A DNA stretch of 63,666 nucleotides, counting the filler, from Basidiobolus ranarum (lineage: Eukaryota): NCBI GenBank assembly GCA_040143965.1. It is 13 parts of 13 records of this genome, joined end to end, with 100 filler letters (N's around TTAATTAATTAA, not from the genome) between each part and the next. Parts side by side here need not be neighbours in the genome. Positions count along the whole stretch, not along the records: positions 9,847 to 14,667 come from JASJQH010001819.1; 12 more parts are not named here. One strand, 5' to 3'. Within the stretch, counting starts at the first letter, position 1; each line of letters begins with the position of its first letter. A program made the translations under genes and the position numbers. This document shows positions 1 to 63,666 of this stretch, in pieces. Under the pieces are notes generated by a model that was not told the origin of the DNA, made no database searches, and was given only the letters and a program-made list of their open reading frames with translations.

Positions 1-863
1 GTGGATCTGTATATCTGGTTCTGGAATACTCTGCCACTCCTGATGCAGATTGGGGAGGATACCTTGATGATATAAGTTTAGCTACTGGGTATACTTTCTC
101 TATGGTAATGGAGCCTTTACTTGGAATAGTAAGAAGCAACCAACCATAGCTCTTTCCACTACACAAGCAGAGTATATGGCTGCCTCTGTTACTACACAAG
201 AGGCTATGTAGTTAAGGAAGTTATTTACAGACTCAGGATACATGCAAAAACATGCAATTACTGTATTTCAAGATAATAAAAGTTGTATTTCATTAGCTAA
301 AAACTCAACACTTCATGCTTGAACAAAACATACAGATATCAGGGAGCATTGTGTTAGAGAAGCAATAGAGAATGATATAATTGAACTTGCCTATTGCCCT
401 ACTGAAGAAATGAATGCTGGCATCTACACCAAACCTTTAGCTGAAGCACAATTTGAATCGTAACATATGAGCTATGTCTAAGAGTACTTCAAAATGATAA
501 GTTGAGTGGAATTGTTGGAATTACATAAATAGCAACTCATTATTTCATAGTTAGTTGTTCATATTCAGATTATTTAGTACTCAATTCTGTCATTCAAAAA
601 TGTGCATTCATTGTACTAATTGATAGAAATATCAATTAGATTTCTTTTATCAATTTTCACCATTTTCCCAAAACTTCTCCAAATCACCTCAAATATTCAC
701 CCATGCTTAACAGGCATGTTTGTCATAATCTAAGCACATCCAATAGGTCTATTTCATAGTAAGCTATCAATAGGACATATTCAATTCAATAAAACTTGAT
801 TGTCTAATTCACAAATCCCAATCTTTTCCAAAACACTTCCAAGTCCCCTAAACACTTTTATTA
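1..863 (+). mobile_element. Ty1/Copia 3' end: degenerate RNase H, PPT and LTR (513-863)
   Basis: DADWGG...KKQPTIALSTTQAEYMA...TKHTDI RNase H motifs with stops. Purine tract GTTGAGTGGAA is followed by a TGTTG LTR homologous to 51304-51655 and 55465-55814. Confidence 0.9.
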
Positions 864-1700
864 GGATAATGAGTCTCTGTGCAATGCTCTTGAGTGAGTG
901 ATGATTCTGGTGATAGCTCCATCAATTGCTCCATTGAGTAACAGTATGCTTCCTGAGTTTTATTTCCCATTGTGCAGATATTCAGCAGTCTGTTGCAAAG
1001 TGGCCTCAGCTTCTTCAACCGAATAACTATCAGACTTTTGAAGAGTCTCAACAATGTTTAAGCCCTTCTTTCCTTCCTTTGGCTTACTCATTGGACAATA
1101 TCTATCACACTTTCCCTTCTTGTGGGATTTTAAGCACAATCATCCTTGTTTCCATTCATCAGTAGTGAGCTCTCTGAAAATGGAGCCATTCTCTATGGGA
1201 GGTCCTTCTTTTGGTCTCCCAGTGTGACTAGAGTATTTTCTGTCCTTCATAGAATATGATCTTTCCTGACAAGGTACTCATATAACCTACTAAGAGGAAA
1301 GTGTGAACACTATGTGACCTTCAATAGATAATGCTCGTAAAGCTATCATGAGACTTGGTAATACTCAGAATTCAAGCATCATTTGACTGCTAACTGAAAC
1401 TGTTGGATAACTGAGTTACAGTTAATTACTAGTACTGATCTTACTGGTCTGGATATAATAGCGATAAATAGATGGCTCCAGCATAGCATTAATGCTGAAT
1501 ATGGTATAACCTAACTAATGATTAAGCAGCTCTAAGCAGCAAGTTGAAATATGAAGTAGTGTCTTATGAAGGCTAACACAAAGTGTGCCATGGCTATCAG
1601 TGAGAGTTAGATTAGCCAAACTAACATGAAAGAGAAGTGTCTAATTGATATGTCACAAGTCAAGGAGTCAATTTATATGTGAGCGGCAATAAAAAAAATA

Positions 1701-2190
1701 TTGAATATTTATCACATCAAATTTCAAGAGGATTGGACAAACATCCTACCAGCTGGAGAAATAGATCATGCTATTACTATAGGAGACCATGAGCCTGTGA
1801 ACAACAGACCCTATCATATGAGTCCCTTGGAGTTACAAAGAGGAAAAGAGCACATTGACCTACTATTGGATCAAGGATATACCTGGCCAAGCAAGTCACC
1901 ATGGGTAGCTGCAGTCTATGTTGTCAAGCAGGAATGCAGAAACCTCCCAATATCTGTTGACTACAGAGCCTGGAATTCAATGAATGTCATCAATGAATAT
2001 ACTATCCCCAGCATAGAAAAGCCTCTGAGTCAACCTAATGGAGCCAAGACTTTTACCAAAAATGACTTAATGTCAAGCTATATGTAAATTCAAGTCAGAT
2101 AACTACATGTTTCCAAGGCCTACTCTTGGTCAAGATATAGACACCATAGCTATCTTGTCATGAGTCTTGCATTGATTAATGACCAGTTAC
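1701..2190 (+). mobile_element. Ty3/Gypsy reverse transcriptase N-terminal remnant
   Basis: DHAITIG..PVNNRPYHMSPLEL..PSKSPW..VYVVK..VDYRAWN..EYTIPSIE is the typical start of a Gypsy RT; the frame is broken. Confidence 0.85.
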
Positions 2191-2195
2191 ATTTG

Positions 2196-4824
2196 TAGAT
2201 AAACATGTTTGGGGGATTTGGAATTGTTTTAGATCTGATTTGATTTTGCAAAATAACCATTGAAGATTAATTTAGTAGAATTTGTCCTACTCATAGTTTT
2301 TTCAAATATTAGACTGTTGGATAAGTTTAGATCATAGAAAACATGCCTGTAAAGTATGTGTGAAAATATATGGTAATTTGAAGAGGTTACAAGAAAATAG
2401 TAAAGATTGGTAAAAGTGATCTATATGCTGTGTTCTAGCATGACTACAATGTTTCTGGCTGATAAAATGAAACTTTGCTTATCTTCAAATGTAGTGAAAT
2501 TGCATTTTTGCATGTATCATAAGTATGTAAGTTGCTTCCTTAACCACATAGCTTGTTGGGTAGTAGTGGAGGCTGCCATATACTTTGCTTCTCTAGTGGA
2601 CAGTGCTACCATTAGGTGCACTTGCTATTGCAACTTATAAATCCATTATAGTGGAAAAAGTGTACCCAGTGTTGATTTTCTATGGTCCAAACTAGCTCAA
2701 CTGTAGCTCTTGAATATCTGAATATATGTGGAATTGCCATTTGGGTTCAGTTCCAGGACTTCTGCATTTTCTGACAATACAGCCTTGACACAGTTGTTTA
2801 GACACATTCCCACAATTGTATACACTAAGCTGCCCACCATAAACCAACAGGGCCACTTTTGGCTTTGAGTTGAGTCATTTTGTTCTAAATTGAAGGAAAA
2901 TTTGATTGATTTCATGTTGAGATCTATTGGTGTTGCCACAGGCTTGATTTTCTCCAAATTGAAGTGCTTTAGAATGTTTTGGATGTATCTAGATCTATTC
3001 ATCATGTTTCCTGATCAGGTTTAGCACTCTCAATATGGATTCCAAGGAAATAACATAATTCACCTACATCAATTATCTGATATTGGTTTGATAAGCTGAA
3101 CTTTGTCCAATTGTGTACTTCTAGGTCCTTTCTAGCAATGATCAGGTCATCCACATATAGTACCAAAATATGTATTCAATTCCAAGCAGTTTGATAAACA
3201 TCCTTTAATCCACTGAGAATTCTTGGAATTCAGCAACTGAAAATGGATATCTATCATGTTGTTTGATGCTTTTGGTGCTTTCATGAGACCATGTAGCAGT
3301 ATTTGTAGCTAACATAACACACCAAGGATTTTTGAGTCAACAGATCTTTCTGTTATTTCTTGTTCCAGATTACCACTTGGAAAGTTGCTTTTAGATGCAT
3401 TTGAAGTAAATTTAGCTTACGGATAGCTGAGTGTGCTGGTATTATCTAATAGGGCTAAACTTGGCTAATGGAGCAAATGCTTTATCAAGTTCAACTTCTG
3501 GAGTTTAGGACAAGCCATTAGCTGCTGTTCTTGCTTTGTATCTTTCCGTAGTTTCATCAGCTTAGTTTTGACTTTGTGGAACAATTTGCAGCCTATTAGC
3601 TTTCCAACTGCTGGTAGGGAACTTGACACTCTGGTTTTACTGTCCTGTAGTAAGGAAATCTCTTCAGATGTTGCATTTCCCATAATTTTGAGTCAGGGGC
3701 TGCTTGACCTCAATCTAGTCTGTAGGTTGCTACATAATGTAGCAAAAGCATAGATATCATTATTGAAAGTGTTGCACCAGTTCCCTGGCTTGTTTCTCAT
3801 GGTGTGTGATGTTGGTAATCTTACATTGTTTTCTGATGTCATTGGGGCAGAATCTTGGGTTGAATTGGCATCATATACTGTGGGAATTTTTCAGACAACT
3901 TTGAAATAGTTCTAATTTTATTTTCTGGATCAAGAATGGTGATACAAGTTGAAAATTTTCTGTCATAAGAAATCACAGCTCTAAACTTGGTTTAGTTCAG
4001 ATTTTCATATCAAACAGTATGTAGGCTTGTGATCTAGTGGGGGTGGGTTTAAGCTGGATTCAGGAAAGAAGCTTTGCAACCAAAGAACCAAAGACACTCC
4101 ACACTTGATTTTGATCAATATATGAACTCAAATTGAGTACAATTTTGAAGCAAACCTGCTGGGCATCAGTGAAAAATAAAGACTGCAGTGGAGATACCCA
4201 GAGCCTGTTGTTAATCTAACTTCTACTCATTAAGTATTGCTCTTGCTATCATGATTACGGTCCAATTGGCACATTACACAGCCTTATTTTGGTGCAGAGT
4301 ACAGGGTGCAGTAATTTAGTATTTAAATGCATGCTTAGAAGCGATATTAGGAAAGTCTTGTGAGCATTATTCTGCATCATCAATTCTGCTAAGTATCATT
4401 ATTTTTTGTGCTGATATTTCCAAACCACTACTTAGTGGTGCCTGAATATAGCCACAGCTTCAAATTCTGAGCTCAGATGGAATACGTAAGTGTATTTTGC
4501 TTTGTCATCAATTAAGGTCATAATATTCATTTTGACATGCAGTGATATGTTTTTCATAGGTGCACATATATCATTAGGAGTCAGGGCCGCTTTCTGAGTT
4601 GATTTGATTTCTTCAAAGCTTGAAAACACCTGTCTGTGAAGCTTTTGATAGATACAACCAACACCCAGATTCAATTTAGTTAAATTTCCAATTATCCAGT
4701 CTGAAACAAGCAGATTTTAGATCTCTTGGGTTTTGTTCTCAATTCTGGTTTAATCCTCTAAGCCATGTTTGGCTGTTTATTTCACTAATTTTGGCCAAAT
4801 TTGCATGCCCAGAATTCACTTCGT
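2196..4824 (-). mobile_element. Degenerate Ty1/Copia (integrase, RT, RNase H, partial LTR at about 2196-2420)
   Basis: Minus-strand ORF fragments DICAPMKNIS..TLIDDKAKYTYVF, YIQNILKHFNLEKIKPVATP and MVGSLVY; reverse-complement LTR sequence at the left end. Confidence 0.85.
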
Positions 4825-4924
4825 NNNNNNNNNNNNNNNNNNNNNNNNNNNNNNNNNNNNNNNNNNNNTTAATTAATTAANNNNNNNNNNNNNNNNNNNN
4901 NNNNNNNNNNNNNNNNNNNNNNNN
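4825..4924. other. Artificial contig linker (first of 12)
   Basis: 44 N + TTAATTAATTAA (stops in all six frames) + 44 N. The same linker occurs at 9747-9846, 14668-14767, 19586-19685, 24502-24601, 29406-29505, 34305-34404, 39203-39302, 44100-44199, 48995-49094, 53889-53988 and 58779-58878. Contig lengths fall steadily from 4824 to 4788. Confidence 0.99.
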
Positions 4925-5691
4925 TTTTACTCTTTTGGATGGTGGATCCAATCCTGATCAAATTGGTTTTATTTTTGTTAGGGGCCCCTACAACTTCTGC
5001 TCCAAGTTGTTTACTGATCCTCAAACAGTTTGTCTTTCCAGTTTTAGAATTTGGCTACCTCTTCTTTCTCTCGCTTCCAGGCACTTTGCCAAACTTGACA
5101 TATTTGTAGTTTGGTATATCACTTCCCTAGTTTCCCATCTGCCTGAGTGCCCTTAGAAACATGCCATCCTTATTGCCTTTGGATTACTTCCATATAGTCT
5201 TAGAATACTCTACCTGAAGACTAGACTGTTCATCAGTATTGGCAAAAGTTAGAACCCTCTGATTATGTCCTGGGGAGGTTCCCACCTCTCTGATCCTTCT
5301 TCTTGCTGGAGAATACTGCTAGGAGATCCTGATGTCAGGAAATTTGCTTCCTTTATAGACAATCTGAGAAGCCCTCCCTTGCCTACAAGGAATACATGGT
5401 GGATCTTTGGCCGCAATATCTTCAGAAACACACTCCCTTTATGCTTTATGTTACTCCTAGGCTCATCCCACTTATTTCTATTGCTGACAAACCATTTTTA
5501 CCTCATTTGCTCCCTCCCACTCCACTTGATAGTGTCTTAGACTCTACTGACTTAACTTTTTGACTTTGCAACATTCATACCAATACTCCAGAACTTCACA
5601 CTTTGATTAAGAAACTACAAAAGTAGTTATGGCTTCTTTCTTTTGTTTGAAATAACAATTTTACCTGTTGGTGACTGTCTCCCCTAACCCT
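4925..5691 (+). mobile_element. LINE (non-LTR) 3' fragment ending in a hairpin and CCCCTAACCCT
   Basis: Frameshifted translation KQFVFPVLEFG..AKLDIF..AFGLLPYSLRILYLKTRL..NPLI..SSCWRILLGDPDV aligns with the minus-strand LINE at 12984-13850. Terminal motif at 5651-5691. Confidence 0.7.
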
Positions 5692-8408
5692 ATGCACTAC
5701 AGAAGTAAACAAGTTTTTACAAAGATACTCACATTTGTACCATTCATTGAATGAGCTAAGATCATTGTAGTCCCTAAAAAATTAGGGGTGAAATATAAGG
5801 CATATGACAAGTGCTATGCATCTCAGAAGTAATAAGGTTTTTTAAGTTAGGTGGGTTTAGTTGTACACAATTCTTTTATTTATACAAGTCAGAATACCTT
5901 AGTTACAGGCATATTGTATGTCACTCCACTTTAAAAATTTGTAGCACCCTTGCATTACACAGGTTGGCTAGCCTGAAAGCCACTTTCACTAACCTCAGTG
6001 CATTTCTGTATATATGTGTACATATGTATAACTATGCAAATGATATATAACTACTTATACAGGATAAATTATTGCTGAATATTAGCAATCTGTTATTTAC
6101 TAGTTTCTATATTTCAGACTTATGCAACAATTGTGTTATTGACAATTTTTTTATGATCCCCTATTTACTTGCTTAATATACAAATTATAAATGTGTAATA
6201 TCCAAATATCAAGCAAAAGAAGAAGTCAATTAATAATAAAATTGGACATATTCAAAACTTTTGTGCATCTTAATGAGGACATATTTATTTTGTTGACTGT
6301 AAATTTGAAATCTAAATTTTAGCACTGATTACATAGGTTTATTTGTACAAGTGTTGCTAAGGACATGCTTATAGACTAGATGTATACAGAAATCTTATAG
6401 AAAAATTAAAAAAAAACTATAAAAGTAGGCAATGATTTTGCCACAGTATTATAAACACTATCTCTTATTCACATGAGTCAAAGGTCTTTAGAACTGGATA
6501 TCGCTGCAAATACTGCACCCAGCAATCAGATGTGCAACTATAACTCTAGCACAGGCCACCATTGCTTCACAATTTTTTCATACATTTAGTTGCAGCGCTA
6601 ATCACATTTACTGCAGTGTATAGTGAAAACATACTTGTTTCATCGGACCAGGTCTGATTGCATGGTGGAATCAGGTATGCTACTACCCTGTCTGACATGA
6701 TCCATGACCTACCCATAGCATTTTAAGTTCGAAATTTGGACAAGCACAGTTCTTCTAATACTAGTGCTACATATATCATGAACTCAGTGGGTATATACTT
6801 GTCACACTTCTTTCCTTTTATGCTGAGAGGACTGCATCCTTGGACTCTGTGCTTTCATTAATATCCCCTTTCCTCTTTGTGAGGACTTCAATACCCTCTT
6901 ACTTCCTTTCTTAAGTGCTTGCTAAAAATAAATTTTCTCAACGAATACATTGCTGGAGCACTTTCCAGCACGGATTTTGTACTTGTGTATTACCCCGTCA
7001 CAAAGCGATCCAAAAATAAGCACTCTGCCAAATATAGAATTCCAGTTGCAAGAGAAAGATGAAGCATCATACTCTATCAGATTCTATGCAGTGTTCGATC
7101 TGAAATAGCCCAAGATGCTGCTGGTTAGAGGCCCAAACCACTTGAAAGTAGAAATCTTTATAGCACTAATACTGGCTCTCCGTGAAAGTTGTTTATTGAA
7201 AAATCCTTCAAATGGCATCCTTGTTAGTATACTTTTGTATTTCCAAAGCATCCTGTGGGCAAGGCAACGAAAAATTACTTTAATACATGCTTGCTTCTCC
7301 AGCCTATGTTGCATAGGGTCACGATTCTAACTAGAGAACAAGACACAAAATCAAGGTGCCAACACCACCACCACCCCTTTTCGAAACCATCAGCTGATCC
7401 CCTTTACTGACAATTTGCAGGAATCCAAATAGAAACAGCCAAGTTTCTTTTTCATTAATCAAATGAGCTCTAAACAACCCTTTATATAATGGCATTCGAA
7501 AATAGAGCAGCAAAAGTTTGATTCGATGATAGATACTTGAAGCATACTACACTGCTAAGCATACAATATGGGCGAGCAGACGAACCATGAACCAATCTAC
7601 AAAAGTCTCAGAGAAACCAAGCAATATTGATGTCTAGTCTGGTGTAGACGACTAGTGATTTAGGGGCTGAGTTAGGCATACCGCTAGATCAGAGTCTCTA
7701 AGGCGAGTGTCACATATATTACTTCAGATCTTTGGGTACCTTGCCTTCAAACGCCCCCGGCAGAAAGCGGAGATATGCTTAAATTTCAGAAACTGAAACA
7801 AAGCACAAAAAACAAGGCGAACAAGGAAATCCCCGAGTGTATCTTGCAATCAAGAAGGTGCTCAGGTACCTGCCGGAGAATAGATTTGGATCATCTGTAT
7901 CAAGATGGCTTGGAATCATGACGTTGAGCGATGGAGTCAAGTCGTTGCAGATTCTGTAGGATTAGCTCCAAATGAAACTGAAAACCATTCCCAATTATCA
8001 ACACAATCATGATTCATTGCTACAAAAGAATCACTAAAGTTTCAAGTGAAGCAATTTCTTGCATGCGATTTAATCTTTCGTATGAGATTGTGCATTAACT
8101 GTAAACGATAAGGCATTAAGCCAGACCGCCGCCGCTTCTATCCACTTCCTTTACCCCAAATAATTTGTCTCTTAGCCAGTCATTCTTTGTCGGCTATTCA
8201 CACCTTCAGGCGAAAATAATCAATAGGCCTATTTATATATTAAAAGCACTTCTTCCTACTTGATTTATACTTTAGGAGGCACCATTACTATCGCAAAAGC
8301 TTTGAAGTCACCCTACTAGTCTGCCTAATCCGACATTGTTCAATATTCTTTAACTCAGGTCATACAGAGTTATTATACTTTCCTCAAAGATCTTCAGCCC
8401 GACCACAA

Positions 8409-9746
8409 ATGGACTCAGCCGATAACGACGGGGCAGGTTCAGAATTAGGAAATAGTGCAGTATGGTTTGCAGGTTTCTTCTCTATCATTGCTACGGGAAT
8501 ATCCTTATATTGTATGTGGAGTCACTTGAAAAACTATGCAAGGCCGGTTAGTTGAAATTGTTAAGCCTTTTCTATTGCAAATGTATTGAAACGTATTCTA
8601 TTTTTTTAGAACTTACAACGTAATGTTATGAGAATCATATGGATGTATGTATGGAGTACTCTATGATGAAATCTTTTTCTTTCTTACAAAATTTGATTCT
8701 ACAGGGTTCCAGTGTATGCCATATCTTCTTGGATATCATTGTATTCCTTAAAAATCGCTTTTTATGTTGACGCTTTGCGCGACGTTTACGAGGTGCGTGT
8801 GCCTGCAATATCTGCACCTTCTCCATAAAATACTTATGCTAATATATGTATATATCTAGGCTTTTGTTTTGTACTGCTTCTTCAATCTTCTGGTAAACTA
8901 TCTAGGCGGGGAACGAGAGTTACTTAATTTACTTCACGGTCGCAAACCAACTAAACATATGTGGCCAGTAAACTGGTGGTCTAAAGAAATGGATGTAAGT
9001 TTCATTTAGTGCTTGCAGTGATGAACTCGAACTTATTTACATATATTATACGGGTGTATTGACTAATTAACTGATGCCTTAGATTGGTGATCCCTACAAT
9101 TTCTTGTTTGTAAAGGTAAGCTTTCAGCAATTGGAGTAAATGCAAGAGTTTTTGGTTCTGATTGTTCTGGTAGCGTGGAATACTTCAATATGTTTACGTC
9201 AAGCCAGTCTTGGCTACAGCAACGATGATATTGAAAGTATGTAACAATTTTAATGAGGGTGATTTATCGTTGACTTCGGGATACTTTTGGGTAGCATTCA
9301 TATACAATATAAGCGTATGCTTGAGCCTCTACTGCCTAGTGCTGTTTTTCATGGCTGCACAAGAAGATTTGAAGCCGTATCGGTACTACATTTCTCATTT
9401 CTAAATCAGTAACTTCACGTTTCACTAACTGTGCTATGATGTCGGAATTCACTAGACCATTTCCCAAATTTATTTGTGTCAAATCGGTCATCTTCTTTTC
9501 ATTCTGGCAAGGTCTTGCAATCTCTATATTGGTCATGCTAGGAGTCATTCGAGGAAGTATGTCTTTGGTAATTCAATTTGTATATAGCTACCTAGTCGCT
9601 AACCAAGTGACCATGTACATATTACAACCTATCTGATGTAGATGCTCATTTCAATGCTGATCAACTTGCAGTTGCCATTCAAGATTTTTTGATTTGTTTC
9701 GAGATGATATTTGCCGCCATCGGCCACTGGTGAGAATTTGGTTTAT
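8409..9746 (+). CDS. TMEM184/DUF300 (organic solute transporter alpha, Hfl1-like) membrane protein; multi-exon, 3' end cut by contig end
   Basis: Spliced GT-AG exons give MDSADNDG..HLKNYARP|NLQRNVMRIIWM|VPVYAISSWISL..LRDVYE|AFVLYCFFNLLVNYLGGE..|RGILQYVYVKP..|PFPKFICVKSVIFFSFWQG..|IQDFLICFEM. Confidence 0.93.
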
Positions 9747-9846
9747 NNNNNNNNNNNNNNNNNNNNNNNNNNNNNNNNNNNNNNNNNNNNTTAATTAATT
9801 AANNNNNNNNNNNNNNNNNNNNNNNNNNNNNNNNNNNNNNNNNNNN

Positions 9847-11407
9847 GTTTTCCCACTACCATGGCTGATGACCTCTCCACACAGATTGCTACACGTTCAT
9901 CTGGTCGAACACCAAGCTCAATCAGCTGATGTGCAAGACAGTTAGCACGTTCATTTAGTTCTGCATAACTAAAACGCTGATCTCCATACATGAGTGCAGT
10001 AACTTCTGGGGTACGTACTACCTGCTTCTCAAAAAGATGGTGTATACACTGGTATTCAGGATATGGCATAGCGGTATCGTTTAAATCCATTAGTAAGCGA
10101 TAGCGCTCCTCGGTATCAATCATTTTCACTGCAGTTACTGGCTGTGAAGGATTTGTAGCGAGGGTATCTAAGAGAGTCAGTATACGACGTTGATGGGCAA
10201 CCAATTCATCGGCCGTGTATAGTATTGGATTTGCCACAAAGTCAATTCGTAAAGGACCATCACTATATCCAATATATATATTGATTGCCAGATCATCAAT
10301 GGGTCCAGTAAGGAGGTTGTGGGCTGTCGATAGATATTTTCCAAAGGATACATTACGGTCAAATGGCATAAAGTTGATTGTAGGTCCGTATAAGTGTTGG
10401 TTTCGCCCTAATCGAGGATTTCTCCTCAGTTCCTCACTTCGATAGCGTTGGTGTTTCAAACCTACTTGAATTTCTTGTGCTACCTGCTCTATCACTGATG
10501 AAAGGCTAATACCCGATTGAAAGGTGATTCGGATAGGAAGGACATTTGATGTTGTGCCAGGGACATTCCGAGCGTCACCAAAACGAGCCTTGACTGGGAA
10601 TCCTAACGTTATCTCCTCAATACCAGTCCAACGGTAAAGATATGTAGCTATTGCGGCAATTACAGCATAAGTGAAACGACGAAGATCAGAAGAAAGAGTG
10701 GAAGCTGACTGAGAGGAATAATGAATTGTCTGGCTTATAGGTAAGTGTACGGAAACCCCTTTTTTGCCAGTAAGCGTCGCAGGCTCTGGCCAATCCTTGC
10801 AGTGCTCAAGCCAATATTCCTGATCGTTGGTAAATTGTGAGGAATTACGATAATCTATATCACTCTGAAGAAGAACGGATAGTGGCTTCATTGAACATTT
10901 TGGTGCAGTGGTGCCCTCAACCAGAGAACTGTAAATTTGAGCTGCTCGTTGTAAAACAAGCACTGCACCATATCCATCAAATATAATATGATGGATGCAT
11001 TGATACCAAAGATATCTATGTGCTTCAACCTTCAGCAGAGCATATCTAAACTTCAAGCCATAGTGAAGATTTATGGGCTGCTCGTAGTCATTTCTCATCC
11101 AAGCTTCAGCGGCTTCTTGAGGATTAGCGTCAGTACTGACGTCGATCAAGGGCAATACCCAATTTAATGGACCGATAAACTGTTCTACGCCGTTTTCACC
11201 TTCTATGAATTGCAATCGCATGCATTCGGCTTCCATTAGTACTTGTGACAAAGCTTCCTTGAATAAAGTTGGAATTATGATGCCAGGTATTTCTATGAAC
11301 TGAGCAATATTGTAGATAGAGCTTTCAGGATTGAGTTGCTGTGCCAGCCATATTTCTATTTGCACAGCGGATAACGGATACATTATCGGGTGTGTGGAAG
11401 CAGTCAT
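9847..11407 (-). CDS. Bacterial-type NRPS, starter condensation domain plus start of adenylation domain; intronless, truncated by contig end
   Basis: PLSAVQIEIWLAQQLNPESSIYNIAQ, catalytic HHIIFDG, QRYRSEELRR, and A-domain start CIHHLFEKQV..TP..SYAELNERANCLAHQL..GVRPDERVAICVERS. ATG at 11407. Confidence 0.95.
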
Positions 11408-12283
11408 TTTCACTTGAGGATATCAACTATATGTCTAATGATTTTATAGAACAGCAGACCAAAGTTATAACTGTGATCAGTCTAGGGTAAATATTAAGTA
11501 TGAATCAAAATATGACAGTAAAGATGAGTGCCTACAGGTCTGGCTTTTCCAAATGTTCTAGCGTTGTGCTACAATGAACCAACAATCAATGGTGTGATGC
11601 TAATATTGAGCAGAGCTTTGACGATAAAATATGTATGTTGATGAAATTGACTGCAGATTACAATGTACGGGTAAGTGACTTAATATATGCTTTGAAAAGG
11701 TCTGTTAAACGCTGCATTGACTCAGTAAGTAGGATATGAATATGAGGCGTGATCTGGGGGAATTGAAACATTGACGCTCAGTAACATCATTGCATAGAGT
11801 TGCAGAGTGCATAACCAGCTAGTGTCAAGTTGGAGATTTCTGGTGATATGAAGATATGGATACATTTTTAACATGACAGAGCATGATTTCTGAAATGCTG
11901 AATTATCTCAGCAGCTCGTCTGGGGATGGGCTTTCTCTTTACATTACAATGTATCCATTGAAGATGATTCCAGTAGATGTTCCAGATTTTATTTAGGGGG
12001 TGAGTAGGGGGTATTATAAATCATTGGGTTGCAGTATTGTGGAACTACGATATCAAATCTTCCTGATATGCATGATAGTTTACCTCCTCTGTCACTGGTA
12101 GCTACAAATCGCACCCATGAAGTCTAATTTATATCAACACGATATTAAGGAGAGCCAAAGAGATTGTAGGTGCTTCTTCACGTGTCCATCATTTGGATAC
12201 AGCTCAGTAATGAAGAGAAGTACATGCCACAATATCACCAAGACAGGCATCAACAGGTACTTTTTAAGAATAGATGTGTATGG

Positions 12284-12440
12284 GCTAGGGTTAAGGGGAT
12301 GAAAAGCACCACTTGGCGTGAACTTTATTTAGCTTATATACTAATCTAAACAAAGTGACATTTAGGACATCAATCTCCTCACATATTGTGACAACTTAGG
12401 ATCATATCCATGCTTAACTTCCATCACTTACACCATGCTG
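12284..12440 (-). mobile_element. Short LINE 3' end, family A copy 1
   Basis: About 130 nt shared with 12984-13140 and 14492-14667; ends (element sense) ...TTTTCATCCCCTTAACCCTAGCCC. Confidence 0.75.
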
Positions 12441-12983
12441 CTCTTTTGGTAAGAGTGCTGAATTTTATCAATTTGATTGGTGAAAATGTATTAGGGTTAT
12501 AATCATTGCAGCAACAGTGCAATTTTCCTACTGCTTATACTGGGCTGATATTTTGGTAGGAGTGAAGAATATTAACTTGATTGGCCCACCTCTTTTATAA
12601 AACTGGTACTACACCGCTAACAAAAAGCACTTGTTCAACCTGAATTACCATGCCTCTGAGAGCTGGTGGATCTTCTTCCATTTTGACCATACTGTCCATG
12701 GTAGGACTAAGGCTGGAAATGGAGGAGACAATTGCAATGAAAATGGGGGCATTGGAGATGGTGCATACAACGCAGGTAAGGGTAGTACTGCAAATGGTGA
12801 TGGTAGCAGTGACTTTGCTGATGACAATAATGGAGATGGCACTCAGAATTCTGGAGAGAGTGGTTGTTGATGTGGTGCTGGAAGTGGTTGTTCTGGCAAG
12901 AGAGGAGATAATGGCAATGATATTGGTGGTGAAGGAGCCGGTTCTCATGATGCATGAAATAATTGAGAGAATGGAAATAGCAC

Positions 12984-13850
12984 TTAAGGGGATGAAAAAC
13001 ACCACATGGTGACGACTTTATTTAGCTTAAATACTAATCTAAACAAAGTGACAATCAAGACATGAATCTTTTGAGATATTGTGACAATACTGCATCATAT
13101 CCATACTTAATTTGATGACCAATGTATTTAAGTTCAGAGGATGTAAATATAGTGTTAAGGGGCAGAGGTAGAAAACAGAAAGGAATGTACTCAGTACAAA
13201 CTAGATGGACAATTGGACAAAAACCTGAAATAATGGGAATCAAGAAAGATGTCTTCAAAGCAAGGTATTGCTTCCAAAGGTCTAGTTGGAAGTCTATAGC
13301 AACAATTTTAGGCTGTTGTGTTTTGTGCAGCTGTAAAGCTAACTCAGAAACAACAGGATCATCTTGCATCAATTTCCAGCATGATAGTGCATTTGAAGAT
13401 GGTGTGGCTTGCAACTTCTTAATCAGTGGATTACTGCATTCACTTAGTTGGAGTAGAAATCTTGCCCTGAGTAAAACTACTCTAATATGATATGGGAAGA
13501 ATCCAAAAGTTCCATTCAGAGTATGATCATGGGGAGTCTCAGGCAAGTCAGGCATCCACAGCCTGAGTCAGTAGCATATGAATCTATCAAGCTTAGAGTA
13601 GTATCTTTGGTTGAGTGGGAGCAGATGTACTCCATATTCCAGAACTCATATCACAAATTGCTTGCAAAGTCTTTGACAGCCATGAAAAGATGTATTGGGT
13701 GGTGTAACAGCAAGTAACTTGTGAACAGCCTGTTTAGCCAAGGCAAATCTAACTGACAAGTGTTTCTTCACATCAATGCCAGTTTGATTAAATGGGAAGC
13801 CTAGACATGTTGCATGTGGCTCATATGAAGTAGCTAAGTATCATACAAGG
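12984..13850 (-). mobile_element. LINE 3' fragment (RT thumb/C-terminal region), family A copy 2
   Basis: CLGFPFNQTGIDVKKHLSVRFALAKQ..KQFVI*VLEYG..KLDRF..LRLWMPDLPETP..FGFFPYHIRVVLLRARFL resembles the post-RT YLG...P.LEYG region of non-LTR elements. Confidence 0.8.
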
Positions 13851-13854
13851 AAAT

Positions 13855-14490
13855 GGTTAGGGGGGGATGAAAAGCACAAGGTGTAATCTTTATTTATCTC
13901 AAGTTGTACAACACAAATAAATAAAGAAGCCAAGAGAAAGTAAAAGTCTAAGGTTAATCTGACTAAGATCAATTTAGTGCAGCTTCCCAAACCTGTTCAT
14001 ATAAGACAAAAGTTTGGGGATGGATAACCTTAGCTTGGGAAATGTAGAAGTCTTTCATAAATTTTGTAACAAGTGGAGAGGGGGAGTTTCTTAGAAGTGA
14101 AGTAAATCTTTTAAGCAGAGTGTCCTTGCTGTGTCCAAGAGAAAAGTGGATAAAAAGTCTCAAACTTTACTGAACCAAAGAAACAGTTAAGTGCAGAATC
14201 TTAGAACTGTTTATGAAGGATATATCAGCAGAGCAGATCTGACTAATATATGTCTTGGGAATAGCAGTGGGTTGCTATGCTACGGCAGAGAGTAGGTTTG
14301 CTAGGCAGCTAGGCTTGGTGTTCTGCAAGTGCTAGTGGATACTAGGCTTGGATAGATATGAGAGGGGAATATTGACTTTGTTGAGAAACACTGAAGTGTT
14401 GAGATCCTATATTCATTGAGACATATGCTAAACCAAAAGGTTCAGTTAGCTTTATTTATACTTTATGATAGCAGAGTGAATTAGTCAGCA
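13855..14490 (-). mobile_element. Probable LINE 3' fragment of a second family sharing the same terminal motif
   Basis: The body differs from family A (LPSKPTLC-like C-terminal segment) but ends AATAAAGATTACACCTTGTGCTTTTCATCCCCCCCTAACC. Confidence 0.55.
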
Positions 14491-14491
14491 C

Positions 14492-14667
14492 TTAGGGGGG
14501 GGATGAAAAGCACCAGATGGTGTAGACTTTATTTAGCTCAAATACTAATCTAAACAAAGTGACAATCAAGAAATCAATCTTTTAAGATATTGTGACAATA
14601 CTGGATCATATCCATACTTAACCTGATGACCAATGTAATCAAGCTCAGAGGATGTAAATATAGTGTT
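14492..14667 (-). mobile_element. LINE 3' end, family A copy 3 (cut by contig end)
   Basis: Closely similar to 12984-13155; terminal motif CACCATCTGGTGCTTTTCATCCCCCCCCTAA. Confidence 0.8.
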
Positions 14668-14767
14668 NNNNNNNNNNNNNNNNNNNNNNNNNNNNNNNNN
14701 NNNNNNNNNNNTTAATTAATTAANNNNNNNNNNNNNNNNNNNNNNNNNNNNNNNNNNNNNNNNNNNN

Positions 14768-14900
14768 GAATCAATATACCATGTCTGAGAATCCTTGTTG
14801 GTAGTCATAGATACAGAAGATATGAACAAGTGATCTTCTGTTGTGGCCACATTTCCAGATTCAGTATGTTTTTCTTCTTTTGCAATTCTTTTAAACCTAA
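14768..14900 (-). mobile_element. Copia protease-region fragment
   Basis: Closely similar to 40810-40920 (…SQTWYIDS). Confidence 0.7.
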
Positions 14901-15099
14901 CAAAAATAAAATTGATTTGATCCAGATTGGATTCACCATTCTAAGTTGCAAAACCATCAGAGAACCATCACAATATTGGTGGCTTGCATTCTGCCAGGGA
15001 CTTTGATGGTATTCTGATGGTATTCATACAGGTTAAAATATTGATCCTCATAATTGGCGTGCATTATTAATTTCTGGCAATTTTTGCAAATTATACTTT

Positions 15100-18000
15100 T
15101 TGAATGGCAATTTACTAGGTTTACTGCTGTAGGAATTTGAATAAATATGCATGCCTGTATTGAGATATTTTAGGCTTTGTATTCCAGCCATAATGAGAAT
15201 CAAAAAATACAAGAATCTTGTTATGTTTAGTGTCTACATATGCAAATACTTGACCGATCAGACATAACTCATCAACATCAACATGAATTACCAGCAAACT
15301 AATGGTGGAAAAATTGCTAAACATCTGAAACTCCAAATAGCACTTACACTCGGCTAGTAGCTGACTCTTGTTACGATTCACAATGAGAATAAGCTCTTGG
15401 ATTTTGACAAATTTCCTTAAAGAATTTAGCCAATATATCCCTGACTTGCAGTCAACAAATGTCCTGCCACATGTAGATATGCCATTGCTTGAATAGATTA
15501 CCTCATGGCTAAAACAATAATACTGTGTGTCTCTATCTATCACACCAAGAAGTCTGTCTTGCAACTTTCCTTGAAATACCATCAGATTATTACACAAACA
15601 CATTAGTCCAAATTATAGAGGTACCTACTTAGTGTCCATGGATTGGGCTTTGTTGCTGTTATTGTGCTCAAACAATGTGAGAGCCCATGAGCATATTGAA
15701 CAGAGCCCTTTGTTGGATGGTTAATGTACTCAGGAGTCTCTTAAAACCAATTGCATTACATCCATTGCTGAGTTTGCTGATACATTATTAATCTGATTAG
15801 CATATGGTAATACTGACAATTTCACATGGAGCATCAATTTACCACAGGTGTGCTCAATAGGGAGCTCCCAGAATGTATAGCCAGGGCCTATAATCTCTGA
15901 GCATTGTGTAAGATGCAGCAGGGAATGTATTGAATACTGGCATAGATTCAGTTTATCTTCTTTAAACCTGTAATAAAGTTTTTCATATCAAATTACAAAA
16001 TCTTCACATAGTTGCTGTAGTTCTTTTGGCATGTAAGCAGCCACTATAACTGCAATATCCTAAGGGTTTTGTGAGGTGTTCAAAGGGTGTGATGACCACG
16101 GTTGAATAACTCTGGGATGAACTGTCATATGGGTCTGTCTCTTGCCTCTTGGGTATTTGTGAAAGGGAATGAAGCCTCTAAAAATGTCTAAGGACTGATA
16201 AACCACAATGCAATGTCCAGCTTTCTGTTGAACAAAATGCTGGTGCCTGACAAAAGTATATACTGGCTTCAATTTTCTTTGACAGTGATCAGATAAAAAG
16301 GGTATATCTAATCAAAAACAACTGTAAACTCAGCCAGCAGAGTCTTGTATGAGGATGCACTAGTAGTGATTTATCCAAGGATATGAAAGTTCCTTGCCTA
16401 TGCAGGCAAAGCTAGGAAAAAAAATTTAAAGTATCAAAAATATAATACCTACTTGTCAGTACTTCCTTTGAGCCAGTCAGGTCCTTTCTAGTCACACAGT
16501 AGCCTGTAACTGCCTCTGGTAGTCTCTCTTGATCTTCCTCTTCAAAGGTCTTGTAGGCAGTGATGAAAATAAGGGGTGAACACAAGTAGTAATTGTTTGT
16601 TGAAAACCAGAATGATTTTTATTTGAAATATTATGGCTCCTATTGACACTTTCCTGATGGTAGAGTTGATTACTAATGATAATTTCCAGTAAGTTCCAGA
16701 GAATTGTATTGGTGGGGATCTGGGGTTAAGATACCACTATAAATCATAAGATTAGTAATCCAGGGAATGCTCTGGAAGGTTGTAGAATAATCCAGAAAGT
16801 CATGGAATTTTCTGTCAAAGTCTAGTTTTGATTGGTCACAACTCAATCAATGATTGAATATTCCAAGAATCTGGTGGAATGTTCCGGATATTGTAGAATT
16901 TTCCAGAAAATAATACGGCTGCTGTGGGTTAATATTGATAAATCTGAAATAATAAGGGATAATACTAATGGTGCAATATGATTAGCTAGGAAATGTAGAT
17001 AAGTTAAATATGGATGATAATTTAGAAATTGTGCAATAGTAATGATATGGGCTTGGAGTAGAAATAAGTCAACTGGCCTCACTACATTGCTGTATCTGCC
17101 TGAGATCTGCCAATGTGAGTTGATGCAATAAGAATATATTAACAATATCAACAAACAACTCCAAATGTTGCCAATACTTATCAGGCAGAAATCCGTTCCA
17201 AATACCAGTTGAATATATACAAATCCAATACTTCCAGTCCTTGAATTTGAATAAAATCCTAGATGAGTGTATATTGATGGTAGTCCTGGTAAAATATGAT
17301 GGTATCTTGAGGTTTTCAAGCATTTTTCCACTTGATTCAAAACTCTGATCCTATTTCAAATGGCTCATTCATATTGAATTTTCCACTATATAGCTGAGTA
17401 CGTAGTATTGGAAAATTGTTGAATAGTAAGTGCATAGTCTCTAATGGGAAGCTCTGGCTCTAGCTGATCCCCTTTAGCAATATAATCTTAGGCTTACAGC
17501 TAATACCAAGTTTGATGTTAGACTGACTATTTGGTGATTTGATATCAGTGATCATATTGAAATCTGACCGGGCTCTTGATGGTAAATCATGAAGTTTGGT
17601 GTTGTATTTGGATAGTAGTAATGCATATGCCTGTTAAAGTAAACTCCATTAATTTTACAAAACCTACAGCAAGATAGTGCATTGGGCCCATGAAAACTCC
17701 AAGTTTATGGATGGCAGGAGTGTTACCGATACATACAATAATGTTAGCTTTAATAAAATATTCACCCATCTGAACCCCATTAGATAACCTTTCAAATTAC
17801 ACAATCAAAGGCACCAATAAGCTATCTATAAGCACTGGTGATTTAGGTCCAGATATGATGGATGGTATCAAAATATGATGACTTTTATACCTTTCAGAAG
17901 GAGGAAGATTTAAGTTGATTAAAATTATTGGCCAGCAAGCCTTTCCAATGGTCTATTTGTTTAGTGACAAACCATCCAGAGCCAATGCAAATGCATGATC

Positions 18001-18130
18001 ATACATGTTCCCAAAGAAACTGTGGTATGAGAAAAATTTTGTTAAAAAAGAACACTCAATATACAAGGGTACTACTTTAGGTGTATCCCATCAAAATCAT
18101 CAGACGATTCTGAGATAGTATTGTTTATAA
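15100..18130 (-). mobile_element. Degenerate CACTA/EnSpm (Transposase_21/Tnp2-like) transposase, interrupted at about 16400-17570 by other repeat DNA
   Basis: DHAFALALDG..ACWPIILINLNLPPSERYK..ISGPKSPVLIDSLLVPL..IIVCIGNTPAI (about 17700-18000) and YEKLYYRFK..SLLHLTQCSEIIGPGYTFWELPIEHTCGKL..PYAN (about 15800-16000). Confidence 0.8.
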
Positions 18131-19427
18131 GTCATTAGGAAATTTCCAAGATATTTCCCGTGATGGATGACAATTTTGGTTTATTGAAAGTTGCTTCTAA
18201 GCTGTTTTATTACACCAAGTTAACTATCTGAATATTCAATTCCATTAATAAGCATTCAAAATCTAAATCAAAATTGGCCTACAAGCAATAGTCTGCAGCA
18301 GGAAAGGAAATAGCCAGTAAGAACAGAGGACTTAATTGATAAGCAGTCTAGTAATCTACTATGCACTCTGGAAGGCATTAACATACTGGAAACTCACTCA
18401 AGTAATGATGAAGTACTAATCAATTTACCAATGTGTTCCTTTTTAGCAATGGTGCAAGTGAAAAGATTAAAAATCCCCAATTATGTAGTAAATCAATAGT
18501 AGAGCAAAGTTTGACAGAAACACCATTGCAACCATTAACTTCCAAATTGCTTACTTTGACAACTATTGATCACCCCTCCATACACAATTAGGATAGGATC
18601 ATTACTACCAGTGAACCTCAGGCAGAATACCATAATGCTTTGTATGCAATCAAAAGTAAAAACCACAAAGTTGCTATACAGGCTGCAACAAGCAATAATG
18701 AAGCCATAATTCAATAATTTAGCATAAAAAGCAACTAGTCAACAGTTAGAGAGTCATTTTGTTATGATGCAAGACCTTCCAAATGATGTACTTGTGGTCC
18801 AGCAACATGCTGATCCTTCAGTCCATCCTAATATGGGAGTTCAATCTATCCCACCCCATATGTAAGAACATCACTGTGACATTCCAGCAGAGCAGAATAT
18901 GGGTTGGACCTTTAAGCCACCATAGTGACTCAAAATTGATTGGCCACATGAAAGTAGAAATCCTATTCAAAAGCCAGCAAGCCAAAAGACTCTGAATATC
19001 AGAGCTGCTGTCACTTAGCCCGATGATGAATGGTTAAACATTTTGGAAACTTTGCAGAGTCATGCCCAAAATCACCTTAATTTGAACCAATTGTGGATAA
19101 ACTACAGACCTGGCCTTACTCAGAGGGTTCTTAACTTGTTTCATTTAGCTTTTACTAGGTTTTTGCAAGTAAATGGCAAGTAAAGGCCTATTTGTGAACT
19201 TCTCAAAAATCAAAGCAGTTATTGATTTGGAAAAGAATCAAGCAGCTGAATATGTACTCAAGCAGCAGGAAGTAAGTAAACCTATAAGAGAAGCAAAGGG
19301 TCCAGTTAGTTCAGGCTTCACTGTCCCAGTTACCAAATTCTTCACATCACTACAAAGATCTGTATTCTCAGAGTCAGATACACCAGCAGATGTAATGGTA
19401 AAAAGGCTTACTTTTACTATGCTACCA

Positions 19428-19585
19428 TGATAAAAGTGTTTAGGGGAGTTGGAAGTGTTTTGGACAAGATTTGCATTTGTGAATTGGACACTTAAGTTTT
19501 ATTGAATTGAATATGTCCTATTTATAGTTTACTATGAAATAGGACTATTGGACGTGCTTAGATCATAACAAACATGCCTGTTAAG
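19428..19585 (-). mobile_element. Partial Copia LTR
   Basis: Reverse complement of the 3' half of the LTR at 55465-55814. Confidence 0.85.
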
Positions 19586-20162
19586 NNNNNNNNNNNNNNN
19601 NNNNNNNNNNNNNNNNNNNNNNNNNNNNNTTAATTAATTAANNNNNNNNNNNNNNNNNNNNNNNNNNNNNNNNNNNNNNNNNNNNAGTTCAATTTCTTGC
19701 TATGATACATGTGAAAGTAACGTATATTACCAGAGATCTCACTTGCATTATGAATGGAAGGCAAATTAAGATTAACGATTAATCAGACAATGTTACTCAA
19801 ATTAAATCACCGGATCCAAATCACCTTAAATCTCTCGTAAAACATGGAGAATTTAGAGTTTCTTACTTTCACTGTAAAGTTGGGTATCTTCAATACAATT
19901 TTTACAAAGGAAAAATCGAACTTGATTCTAACATTACCATAATTAATGGCGATAATATCCCTTAATAAAAAATACAACCCATCCATGATAGTTTCTGTTC
20001 AAGGATTTTCACGGTGAGTGTCAATGGGCTATGATAAGGATTCCTTCCTTTCAGAATATAACTGTGAAGTGGTAACAAGATCATTCACCGGGTGTCGAAG
20101 AAACTTCTATTATTGTTCGATTTAGAAAACAATATACTGTACAACTGGGGATTCTTAATAAT

Positions 20163-20630
20163 TTAATTGTATTGCCGACCAGAACGAAAATGACTCTGTT
20201 GACCATTTCTGCGGGAGATTCCTTTTTCATATTCGTTATCGTACTTGTCTTGTTCGTATTGACGGCCATAGTGAGAGTGAAGATAGTTTCGTTGATCATT
20301 TCTGTCGGAGATGCTGCGTTCATATTTGTTAACATACTCATCTTGTTCGTATTGACGACCATAACTAGAACAAGAATAGTTCAACTGACCATTTCTGCGA
20401 GACACACCACGTTCATATTCGTTATCATACTTGTCTTATTCGCGTTAACGACTATAGCGAGAGTGAGGATAGTTTTGTTGACCATTTCTACCAGAGAAAC
20501 CGTGATAGTATTCGTTATCGTAATCATCTTGCTCCTATTGACGTCCATAATGAGAGTTCTTTTGCTGACCACTTCTGCGAGTCGAGCCTCCTTTGAAGCG
20601 GCTTTGTGATCGAGGTTAGTTGGAGGGCAT
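20163..20630 (-). pseudogene. Pseudogenised Q/N/Y/R-rich protein built from 93-bp (31-aa) tandem repeats
   Basis: ATG at 20630 with TATAAAA about 75 nt upstream. Repeat anchors at 20201, 20294, 20387, 20480 and 20567; consensus SRRNGQQNYxHSxYGRQYEQDKYDNEYExGI. Four in-frame stops. Confidence 0.7.
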
Positions 20631-21799
20631 GTTAGAAATATTGGTTCTACCGGTTATCAAATGAATTAATATTCAAGTATAGTGCTCTATTTACTTGCTG
20701 CTCCATTTTATAACAAGAAGTGGCTTAGAAGACTGACACGTGAAGGCTAAGCTACCATCTTGATGGATTACTCCTAGGGCAATACCCAATAATTCCATAA
20801 AATGTTTAGTATATTCTGGTATGGATGATTCAAATATCTCCCCAATAGTAGATATTGCGCATAAGATTGGTTGGAATACTACATAGATTGAGAGTAATCT
20901 GTAGGATAATAGTGTTGCCCTTCATAGGTCTGATTAGAACCTTGGGGCCAGGCACTTGCTACAGTAGCTGTAACCCTAAGGAAAATTGCGCTCTTACCAT
21001 GTGCAATGCGCTCTTACCGGAATGGCACTAAGGCGTCTTGACTAATCAAATCACTAAGATTCTGCACTCTTACCAAGAGAGCAGCCTGGCATAGGTAGTA
21101 GGAGACCTAAATTCTGAAGAGGCTTACTAATAAGAACCGAGTGTCTTTTGATGTTTTAAGGATAGAGAAACAAGGCAAATGGGCATGACCTATGATTACA
21201 AATGTACCAATTCGGTAATTGTATATGTTTTTCCTTTAATCAGGTTTTTTAAGCTTAATCGCCTCTTCGCCTTTAATCTTAAGAGAGCGGGGCAAAATCG
21301 TATCATTGGATGCGAGTAACCTACTAGTGTTTCTAGTTGCATATATATTGTTACTTATGATAATCAACCAGTGCCTTGATTCTTAAAGGCTTTATAAGGA
21401 GCACTAAGCAACTTTAGAACAATATATGAGCTCATTGCTAGGGCTTTCAATAGCAAATAACGCACTATCTTCATTGGACAGCAATTATATTCCCAGCTAG
21501 AAACTGTTCATTCCCTTTCATACATCAGTATTGTGCATAAAGTGGCTTTTAATCACTCCTGATGGTAAAGCTCCACTGAGGTCCACTTGACATGATATAC
21601 CCCTTAAGATTTTCCTGATTTCTGAGCTTTTCATTGAGCTTTTGCCAGCCGTAGTGGTATTCTGGAGTTGACTATATATTAGACGTTCTTATCTCCTAGT
21701 TTGATTGATGAAATAGTACCTTTTGTTCAACAATGACTTGAGCGTAGCTGGTTAAGTAGTTGCTCTTACCTGCTACACTACAGAAGTCTCAGTCTGAGA

Positions 21800-22450
21800 A
21801 AATGCAATCCTATGCGTGGTTGGTGGTGCAGCAAATAGGGTTAGGGTTATACCAAATATCACAAAGAATCAGCTCACCCAGAAGCATGCTAGGCTAATTC
21901 AAGAAGGACAGCCTACTCTTTTTGCAACTATGGCTTTTACTTACAACCAAGCAGTACTGGAGATCACCGAGATTCCCCACAGCAAAGAGCCAACGTATTC
22001 CTTTACAAAGATCAATATCCTTTTGCATGACTATCAAGAACTATTGTGAAGGTTGTGGCAGTGCCATATAATACTGACTATTTGATGGTTAAGGCAAATC
22101 ATGTCCTAGGGTATGTACCTGTCACTTCTCTTGCCCAACTGAGGGCAGGGTTTCGTACTATCAAGAGTGACTACACTCCTGTGTTCGAGGACTCCCTGAT
22201 GTGATATTCAGCTGGTCTTGCCATGGCAGGATCTATTCCATACTATGGAAACTCAATATGCTATATGTAGGGATTAATCCTTTGGGAGGGAAAATATGTC
22301 TATATTTCTCGTGAGCACCTCTGCCTATAGACTTAAATACATGGCAGTCATATCGACTAGTATTTGATTTCAGTCATTAATAGATGTATAAAGTACGGAG
22401 CTTTTGTACGAACTACCACTTCAAGATGCTTGTGATTCTTCCATCACACT
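21800..22450 (+). pseudogene. Decayed ORF, possibly an endogenised negative-strand RNA virus nucleoprotein
   Basis: The frame from 22082 reads LMVKANHVLGYVPVTSLAQLRAGF..PVFEDSLM*YSAGLAMAGSIPYYG..KYVYISREHL. Resemblance to chuvirus-type N core is from memory only. Confidence 0.35.
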
Positions 22451-23761
22451 GTTGTACTATCTTGGTGTTTAGGGATGCACTGCTTGCTATGGGCTGTCAG
22501 CCAGGTTGTTGCACCAATTACTAAGGTGAAGTGGCTCAGGGTAGTGGGTAGGGCAGGTGATGCTAAGGTCAGACCCATGCTATAGCCAGCAACTTGAACC
22601 CAGTGCCTTGGACTACTCGGCCACCTCACCAGTTTACTCATCTGCAAACCTTGCATGACTTTCTGCACTGGAAGCCTTAAATAACGCTGTTGAAGTAAGC
22701 TTTCTACTCCTCATGAACCGTAAGGGATGAATACTAATTTTATCGTAGGTACCTACATATGCTCTGTACAAAGACAACTACTGATGTCTTCTACTTTACA
22801 AACTTAGTCAGTAACACCATTACTGGAAAAGATGACCGATTGAAGCCAAGACCTGAACCCTAGACTCGAAGGGGTCAAAGTTATCTATACCTATCTCTAT
22901 CAATCCATGTAATTACTTAAGCAAAATGGGCTCAAATAGTTCACTTATAGTGCTCTAGTATTCTATATCAACAACGGAACTTCCTTAACCAGCTTTACGA
23001 TCATTAACGGCAATCAAAGAAGACGAAAGAAGTGCAAACATTTAGGCCTAACCTCGTATGGGAACAGATGCTCCACTCTGAGCAGGATTGAAAACTATCT
23101 GGAAGATGGAGATTATGTGATATATATAAGCTCAAGTGAAGTATATTGAACCTGTTAGGTTACATGCAAAACATGATTAAATGCTATAATATTGATATAC
23201 ACAATATTAAAGCGTACTTCTATCAATCTCTTGTCCATAGAGTTTGTATATCGTCAAGCAACAAAACCGTAAGAAAAGTTTTGGCATAAGACTAAGTAGT
23301 TCTATCAGTTTCTTAGAGTAGGCAAGGAAAAATTAGACTTCTCAACATCTTGTTTCAAGTCATTGATTTGAAATGCTTTGCCAACATAAAACAAATGATA
23401 CTTCAAGATGTGTCAAAAGATATATGTGATATACTATCTGAAATACCAAAGAAACCATGATAGGTGACTTGCTTTCCCAACATATATAAGTATCTAGTGA
23501 GGAGTTCAAAAAATCCCTGACCCTAATACCTTCCTGAGTGAGTAGTTGCAAAATAATTAATGTTATGTTACGACAAGCAATGACTTTATTATCTAGGTAT
23601 ACTTGACAAGCTACCCGAGTACGAAACACCAAAGATAAAGCAGATAGAATCGATAAAACAGATGGAATCAACCTAGACTAGGTATAACGTTGTAAGTGAG
23701 CTACATTATGCATATATTACTCATATAGTCCTAATGCATAGTATAGAAATAAATAACAGCA

Positions 23762-24501
23762 TCAATTTGAAGTTGCCGTTGTAAATGTAGTTGTTGCAAA
23801 ACCTATTTGAAGTTAGTTAGACGTGCGTATTAGCAATATTTATGTTATAACATACCGATTCTTCTGTTTGCAGTGTCATACACAGTATAGAATCTTTCTA
23901 AGAATGCCAAACCCAAAATGAAATCCAACCCTTGTCCAGATTTGGTTCCTTGATCTCCAAAAGCCAGATATATATCTCCGGCTTTCCCACCTATCTGGGT
24001 GTTCATCGACCGCGGAATTATACAGGCGTTTGCGGTGAGTTCCAATGTTGTACCTCCAATGGTGATGAATAGTGACTGTAGAGATTCGAATTGTGCCGCA
24101 GTTAGTTTTGGTAATCCAGTTGCTTGATCCAATACCGCACCCGTGGCTTTCATGAAACTCTGAAAGGCCTCAGAAGGAAGCAACACCAATGTTGTCCCTG
24201 AATCAACTATTCCCGGGGTATTTGACAAAATGGGAGTGGCGCTTCCGTAGCGGATTGAGCCGTCAATGCCCCAGAATTGACTGGCTGGTGATGCTGTGGT
24301 TATCGGAGCGTAAGTAATACTACCAGTGAACTTTGATGAATCAGTGCCACCAAAGATAATTTCCCCATTTACTTGAGCCTCCGCCGTAGCTGGCTCAAAG
24401 TAAATACTGAAAATGTCACTGGGTATTGTTCCCTGTGCGAAAAGAGTGTCAACGACGGTAGGAATAATGGATGAACTATCAGGTGATAATGTTCCAAGAG
24501 T
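23762..24501 (-). CDS. Pepsin-family (A1) aspartic protease, C-terminal lobe; 5' part missing
   Basis: GEIIFGGTDSSKFTGSITYAP..FWGID..GIVDSGTTL..FILGLAFLERFYTVYDTANRRIG; intron 23803-23855; last exon FATTTFTTATSN*. Confidence 0.95.
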
Positions 24502-25525
24502 NNNNNNNNNNNNNNNNNNNNNNNNNNNNNNNNNNNNNNNNNNNNTTAATTAATTAANNNNNNNNNNNNNNNNNNNNNNNNNNNNNNNNNNNNNNNNNNN
24601 NGTTTTCGTCCACTTTGTCATTTGACATGTGTCTATAAAAATCATTGCCATTGTCTAATTTTTTTGTTCACTTATCTCTAATATTTTGCAATTGTCCCAT
24701 TTATTTTATGAAATACCTAATTGATTTTTTAATTCGTCTCATTTTAGATTAAAACACTGTACCTGCATTCTTTATTTTGCTTATGCTTCAGATGGAGTAA
24801 GTTACCCGAACCTCAACCGAGTCAATTCATCGATGGCAACAATAAAGTTTGCCTTCTTTTCAAGGGTATTGTCGCAGTTAGCATCGCTGATCAGGGTCAG
24901 GGCCAGTCTACGAGACAAAAATGGAAAACTAAGTGGCGTTTGCGCTCACAACCATGAATGTTCGATCAGTTATGAGTGAGAGGTGAAGCGCTCACCAGAT
25001 GAATTTGAGAGTACATAATGTATTAATTTCTTCAGTGGGTGCAAGAGAGGGAGTCTTGATCTTCTCAAGAGTTCTATTCCGGTTGTCAACAAATAAAGAT
25101 TTTTTGTATTATGATTGATTAAGGTTATTGCCTTAACGCACTCAAGGGCGGTAAACCCAATTTTCCGACTTGCAGGGTCTGAAGATGTGTCTACCCAAGA
25201 GATTTTTCCGTTTTTTGCCGTATTGATGGGTATCATGGGAACGGATAAAGTCGCTGGAAAGGGCCAAAGGGAACTCAGAAGTGATACCAATACGGATTAA
25301 ATGGTCACACCTAACTAATATTCAAAGTCTTCATTCACCAATGAAATTTACGTACTTCCATTAGTGGCACTTGTTCCTACTAGTATTTTCATTATCCTAA
25401 CCTTCATACAGTCTTCACTCTTTACTTCACTTTTTCCCGTGGTCAGCACCCTTTATACTACTTTACCTTCCTCTGCAAAGGATAACTGAGAATTTTGTTT
25501 AGCTCGTGGTTAGTCGACTAAATAT

Positions 25526-28065
25526 ATGGACTATTTCTCCCGATTTAAGTACAAAGTGGTAGGTCCAAAAAATAGACCAAACCAAGCTTTACAACTGACC
25601 AAATTCCGGGAATGTTGGAGAACCATACAAGTTAGTCCCCTACTGGCTCTTTTTACTATTTTCTATTTATTGAATGTATAATTTAGAATGCTTTAGAGTA
25701 TCCGAATGTAAATCCGGATGTTAAAGTAGCCAAGTTATTCAAGACCATAGTTGACCTCCTAGTGCAAGAGGAAATTCGCACTGAAGAAGGAACTACTGGT
25801 CTTTGTATGGAATATTTACTGAAGAACAATGTATTAAGTAAATTAGTAGTACTGTCCGGAAAAAATAGCCCAAATGGCATTCGAGGAGAAGTAATTCGGT
25901 TGATTTCCAGTATGATCAATTTACTAGATGATAAATTTCTCGTACACAATGCAGCTCATGCCCCAACATTGAAAATCATCAATGATTGCATGGATAGGCG
26001 AGAATGGAGAGAGAACTATGCGGATGATCTGGTCGATTTGATGTACAACATTTGTTCCAAGATTCATGGTTATCCAGAGCTCCTTCACATATTCTTTCAT
26101 GATAAGCAATGGCTGACTGTACCTCAAAAATCGAACGCTAGAAGAGCTAAGGAGCCAGTTACCGTTTCTAGCCCAGATCTTTCGAAGAATTCCTCTCCCG
26201 AAAGTGTGAATCTCTCTCACAATGGGAGAAGAGAGTACGAGTTTGGATTTTTCAAACATCTCATGGAATTTATACATAAAGAAGGGAAAACTGGCGATAT
26301 TGCCAGAACCGGACTGCTTTTCTTGATGGATATCACCGATTCTGGACTACGAGATTTCATACTTACCGGTGATTTTTGCGCGATTATTGCTGCTGGGTTG
26401 GGAGCTTTCTATTCACAGTTACCCCGGAAGCTGGTGATAGAGGTAAGCTCGGAACATGCATCATCTAACCACAATGCCTCCAGGCCAGAAGAGATCCAGG
26501 TCAGTGAAACTTCCAACTCACCGGAGTTCCAAATGATGCTAGAGTCCTTCTTAAAGTATCTTGATTTCACACAAGAGGTTCTAGTTCGATGCTCAAGTGG
26601 TAGTATCTGTAATCTGCTGTTGGAGAACACCAAGACGCTGTTTTTGGAAAATATCCTCTACCCCTCGCTTTTGGAATGTTCAGACATGGACGGCTCAGCA
26701 GTGGCAGTTATCACTTACCTGGATATATTGGTCCAAAGCATCAAGAACAATGAACTTAACGTTATGATTGTATCATACCTGGTCAATTCAGACCCAAGTA
26801 AATTCCCCTCCTGTGTTTCTCACACGGAGATATCAGATACCAAAGCTCAACACATGAGCGCAGCCAATGGGTCTTCTCATCACATGACCATTCCACCGCT
26901 CCTTCCTTACAATATGAAAGATCTTATCTTTTCAAATCTACGCTCTACTTCACAACCTGCAGTAATCGCTTCACTGAAACTTCTTAAAACCATGCTTACC
27001 CGCCATTGCTTCTACACCCTGAGTTTCCTTGACATTGAGTTCATCCCACCACTAGAAGAGTCTATTGGTGAGAAAAGCTATACTCCAGTGGTAGATCACT
27101 TACGTGTGTTGAGTAGATATCTCTCCTTAATATCTTTGATTGACCCATCCCACGAAAAGCGTATCTCAGTCAGAGGCTACGGTGACTATTTGGTAGACGC
27201 TGAAACTTCTATGGAGTACCATGAACGCTACCACAGGGATGATATGGCTCATATGCGCCCTAAAAACCCTTTAGTAGAGGGTAAAAAGAAACGACATGCA
27301 AGAACGATGAGCATACGGTACTCCAACCTAGAAGTGACCAAGAACCTTTCTTTGGAAGAAAAGCCTATGGAAGTAACCTCTACTCCACTTCAAAACCTTG
27401 GTAAATGTGGTCACTGTAAACATAGAATTCAATCTACCGATCATATGATGCATGTTCTCATTGGATTGTTGTCCGGATACTTTGGGCAATCCTGTGAGTT
27501 GAACCTCGCTGTCACTGGAGTACTAATAGCCGTGATCTCATGTCCATGTCGTGATTTAGAAGGCTGGGTTTCTTCGAAAAACGAGGCTTTAACTCCTTCA
27601 AGTAGCCGAAACTCTCGTTATTCTCCGACTTTCTCGGAGTTGAAGGAATCTGAAGAATATGACACCCAACCACCCGGTCTCATTTACGATGATGAAAGTA
27701 GTGATGAGGAAATGGATGTCTACTCACAAGAAGGGGATTATTCGAGAATTCGATCATTTGAAGACCCAACCTTCTTTGCTGTGTTGGAAGAACTTTCAAA
27801 TCAGGTTGTTAGATACAGAAGAGAACTGTTTGGATTTGATCAGCAATTTCGAATGCGTCGGGAGGAATTGCTCAGCTTAGGTGGTGGTTCAACTCGAAAC
27901 GCTCTTCGTATTTCCAACGAGAAAGAGATGAACTTGAATGCCAAGAGTAAATCTTTCGAGGAAGTAGTGGACAACGCTATTATTCTGAGTGAAGTGATCA
28001 AAGAAGTGGTAAGTATCGTTCAAGTAAGGCGAAGCTTTGGTGTGAATGAAGTGTGGTACATCTAA
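25526..28065 (+). CDS. FHIP/FAM160 (retinoic-acid-induced-16-like; FTS-Hook interacting protein)
   Basis: Exon 1 25526-25630 (MDYFSRFK..WRTIQ), intron 25631-25686, exon 2 in frame with the 767-aa ORF. Motifs CMEYLLKNNVL, FIHKEGKTGDIARTGLLFL, GLGAFYSQLP, FLENILYPSLLECSD and NAIILSEVIKE. Confidence 0.92.
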
Positions 28066-28223
28066 GTCCCGAAGCTAGTATGAAAATCACAATTATCAGT
28101 AGTATTTATATCGGATCTTTATTGAACATAAATAAAATATCCCGTATACATTCATTCAACGGAACATGGATGAGATTAACTTAGCCATACATCTTTGGGA
28201 CGTATAGATATAGGCTGTGCTAT

Positions 28224-29179
28224 TTATGAAGCTTTACTGAAGTTCTCTCCGCCATTTTGAAGATAATCTATTTCCTCTTGAGTAGAAACTCTACCCACTA
28301 CTTCATTACGATGTGGGAAACGTCCGAACTTTTCAATGACAACCTTGTGACGCTGACCGAATGTAACGAATGACTCCGCCATCGGACGACAATGCTACAA
28401 TTTGTGAAGTAAGTACTTGTACACATGTATTACAAACAAACACTTACTTCGTCACATAATTCCACTACTTCTTCAAACTTCTTAATGGCGTACTTCTGAT
28501 GATTTATGTCTTCAGCGTGCTCGAATGGCTTGAGATAATGGAACAGATTTAACTATATGAACTATAGTCTTCTAGAAATAGCCATGATTGTACTTACGAT
28601 ATAAACGAACAATCTTTCCAAAGGATGTAACTCATTTTCCATTTTAGTGTCGATAAGTCTGCGAGCCATGGTGACACATTTGGGGTCAGCTTCAAAAGAC
28701 TTTGGTGAATTACGATAGAGGTTACGAGAGAACTGGTCAAGTAGGATGATCATAGACAACGTGCCCTAATTATAGTTAGTCTGGGTTAGTATATCTACTG
28801 CGACTCCAAAGGAAGAGGAATTCCACATTACATGAGCAGTTTTACTTAATTCATCTTCGTACTTTCCTTCCTCAAACAACGCGTCACGGTCTTTTTTAAA
28901 ATTGGTACTAAGTAACAGAAAAGGATAAATAAACAAGACCAAATAGGTAGTAATAGAGAAACTATATATTCACCGGATATGCTCATCAACTTCCTCCGTA
29001 CCTGCGAACCACCTTTGAAGTAAGGCTTTGGGAACTGAGTGTCCAGGTTTGTAATCTACCGACAAAATATAAGTATTGCAGTCAAGAATATAGCAATTTA
29101 TTCATGATAAATATCAACCTTGAAACCAGTAGGATAATACTCGTTTTTGCAAGGCAAGTGCGGCAGTTGAGGCGGACAT
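28224..29179 (-). CDS. DUF924-family protein, multi-exon
   Basis: VLSYWF..RWFAGTEEVDEHIR..IILLDQFSRNLYRNSPKSF..RLFVYIPFEHAED..HKVVIEKFGRFPHRNEVVGRVSTQEE; GT-AG introns. Confidence 0.92.
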
Positions 29180-29505
29180 AATACGAGCTAGAAGGCAAAC
29201 TGTGGTGTGAAGAAACAATAGCCATCAATATTTATCCAAGATTACTCGGGTGAGACACGGAACGATATTGATTAATTTTAGAAGTGTAACAGATCACTGA
29301 GCCAATATTCTTCTTCATTCCTAACGTCAAGTGACGCAATCAAGATCCCAGCAATTAATCAGATGCTCACTAGTTACTTGCCTAAACGAACCCCCATTCA
29401 ACAACNNNNNNNNNNNNNNNNNNNNNNNNNNNNNNNNNNNNNNNNNNNNTTAATTAATTAANNNNNNNNNNNNNNNNNNNNNNNNNNNNNNNNNNNNNNN
29501 NNNNN

Positions 29506-29703
29506 TACTCCTTCTGGCATTTATCCTCCTCCTAACCCTTATTAGCAGGGATATTATTACACCTTAGGACTCTTTAGGAAGCTTCATTATAACAACTGCC
29601 CAACTTGATGCTGTGAATGTTACGTTTGGAGTTTGCTTTTCTATTGGGTATGTTGCTTAACTGGTAAATAAATATTACATCTGGTGCATTTCATCCCCCT
29701 AAC
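29506..29703 (+). mobile_element. Element 3' end carrying the shared hairpin/CCCCCTAAC terminal motif
   Basis: AAATAAATATTACATCTGGTGCATTTCATCCCCCTAAC at 29666-29703. Confidence 0.6.
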
Positions 29704-30095
29704 AGCAGCAACTACCATCTGATTTCAACTCGCTGTACTGTTCACATGGTCATATAAAATCATGGATCACCAAGAAATCAAAATTATCCAGTATATGACC
29801 ATTTCTCCGAGATTTGAGTCAAACAAGTCATTCTTGTGCACCTATCTCAAACTCTCCTGGAATGATGCGGTCAATGCTAATCAGGAAGAGCGCTTGACAT
29901 AGGGGCCCAGCATGAATTCATATTAGCATATGACAAAGGAAAGATGAACATGATGAAACAGAGCACCTCAAGCAATCTGCAACATGACAAGAAGTGTAAC
30001 TCTCATTTGTATATAAAGGCAAACATGAGAACTAATTTAGCAAGCACTACTCAAGTGAACCATCACAATATTACACAATATATCCAGTTATCACC

Positions 30096-31910
30096 ATGCT
30101 ACATGAGCTTTCACCCGTTAAATTGCCGTTGGTAAAGAGCGATAAAGGAAGTCACTCTCAAGGTGGTACACATAATCATCGCATCAAGGACGCACGAGAT
30201 GTGCTGCACGATGTTGCTATTATGATTGAGTATGGAGGTAGTGACGTGGAAGAATTTCTCGAGCTTATATATTCATATTATAGCAATGCCATTCAGGAAG
30301 TAACATATGTATCAAAAAGTGGCCTTATCGGTGATATCGAGAGTACAACTTATTTAAATGATATCAAAGTGGATATATGGGGACTAGACAACATCTTGAG
30401 CAAGCATATCGCGGAACGATGGTTTGCCCGGGACAAAGCTACTCACAAATGGGGGTCAGCAGGACAATGGTCCAGCTGGATTATGTATGCAAACTCACTG
30501 TCACCACAGGCGACAAGGGAGCAAGTGGAGGATATAGCGACATTGTGGTGCTACTATTGCGTTGCCATGGAGAATGTTAATGGGAGCCCGGAGGTACTCA
30601 AACTAGCTCAATCGGATATTGGTTACATTAATGTCCGTGATCGGATGGGGGCTACAATGACCGATCTGACCAAGTACGAGCGAGCGGTCAATATTATGGT
30701 TCACAATGGTACACGTACACACAAAGCGTTTGGACGGAGTGGAGCAGTGGATTTAATTGGGATACCGACGAACTGCAACCAGGCTCTAGTACGTCGCGCA
30801 ATTGACGTTGGGGTACATTTTGTATCAATGGAGTGTGTTTGGATAGGAACACATGCACGTGTAGTTACGGCTGATGCGCAGCGGGGCATTCTTTGGTCCT
30901 TATGGCAGGACATTCAGTCAATAGGTAAGGAGGTAGTGAGTGACGAATGGGAAGGAATTTCGGTTGCATTCTGTGCAGTACGGGGTCTTCCATTGGACAT
31001 AGGGATAAACACATACACCCGGAACGTCAGTGCACTTACATCACGATTGCTGGTTGACAAATTGGCGCGTGTAGAGGGAATTGCAACATATTCAATCAAC
31101 ATAAACTGTGCTAGTTTTCTTGTCTCACGATATAGACTAATGGGCTCATGGTATGCACTTAGTAGCAGTAAGAATCCCGGGGATCGCAGAGCGGCACGAG
31201 AAGTAATAGACCCAAGTGATATGTGGACGGCCGATACGCCATGTCTCTGTAGCTGGAAGGATTACAACTGTCTCTTTGATACGATGTGTTTACACACAGA
31301 TTCAGGTATAAATCAACTTCGTAAATCCTACGGAGACGAAATAATATGGTGGGCAGCTCGCTTAGCAACATTTGATGTTGGTGTTGAAGAGGCCTGTTGG
31401 CGTGTAAAGCGGATCAAAGCACTAATATGTGGTCACACCGCCTCAACAGAGGGAGTAGCACATAACAATGTTAGTAATCTGGGTGGCCTTCAACGGCAGA
31501 GCGAGTTTGAAGTACTTGTACGAAGAATACTGGCGGTCAAATTAACATTTGACTGGCATGTGATAGCGTTTTGCACAATAGGAAGGAATGAGGATGATTT
31601 TGACTCGGTGATGTGCGATATTACCACTTGTCTGAGGATATCTGACTGCTTTATACTAGATAATCAACTTGGCAATTACCAAGATTTTGACGTTCTGTAC
31701 ACTTTTTATCGTGCTGTTCAAGGTGACTTTGAGAACGAGGTTTTGCACCTGACTCAGCAGGTTGCCAGATACACCGGAACAAAGTTTGAATGGCACAGCC
31801 CAGGGATTGCGTCAGCGAGTATCATATGTGCACTCCAGTCGCCCAGGCGTGGACTTAGGCGGGAGATAGTAGACGAACAAGTACCGGTACCAGGTGAAGC
31901 TAACATTTAG
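30096..31910 (+). CDS. Intact intronless 604-aa protein; candidate non-canonical class I terpene-synthase-fold protein with an internal duplication
   Basis: Long open frame, TATATAAA at about 30010 and AATAAA downstream. Motif order SPQATREQV..LWCYYCVAMEN / RRAIDVGV / QDIQSIGKE / SRYR. The ORF is well supported; the function is inferred. Confidence 0.6.
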   Translation: MLHELSPVKLPLVKSDKGSHSQGGTHNHRIKDARDVLHDVAIMIEYGGSDVEEFLELIYSYYSNAIQEVTYVSKSGLIGDIESTTYLNDIKVDIWGLDNILSKHIAERWFARDKATHKWGSAGQWSSWIMYANSLSPQATREQVEDIATLWCYYCVAMENVNGSPEVLKLAQSDIGYINVRDRMGATMTDLTKYERAVNIMVHNGTRTHKAFGRSGAVDLIGIPTNCNQALVRRAIDVGVHFVSMECVWIGTHARVVTADAQRGILWSLWQDIQSIGKEVVSDEWEGISVAFCAVRGLPLDIGINTYTRNVSALTSRLLVDKLARVEGIATYSININCASFLVSRYRLMGSWYALSSSKNPGDRRAAREVIDPSDMWTADTPCLCSWKDYNCLFDTMCLHTDSGINQLRKSYGDEIIWWAARLATFDVGVEEACWRVKRIKALICGHTASTEGVAHNNVSNLGGLQRQSEFEVLVRRILAVKLTFDWHVIAFCTIGRNEDDFDSVMCDITTCLRISDCFILDNQLGNYQDFDVLYTFYRAVQGDFENEVLHLTQQVARYTGTKFEWHSPGIASASIICALQSPRRGLRREIVDEQVPVPGEANI

Positions 31911-32298
31911 GTAAATATGCTGTCCGCCTTTGACTACCCAGTTAGATCAAAATTAAATAGAGCAGTCGTACGCTATGTGCAGTCAGTCCGCCTCGTCTTA
32001 GTGTGAGAGAGCAGTCAGGAGGGGTGATTGGGCTAGACGCGAATACTAGGATTCTGTAATAGAGTTTAACAATAAAGATGCATGCTATGTACAAATAACT
32101 TTATTCCTACTTTCCCACCTATAAAAAGGTAATACACAACCAATATATATATATATAGTCTCAGGGTTTATGTTGAATCAGGATAGATCACAAAAAATGG
32201 GGATTAGAGATAGATAGGGTTAGGATATCCTAATAAATATTTAGCAGTTATCCTTCTAGATATTTTCATTTCGCTTTAATCTTGAGGATAAATCGAGC

Positions 32299-32369
32299 GT
32301 GCATCTTTAAAACAGTGCATCTTTAAAACAGTGCATCTTTAAAACAGTACATCTTTAAAACAGTGCATC
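32299..32369. repeat. 16-bp minisatellite (GTGCATCTTTAAAACA) x about 4.4
   Basis: Direct tandem copies visible between the converging 604-aa ORF and the P450. Confidence 0.95.
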
Positions 32370-32593
32370 AATCATATATTGTATAGGAACTATTCAAACG
32401 GCGCTAGGAAGTGACAGCTCAGGAAGGAGGTTCATCTTACTTCTCCAGAGTATCTCTAAGGTCAAATTCATCCATTAAATAATCATTGTTTATTATAAGG
32501 TATAACCCATCTTTTTCAACACTATATATCAATAACCTGACCATTAACCAGACATTAACCACACCCGGTTAAGTTTAGTTAAAAGAAACATCA

Positions 32594-34240
32594 TCACTTG
32601 CTCAACTTTCTGTAATTGATTCCAAGGTTTCTCGGATTTGATACTAGTGATGAGCCAAATAGTAATCTCTCGTTGTGGGGACTATCATTGGGAAGAGAAA
32701 AGTGGTATGTTCGAACTGGAAAAGATGTAACAAATATTTAGTAGAGTTGAATGGGTAGCTTATGAGAAGCACATACCTAGCATTGAGATCACTATTTTCA
32801 TCTCGGTGAGTGCAAAACCCTTGGCGATACCTACGCAATTTAGTCAGTTAGTTCTGAGTGGATTGACATTCTCCTGTCTTACTTACACATTCGTGAGCCA
32901 TTAGTAAAAGGATTCCATGCTGGAGGATCACGAATAAGTCCCTCAGTAGTCAACCATCTATCTGGATCAAGCTTGGTTGGGTTTTCCCAATATTTTTCAT
33001 CGCGATGCAAGGCATATATGTTCAAAGTAACCAGGCTCCCTTTAGGAATCGGCATCTGGCCAAGCATAGTATCATGAGCAGTCGTACGCGTTGGTAACAA
33101 AGGGGCGGGGGGATATAGCCGCATTGTTTCTTTAATTGTAGCTTCCAGGTACCACAATGCTGGTACAACAATGATTAAGTTGGGTTGAGTTGATAGTGAT
33201 ACGTATACAAATAATACCTTTGATTTCAGCTGTAGAAGGGATATCCATTGAAGAAGTGTGCAATGAGAACTCGCGGTTCGCTTCTTCCCGAACTTTCGCT
33301 TGAATCTCTGGGTGAGTAGCCAATACGTAGATGACACTTGTCAAAGCGGAAGCTGTTGTGTCTTTTGACTTGTTATTAGCATGATCTATTTGTTTATATT
33401 GAAGAGAAATCATTTGTTACCATGACCGCTGAGAATGAGAGTAACTAACTCGTCCTATAGTAAACCCGTAGTTAGATTACGAGTCTCAGTCTTGGGAATT
33501 TATCAATGACTTACGAGCAATTCTTCAATGGTTAGTTTTTCATCTAACCAAGCCCTAACGAGAACCGATAGGATATCTTGTGGTTTATCCCCATCACCAC
33601 ATGATTGCTGAATGGATTTTGCTTTGGCAGTTGCTAGGGTACCCAGCCAACTTCGGAACTTCCCAACAGCTTGATGTTCTTTAGATCTCTTTCCAACCGG
33701 AAAGCGATCCAGGATTGGGAATGCTATATAAAGTGAATCGAGGGCGGCATTATGAGCGGTGTAGTAAGTAGTAACATGTTCGCTTTCAGGGTGGCGAAGA
33801 GCCTAAAACAGGTATCGATGGATATGTAAGCCCGATATTTCTTGTAAGTTTTAATGACTATATAAGCTTATTACTTGAAAGTCGAAGCCAAACAGAGTAT
33901 TTCCCAGAATATCCAGCGTTAATCTTAGTAGTAATTTTAATGGAGAGTGTGGCTCAGAATAAGCAGTAAAATAGCATGACTTACAATTGCATGGTGTAGA
34001 ATAGATCTGGAATCGAACCCTCAGTGTCCAGAAGACCGATATACTCACGTACTACCTCAGCAAATTTGCCAGGTTCCCATCCCAAGTGAAATAAAGGACC
34101 AATGATCTCTCGACGCTTCTTCCAATCCTATAATATATATAATATAATAGTAACAACACCATTAATATTGGCTACATCGAAATGAGCAGCATTTCCATTG
34201 AATCTAACCGCGCTGTTACTGGATAAAGGAAAGATTAGAA
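32594..34240 (-). CDS. Cytochrome P450, multi-exon; N-terminus missing at contig end
   Basis: DWKKRR C-helix, LILSGH|DTTASAL I-helix, KETMR (ExxR), DPDRW (PERF), heme motif FTNGSRMC|IAKGFA; stop at 32594. Confidence 0.96.
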
Positions 34241-34404
34241 TGACAACAACAGCAGGTGATTGTGTGGAAAGATTAGAATGACAACAACAGCAGGTGATTG
34301 TGTGNNNNNNNNNNNNNNNNNNNNNNNNNNNNNNNNNNNNNNNNNNNNTTAATTAATTAANNNNNNNNNNNNNNNNNNNNNNNNNNNNNNNNNNNNNNNN
34401 NNNN

Positions 34405-34668
34405 TCACTAGGAACACTCTACTCTTGGCTCCATCCATTCTGGAAAACTCTACTTAGGCCCCATCCCTTCTGGAATACTCTACACTTGGCTCCATCCTAT
34501 CTGGAATACTCTTAGGCCTAGCTTACTAGGAAACTCAGCTTTGTCAACTTCTTGACTATATCTTTGAATATTATATTCTAACTTGGCTTATTTATTTATT
34601 GACTTTGTTTAAATTGATAAATAAATATTACACCATCTGGTGCTTTTCATCCCCCTAACCCTAACCCT
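34405..34668 (+). mobile_element. Element 3' end with degenerate ~30-bp tandem repeats and the shared hairpin plus (CCCTAA)2 tail
   Basis: Repeats of GGAATACTCTAC..TTGGCTCCATCC at 34405-34530; terminal AATAAATATTACACCATCTGGTGCTTTTCATCCCCCTAACCCTAACCCT. Confidence 0.65.
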
Positions 34669-34806
34669 CAGTATCTCAGTAACCAGTACCATGACCTATA
34701 ACCACCATGCATACTTCAATTCCCTTTACTCCACATTTCACCCCTTTAAGTTCCCAAGTTCCCAGTTTGGTGTCAATAATTAAGTTGAAATTTAACAAAG
34801 TGTAAA

Positions 34807-34967
34807 AGGAGGCAGCGCATAGCGCTCACCTCCCACAAACAAAAATTTAACAGTCGAGACACCCTAAGGATGTTCGCGTCAAGGACTCTGAGGCGCTGTG
34901 CAATGCTCAAATTCCAAGACGAAGAGCTCACCTATTTGATCGTAAGCTCTCCCTGCCAGGTAAGTAT
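34807..34967 (-). ncRNA. U1: U1 spliceosomal snRNA
   Basis: Reverse complement begins ATACTTACCTGG. SL1 stem GAGCTTAC/GTGAGCTC with loop GATCAAATAG, SL2 loop ATTGCAC, Sm site AATTTTTGT, and 3' hairpin GGAGG..AGCGC TAT GCGCT..CCTCC. Confidence 0.93.
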
Positions 34968-35343
34968 GCTTTTTCGCAATTGTAGAAACTCAGTTTTAAT
35001 TCAAATTTGCCGTTTTATATATTGTGGGACGAGAAATAAATGCATTATAATCATAACTATGCTTGATTTTCATAATATTTGAATAACTTTGACATACATG
35101 TAACAATCCATGTTTGGCACAAAATTACAAACTTCTTTTACTACGTATATGTTACGCTCTAATTGACAGTCATTATTAGTAGCCAATGATTCTTTTGGGT
35201 TAGGACATGTAAACCCTGCCCATTTCTCTTTATTTGTGAGCACCTTCAGCACTTTTGGTGAATTTCAAAAGTAAAACGTCATGAGATTTATTAAATGTTA
35301 AGGCAAATGCTTGCCAATAAATCTCGAAAAAGAAAGCGTGGAA

Positions 35344-36415
35344 TTAACAACCAGAGCCGAATGGAATATCCCAGTATTTGGAGTGATCACTGAAGCCCAC
35401 AGGAAGAGTAACTCCCAGAATACAATTAGAGTCCTCTTTAACCTTACCACTAACTACATCTTGGCAAGCTACGGTAGTATCATCCTTACGAATATAGATT
35501 TCATGTGGGTGATGGTGATATCCCATGTCTTGAGGTGGAAGTCTGGTCACTGGGTCACCTTTATTGGTAATTCTCGCCAATGTTGTACGAGTGGTACCCA
35601 GCCCAAAGGTATTGTACACCAGCTGAGAGAAATCCAAGTTTCCGGCTCTTGGTTGACCATAAGTATGTAGATATATTTGAGAACGATCGATAATTAGTAA
35701 CTCAGATTTGAAGGATCTTCCACTGCTTGGATTTAGGTAGATTCTTTTTATATCCATTGCACAAAATGTTGCTACAGCAGCTCCCTACAGTTACCACATC
35801 AATAAGATTTATTAATGATCATTCCAAATCCACTCTACTTACCAAGGAATGCCCAGTGATAATTAATTTGTAGGTGTTCGACTGATCCTTTAGTGTTGTC
35901 AAAATGTCCTTGAGCCCAGAACGAACGGTGTTTTCGATACCTGAATAAGTTTCATAGAATCCTCCATGAACTTTAACGTTATCATTTGCCGTTGGGTAGA
36001 CGAATTTTTTTGGAAGAATCGCCAGATTTTTCGCCCAGTTGGCCCAGTTAGAGGATCTAAAAAGATTGGTTTAATTAAACCTCGATTTATCGTTTACAAG
36101 AGTGTATTCATACCCGCGGAAAGAAATAATGATTTTCTTCTCATCCTTATTATATCCAATATAACCAGCTATACCAGAAGCTTCATTAGTAAAGTAGGAA
36201 GTCACGTTTAGTTTACCGACACAGCGAGCACCACACGACCAATTGGTTAGTTTGGCTTGTGGGCAGTAAGCAGCAGATGCGTATTTGGCATGCGTCTTGA
36301 GGATATCTAGCTCTTTCTTGTCAATAGCGGAAAGATCCAGACGTTTGGCGATTGGAGTACCCAAAGCTGTATAGCTCAGTGTCAACGATGCAACGAGTAA
36401 TGCAAACCACTTCAT
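35344..36415 (-). CDS. Secreted class-3 triacylglycerol lipase (Rhizomucor/Rhizopus-type), multi-exon
   Basis: Signal peptide MKWFALLVASLTLSYTALG; YASAAYC, IIISFRG, nucleophile TGHSL|GAAVA, TYGQPRAGN, DPVTRLPP and DHSKYW. Confidence 0.95.
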
Positions 36416-37136
36416 AACTTGCGATGAAATATCCCAGAGAAATGGATATTCTGTGGATATTGTAGGAAAATGACCTGGTATTTAAAGGTTCGTTTTCAAC
36501 ATCGAGAGAAGTCAAGTAAGAATATCTCGTACCTTTTGCTAATCATTTCCTTTAATGTAAGTAAATGTTGTCCTACAAGTTGACTATTTGCTAATAAGAG
36601 GAATAGTTGTATAACTCAACCAGATATTTAAAGAATAAGCAATGATTTTGTTAACGTGCTATGGTGAATGACAACTTGATTTAAGCTTGGCTACACAAGT
36701 TTCATTGAAAAAGGGTATTTGAATGTGCATCAACTATGATGATCTACCAAAAATATTCTCACAAGTAATGGAAACTTATAAACTCTTTTTGAAGTAGTCT
36801 ATCACATACGAATCAAGAACTCGATTTTGTATCATATAATACGGCAAATGCTGGGAAGTTACTGAAGTCTTGGCGTTCAGTTTCAATGAAGAGTTACTAC
36901 AAATATGTATAAATTGATGAATGCAGTAAATTAGTTACATTATTACTTGCTGAAGAACGATTCATTAAGTAAGCAACCCACGTGACATATCGTAAGTAAC
37001 GTCAAGAAATGTAAATAATTTACTACTATTGATTTTGAACTCAAGTACGCACCTCCAAAATTTCTATTTCCGATAGTAAGAGTGAGATTTAAGTTGTCTA
37101 TCGCGGCAACACCGGCAAGGATTACAAATAAAAAAT

Positions 37137-37208
37137 TGCCTACTGCCGGGATTGAACTGGCGACCTTCAGTTTACGAGACTGACGCGCTACCACTGCGCT
37201 AAGCAGGC
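37137..37208 (-). tRNA. tRNA-Thr(CGT)
   Basis: GCCTGCT TAGCGCAGTGGTAGCGCG TCAGT CTCGTAA ACTGA AGGTC GCCAG TTCAATC CCGGC AGTAGGC A forms a cloverleaf, followed by a T-run Pol III terminator. Confidence 0.93.
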
Positions 37209-37689
37209 TCTAATATTTTTTTGCTGATTCAATATCACCCACATAAGAGGCCTTGACTATCCTCAAATCTGCCTTAACTGTTGATGCTCATTTTGAATCG
37301 CTGCAACTTTATACAACTTTGCTGATGTTAATGATATGCACGAGGGTAATAAAGCCACTAGTTTAAACGTTAGAGGAAGATTAAGTTGGTATGCATATAG
37401 ATTGAAAAACGTTATCTTATTCATAGCTTATGTGCTATCTCCGACTAATCATTTTGCTCAATCCGGAAAGAACAAAGCTGTTTCTTAATGGAATGCAAAT
37501 GATACCAAAAGACGGTACCGACTACTTGTAATCCAACTTTAAACAAAACTAAATGACATTGACTCTTACGAAGATTGAGCTTGATATGAATGAGGGAAAG
37601 GGGTTATTAAATGTTTAATGGAAAACATCAATCGGAATACTCATAAAAATTATAATACCGAGTTATAGGCAAGATTTAACAAGATACCA

Positions 37690-39202
37690 TGTTAAGAATG
37701 GGGGGATATTTAATATGCATGGTTGGAAATAATATCTGTCCAATATCAATGACAGTTGATATAGGTCAAGGTGCTCTATGGCCTGAAGTTTTTGGTGTTG
37801 CATCTCTAACCTCTACAAGATATCTGAAATGCATACAGGAGATATTTCTGAGTCCCTATACATCATCAAAAGTAGCAGGGAATCTGCAAACAAAAAAATA
37901 GCAGGCAAGGAGAATGCTAAAATAAATATCAGTAGTGCTGGAGGAAAAACAAAAACCTGAAGGACAGTAAGGAAATGGTCACAACAAAGAACTGGACAAG
38001 GAGTGAAAGTAAACATAAAAAGCTGGAAAGCAAGAGATACCTGGTATACCACAAGGCAGAAAAAAGAATTTAGGAAAGAATTTTTATAAATAACTGATAT
38101 AGGCCAGACTAGAGTCTGATCAAAGAATACATTGGGCTTATATATATGTTGTAAGGCAAGATGTAGGATATATATTAGGGAATATACTGTGGCAAGTCAG
38201 ACAGTTGGGGTTGTAGGGGTGTGATAACCTATTAGATATTGGACTTGATAATTGGGGTGCTGTGACCTTCCATAGAAGACACTGTAGAAGTACACTACTC
38301 TTTCTAGAATGTGATTGGACAGGTTTCATGGAACATTCTTAAGAACATGGTTTCTTGATTTGGAAACTTGGGGGAGCAGTATATGAATACCAAGAAAGGG
38401 TGGGACAGTCAATATGTCATGTAATCTTACAATAGGTATATCACAGCATAGTCAGTTGATATACCAGATTGGAATCCTGACAGAAACTGACTGCAGGGCT
38501 AGATGTGATGGGATAAGAAAATACTTTTGGAATATTCACTTGGATTACTTTTGTTCATCAAATGATATGGAAATATAATACATGTGATAAGCTATAAATA
38601 ATTGATTCATGCAACATTCTCAAGAATGTACTTACTGGATGTGGTAGCATGAATGAAGCATGCAAATGCCAAGCATAGGGACACAGTAAATGTAGTAATG
38701 TGATCAATTAGTAGATACACTTGAATCAGCTTAGAGGACATGCCAAGATCAGAATCATAGTGCTGAGAATCAGTCATGTATATACACAAGTTTGGAAGGC
38801 TTATGGAAATTGAAATTGTGAAATATGGGAATCAACTTACTGTTGCAGCTTTTATGACAAAGAATACACTAGAGATAATTATAGCCCACAGGGATGCCAA
38901 TACTATGTAGCTAGCAATACAAAATATGGAAATTAGTGGAAATGACTGAAAAATACTATATATCATGTTTAAAACAGTGATTGTATTTATACATTTGGGT
39001 AATAAACCTATGCTTAGTCAGGATTATTCTCCCTATGAGAAAGCCACTTGACTAATGCTAACAAGTCAGATCTAATAATATTTGTATATCAAGAATAATT
39101 AATCACATACAACTTCATATCCAAAGTTCAATGATCATGTAGTATATTCAATTCATATTAACTTTATGCTATATTATAGGACTGATTTGAAGGGAATGTG
39201 AC
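37690..39202. repeat. Unclassified decayed, CpG-depleted repeat DNA
   Basis: Almost no CpG and no long ORF; only a weak LINE-RT-like fragment on minus (QFLSGFQSGIST). Confidence 0.4.
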
Positions 39203-39302
39203 NNNNNNNNNNNNNNNNNNNNNNNNNNNNNNNNNNNNNNNNNNNNTTAATTAATTAANNNNNNNNNNNNNNNNNNNNNNNNNNNNNNNNNNNNNNNNNN
39301 NN

Positions 39303-41288
39303 CATCAGGTAAGTTAGTTAAAGCCCAACTTTTATTATTCATCAAAGCCTGATACTCATCAGCCATTGCAGATCTCCAAAATTTTGTGTGAGGGTCATTC
39401 AGGGCCATTTTACAGTCTGGGGCTCATGTATTTGAGCTGTGCAGGCATTGGCCAAAATCTGGGACTCTTTGATAGAGTAATCAGGGCTATTTTGGATCCA
39501 ATTTGATCTCCTCATTTGAGATAAAGTTGCGGCAACTTCTGGCATACTATTGGGCACTTTGGTAGGCTGAATTTAGATTGAAGGGTCCACAGGAGTATTA
39601 TTTTCTTCATTGTTTTGGTTTGAATCATTTTGAACATTTGGATCAGGAAAAAAAAATTTTATCAACATCTGTGGTCATTTTGGATGAAACCTTTTCACTT
39701 TCAGTAAAGAAAACATCCATGGACTTGACTAACTTTGAAACTTTTGTATTATAGAGTCTGTAAGCCTTAATTTGAGTACAAAAATCCAGATATATGCATT
39801 TCTTACTTTTTGGATCAAATTTAGGCCAATTGTTGGTCACAATTTTGTCATAAGCAATGCATCCAAAGATCTTCAAATGTTTTACATCAGCCTTAACTCC
39901 AATCAAAGCTTCATATGATCTACAGTTAGATAGACTTCTAGCAAAGCTCCTATACTTCACATATACAGCTGTAGCAACAGATTCTGTCCAAACATTATGA
40001 GATAAATTTTATGCATTTATCATAGCACTTGCCATTTCTATCATAGTCCTGTTAGCTCTTTCAGCAACACCATTTTGTTGAGGTGAATAGGGGGCAGTAG
40101 TTTGTTGCTTAAATCCATGATCTTTGAAAAAGTGCTTAAAGAGTGTTGAAGTATATTCTGCACCATTATCAGTAAGTATTTTCTTGATTTTAGTTCCAGT
40201 TTCAGTTTCCACAATTGTTTTAAAATCTCTAAAGATAGAGAGGGCTTACTCAACAGCTTCTATCTCAGCAAAGAGCAAATTTGCATTGAAAAGAGCCATG
40301 TATTATTCATGTCAAACTTTGCCATTTACAGTAGCTTGATACTTTTGAACCAGACATTTTCTATGACCAAGCACTCTCCGCAAGCTAATGCAATATTAAT
40401 GGCACCTAGGAGTATGATAGGTTACTGCCACCAAATTTGGGTAGACACATAGATAGTGTTAGTGGTAGCTTGTGGGTCTCAACTGCTACTATACAACATG
40501 CATACCTCTCCAAATAATCTGCATTCATAACATTATCTTAAGTTTACCTGGGATTCTTGGAAATGATGCAGGAAGTGAGAACTATGAATTGATATACCTT
40601 GTGTTGCTTCATGTAATGAAATGATTTATTCTTTATTACCATAATGCTCCCTCATGTAGGTAGTCTTGTGCATTTGGTTAATGTATGTGAGCTCATAATA
40701 CCCATGGTAGGGTTGAAGTGGTCACCTCCCATGAAAACCTTTCTAATTGGGATTTCTTCATAATCCATAAACTAATGTCTTTCATTGGTGAAATGTTGGA
40801 AGGCTCCAGAATCAACATACCATGTCTGAGAATCCTTATTGGTAGTCATAGATAGAGCAGAAATGACAAGTAATCTTCTGTTACAACCACATTTTCAGAT
40901 TTAGTATATTTTCTTCTTTTGCTGTTCATTTAATGCAATCTTTGCTTCAATAGCCAGTTCTTTTACCATAATCACAGAATGTGTTACTTTTCTTCTTAGA
41001 GTGCTTTTGAACTTGATAGGAAGGTTTCTCATAGCCTATTAAAGCATTTTATTCATTCTTTTGGTTGGGTCTCAATTTGCATAAATCTTCATCTGCAAGT
41101 CCACTGAATATGTATTTTGAGGTCAAATTTTCCGTGCTTGATTCTAGAGCCATTACTAGGCTCTGAAACATGTGGACAGGCTATTTGGGACTGTAACCAT
41201 GATATCCTGATCAGTGGTCAGTATTCCAATGCATTCCATTTCTTCTACTAAAATAGCAACTCTTAGGGTAAGCCTCAGGCTCATCACC
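39303..41288 (-). mobile_element. Degenerate Ty1/Copia (second LTR family): gag/protease/integrase with a 463-bp foreign insert
   Basis: LTDNGAEY..TAPYSPQQNGVAERANRT, HLKIFGCIAY..KFDPKSKKCIYL..KAYRLYN and WYVDSGA; PBS GGTGATGAGCC adjoins the LTR. Confidence 0.9.
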
Positions 41289-41675
41289 TGTTAAAATGTT
41301 TGGGAACCTGTTGCAAGTGGTTTGGAGAAATAGAGAAATAGTGGTTTTCACTTATTGATATATTGAGCAGAAAGCTGACATTTATAGTTTTTTCAGCAAG
41401 TAAGCAAATAATATGTAGATTGTGTTAAGGAAGGTTGCAGGAACATGTACACAAATTTTGGGGCTTCTAACACAAATTTGTAAAATCTATATATTTGAGA
41501 ATTTCTAAGTTGGTAAAAATATTCTAAGCAAATTCCAATTGAGAATAATAGGTAATACCTTAGTGAAATATAAGATAACTAAGTACTAACCTATATAGCA
41601 CTATAAAGGTGTTTAAGCAATGCCAATTTCAACATATATGACAATATAGGTGTTTAGGCAATGCTAATTTCAACA
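41289..41675 (-). mobile_element. LTR of the second Copia family, with its TGTTGAAATT terminus duplicated (ends at 41634 and 41675)
   Basis: TG..CA termini; homologous to 63553-63666. Confidence 0.75.
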
Positions 41676-42393
41676 GGCTTTATGACACCAGGAGAAAGGG
41701 CAACAAACATATATGTTTATATTGTGTAAAATATTTTTGCCAGCTTAAAGTATTTGGTTAAAGACCATCTCTCCTAGTGACCCTGCTGCTACACTCAAAC
41801 TATCTGCCACCTTAACTAGAACGCTGGAAATTGACCAAGTCTGTAGAATCTCTGCATGATAACATGATGGTATCAAGTAACAAGAATAATTTTGATAGAT
41901 TTTATTGAAATATTTATAGTAAATTTTCCCAATTGACCATTCATCCAAACCAAATTTAAACTACTGTCATGGAAAAATGCCCGAATTGAGGTCAATAATT
42001 TTTTATCAACATCTAAAGTAATACCAATAAATATTTATCTATCACTAGTGAATATAAATATTACAAAATAGGCATTCAGATTTGGTAATCAGTAACTGCC
42101 CAAGTTGACAGACTATTTATCAAACAGTAGATCCTTGGCAGATTGTTCATACCTTCTTGATATTCAACTTGTATTGTAATTGGCCATTGTGTTAGAGTGC
42201 CTTCACAATGCTGTCAACTTGTCCATGTCTTGAAAGTTTAACATAGTGCTGGTAAAAAGTGAACTTGTTATTTATGTGACTTTTGCTCAGCCCATGATTA
42301 AGAAGCGGTTTCTACGGTGGGCTAGTACTGACTCTCACATTAGACTATTTTAATGGGTTGTAAAGCCACTTAACTGTACGACGTGCGGTGAGA

Positions 42394-42856
42394 TTCAACC
42401 CTACCATGGGTATTATGAGCTCACATACATTAACCGAATGCATAAGACTACCTACATGAGGGAGCATAACGGTAATAAAGAATAAATCATTTCATTACAT
42501 GAAGCAACGCGAGGTATATCAATTCATAATTCTCACTTCTTGCTTCATTTCCAAGAATCCCAGGTGAACTTAAGATAATGTTATGAATGCAGATTATTCG
42601 GAGAGGGATGCATGTTGTATAGTAGAAGTTGAGACCCACAAGCAACCACTAACACTATCTATGTATCTACCCAAATTCGGTGGCAGTAACCTATCATACT
42701 CCTAGGTGCCATCGATATCGCATTAGCTTGCGGAGAGTGCTCGGCCACAGAAAATGTCTGGTTCGAAAGCACCGAAATACTGTAACTAGCAAAGTTTGAC
42801 ATGAATAACACACGGCTCTTTTCAATGCAAATTTGCTCTTTACTGGGATAGAAGCT
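42394..42856. repeat. 463-bp segment present as an inverted copy at 40255-40717
   Basis: The reverse complement aligns over the full length; both copies are 463 bp. Confidence 0.95.
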
Positions 42857-43437
42857 AATGAGTTCCTTTCTTATGTGCAAGGCAACTCGAATTGAACCTT
42901 AGGATATTTTTAGTGCCTTCAAATACGCTTAAATTCTTTACAAAATGGAATCTTTAATGCTTGTAACTCTTTCGTAACACATTGGAATTAAAGTGTTTCT
43001 AATCCATGAAACTGAGTAGTAATTTAGGGGATTAGGAGATTTTTACTATTTCGCAGGACAACAAAAATCAGTTCTCCAAATCTTCTGGTATCTCCAGTAT
43101 CAATGGAGAGAGTTTACTCAAATCACGGTAGCCAAGTATTAGGCTTCAAGCTGCATCAACTGCAACGTAATCCTTGTTATGCAACAAAACCACTTACCCT
43201 ATTATTGGATATGGGGGTTATATGTTCGATCTATACATGCATAGCATACCAAAAATATACTAGTCAATCCCAACTCTGTTCACCAAAGAAAAACAATACT
43301 AAATATTTGTCGATGATTGGTTAATTAAGGCGAGCCAAATTATACTACTTATATTCTTCGAGCTAACGGAAGTCTGAACAGTGCATAATCTAGAAATAGT
43401 TCACATATATTCAAAAAAATATTTCTTCAAATAACAA

Positions 43438-43468
43438 CCACCCGGGTGGGGGTCGAACCCACGACTTT
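43438..43468 (-). pseudogene. tRNA 3'-half remnant (T-arm/B-box plus acceptor 3' strand)
   Basis: GTCGTGGGTTCGACCCCCACCCGGGTGG; no matching D-arm or 5' acceptor strand upstream. Confidence 0.55.
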
Positions 43469-44309
43469 CTCCTCTGAGCAAAAAGCGATGGCAATGTCGG
43501 AGACAATATAGTGCTTCAATCAACTTTATACTTCGCATAAATATAGCTGGTAACAGAACCTCAACATTCACCAATTTTCATGTCTTTATCTTTCCTACAT
43601 GCTTCACAATTGCCGAAACTTTTGTAAAAATGCACAAATCTCCAGAACTACTAGATGAAACGTTACCAAACTTTCGGGAGATAATTCCGTACTATTATTC
43701 TACTATATGTACAAAGTACAAAACACGCCAACATTGCAAACAAAAGTCACAGGACATCTGAAATGGGTCGTCACCTTTGTTTACTGGTTTCGAATCTATC
43801 ACACTCTCAAATCCGGCAGGAATGCCACTCGATTTTCCCCTGATCAACCCTATAAAAATGACACAATCGAAATAAAGTTAATCAGTCAATTTGTTGGCGA
43901 TAAATGTTGTTCACCAATAAGATAGCAGTTGATATTGATGTGTACGGAGTGTATGAAGAATAAGAATTCTTGAAGCGCAAGATGTTTGGTAAACAACTGC
44001 TTAAGAGCTTCAATTTATTCATGTGTTATATATATATATTTATATATTTATATTTCTGAAAACTTATGGTCTCTGATTCATTCTTTGCTAGTGTGCCATN
44101 NNNNNNNNNNNNNNNNNNNNNNNNNNNNNNNNNNNNNNNNNNNTTAATTAATTAANNNNNNNNNNNNNNNNNNNNNNNNNNNNNNNNNNNNNNNNNNNNA
44201 AGTAACACAGGATAGTTAATGTTGTAATTAAGTATACGGTAAAATGTTGGACTACTTTTTTGCCGGAAACGTGGAAATTGATCGGGGAAAAACCGGGACC
44301 GTAATATAT

Positions 44310-44447
44310 TGCAACGGTACAATTGTTGAAGACGAAGAACTTGGTGAAGTCATCCAACTTCAAGGTGATCAACGTATCAAGGTCGCCACTTTCTTGGTTC
44401 AACAAGGAATTACCAAGAAGGAGCTGATCAAGATCCACGGTTTCTAA
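44310..44447 (+). CDS. SUI1: Translation initiation factor eIF1/SUI1, C-terminal part only
   Basis: CNGTIVEDEELGEVIQLQGDQRIKVATFL..IKIHGF*. Upstream sequence is unrelated and lacks an AG acceptor. Confidence 0.9.
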   Translation, partial: CNGTIVEDEELGEVIQLQGDQRIKVATFLVQQGITKKELIKIHGF

Positions 44448-46049
44448 ATGACGAACGTAAAAATAATCCTCACTCCTATTGAGTTATTTGTCCAGAATGT
44501 TGAGATGTTTCTTTTGAAAGATAGATGCTTTATAAACACAAGACGTCCAACAAACTAACCTTCTACCACCTCTCACATTCTTTGGTTTATTAATGAAATT
44601 GTCATTGATATTCTGATAATAAACATACCAACAAGAGATGTACTCTTGTCGTTATTTCTCTACTTTAGTGAGTAATTGCAGTATTTTTGATATCCAGAGA
44701 CTGATCTCTGAGTGAACTTGGACTACGACTTTTGGGAGTATTATCCATGCATCCATGATGTGGTTCTAGAAAATCATGGCAGAATGATAGCTAATATTCA
44801 ATTATATGCATTCGTAGTTTATGGTCAAGTAAGGATATGGAAGTGGTAACAGATATTTCAACCAAGCTAGAGTTCCTCTGAGAATGGATGGTCAGTAGAC
44901 TCGTTTTAGCCTGTTGTGACCATTCCGAGACTAAGCAATATCAGTTAAGGTTAGATTTAGTATATTGACATATCGAGAGGGATCATCATAGACCCAGTAG
45001 ATTACGGTAAAATAGCCACGCTATTAATCAGAGAAACGGTCAAGTCTGTTTCATTACTCCATTGAATTAATCACACACCAGCATCTATGAAGATAAATAC
45101 TCGCATGGAATTATCACCGTATTCTGATAAAATTGTCCCGAATGAACACCTGGGTTTGTATGCTGTGTAAATTCTCGCTCAACATCTACATTCTTGGTGC
45201 AAATGATACAATAGTTCTTTACGCCACCAAGTTTAGTTGTAGTAGGTACACTCACAGTGGTTCAATTCGCTGGTTTTGACGAGTGGCGGCGTCATTTTCT
45301 TTCCCAATAAGTGTCCATCTAAACTACGATGCTGGTTGGAGATGATCAGCACCAACACCAGCAACTAATAACGCCACACGTAGACAGATACATGCAGGTG
45401 TGGCAGTCCAGAGTTAGTTGATTTTTGTCCGGCATCTCCTTAGGGGTAGGGTTGTGAATGGATACGACAGTTGCAGATGGTATGCATCAACCACCTCCTT
45501 CAGAAATGTCAAACTTTGGCACATGCAGGAATCAGAAGCAGTCCTATTCGCCATGTCATTGCGTGAAATGATTGGGATTTTTCAGGGAATTATTACTCAA
45601 GCCAACGCCAAATATGCTGGGATTCTTGTCAACGTGCTCCATACGAACTGCAAGATTTGGCATTGATCGATCTATTATAAAGATAGGCAAAATAACACAA
45701 CGAATCGCCAAACTTCCTTACTCGAAATCAGAGACCGTACATCGCAACTTTCGCTCTACACTGTCCATCTTGACCAGAATTTCATGGAATTGATCGCTGA
45801 TGTGTTAAAGCACTAGTAGGACACAAGGGACACAACACGTGAGATCCGAGCTTTGAGCAGAATCTCGGTATGAAAAGGTTTTGGGTGCTAGTTTATCAAA
45901 GCAGGTAACGAGATTGATTTGTTTTTTCAATAGGCCATATTTGAATCATGGTATCTTCATCACTTCAAACTGCCTGATTTATGCCAAGGTAGCCAGATAG
46001 AGGAAATCCCTGAGCCCCTTTCATAGGTTCTTCCTTTGTCCACTCTCTT

Positions 46050-48400
46050 TCATGTGATAATAACCTCAACTGTTCCGTAAGCCTCAATAGTGATCAGCAC
46101 CAGAGATGCCCATTGTGGATCCCAAACATCATGCGAGCTAATAGCTTTACGGAAAATAGCTGTATGAAGATCCTTCTCCGTTTAGCATAATCAATCAAAG
46201 TCACATGCTAAATGAATTCCTTGTTGAAGTTTGGTAATTATCAATGGTAATAAAGATCAAGCTATTTTCTCAAACACTATATACGGAAGGATTGCCCAGG
46301 TTTTCGGGACTGTTTCTAAAACCCCAGTTACAATGCAATTACTTCAGTCGGCGCAAACACAGATCACCACTTACAGCATGCTGGTCAAGTATGGAATTTG
46401 ATCTAGTCGTCACATATGCTCAGTTTCTGGCATCGTAATTTGACATCATCTGAGACGCCTGAATTTCATCATTTGATAGCAGAATGAAGCATGTTCGAGG
46501 AATAAGTGGATCCAGACTGCCCCGGGGAAATCCAAATAGATATATTCTCTTACTACAGAGGTCATTTCTCCCTCTGCATATTTTATCACGCAGATTATCA
46601 CTGCCCCTATCTAGGCCCAGGGCACTAAGGGGCCATCCAAGAGGCAATTTGAAGCTCGCAATCAGCAAGATAACAATACGCCCATATCTACCACCTATGG
46701 AATTCCAAACTGGTGAAATGAGTGGCCATGAATAAGAGTCTGGGAAGACATCAATCGATCAACAGAATTGATTTTCTTGCCTGCCTATCTAACAATAGGC
46801 TATGGCCCATTGCACTTAGTCGATTGACATCACAAAGATCTAGGCTTGTTCAAAATTTCCTAAATGACTGAATGGCAGTTCTGACTATAATGTCTTTGCA
46901 TCTTCTAACTCATCATCTAACTCATGTATCTCCACCTCTCTTTGACTATATCAGACTGATTAAACAAGGTGATTACTAGGCACGTCTACCAGTTCAAGAT
47001 TGGTCTGAGATCTCATTATCTTTCCTGTTGCGTCTGAATGTGATTAACAATTGAATTTTGGGATACTTCGCCACGTGGCCCACCAAAGCCGTTGGAGCAG
47101 TATAGGTACAATGATGGCACTATCCTCGGTGCTTCAGGAAATCAGCATGTTGGATTCTCCTTCTTAGGAATACGAAACAACACCTTTCCAATCCGAACTA
47201 TAGTGTTTCTTGCCAGCCAATTTGCAGCTTGGTTTCTTTAGCCACTCAATCCTGGCCCAGAGTTGGAGAGACTTCCTGATAGCCCATATATTTCACATGA
47301 AATCAGTAACATTTCTGGCTTACAGACCGTTTCATTGGCGGAAAGAGATTGATGAAATACTAAATTGGGATGATTTGAGAGTTCGAAAGGTAATACACTA
47401 AGATAAATCGCTTTTACATGGCGCCCATTTCTTTGTAGAACGGAGTGCTTTTGCTCGAATAAGGGAAAAGAAACACTTACGTTGGGGCACCTCACCAATC
47501 CATATTCCATCCGCAAGAGAATTTCCATCATCCTTGATTCTGATAAAATATAGGCGTTACAAGTATGCAACCGTCACATTCAGAGAGGCGCTAGTTCAAG
47601 ACATGATGTTGAACCAAGTATTGATAAAACTGAATCAACATGGAGAGTGCCACCAAACTTATTTTGGAGATGCAGTGAACAAAAGTTCCATTTTTCCTTG
47701 AAAGTTGGCAGAGCTGTGATTGACCACAGCAGGGCAATCGAGAGAATCTCGTTCAATTATGGAACAAACTGATGGAACAATACATCGATACTGATGGTGT
47801 TCCAAACGTCATGTTTCAAGGTTGACGAAGAAGTGATCATATTTCAGTTGCACGTTGAATGTTCTGCTCCCTTGTGCTAGAGTTTCCCGATATTAACTCT
47901 TCTCAGATCTCATACGTAGCATCACTACATGATAGTACCTTATGGCCAATCCTGGATCGCTCCGAACATTGTGAGTTTAAAGGGAGCTCTGATTAGCGAA
48001 GAAATTTTCCTCTCAGATCGTTTCTACTGATTCTCTCAGTTTTCAAGCCTTCTCCCTAACCGGATCGAGATCAGTGGCCAGTCAGAAAAGAGACTGGCCG
48101 TGCCCAATCAATCTGTAGCGAGTTTGAATAAATATTCATTGGCACAACTTGCACGCCCAGCAATATAGTGTATTTTCTAAGGTACTTCAGAAAAAGCGTA
48201 GTTTGGTTACCATTCCAATGTAAAACCATGGTTCGGACTTTTAAAACTTTGATCAATCAGATAAAGTTCCTCATGTTTCTATGCCCTTTTGAAACATGCT
48301 CAAGCAATCGATCACCATGATCCATATGTTCTAAGGCAGTATATTGAAAACACCGATATTTTCAAGGACTACCAGTATTGACTCTCCAAAACGCACTAAT
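46050..48400 (+). pseudogene. Endogenous viral element: eroded mononegavirus-like L (RdRp/capping) gene
   Basis: Motifs in collinear order across frameshifts: DNNLNCSV (46056), GHP (46631), SRLVQNFLND (46839), QGDY* (46965), FLPANL, NPYSI (47497), FP*KLAEL, GNRENLV, QSW (47947), P*xGSRS (~48054), DHH (~48310). Confidence 0.65.
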
Positions 48401-48776
48401 GCAGCAATTGTAGAATGGGACAGTCCCACACAATACCATTTCGGAAACTCAATCCGTGGTACCTTGTCGCCAATATTTCGAAATTTACATCATCTTTTTT
48501 ACTTGATATAATAGTACGCCTTATCATGATCATCTATACATGGTAGTATTAGTGGTGAATTCAAATTCCCTACCTTTTTTTAATTTAAATGAGACGCTCT
48601 TGCTTGCTGGGTGGCCATATATATAAAGCATCTATTTGTGGGCTCGATCAACCGCACAGCTGAAGAACATCTCCATCCTCTTTAGTTAGCCACACATTGT
48701 TGAGCTAGACACATTCTCTCTTTAAGCACTAGGGATATCAGTACATCTTCACGGTTTATTTTCACTCTTCACAACC

Positions 48777-48994
48777 ATGTTTCTCGAAACCAACTCTGCC
48801 AAAAGTAAGTTTTTGAACAAATATTTTCAATCAGTTATCCAAGGAAGGCGCTTCTCCACTGATGGCCCGCTGCGCATCAATAAGTTAACCATCAAAGACC
48901 TTTCCACTCTCTCGCGTGAAAGTGTATCCAATGACTACCCTAGAGTAAACAGCAGTGTTCTTGACGAAGTATTGGACGACTTTCAATTAGAAAC
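48777..48994 (+). CDS. 5' end of an unknown gene, cut by contig end
   Basis: TATATAAA at about 48620, pyrimidine-rich leader, ACC ATG context and open frame to the gap; no family recognised. Confidence 0.45.
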
Positions 48995-49132
48995 NNNNNN
49001 NNNNNNNNNNNNNNNNNNNNNNNNNNNNNNNNNNNNNNTTAATTAATTAANNNNNNNNNNNNNNNNNNNNNNNNNNNNNNNNNNNNNNNNNNNNGTTCTT
49101 CCTACACCAAGCCCTCAAAGTCAAACTCCAAC

Positions 49133-49226
49133 GGACCCAGCCATGGTAATTGCCATATTGCAACAGATGGTGTACTAGCAGGCTGGATTGAGTGGCACAA
49201 TCTGACCTTGTCCAATGGAACAAGTC
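49133..49226. repeat. 94-nt dispersed repeat (inverted copy 53786-53879; diverged copy ~6632-6720)
   Basis: Direct alignment of the reverse complements. Confidence 0.85.
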
Positions 49227-49519
49227 TATAATAGTTAACTTTAGTTATAATACATATATCAAAAACAGAAAGCACTGTATCTATAGCCCCTGTACTCTGA
49301 ATAGGAATATCTCTATATTAATATAACAAGCATGTCTTATTACCCCCACTTATCTATTATATCTTAATACACAAACTCCTGAATATCTCTAACAATTGAT
49401 TTACTTTTCTACTATATAATTCAACATATGCTCTTGAGAATAAACTAACTAAAACAAACTATCATAAGTTGCTTCTAATACTCAAAGTCTACCCCCATTA
49501 TGTCAAGATCCTCCAACAA

Positions 49520-52500
49520 TTGTTCTAATTGATAGAAATATAAAATTGATCACTTTTACCAATTTCACTTTTTCTCAAAACTTCTCAAAATCACCTTAAA
49601 TTTTCACCCTTGCTTGATAGGCATGTTTGTTATGATCTAAGCATGTCCAATAATTTTATCTCATGGTAAACTACACATAGGACATACTCATTTCAATAAA
49701 CTTCAGTGTCTAAACCAAAAATCCAAATCTAGTCCAAAACACTTGAAAGTCCCCTAAACACTTTTGTCAGGTTATGGGCCCAAGCTAGCTGTTAAAGGAG
49801 TGTCTACCAGTACTACTACCAACATTATTCATCCACAGGGTTGTTTGAATGTGAAGACTTTCAACTTTGGAAGTTTGAGATGCAAATGTTGCTGATGACA
49901 ATGACCTTAGGGGATTTGTTACAAGAGCAGAAATAGAGCCAAAGGGACCACCAGAAGCTATCCTTGCCTTTCACAAGAAGCAGAGGAAAGCATTCTCTAC
50001 ACTTTCTCTACATCTCACAGATTCTCAATCAAGGCACATACCATCAGCCAAAAGCATTCAAAATGCCTGGGAAACACTTGAGAGACTATAAAAGACTATA
50101 AGTCTAACTAATAGGATATATCATAGGTAAAAGTTATTCTCAATTTAGATGAGTTCTGATGATTCTATGCTTAATTATATAAATTGGATAAAAACTATGG
50201 CTGATCAGCTCTCATCCATCGGAGTACCTCTAAATGAAGATGTCTTAGTCATGATACCACTTGAGAGCCTGCCAGATGAGTTTTAGAATCTTGTAATTGC
50301 CTTAGAATGAAGTTTGGAGCCATTTCAACAAAATATGTTGGTGATAGGCTTTTGAGTGAGGAAGTGAGGAGTTCTAATTCTCAGCAAAATAATGCAGAAC
50401 AGCATTTTTTGAAGCAATGAAGCTTCCAACTGGGTTCAATAGTGGTGCTCCCTAATAGGAAATCAATCATCTGCAAGTATTGCAAGGAATCAGGCTGCTT
50501 AATCAAAGATTGCAGAAAAAGGAATTTTACCAAAAAGCTAAAATTGGAATAGGTAAATCTGGTAGGCACTGATGAGGTTCATCTATTTGTGTCTGCCCTA
50601 TCAGTAACTGTTGAAATTAGGTCAATAGCAACTCATTATTTAGTAGTTAGTTTATTTGTTTTCTGATCATTTCAAACTCAATTCTGTCATTCAAAAACGT
50701 GAGTTTGTTGCTCTAATTGATAGAAATGTCAATTAGATCACTTTTACCAATTTCACTATTTTCTCAAAACTTCTCCAAATCACCTCAAAATTTCACCCAT
50801 GCTTAACAGACATGTTTGCTATGATCCAAGCATGCCCAATAGTCTTATTTCATATTAAACTGTAAATTGGACATATTCAATTCAATAGAACTTAAGTGTC
50901 TAATTCACAAATCCAAATCTAAGAAGCAACCAACTGTAGCACTTTCCACTACAGAAGCAGAGCATATGGCTGCCTCTGCTACTACACAAGAAGCTATGTG
51001 GTTAAGGAAGTTATTTGCAGACTTAGAATACAGGCAAAAATGTGCTGTTACTGTATTTGAAGATAATCAAAGTTTTATTTCATTTGCTAAAAACTCTGCA
51101 TTTCATGCTAGAACAAAACATATAGATATTAGGCATCATTTTATTGGAGAAGCAATAGAAAATAACATAATTGAACTTTTCTATTGCTTTACTGAAGAAA
51201 TGATAGCTGATATCTTAGCCAAACCTTTAGCTAAAGCATAATTTGAATTATCCAGATATAAGTTAGGTTTAAGAGAAATACAAAATAATTAGTTGAGTGG
51301 GAATGTTGAAATTAGATAAATAGCAACTTATTATTTTGTAGTTAGTTTATTCATATTACAATTATTTAGCACTCAATTCTGTCATTCAAATATGTGTACT
51401 TATTCCTCTAATTGATTGAAATATTGATTTGATCACTTTTACCTTTTTTCACTATTTTCTCAAAACTTCTCCAAATCATCTCATATTTTCACCTATGCTT
51501 AACAGGCATGTTTGTTATGCTCTATGCATGTCCAATAGCTCTATTTCATAGTATACTATAAATTGGCCATAATCAATTCAATAAAACTTAAGTGTCTAAT
51601 TTACAAATTCAAATCTTGTCCCAAACACTTCCAAATTCCCTAAACACTTTTATCAGGTTATAAGCCCCAGCTAGCTGTTAAAGGAATGTCTACCAGTACT
51701 ATTAACATTGTTTTTGCATCCACAGAGAAGTTTGATGGTGAAAACTTTCACCTTTGGCAGTTCAAGATGCAAATGGTGCTAGAAGCTAAGGACCTTTGGA
51801 GATTTGTTACAGGAGAAGAAATAGAGCCAAAGGGACCACCAGAAGCTATCCTTGCCTTTTGCAAGAAGCAGAGGAAAGCACTCTCTACACTTTGTCTACA
51901 TCTCAGAGATTCTCAATTGAGGCACATACAATCAGCCAAAAACATCCAAAATGCTTGGGAAACACTTGAGTGACTATACAAGACTAAAAGTCTGGCTAAT
52001 AGGCTATATCTTAGGCAAAAATTATTCTTTATTCAGATGAATCCTGATGATTCTATGCTTAATCATATATATCAGATAAAAACTATGGCAGATCAGCTCT
52101 CATTCATTAGAGCTCCTCTAAATGAAGCTGACTTAGTCATGATACTACTTGGGAGTTTGCTAGAAGAGTTGAGGAACCTCATAATTGCACTAGAATCAAG
52201 ATCAGAGCCATTAACAATGGAATATGTTGGTGCTAGGCTTTCAAATAAAGATTTAAAGATATCTAATTCTCAGCATAATGATGTAGAACAGACATTTTTT
52301 TGACCTGTAAAACATCCAACAGGCTTCAATAATGGTGCCTCTATCTGGAAATGAAGCATCTGCAAGTAGTGCAAGAAACCAGGCTATTTAATCAAATATT
52401 GCTGATAGAGGATTTTTGCCAAAAAACTAAAATTGATACAAGCAACTCAAGTAAGCTCCTATAGAGTTCATCTATTTGTGTCTGCCCTATCAGTAACCAC

Positions 52501-53785
52501 CAATGAAGATTCAGAAACATGGTACATTGATTCAGGAGCTTCCAGGCGTATGTCAAACAGGAAACATTGGTTTTCCAGCTTAAAACCAATCCAAAAAAGA
52601 AAAGTCTACTTAAGCAATGGCTAAGCACTGGATACAGTTGGTAAGGGTGCAGTGGTATGCAACTTAGACCAAAATTCAGCTACACCATCTGTAAAATTAG
52701 ATGATGTATTCAATGTACCAAATATAGCCAAGTATCTACTCTCAGAAAGCCAAGCAACAACTCAAGGATTAAATTTTGTGTTCAGTAAGGTCAGATGCAC
52801 TATCACAGATCAGAATAATACCAAACTAGCTACTGGGATCAAAACTCAAAACTTATACAAGCTAGTAATCAATAAATTGTATTCTGAGCATGCAAAATTT
52901 GCCAAAACAGGTGAAATAAGTTGTGAAATGGGGCATAGCAGATTAGGCCATACTGGGAAACAAAAACTGACCTAAATGTTTCAAAATCAGCTTGTTGCAT
53001 GCCTGTAAATTGGAAATATCACTACATTGGATCTGTGTGAAAATTGCATATATGGACAACATCACAGACAGCTGTTTTCAAGCTCTGGAGATATCAAATC
53101 CACTCAGAATTGGCCCTGATTCATTCTGAAATATGTGGGCCCATGAAAATGTCACACTGGGTGAGAAAAGGAACTTTATGACCTTTATTGATGATAAAAC
53201 AAGATATACTTTGGTATTCTTTCTCATATCAAAATCCAAAGCCATTGCTACATTTCAGCACTAAAAAACAATGGTAGAGAAGAATCAGCACAAAAAATTA
53301 GGGTACTTAGGAGTGATGATGGTGGTGAATACCGCTCTAAAGACTCTAATAGCTTTTGCTTTGAACATGGAATTAAGCAACAAACTACTGTACCTTATAC
53401 TCCACAGCAAAATGGAGTTGCAGAATTTGCTAATAGACCAAAGTGGAGATGCAAGATCAATGTTGCATGATCAAAAGTTAGTTTACTAGTATTGGGCTGG
53501 ATCTGTCTCCACTGCAGTCTATATTGAAAACAGATGCCCAACAAGATTGCTATAAAATTCTACTCCATTTGAAGCCCTGTATAGATCAAAACCAAGTGTG
53601 GATGATCTCAGGATTGTTGGTTGCACAGCATATTGCCTAATTCCAGCTCAGAAACTCTCAAAGTTGGAACCCAAAGGCAGAAAATACATATTTCTTGGTT
53701 ACTGTGATGGATCCAAGGCCTACAGACTGTTTAATACAAAAAATCAGAAGTTGTTCAAGTGCAGAGATGTGACTTTTGATGAAAA
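49520..53785 (+). mobile_element. Nested/tandem Ty1/Copia cluster
   Basis: In order: partial LTR to 49769, PBS, gag (to 50608), nested truncated LTR 50609-~50920, RNase H, PPT, full LTR 51304-51655, PBS, gag (KFDGENFHLWQFKMQMVL), protease WYIDSGAS, integrase. Confidence 0.92.
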
Positions 53786-54299
53786 GACTTGTTCCATCGG
53801 ACCAGGTCAGATCGTGCCGCTTGATTCAGCCTGCTAGTACACCATCTGGCGTGATCTGTCAATTACCATGGCTGGGTCCTATAACACTNNNNNNNNNNNN
53901 NNNNNNNNNNNNNNNNNNNNNNNNNNNNNNNNTTAATTAATTAANNNNNNNNNNNNNNNNNNNNNNNNNNNNNNNNNNNNNNNNNNNNAGCTTGTCTACC
54001 TTGGGGTTGGTGTTTCACTGATGTGGTTTCTTCAAGCTCAGTGAGAGCTTCACTAACTCTCAAACACCCATTGTCTTAGTCTTGTGGGGGTTTGCATTGT
54101 AATGGATTGCTGTCTTAGTCATTTGCTCTCAGGTGTCAGATCTTCATCCAACAAAGTGGAAGATACAATAAATTTGCAGTTGGCCTTTGTGGATGGCACA
54201 TGGTAGTATGCATTAAACCAGTTCTAATGGTGAGTGGTGTAGATTTTACTGTGAAATAGAAATCTTGTCAGGAGTCTCTTTGAGTTGGAGCAAACTAGT

Positions 54300-55100
54300 A
54301 CATCTGTGTAATATACCTGGCCTGCTCCAATTTGCCCTTAGGAATATCTTCTGATTCAATAAATTGTCTTGCTTTCCTCTTTACACCTGTGTCATTTACT
54401 CATGCCATAGTGTCCTGAAATGTTGTTATGAACTCTATAACCTCCATCAACAGTTGCTGCAAAGTCTCATTGAGTAATGGTAGATTTCTATGTGGAGCTT
54501 CTATTGTCTCTAGAGTTATAGCTGCAATGGTTTCTTCCAGTCCATACCAGCAAAAAACACAATATCCAAGCAAGAATTTATAGATACCTGGGCATTTGAA
54601 AAATCATCAGGCACATGCAGCTTTCACCACTTAAACCTTTATTCAACTGCACATGTGAAATTTTGGAAGTGATGGCTACCTGTACCCAAGTAGGTTGTGA
54701 ATCAGTAAGAATCTGTTTTGACATGATATGTAGCTATGTATGTATCAATGATGTTACACTTTAATGGTTTCAACAGAATCAGGGATCTTTAAATATTTTT
54801 AGTGATACATGTCAAAGTTAATTTTGTACAATGTAATCAGTGTGATGGATTCCACATTGAGCCATTTTGAAATGGATGTCTAACAAATAGTTTCAGATCA
54901 AAATGTGCTTAACTTTGTGGATACAGTATATTTCATAATTTCCATGCAATTTTTCATAATTGAAATAATCAGGATAATAAATGCAAGCAGAAACTTTATT
55001 ATACAAAATGTAGGGAATTTTGCAATGATGCCCTATCAAAAATCTAAGGATTGTGATCATAGGAAAACTGTCACAATTTTAATCCATTTTGGATTGACTA
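54300..55100 (-). mobile_element. Possible Mutator-like transposase remnant
   Basis: Frameshifted AQCGIHH..PTWVQ..HHFQNFTCAVE resembles the MULE C..H / W..HFGN.T..VE motifs; CpG-depleted. Confidence 0.3.
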
Positions 55101-55464
55101 TTTACTTACACTCATCATAAATCACAAGCAAGGTTTGATTTTAATCAATTTTTTCAGTTTGAGGAGTGAAATTTTTAGATCATGCAAGATAGTTGCACAT
55201 GATTGGCTACAATCTCAGAGAACTATGGATTAACACATGTGTGAAATGTTTAACTCAAATTTTACACATTTTCCACTTAAATGCTAGTTTGTCACTTTTA
55301 AATTCCCTGGTTTCTTCACTATATTCTTCTGAATATTTTTATAGAGTGCTGCATTTCTAAGCATTAACTCATTTCCAACACAAGTTTGTATCAATATCTC
55401 CATCATTGTCCACCATTGTATCAACATTGCTGATTTAATTTTCTTCCTGCTATCTGGTGGATAC

Positions 55465-58400
55465 TGTTGAAATTAGGTAAATAGCAACTCATTATTTAGC
55501 AGTTAGTTTATTCATATACTGATAATTTAGCACTCCATTCTGCCATTCAATAATGTGTGTTTATTGCTCTAATTAATATAGATATTAATTATATCACTTT
55601 TACTAATTTTCACTATTTTCTCAAAACTTCTCCAAATCATCTCACATGTTCACCCATGCTTAGCAGCTATGTTTGTTATGATTTAAGCATGTCCAATAGT
55701 CCAATTACATGGTAAACTATAAATAGGACATATTCAATTTAATAAAACAAAGCGTCTAATTCACAAATGCAAACTTGTCTAAAACAATTCCAAGTACCCT
55801 AAACACTTTTATCAGGTTATGAGCCACAGCTAACTGCTAAAGGATGTCTACCATTAGTATTACCAACATTTTTTCATTACCCAAAAGTTTGATGGTAAAG
55901 ACTTCCACCTCTGGAAGTACAAGATGCAAATGGTGCTAGAAGACAAGGACCTTTGGGGATTTGTTACAGGAGAAGATATAGTGCCAAAGGGACTACCAGA
56001 AGCTATCCTTGCCTTTTGCAAGAAGCAGTGGAAAGTACTCTCTACACTTTGTCTACATCTCCAAGACTTGCAATTGAGGCAAATACAATTATCCAAAAAC
56101 ATTCACAATGCTTGTGAAACACTTGAGGAACTATATGAGACTAAAAGTCTGGCTAAAAGGCACTATCTTACGCAAAGATTACTCTCAATTCAGTAGAATT
56201 CTGATGAATCTATGCTTAATCATAAAAAATCAGATAAAAACTATGGCAGATCAGCTCTCATCCATTGGAGCACTTCTAAACAAAGATAACTTAGTCATGA
56301 CACTACTTGGGAGCGTGCCAGATGAGTTCAAGAGCCTCATAATTGCCCCAGAATGAAGATCAGAGCCATTAACAATGAAATATAGAGGTGCTAGGCTTTT
56401 GAATGAAGAATTAAGGAGATCTATTCTCAGCAAAATAATGCAGAACAGGTTCTTTTTCAAGCTGCATAATGTCTAACAGGCTTCAAGAATGATGCCCCTA
56501 TTGGGAAATCAATCATCTGCAAGTGATGTGAAAATCAGGCTGTATTATCAAAGATTCCCAAAAAAGGATTTTGCCAAAAGTCTAAAATCAGTACAAGCAA
56601 GTCAAGCAAGCACTGATAGGGATCATCTATATGTGTCTGCCCTATCACCAACCACTAAAGAAGACTCAGAAATATGGTACATTGATTCAGGAGCTTCCCA
56701 GCATAAGTCAAACAGGAAAGATTGGTTTTCCAGCTTAAAACCTAACCAAACATGGAAAGTCTGCTTAGGTGCTGACTATGCACTGGATGCAGTTGGTAAA
56801 GCTACAGTTGTACTCATTTTAGACCAAAATTCAGCTACACCATCTGCAAAATTGGACAATGTACTCTATGTACCCAGTATAGCCAAGAATCTACTGTCCA
56901 TTAGCCAAGCAACAACTCAGGGACTAAATTGCATGTCCAGTAAGTCTGGATGTACTATCATAGGTCAGAATAATACCAAATTAGCCACTGGGATCAAAAC
57001 TCAAAACCTATACATGCAGGTAATCAAAAAATTGCCTTCTGAGCATGCAAACATAGCCAGAAATTGGGGAAACAAGCTGTCAAACATAGCATAGAAGACT
57101 AAGCCACATTGGGTAATAAAAACTGACCCAAATGACCCAAAATCAGCTTGTTTCAGGCTTAGAAATTGGAAATATACTAAATTGGAGCTGTGTGAAGGTT
57201 TCATATATGGAGAATATGACAGACAGCCATTTTCAAGCTCTGGAGTGATCAGATGCACTCAGAATTTTGCCCTGGTTTATTCTGATCTATGTGGGCCAAT
57301 GAAAAACATCTCAGCAGGTGGTAAAAGATACTTTGTGACCATTATTGTTGACAAAACAAGATATACTGGGGTATTCTTTCTCAAATCAAAATCTGAAGCC
57401 TTAGCTACATTCAAGTAGTACAAAGCAATGGCAGAGAAAGATTCAGCACAAAAAAAAAGGGTACTAAGGAGTGAAAATGGTGGGAATACTATGCAAAAGG
57501 CTTTACCAGTTTTTGTCCTAAACATGGAATTAAGCAACAAACTACTTTACCTTATACTCCACAGCAAAATGGAGTTGCAAAGTGCACTAATAGGACCATT
57601 GTGGAGATGCCAAGATCAATGTTACATGACCAAAAGTTAGATTACCAATTTTGGGCTGAATCTGGCTCCACTGCAGTCTATATCAAAAACAGATGCCCAA
57701 CAAGATTGCTATAAATTCTACCCCATTGAAAGCCCTATATGGATCAAAACCAAGTGTGGATCATCTCAGGATCTTTGATTGCAGACCATATTGGCTAATT
57801 TTGGCTCAAAAATGCTCTGAATTAGAACCAAAAGTAGAAAATGCATGTTTCTTGGTTACTGTGATGGATCTAAGGCCTACAGAATGTTTGATATCAAAAA
57901 TTGGAAGTTAAACAAGTTCAGAGATGTGATTTTTGAACATACAGCAACTTTTTCATCTCAAATCACAGTTCTTCATCCAGAAAACAGAATCAGCACTATT
58001 CAGGAAGTGTCTGAAAAGATTCCAGCTGTATCAGAGTACTATTCAACCAATATTTCAGTCCTAATTACATCAGAGGATGATTCAGGACCTAGAAGAATAT
58101 CCAGAAGGAGAAATAAGCCAGGAAACTGGTGGAACATTTCCAATGATGATGTATATGCTTAGGCAGCATTCTGTGACTAGCCACAGACTCTAGATCAAGC
58201 TTGGGAGTGTCCAGAATCAAAATTATGGAAAAAAGCAATGTCAAATTAGCTTTCTTTACTTCAGGATAATAAAAGGTGGGTTTTAGCTCCTCTTCCATCA
58301 GGTAGAAAGCCAATATGTTGCAAGTAAAGTCAAAAACCAAGCTGATGGAACCATCAAATGGCACAGATCCAGGTAGTTGCAAAAGGCTGTTCCCAAACTC

Positions 58401-58778
58401 CAGGAGTTGATTTTAATGAAACTTTTAACTCAGTAGCCATGATTAGCTCCATTCGAACAATCCTGGCCCTCTTGGCCATCCATAACCTTGATTTACATCA
58501 AACGGATGTAAAAACATTCTTTCTGAATGGAAATCTAGAAGAAGAGATCTTTATGGAGCAACCAGATGAATTTGTTGACCCAAAACATCCTTGTATGGTC
58601 TGAAAACCGCAAAGATTGCTATATGGACTCAATCAAGAACACAGGGCATGGTACAACAAGATTGATACCTATTTGGAAACTCTGGAATTCCAAAAATGCA
58701 CAGCAGATCACAGTATTTACATCAAAACAACTAAGAATAGGATTCTTATCTTGGCACTGTATGTGGATGAATACCTAA
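55465..58778 (+). mobile_element. Ty1/Copia: 5' LTR (55465-55814), PBS, gag, protease, integrase and RT to contig end; frameshifted
   Basis: TG..CA 350-bp LTR, GGTTATGAGCC, WYIDSGASQH, VYSDLCGPM, VAKGCSQTPGVDFNETF, LHQTDVKTFFLNG and LALYVDEYL. Confidence 0.95.
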
Positions 58779-60349
58779 NNNNNNNNNNNNNNNNNNNNNN
58801 NNNNNNNNNNNNNNNNNNNNNNTTAATTAATTAANNNNNNNNNNNNNNNNNNNNNNNNNNNNNNNNNNNNNNNNNNNNGCCTGGGTCAGGGCCATCCCCT
58901 GGATAGTCACGCTAAAAACAATATTAGTCGCTGTACCCTCATGGTACGGGCGGGGGAGATTGATTCGAAAATCAGAGGGAGAAATGATGCAAGCGACGTA
59001 TGTAGTTGGGACGGAGATTTTTAGGTGATGCAGAAAATAGAACTTGTAGAGTTCCATTCAGTTACTCTCCTGATTCTATTTTAGTGGCATGTGCGTCAAA
59101 CGATTTCTTAAGGGGGATTCAGATCACTTGAGATGCCTTTAGAAATGGTGATCCGCCAAATGTATTAGTTCATTTAATCATATTTGGAGTTGTTTGAAAT
59201 CCTACCGCAACTCTACGTAATGAACGAATAAAGCCTTCAATAAATCATGGTCTGGGCTTTCCATCCCAGTGGAGGTCACTCGGGATGGCCACCCGGTTTT
59301 GTTTCATATTCTTTACTCTTATTGTAGAGATGGTAGCCAAGGAAACACTTTCCCCTACTTCGATGCACTAGAATTGCTCCGCTTACGCATACCTTCATAT
59401 TTCTAATAAAAGGGTTTATTACCTGTGAGAATCCTTACAAGAGCTTTGTTCCAATATAACTTCAGGTTTGGCTTAATCGACATCGACATTGAGTCTGTCA
59501 CTCAAATGAACGTAATTGATCATTGATCATGAAGTCTACAAATGTCCTGCAAACTGCGACAGGTGGTTTCCAGAAGTAAAATATTGAAGGTGGCTGAGTG
59601 ATATTTGGCCGTTTGTGGAAGAATCGCCAAACCAGATTTGTAATCTTACTTAATGGATTGTATGAGTTATTGTCGAGCGAAAGTCCCGTGCCACCAATTT
59701 TTGCTTTGACCAGATGTTTGTTTGGCAACGAAACCATTGGGGAAAGGTGAGAAGGGGCAAAATGGAAGTAGTTGCTGAACAAATCACGAAAAAACCGGCA
59801 TTGCCAAATTGGTGTAATCCTTCGGTGTCGGTGAAGCAACTCTCTGGATAATTCTCTAAGTATTACAAATGATCAGGTATTACCAGTCTTTGCAGCTTGG
59901 ATGATGCACAATTTCAATGCATAAAAAATACTTTTATTAATGCTTAAACTTAGGACGGCGATGCGTATATCTATATACATTCCCTATTCTATCTTGTGTG
60001 CTTTTGGAGTCAGGTTCGTAATAGTCGTACATGGGACCCACAAGGAGGTACAAACGTTTAAACTAGCCTCTCTCTTAGTCAGAGCCCTGTGTTTAGTTGC
60101 ATAATCGCATGTCGGCCGTCAAATACCGTCTGCAATATCTCATTGATAAGTGCACAATCTAAAAATCTTGTCATTCGTTGACAATCCTGAGCCTTATAGC
60201 TTAACGAATGCTGACGGGATAGGGCTAGAAAAGCTAGAAACCGTCGCCCTTATTTAAGGCATGACAAGAAACTCTTCTTGCCTTATAATTCAGTCATAAC
60301 TTTGGATCTACCAGTGTTACCAATCTGCTCAGAAATTGTGTAACTGAGG

Positions 60350-62950
60350 ATAAAGGGGTATTTATGATATTCGCCATCATAGAATTTGATATTGAATATG
60401 TGTAACATTAAACTTCGAAGCATCTAGGATTATCCAGCTGTGTATTGATCCACCACACATCGATAAAATTGAGATAAGCCATGTTTCATGTGGATTGACC
60501 CTGTTGGTTGGGTAAACAGCAGGAATGATCTCGTGTTTTATCGATAGGTCAGTGACTGGGGGTTTTATCATATTAGTAACCTGTATTGGTGGACAGATGA
60601 GGTGAATAGGCCGACAATCTCGTTATGAGCGACATTATAGCACTCGGAATTAAGCATTGCTTTGCCGTTACGACTGGAGCACAAATAAGTCTCTCATGTT
60701 ACGACTTTATCTTCTCATCGTTGATATTGATGTAAAGATCGACGAACATGATATCTACAGTATATACATCCGAAGTCATCGATCATAATTCTCCCTAAGC
60801 CACACGTGCTTATGATGGTGTTTGGGAAATAGAAACTTTCGTGATGCCACTCATTGGGCTTTTACCCTTAAATACCACTATTTTAGCGAGAATTAACTTG
60901 ATGAAGAGAAGGATATGATATACCAAGTATACTTTATATGGCATTGATCGGGAGCAAACACATGATTCTTACTTGGCGATTATCCAGTGTTGGATGGGAT
61001 CCTTGCTCATCATGATATGGTTGACTACACAGTCAATATTAATAAGAGTTGCACCTAAGTACTTGTACATCGGGTACTGTAAACCATCCTACGCATTAGT
61101 TGCTCAACATTGGCTGCTGGATCAGGATATCTGTACACTATTTGTCCGATGGTCTGATTAGCGAATAAATTCGTAAGCCTTTCAAACGGGAATGGCCCAG
61201 CCGCTTGACTGTAATATCCAAGCCCACCAAGGTGCTGGCACTATAGGTCATGGTTCGGTGTGTGTTAGCTACTTCACCACTAGAGTTATTGTCAATAATT
61301 TAAACCGGAAGTTATAACACTCGACGGTGCGTTACATCTAGTAGATACTCTTCAGTATCTCCATTATCACATGGTATTAAGTTTGTATATTGAATCCAGG
61401 GCTGTTGGCTCTTACCCCAGCATCTATTGTTAGAGATGAAGAGTTTGGGCACTCTATGATGATCGCATTCTAAACGAAATTGTCTCCAGGTTTCCCTGCT
61501 GAACTGGAATATTCTTGCCTACAAATAGACTTCCCAGATGGACGTTTCTTTCGCTGATGCGTTTCGGAGCTGAAACTGTTCATGGTCACAAACAATTGAT
61601 ACATTTGTTACCTTTTGAGCCAATGAGTGATTGCGCTGGAAAATAAAACTCAGCGTTGGATCTCAAGCTAACTGGGAATAACCTTAATGACTGAATGGAT
61701 TCAAGTCTAATAAAGACATCATTAGCCTGATTTCTGCACATATGAGTGTGAAACTATCGTGTCGTCAGAGATTCCGACCTGATTTCGGAGATTTGGTTCT
61801 AGTTGGAAGAGATTGTTGTGCTCCTCTGACACAGATCACTAGTGCGCTGGATACAAGACAAGGTAACCAGGAGAATAATCGGAGAACAATAGGCTTGGCA
61901 GCTACTCTGCAATCTCCCAGATGTGCAACTCCACCCCACATGTATGGCGTTCATCCCAAAAGCTCAATAATAAAGATGTGATTATCGATATTAAATGGCA
62001 ATCTCTGATCAGTCGAGGTAGCATATGGGGTGGGTAGGATCAATCGTATCCGGAACTGACAATAATTAGCTCGGCACTCCAATTAGACATGAATTTAGTG
62101 TTTCTAAATATTCTCGCTGTTACACACTAGAGTTTTGCGGTCTGTAACTGTCTCATTCGTTCAATTCATTCAATTGTAGGGCTTAGCAGCTGCACTGGTT
62201 GGAATCTGGCCAAGCTTTGGTTTAAGAATGATTGAAAGCAGAATGGAGGTCGATCCGCAGTCCGCCTCGCCAAAAAACCCCTTTACGTAAGCTCATTGTT
62301 CGATCAGAATGCGTACAACCCTGGATCCTGTTTACGCCAAAATAACTTGTATAGGGTGTTGGAATCAGTTAGACTGTAACCATGACTCAATATATATTTC
62401 AAACATCAAATATAGTGAGATCCGAAGACTACCAAGTAACCATCATTTTGAATAGTTTTACCCGACAATCAGCATTTGAACTGTTGTGGGAAATTTCTAC
62501 ATAAATATATGAATACCCTGAGATATTGGCGGAGGGCTTGGGAAGTGACTGGCGTTGTCCGTATTTGAAAGCATGTGATACAAGTGCCTTGGTTTACATG
62601 ATCCTACTCAAATATCAATCAATCGGTGAGTTGAGTCACAGGCTTAAGTTACTTACATCTATTTTACCTACACAACGTATGGTAAATACCATGATATTTG
62701 TTTTTGAAATAATGCAACAAACAGTCAGGTCTAATTTTCTAAAGATCTCTCTTGAGTGGCGGTATTTCTTTCAAAATATTTGGTTGAGATATCCTTTTCC
62801 AGACCATACGCAACATAGGGTTGAGATCATTGTTTCAAGTCATGCTCTATAGCCTGTATCTCTTGATTCCTACTTCTACCAAATTCTTATGAGGGGCAAA
62901 AGGACGAGCATCACCTTCAGAGGAAATCAACGAAGCGAAAATACGAGCCT
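60350..62950 (-). pseudogene. Endogenous viral element: second eroded mononegavirus-like L gene (premotif A through capping and methyltransferase regions)
   Basis: Collinear on minus: ARPFA (62909), FVAL-FQK, LPKPSANISGY, SDRTMSLRKGVFWRGGL, PYMWGG (61947), SW (61869), SGRNL*RHD (~61770), SFIFQ (~61645), then PYKV, DIMFVD (~60750) and PHETW (~60490). Confidence 0.55.
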
Positions 62951-63552
62951 ATGCTAGGGTTATTATTAAATCACACTACTTGATTTTATGTGTATTATGA
63001 AAATAAAAATGATAATGGACAATTGGGATTGACTTGTTCCATCATACGTAAACTCAGAAACTATTTCAAACTACTCATACTACAAAATCTATTTTTCAAA
63101 TGGTAATTCCTCTGCATTCACTGCATGATTTAACTTCAGTTCTAATACACAGCTTAATCAGATATTGTGTGCTATATACATTTGTAGTCAGCACTAACAG
63201 TAAATCAGATTTGAGCTTACATGTTTAATTTACTTTTTTGCCTGTAACTATTTTCTAGCTCTCTCTGTCATTACAGACAATCATGTATTTTGTTCAAACA
63301 TGGCCAGGCATATGTCAAAGTGTTCAATTTTTGAGTTTCTTGTCTCTATACCTTGATTGGTCGTCTCATTGCTCACACATCATCTGGAACTCCATTTTTA
63401 TGAGATGAGCTTTTGGATTATTTTAATAGCTTTCTTTCAATTTCAGGAAATAAAATATTGAAGAAGTACATATAACATATTAACAGTTTGGCTAGATTTC
63501 GCTATACTTGGGATAAAGATAGTACTTAAAAAAGTGAGTTCACAGTAGTTAT

Positions 63553-63666
63553 TGTTAAAGTGTTTTGGGAGCCTGTTGGAAGTGGTTTAGAGAATTAGAG
63601 AAATTGGTGGTTTTCACTTATTGATATATTCAGTAGATAGTTGACTTTATAGTTTTGTCAATATGT
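63553..63666 (-). mobile_element. Partial LTR of the second Copia family
   Basis: Matches 41289-41390. Confidence 0.8.

Follow-up and report, generated by a model that had tools for sequence, protein, structure and literature searches.

Truncated LINE 3' ends with a common terminal module and short telomere-like tails in Basidiobolus ranarum

Seven copies of a terminal module and their surroundings

The window analysed here is the whole stretch of 63,666 nucleotides (filler included) from the Basidiobolus ranarum assembly GCA_040143965.1, which consists of 13 separate contigs of ~4.8 kb each (4.79-4.82 kb), sorted by length and joined through N spacers. Spread over four of these 13 contigs are seven copies (A to G) of a module of 45-60 nt that comprises AAATAA, a small 4-bp hairpin, CTTTTCAT, a C-run and T(T)AA, or, at the RNA level, AAAUAA, the 4-bp hairpin, CUUUUCAU, the C-run and U(U)AA (Table 1). 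Four copies are clustered in one orientation within 2.4 kb at 12284-14667, with the minus strand of contig 9847-14667 as their sense strand. Ordinary genes flank the copies within 0.1-0.9 kb. These include a piece of an NRPS (condensation domain plus the start of an adenylation domain) whose 5' end lies ~860 nt from copy A, a U1 snRNA gene 138 nt downstream of copy F (Rfam scan), and, in the unique DNA that follows the tail of copy E, a 624-aa ORF and a P450 fragment.

Table 1. Features of the window, with the position and composition of each tail and the E-value of the module profile match
Feature	Coordinates	Strand	Description	Tail position	Tail	Profile E
Copy G	4925..5693	+	Family-2 LINE; frameshifted ORF2 C-terminus 4926-5623, then diverged module	5692	CCCC-TAACCCTAT	2.7e-11
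NRPS, N-terminal part	9848..11422	-	Condensation (2.4e-52) and AMP-binding (6.6e-14), Pfam			
Copy A	12279..12420	-	3' end of a family-1-like LINE, ~137 nt: the final ~18 codons, 3' UTR and module	12284	CCCC-TTAA-CCCTAG-CCCATA	3.4e-17
X1	12421..12983	.	DNA between the B tail and copy A, not recognisably LINE			
Copy B	12984..13854	-	5'-truncated family-1 LINE; ORF2 C-terminus 13058-13840, 3' UTR and module 12984-13057	12984	CCCC-TTAA	
Copy C	13855..13952	-	3' module of a third type, nearest to F and E	13855	CCCCCCC-TAA-CC	2.3e-15
X2	13953..14491	.	DNA between the D tail and copy C, not recognisably LINE			
Copy D	14492..14667	-	3' end of a family-1 LINE, runs off the contig end; ORF2 C-terminus piece 14569-14667	14492	CCCCCCCC-TAA	
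Copy E	29627..29703	+	3' module at the start of contig 29506-34304	29703	CCCCC-TAA-C	3.1e-15
Copy F	34562..34668	+	3' module at the start of contig 34405-39202	34668	CCCCC-TAACCCTAACCCT	1.3e-16

A 14-mer search of the window with up to two mismatches returned seven matches where 0.52 were expected, a number reached in none of 100 shuffles; six are copies A to F and one (at 59254) is unrelated. A 12-mer search for the hairpin gave five matches against 0.15 expected, three of which are module copies, and the other two (49161 and 53840) were rejected as part of a different repeat. A profile built from the seven copies matches all seven with E-values of 4e-19 to 3e-11, as is expected by construction, and on both strands of the window it picks up no additional copy, the next match having an E-value of 1.2. 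Scans for exact 22-mers in metagenome, prokaryote-genome and viral collections returned no match in any of the three.

The hairpin is paired in 27 of the 28 cells across the copies. Its three substitutions are one-sided and all lead to G.U on the sense strand, which corresponds to A.C mismatches on the opposite strand. There are no compensatory double changes, the shuffle control was uninformative, and the fold energies could not be separated from those of shuffled sequences (z -2.05 to +0.23). Four matches came out of an Rfam scan that covered the whole window at E-values up to 1: U1, a tRNA, and two others that are weak and unrelated. None of the four lies at the module and none is a hammerhead ribozyme. 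No tRNA, 5S or 7SL match of the kind found in SINE heads adjoins any copy.

The family is apparently abundant: seven copies lie on four contigs, and four of the seven are cut off by a contig end, as would be expected of a high-copy repeat; 4 of the 26 contig ends in the window lie inside the element. Copies E, F and G leave their contigs on the body side, and all four contig-end copies expose their 3' junction; no 5' junction to unique DNA was seen. Given that the 3' module is the highest-copy part of the element, a bias in the junctions that can be seen is to be expected.

Coding bodies and their protein relatives

In three of the seven copies (B, D and G) a LINE ORF2 C-terminus lies directly upstream of the module and in the same orientation. 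The ORF of copy B, interrupted by two in-frame stops, is 47% identical to residues 638-889 of the protein P0001 (tblastn E 1e-60), and the copy is truncated at its 5' end such that it starts at ORF2 residue ~638. Pieces of this ORF match the family profile with hmmsearch E-values of 2.8e-72, 1.8e-19 and 3.6e-05, and phmmer found four matches among 1.84 billion representative proteins (E 1.8e-34); a word-based search for longer relatives of the same ORF returned nothing. In a look-alike search with the B ORF (Atlas), the best cluster to carry a family was zf-RVT (28% of members, score 0.88), which we record as a lead only. Copy D is 90% identical to B over 181 nt (from 14487 and 12979, respectively), and its ORF2 piece matches the profile at E 4.5e-04. 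Copy G is 71-76% identical to residues 437-659 of P0003 (tblastn), with hmmsearch E-values of 1.8e-24 to 0.035 for its ORF2 pieces. The ORF2 C-termini of B/D and G are ~40% identical to each other, and the module is kept across families whose bodies have no detectable nucleotide similarity. There are at least two protein families, B/D and G.

Copies C, E and F probably represent a third type of 3' UTR, copy C being 77% identical to F (103 nt) and 89% to E (35 nt), and E 82% identical to F over 65 nt. Copy A is 83% identical to B (130 nt) and 84% to D (124 nt). Upstream of A, C, E and F, element-like sequence extends for only 65-137 nt, so that these four may represent either very short copies or elements that are non-autonomous. 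X1, X2 and the DNA that precedes E and F were considered as element bodies and rejected, as they show no similarity to one another or to the LINE bodies and no protein-profile match. X1 contains ORFs of low complexity and a stretch of 52 nt that matches 21038-21089, with no match to the family protein profile or Pfam and no nucleotide similarity to other bodies; X2 has no significant match to the LINE protein profile (best E = 11) and no similarity to other segments. A supposed second element type ending in TATAACCCTAA (12491, 21836 and 11993) was likewise discarded, its pairwise local alignments being no better than those of shuffled sequences.

The first-pass annotation of this DNA had reported the module in the array and on other contigs, two bodies with LINE peptide, and at least four different bodies in all. 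The module positions are confirmed, as are the two LINE bodies, and the view that these are the 3' ends of non-LTR elements, from two or more diverged families that have a common terminal module and a telomere-like tail, is supported. The count of four bodies does not hold, given how little element-like sequence precedes A, C, E and F.

The close protein family consists of five Basidiobolus-type proteins with 44-50% identity to P0001, one of them named from B. meristosporus, and beyond it the RT is no more than 34% identical to any non-Basidiobolus protein. Named protein neighbours carry only 'jockey-like' automatic names. A metagenome search guided by an alignment of four full-length proteins recovered 23 loci, each of them a distant LINE with 20-40% identity, and neither the module nor a CCCTAA dimer occurs in any of the 23. 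RVT_1 is present in P0001 and P0003 (E 3.5e-22 and 1.6e-24), the RT itself lying outside the window, and among solved structures the human L1 ORF2p RT is the best match (E 1e-20).

Evidence for the type of endonuclease comes from these relatives. P0001 matches Exo_endo_phos_2 at 27.5 bits (cutoff 27.4), P0005 and P0006 have sub-threshold Exo_endo_phos matches to profile positions 121-225 and 141-225 of 225, and GD(L/F)N and SDH motifs are aligned in the endonuclease remnant of all three. Because the three protein models all start inside the endonuclease domain, with the N-terminal half absent, an endonuclease-defective lineage is possible. In the ~250 aa that follow the RT of P0001, P0003, P0005 and P0006, Pfam recognises nothing, and in particular no restriction-enzyme-like endonuclease; the nuclease-like match lies N-terminally and is of the EEP type. 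On this evidence, the copies are best read as mutated, mostly severely 5'-truncated, Basidiobolus-specific non-LTR retrotransposons (LINEs) of the APE type.

Tails, junctions and genomic setting

The tails consist of 1 to 2.7 CCCTAA-like units, and their copy number varies. Three of the seven go on into TAACCCTA(A/G/T), far more than expected by chance (by hand calculation, the chance that at least three of seven tails match at least five of six bases is ~4e-6). The tail of copy F is (CCCTAA)2.7 (TRF: 34653-34668, period 6, 2.7 copies), in agreement with the two full units annotated earlier at 34619-34668; that of G contains two CCCTAA-like units and that of A three degenerate telomere-like units. 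Copies B, D and E have a single unit followed by unique or unrelated sequence. In B and D the TAA is followed by GTGCT and no more telomere-like bases, so that the two have five further bases in common past the tail (AGCAC on the plus strand). With a maximum of 2.7, none of the copies reaches three perfect repeat units.

Poly(A) is present at none of the seven ends and a long telomeric array at none of the seven 3' flanks, and no recognition sequence is conserved after TAA across the seven. The terminus reads CTAA in five copies and TTAA in two, with C (five) or G (two) as the next base, and in six of the seven copies the deduced primer finishes in G or C (as GGG, GG, G or GGGC).

Among the three internal junctions of the array, that at 13852-13855, where the tail of C meets the ORF2 of B directly, is the sole proven joint between a tail and a truncated LINE. 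The annotation had described such abutment both here and at 14492; the first instance stands, and the second is not borne out, the tail of D meeting X2 there. Stacking in a second species is suggested by P0002, a B. meristosporus gene model that strings together at least two ORF2 fragments in one orientation, the first of which reaches the ORF2 end while the second, truncated, begins one residue later; P0002 is a spliced gene model and not DNA. By eye, there is no target-site duplication at A or B, and in none of the copies do both junctions lie in unique DNA that can be identified.

It had further been proposed that these elements prime on TTAGGG 3' ends and extend telomeres or heal breaks, and that the NRPS, P450 and lipase genes are subtelomeric. 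No contig end in the window carries a telomere array. The presence of the element on 4 of 13 effectively random contigs indicates dispersal, and such occupancy is far above what present-day chromosome ends would allow. Moreover, because the relatives carry part of an APE-type endonuclease, free DNA ends would not be required for insertion. Together with tails of at most 2.7 units, these observations leave telomere building or break healing unsupported, and for the NRPS, P450 and lipase contigs the subtelomeric label is unwarranted on present evidence. The contig-end copies that show only a 3' junction fit terminal addition weakly.

We consider it reasonably probable (about 0.6) that the copies belong to a 'stringent' LINE lineage resembling eel UnaL2, in which a conserved 3' tail is recognised by the RT and reverse transcription starts in a short terminal repeat. 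By analogy with UnaL2, the ORF2 protein would recognise the conserved tail of its own RNA, and reverse transcription would start inside the terminal repeat, at the 3' end of nicked DNA held to that repeat by a few base pairs. Slippage, together with differences in the starting point, could then account for tails of 1 to 2.7 units. New copies may prefer to land at or beside older tails, which would yield co-oriented clusters and the stack of C onto B, and the elements would be scattered among ordinary genes and not restricted to chromosome ends.

For UnaL2, the literature describes a conserved tail of ~60 nt with a stem-loop and (UGUAA)n, initiation within the repeat, and telomerase-like slippage (PMC1636434). 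Like eel UnaL2 and zebrafish ZfL2, both of the L2 clade, the Basidiobolus elements have a 3' tail of about this length that is common to different elements, a putative stem-loop, a variable terminal tandem repeat, 5'-truncated copies, and a protein that probably combines an APE-type endonuclease, seen as its C-terminal half in relatives, with an RT. Unlike in UnaL2, the repeat is the canonical telomere C-strand hexamer (which may not be Basidiobolus's own) in place of UGUAA, the hairpin is much smaller at 4 bp, and the host is an early-diverging fungus.

Alternative explanations and implications

Several other LINEs are tied to telomeres. Clusters of Zepp in Chlorella show 5'-truncated nesting, and elements of the TRAS/SART type insert into long telomeric arrays and have poly(A) tails. 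Like TRAS and SART, which are R1-clade insertions in telomere repeats of insects, and like Tx1-1_ACar of the anole and Zepp, the present elements are LINEs associated with telomeric repeats or with telomere-proximal stacks (PMC10088271). They differ from the TRAS/SART type in that poly(A) and a long array are absent and the conserved terminal module is not poly(A).

A site-specific LINE after the manner of TRAS/SART or Tx1-1_ACar is the alternative that survives best, although we judge it unlikely. Its endonuclease, its priming, or both would target TTAGGG-like sequence anywhere (telomeres, interstitial sites or older tails), and the telomere-like bases after the module would be target DNA and not a templated tail. 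Such specificity would account for TAACCCTA after three of the seven copies, for the four co-oriented copies within 2.4 kb with B seated at the C tail, and for the APE-type domain in the relatives, as in TRAS and SART. The sense strand also runs into the C-strand repeat with the polarity reported for FoTeR (PMC12857005). However, no flank extends beyond 2.7 units, unrelated sequence follows a single unit in E, B and D, and the missing poly(A) and the lack of a conserved recognition sequence after TAA in the seven copies also speak against it.

Fungi have non-LTR elements of their own at telomeres. MoTeR, FoTeR and Cnl1 of the CRE clade carry a restriction-enzyme-like endonuclease, are flanked by 3-7 repeats and are strictly terminal (PMC12857005). 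The Basidiobolus copies resemble them as fungal non-LTR elements whose sense strand enters TAACCC at the 3' end and whose truncated copies keep the 3' repeat (PMC12857005), and differ in that the endonuclease remnant is APE-type and N-terminal, the tails have 1-2.7 units, and the setting is apparently dispersed. Athena and Coprina, which are endonuclease-deficient Penelope-like elements, have reverse-complement telomeric 3' repeats, co-oriented arrays, and a polarity that fits annealing to G-rich overhangs, according to PMC8557442, and in these respects the present copies are similar. Unlike Athena and Coprina, they have a LINE-type RT, part of an EEP/APE domain upstream of RVT_1 in the relatives, and no hammerhead motif, and they lie beside ordinary genes on many contigs. 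A Penelope-like identity was rejected on the grounds of the EEP matches upstream of RVT_1, the L1 ORF2p RT as nearest solved structure, and the absence of a hammerhead.

A bolder version of the telomeric idea strikes us as quite unlikely, namely that a LINE found only in Basidiobolus has converged on the device used by Athena, Coprina and telomerase. Its RNA would end in a C-strand template that is copied reiteratively onto G-rich or TTAGGG 3' ends, and the element would cap or heal broken ends besides inserting internally; the cluster beside the NRPS would be a fossil end. If this were true, an APE-type LINE with a telomere-directed lifestyle would exist in an early-diverging fungus, and the elements could have helped to stabilise chromosome fragments and thereby shaped the karyotype. 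As far as our searches show, a telomere-directed lifestyle in fungi has been described only for CRE-clade and Coprina elements, and no description of Basidiobolus LINEs or telomeres was found in the literature searched.

Priming purely on free ends, in which CCCUAA-ending RNA anneals to G-strand overhangs or broken ends and elements are added head-to-tail without an endonuclease, appears very unlikely. Under this explanation, 12284-14667 would be a present or former chromosome end beside the NRPS. The polarity fits, as each copy read on the plus strand begins with TTAGGG, unique DNA lying on the left side and element bodies on the right, and reverse-complement telomeric 3' repeats are stated to let Athena and Coprina attach to overhangs (PMC8557442). 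The absence of a target-site duplication by eye at A and B and the four contig-end copies that show 3' junctions only would also fit, as would the 60 to many hundreds of small chromosomes reported for B. ranarum (PMC3281927). Nevertheless, the endonuclease remnant is conserved in three relatives (GD(L/F)N and SDH), the module matches neither a hammerhead nor any other Rfam family, and the contig ends have no telomere array. The occupation of 4 of 13 contigs, with ordinary genes 0.1-0.9 kb away, is difficult to reconcile with free ends, and of the three internal junctions a single one is proven to join tail to body.

The stack might in part be an artefact in which a short-read assembler threaded its way through a high-copy repeat of 50-180 nt and joined sequences that are not neighbours. 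The assembly is highly fragmented, four contigs end inside the repeat, and each junction of the array falls at a module copy. Even so, we regard this as highly improbable, because the modules of the array differ from one another (B-D 90%, A-B 83%, C similar over only 46 nt) and are not collapsed identical repeats, the junction of the C tail with the B ORF2 lies outside the common module, and P0002, from a 176 kb contig, suggests similar stacking in B. meristosporus.

The chance that the module is the terminus of a DNA transposon is negligible, and for B, D and G, where LINE ORF2 C-termini stand co-oriented directly upstream, this reading is already refuted: TAGGGG(G)ATGAAAAG, which resembles the terminal repeat of Ac, could be taken for an Ac-like hAT inverted repeat (TAGGGATGAAA), and CTAA in five of seven copies, with a small hairpin upstream, for the hairpin and CTRR of a Helitron 3' end, but no inverted module partner exists on either strand of the window (which excludes the paired hAT termini named earlier as a refuting alternative), the T required after the terminus for Helitron insertion between A and T is present in none of the seven, ORFs beside the module have no transposase or Rep/helicase Pfam match, and the C-run and tail vary in length as a precise terminus would not.

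Since the tail unit is the canonical telomere repeat, the family offers a natural test case for how a LINE RT chooses its 3' template and reiterates it, a step which in UnaL2 resembles the action of telomerase. Restricted to this lineage and apparently present in many copies, the family probably also contributes to a Basidiobolus genome that is large and poorly assembled, and interrupts assemblies of it. With regard to annotation, some Basidiobolus 'hypothetical proteins', of which P0002 is an example, are chimeras of stacked LINE fragments.

The 3'-terminal module and the LINE copies that carry it

Seven copies (A–G) of a 3'-terminal module were found on four of the 13 contigs, with the sense consensus AAATAAAG, 6–9 nt, CACCatctGGTG, CTTTTCAT, C(4–8) and T(T)AA. 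The motif is real and non-random, because its k-mer counts exceed expectation and a seven-copy profile matches just those seven in the window, with E-values between 4e-19 and 3e-11, the next-best hit having E = 1.2. With up to two mismatches, a 14-mer has seven matches in the window versus 0.52 expected, a number reached by none of 100 shuffles; six are copies A–F and the remaining one (59254) is unrelated. The hairpin 12-mer has five matches versus 0.15 expected, those at 49161 and 53840 being part of another repeat. AAATAA is unchanged in the alignment of all seven copies, and poly(A) is absent from every one. These data confirm the shared terminal module that the first-pass annotation had described, four times co-oriented and again on other contigs, and that annotation was also right in recognizing LINE reverse transcriptase (RT) C-terminal peptide: B/D and G match ORF2 C-termini.

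A 170-aa ORF (13058–13567, minus) that lies directly upstream of the B module has no Pfam match and no relatives by word-based search, and exhaustive phmmer comparison with 1.84 billion proteins yielded four related proteins. It aligns with the C-terminus (residues 721–887) of one of them, the 890-aa P0001, at 44% identity (E = 1.8e-34). P0001 carries RVT_1 and Exo_endo_phos_2 domains; the related P0005 and P0006 carry RVT_1, the C-terminal half of their EEP domain being matched only sub-threshold, and GD(L/F)N and SDH motifs align across all three. The close family comprises five proteins with 44–50% identity to P0001 (remaining matches ≤34%), one of which bears the name of B. meristosporus, and the best solved relative is human L1 ORF2p RT. 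Among the seven copies, only B, D and G show homology to the C-terminus of ORF2 by tblastn and the family HMM, so B/D and G represent two diverged LINE families.

Similarity of A to B and D is limited to 124–130 nt (83–84%), that of C to F spans 103 nt, and that of E to F 65 nt. Farther upstream, array segments X1 and X2, like the beginnings of contigs 29506 and 34405, have no match to the LINE profile or to other segments. The annotated 'four different bodies' are thus not established. Copies A, C, E and F may be either truncated LINEs of very short length or non-autonomous riders.

Module copies, ORF2 homology and array segments; primer 3' ends are deduced by reading the junctions as target-primed reverse transcription.
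Feature	Position	Strand	Contig	After C-run	Primer 3' end	Remark
Copy A, module end	12284–12298	minus	9847–14667	TTAA-CCCTAG-CCCATA	GGGC or GGG	
Copy B, module end	12984	minus	9847–14667	TTAA-GTGCT	AGCAC	
Copy C, module end	13855	minus	9847–14667	TAA-CCATTT	GG	
Copy D, module end	14492	minus	9847–14667	TAA-GTGCT	AGCAC	
Copy E, module end	29703	plus		TAA-CAGCAG	G	
Copy F, module end	34668	plus		TAA-CCCTAA-CCCT	GGG	
Copy G, module end	5692	plus		TAA-CCCTAT	GGG	diverged
B ORF2 C-terminus	13058–13840	minus				single frame, two in-frame stops
D ORF2 C-terminus	14569–14667	minus				tblastn/family HMM
G ORF2 C-terminus	4926–5623	plus				frameshifted; 71–76% identical to P0003 (related protein)
X1	12421–12983					upstream of A's element-like stretch
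X2	13953–14491					upstream of C's element-like stretch

Tails, hairpin and comparison with UnaL2

Tail length varies between copies, as does that of the C-run, and the termini therefore behave as retroelement tails rather than as precise transposon ends. Three of the seven tails match the next telomere unit at ≥5/6 bases (chance ~4e-6 by hand calculation), TTAGGG being the assumed telomere repeat of Basidiobolus, as for fungi in general. Judging from the seven junctions, the deduced primer ends would be compatible with pairing over a few bases to a (CCCUAA)n RNA end.

Right beyond their tails, B and D have AGCAC in common (12979–12983 and 14487–14491, plus; sense GTGCT), whereas the DNA farther out shows no relationship. 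These five bases may belong to the 3' end of that subfamily, represent a transduced stub or reflect target preference. An interstitial telomere-like TAGGGTTAGGGTTA (21836–21849, plus; about 2.3 units) has no module attached, TTAGGGTTA at 12491 in X1 is similar to it, and TTTAGGGGG occurs at 11993. Pairwise alignments of the surroundings of these three stretches were no better than shuffles.

The 4-bp stem of the hairpin is paired in 27 of 28 cells of the seven-copy alignment. All three stem substitutions (A to G in A, C to U in E and in G) give G.U on the sense strand, and would give A.C mismatches on the opposite strand. The alignment contains no compensatory double change in the stem (the shuffle control is uninformative), and fold energies of the module copies do not differ from those of shuffles (z from −2.05 to +0.23). 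A sense-strand RNA hairpin with this predicted stem is plausible.

We propose, by analogy, that the module elements are stringent-type LINEs with an unusual tail unit. Eel UnaL2 is described as sharing a conserved 3' tail of ~60 nt with other elements, consisting of a stem-loop and terminal (UGUAA)n, and its reverse transcription as starting in the repeat with slippage reminiscent of telomerase (PMC1636434). The module has the anatomy of this 'stringent' paradigm, although its repeat unit is CCCUAA rather than UGUAA. The LINE protein would recognize the module, reverse transcription would begin inside the CCCUAA repeat and slip while copying it, and older tails may be preferred landing sites. 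Literature searches brought up no account of LINEs or telomeres in Basidiobolus, nor of a fungal LINE of APE type whose telomere-repeat tail is templated.

Stacking and the telomere question

The array on contig 9847–14667 holds four co-oriented copies in 2.4 kb, a density far above that of the other 57 kb with its three copies. Homology to the B ORF2 extends to about 13850 and the C tail (CCCCCCCTAACC) ends at 13855, which is a genuine joint between a tail and a 5'-truncated body, as annotated. The second such joint claimed, at 14492, is not demonstrated: the D tail there meets X2, and neither this junction nor that of the B tail with X1 is proven to be a stack, since X1 and X2 match neither the LINE profile nor other segments. 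The array pieces might have been put in a wrong order by chimeric assembly, but this cannot create the C–B junction, and the module copies differ mutually by 10–17%.

In B. meristosporus, the first ORF2 fragment of P0002 (K493DRAFT_348252) reaches the ORF2 end (P0003 255–663) and a truncated second fragment (P0003 319–592) follows one residue on. This chimera of co-oriented fragments hints independently at DNA stacking there too, as indirect evidence only, because P0002 is a spliced gene model. P0004 (predicted or annotated) is a chimera of several co-oriented LINE ORF2 fragments, whose 77-aa, RT-like N-terminus is unrelated.

A LINE endonuclease that strictly targets telomere repeats is an unlikely alternative, and we consider still less likely the annotated model in which the elements prime on TTAGGG chromosome ends or breaks. 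The polarity does fit the latter (the plus strand has unique DNA to the left, then TTAGGG, then the element in antisense), and Athena and Coprina are reported to employ reverse-complement telomeric repeats at the element's end in the same way (PMC8557442). Moreover, no target-site duplication was found by eye for A and B, and the contig-end copies display 3' junctions only. However, relatives retain part of an APE-type endonuclease and, unlike in Athena and Coprina, no hammerhead ribozyme was detected by an Rfam scan of the window. The flanks hold at most 2.7 telomere-like units, whereas 3–7 are given for the telomere-targeted fungal FoTeRs (PMC12857005 section 19), no contig end in the window is telomeric, and ordinary genes flank the module copies. 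Occupancy of four of 13 effectively random contigs also counts against the model, because it far exceeds the supply of chromosome ends even with many small chromosomes (60 to many hundreds reported for this host, in a 350-Mb haploid genome; PMC3281927). Telomere extension or break healing is therefore not borne out. Finally, reading the module as an Ac-like hAT end (TAGGGATGAAA) or as a Helitron end, with its hairpin and CTRR, fails because the profile search of the window found no inverted partner, including the paired inverted termini that the annotation had itself raised as a hAT alternative, because LINE ORF2 lies directly upstream, and because the terminus varies in length and is never followed by T (0/7).

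Other features of the contigs

All results refer to 62 kb of DNA in a window of 63,666 bases (n = 13 length-sorted contigs of 4,788–4,824 bp each; spacers, N44-TTAATTAATTAA-N44) and to protein databases. Gene content (NRPS, P450, aspartyl protease, class-3 lipase and copia-type elements) agrees with a fungal host. An uninterrupted 624-aa ORF (30036–31907, plus) with no Pfam hit at an E-value limit of 0.01, labelled putatively terpene-synthase-like in the first-pass annotation, adjoins a P450 fragment (32882–33340, minus). A 31-nt unit repeated 3.3 times (34411–34512, plus; 83% matches) occupies the contig start just upstream of the F module, and the F tail is 138 nt from a complete U1 snRNA gene (34806–34967, minus; 104 bits, E = 3.6e-25), with a tRNA gene (37137–37208, minus) 2.5 kb beyond.

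A tandem repeat of 93-nt period (20178–20549, plus; three 186-nt copies in register, 70–76% identical) sits within a 177-aa ORF without a Pfam match. A 470-nt inverted repeat (40248–40717 and 42394–42863, 92% complementary) surrounds 1,676 nt; it may represent a foldback element or else a DNA transposon whose terminal inverted repeats are long. Diverged copies (62–90% identical) of a copia-type LTR retrotransposon with gag, Pol_BBD and SH3_retrovirus domains fill several contigs (49095–53888, 53989–58778 and 1–4824), the first of which carries a ~90-nt repeat with ACACCATCTG, inverted, one at each end.
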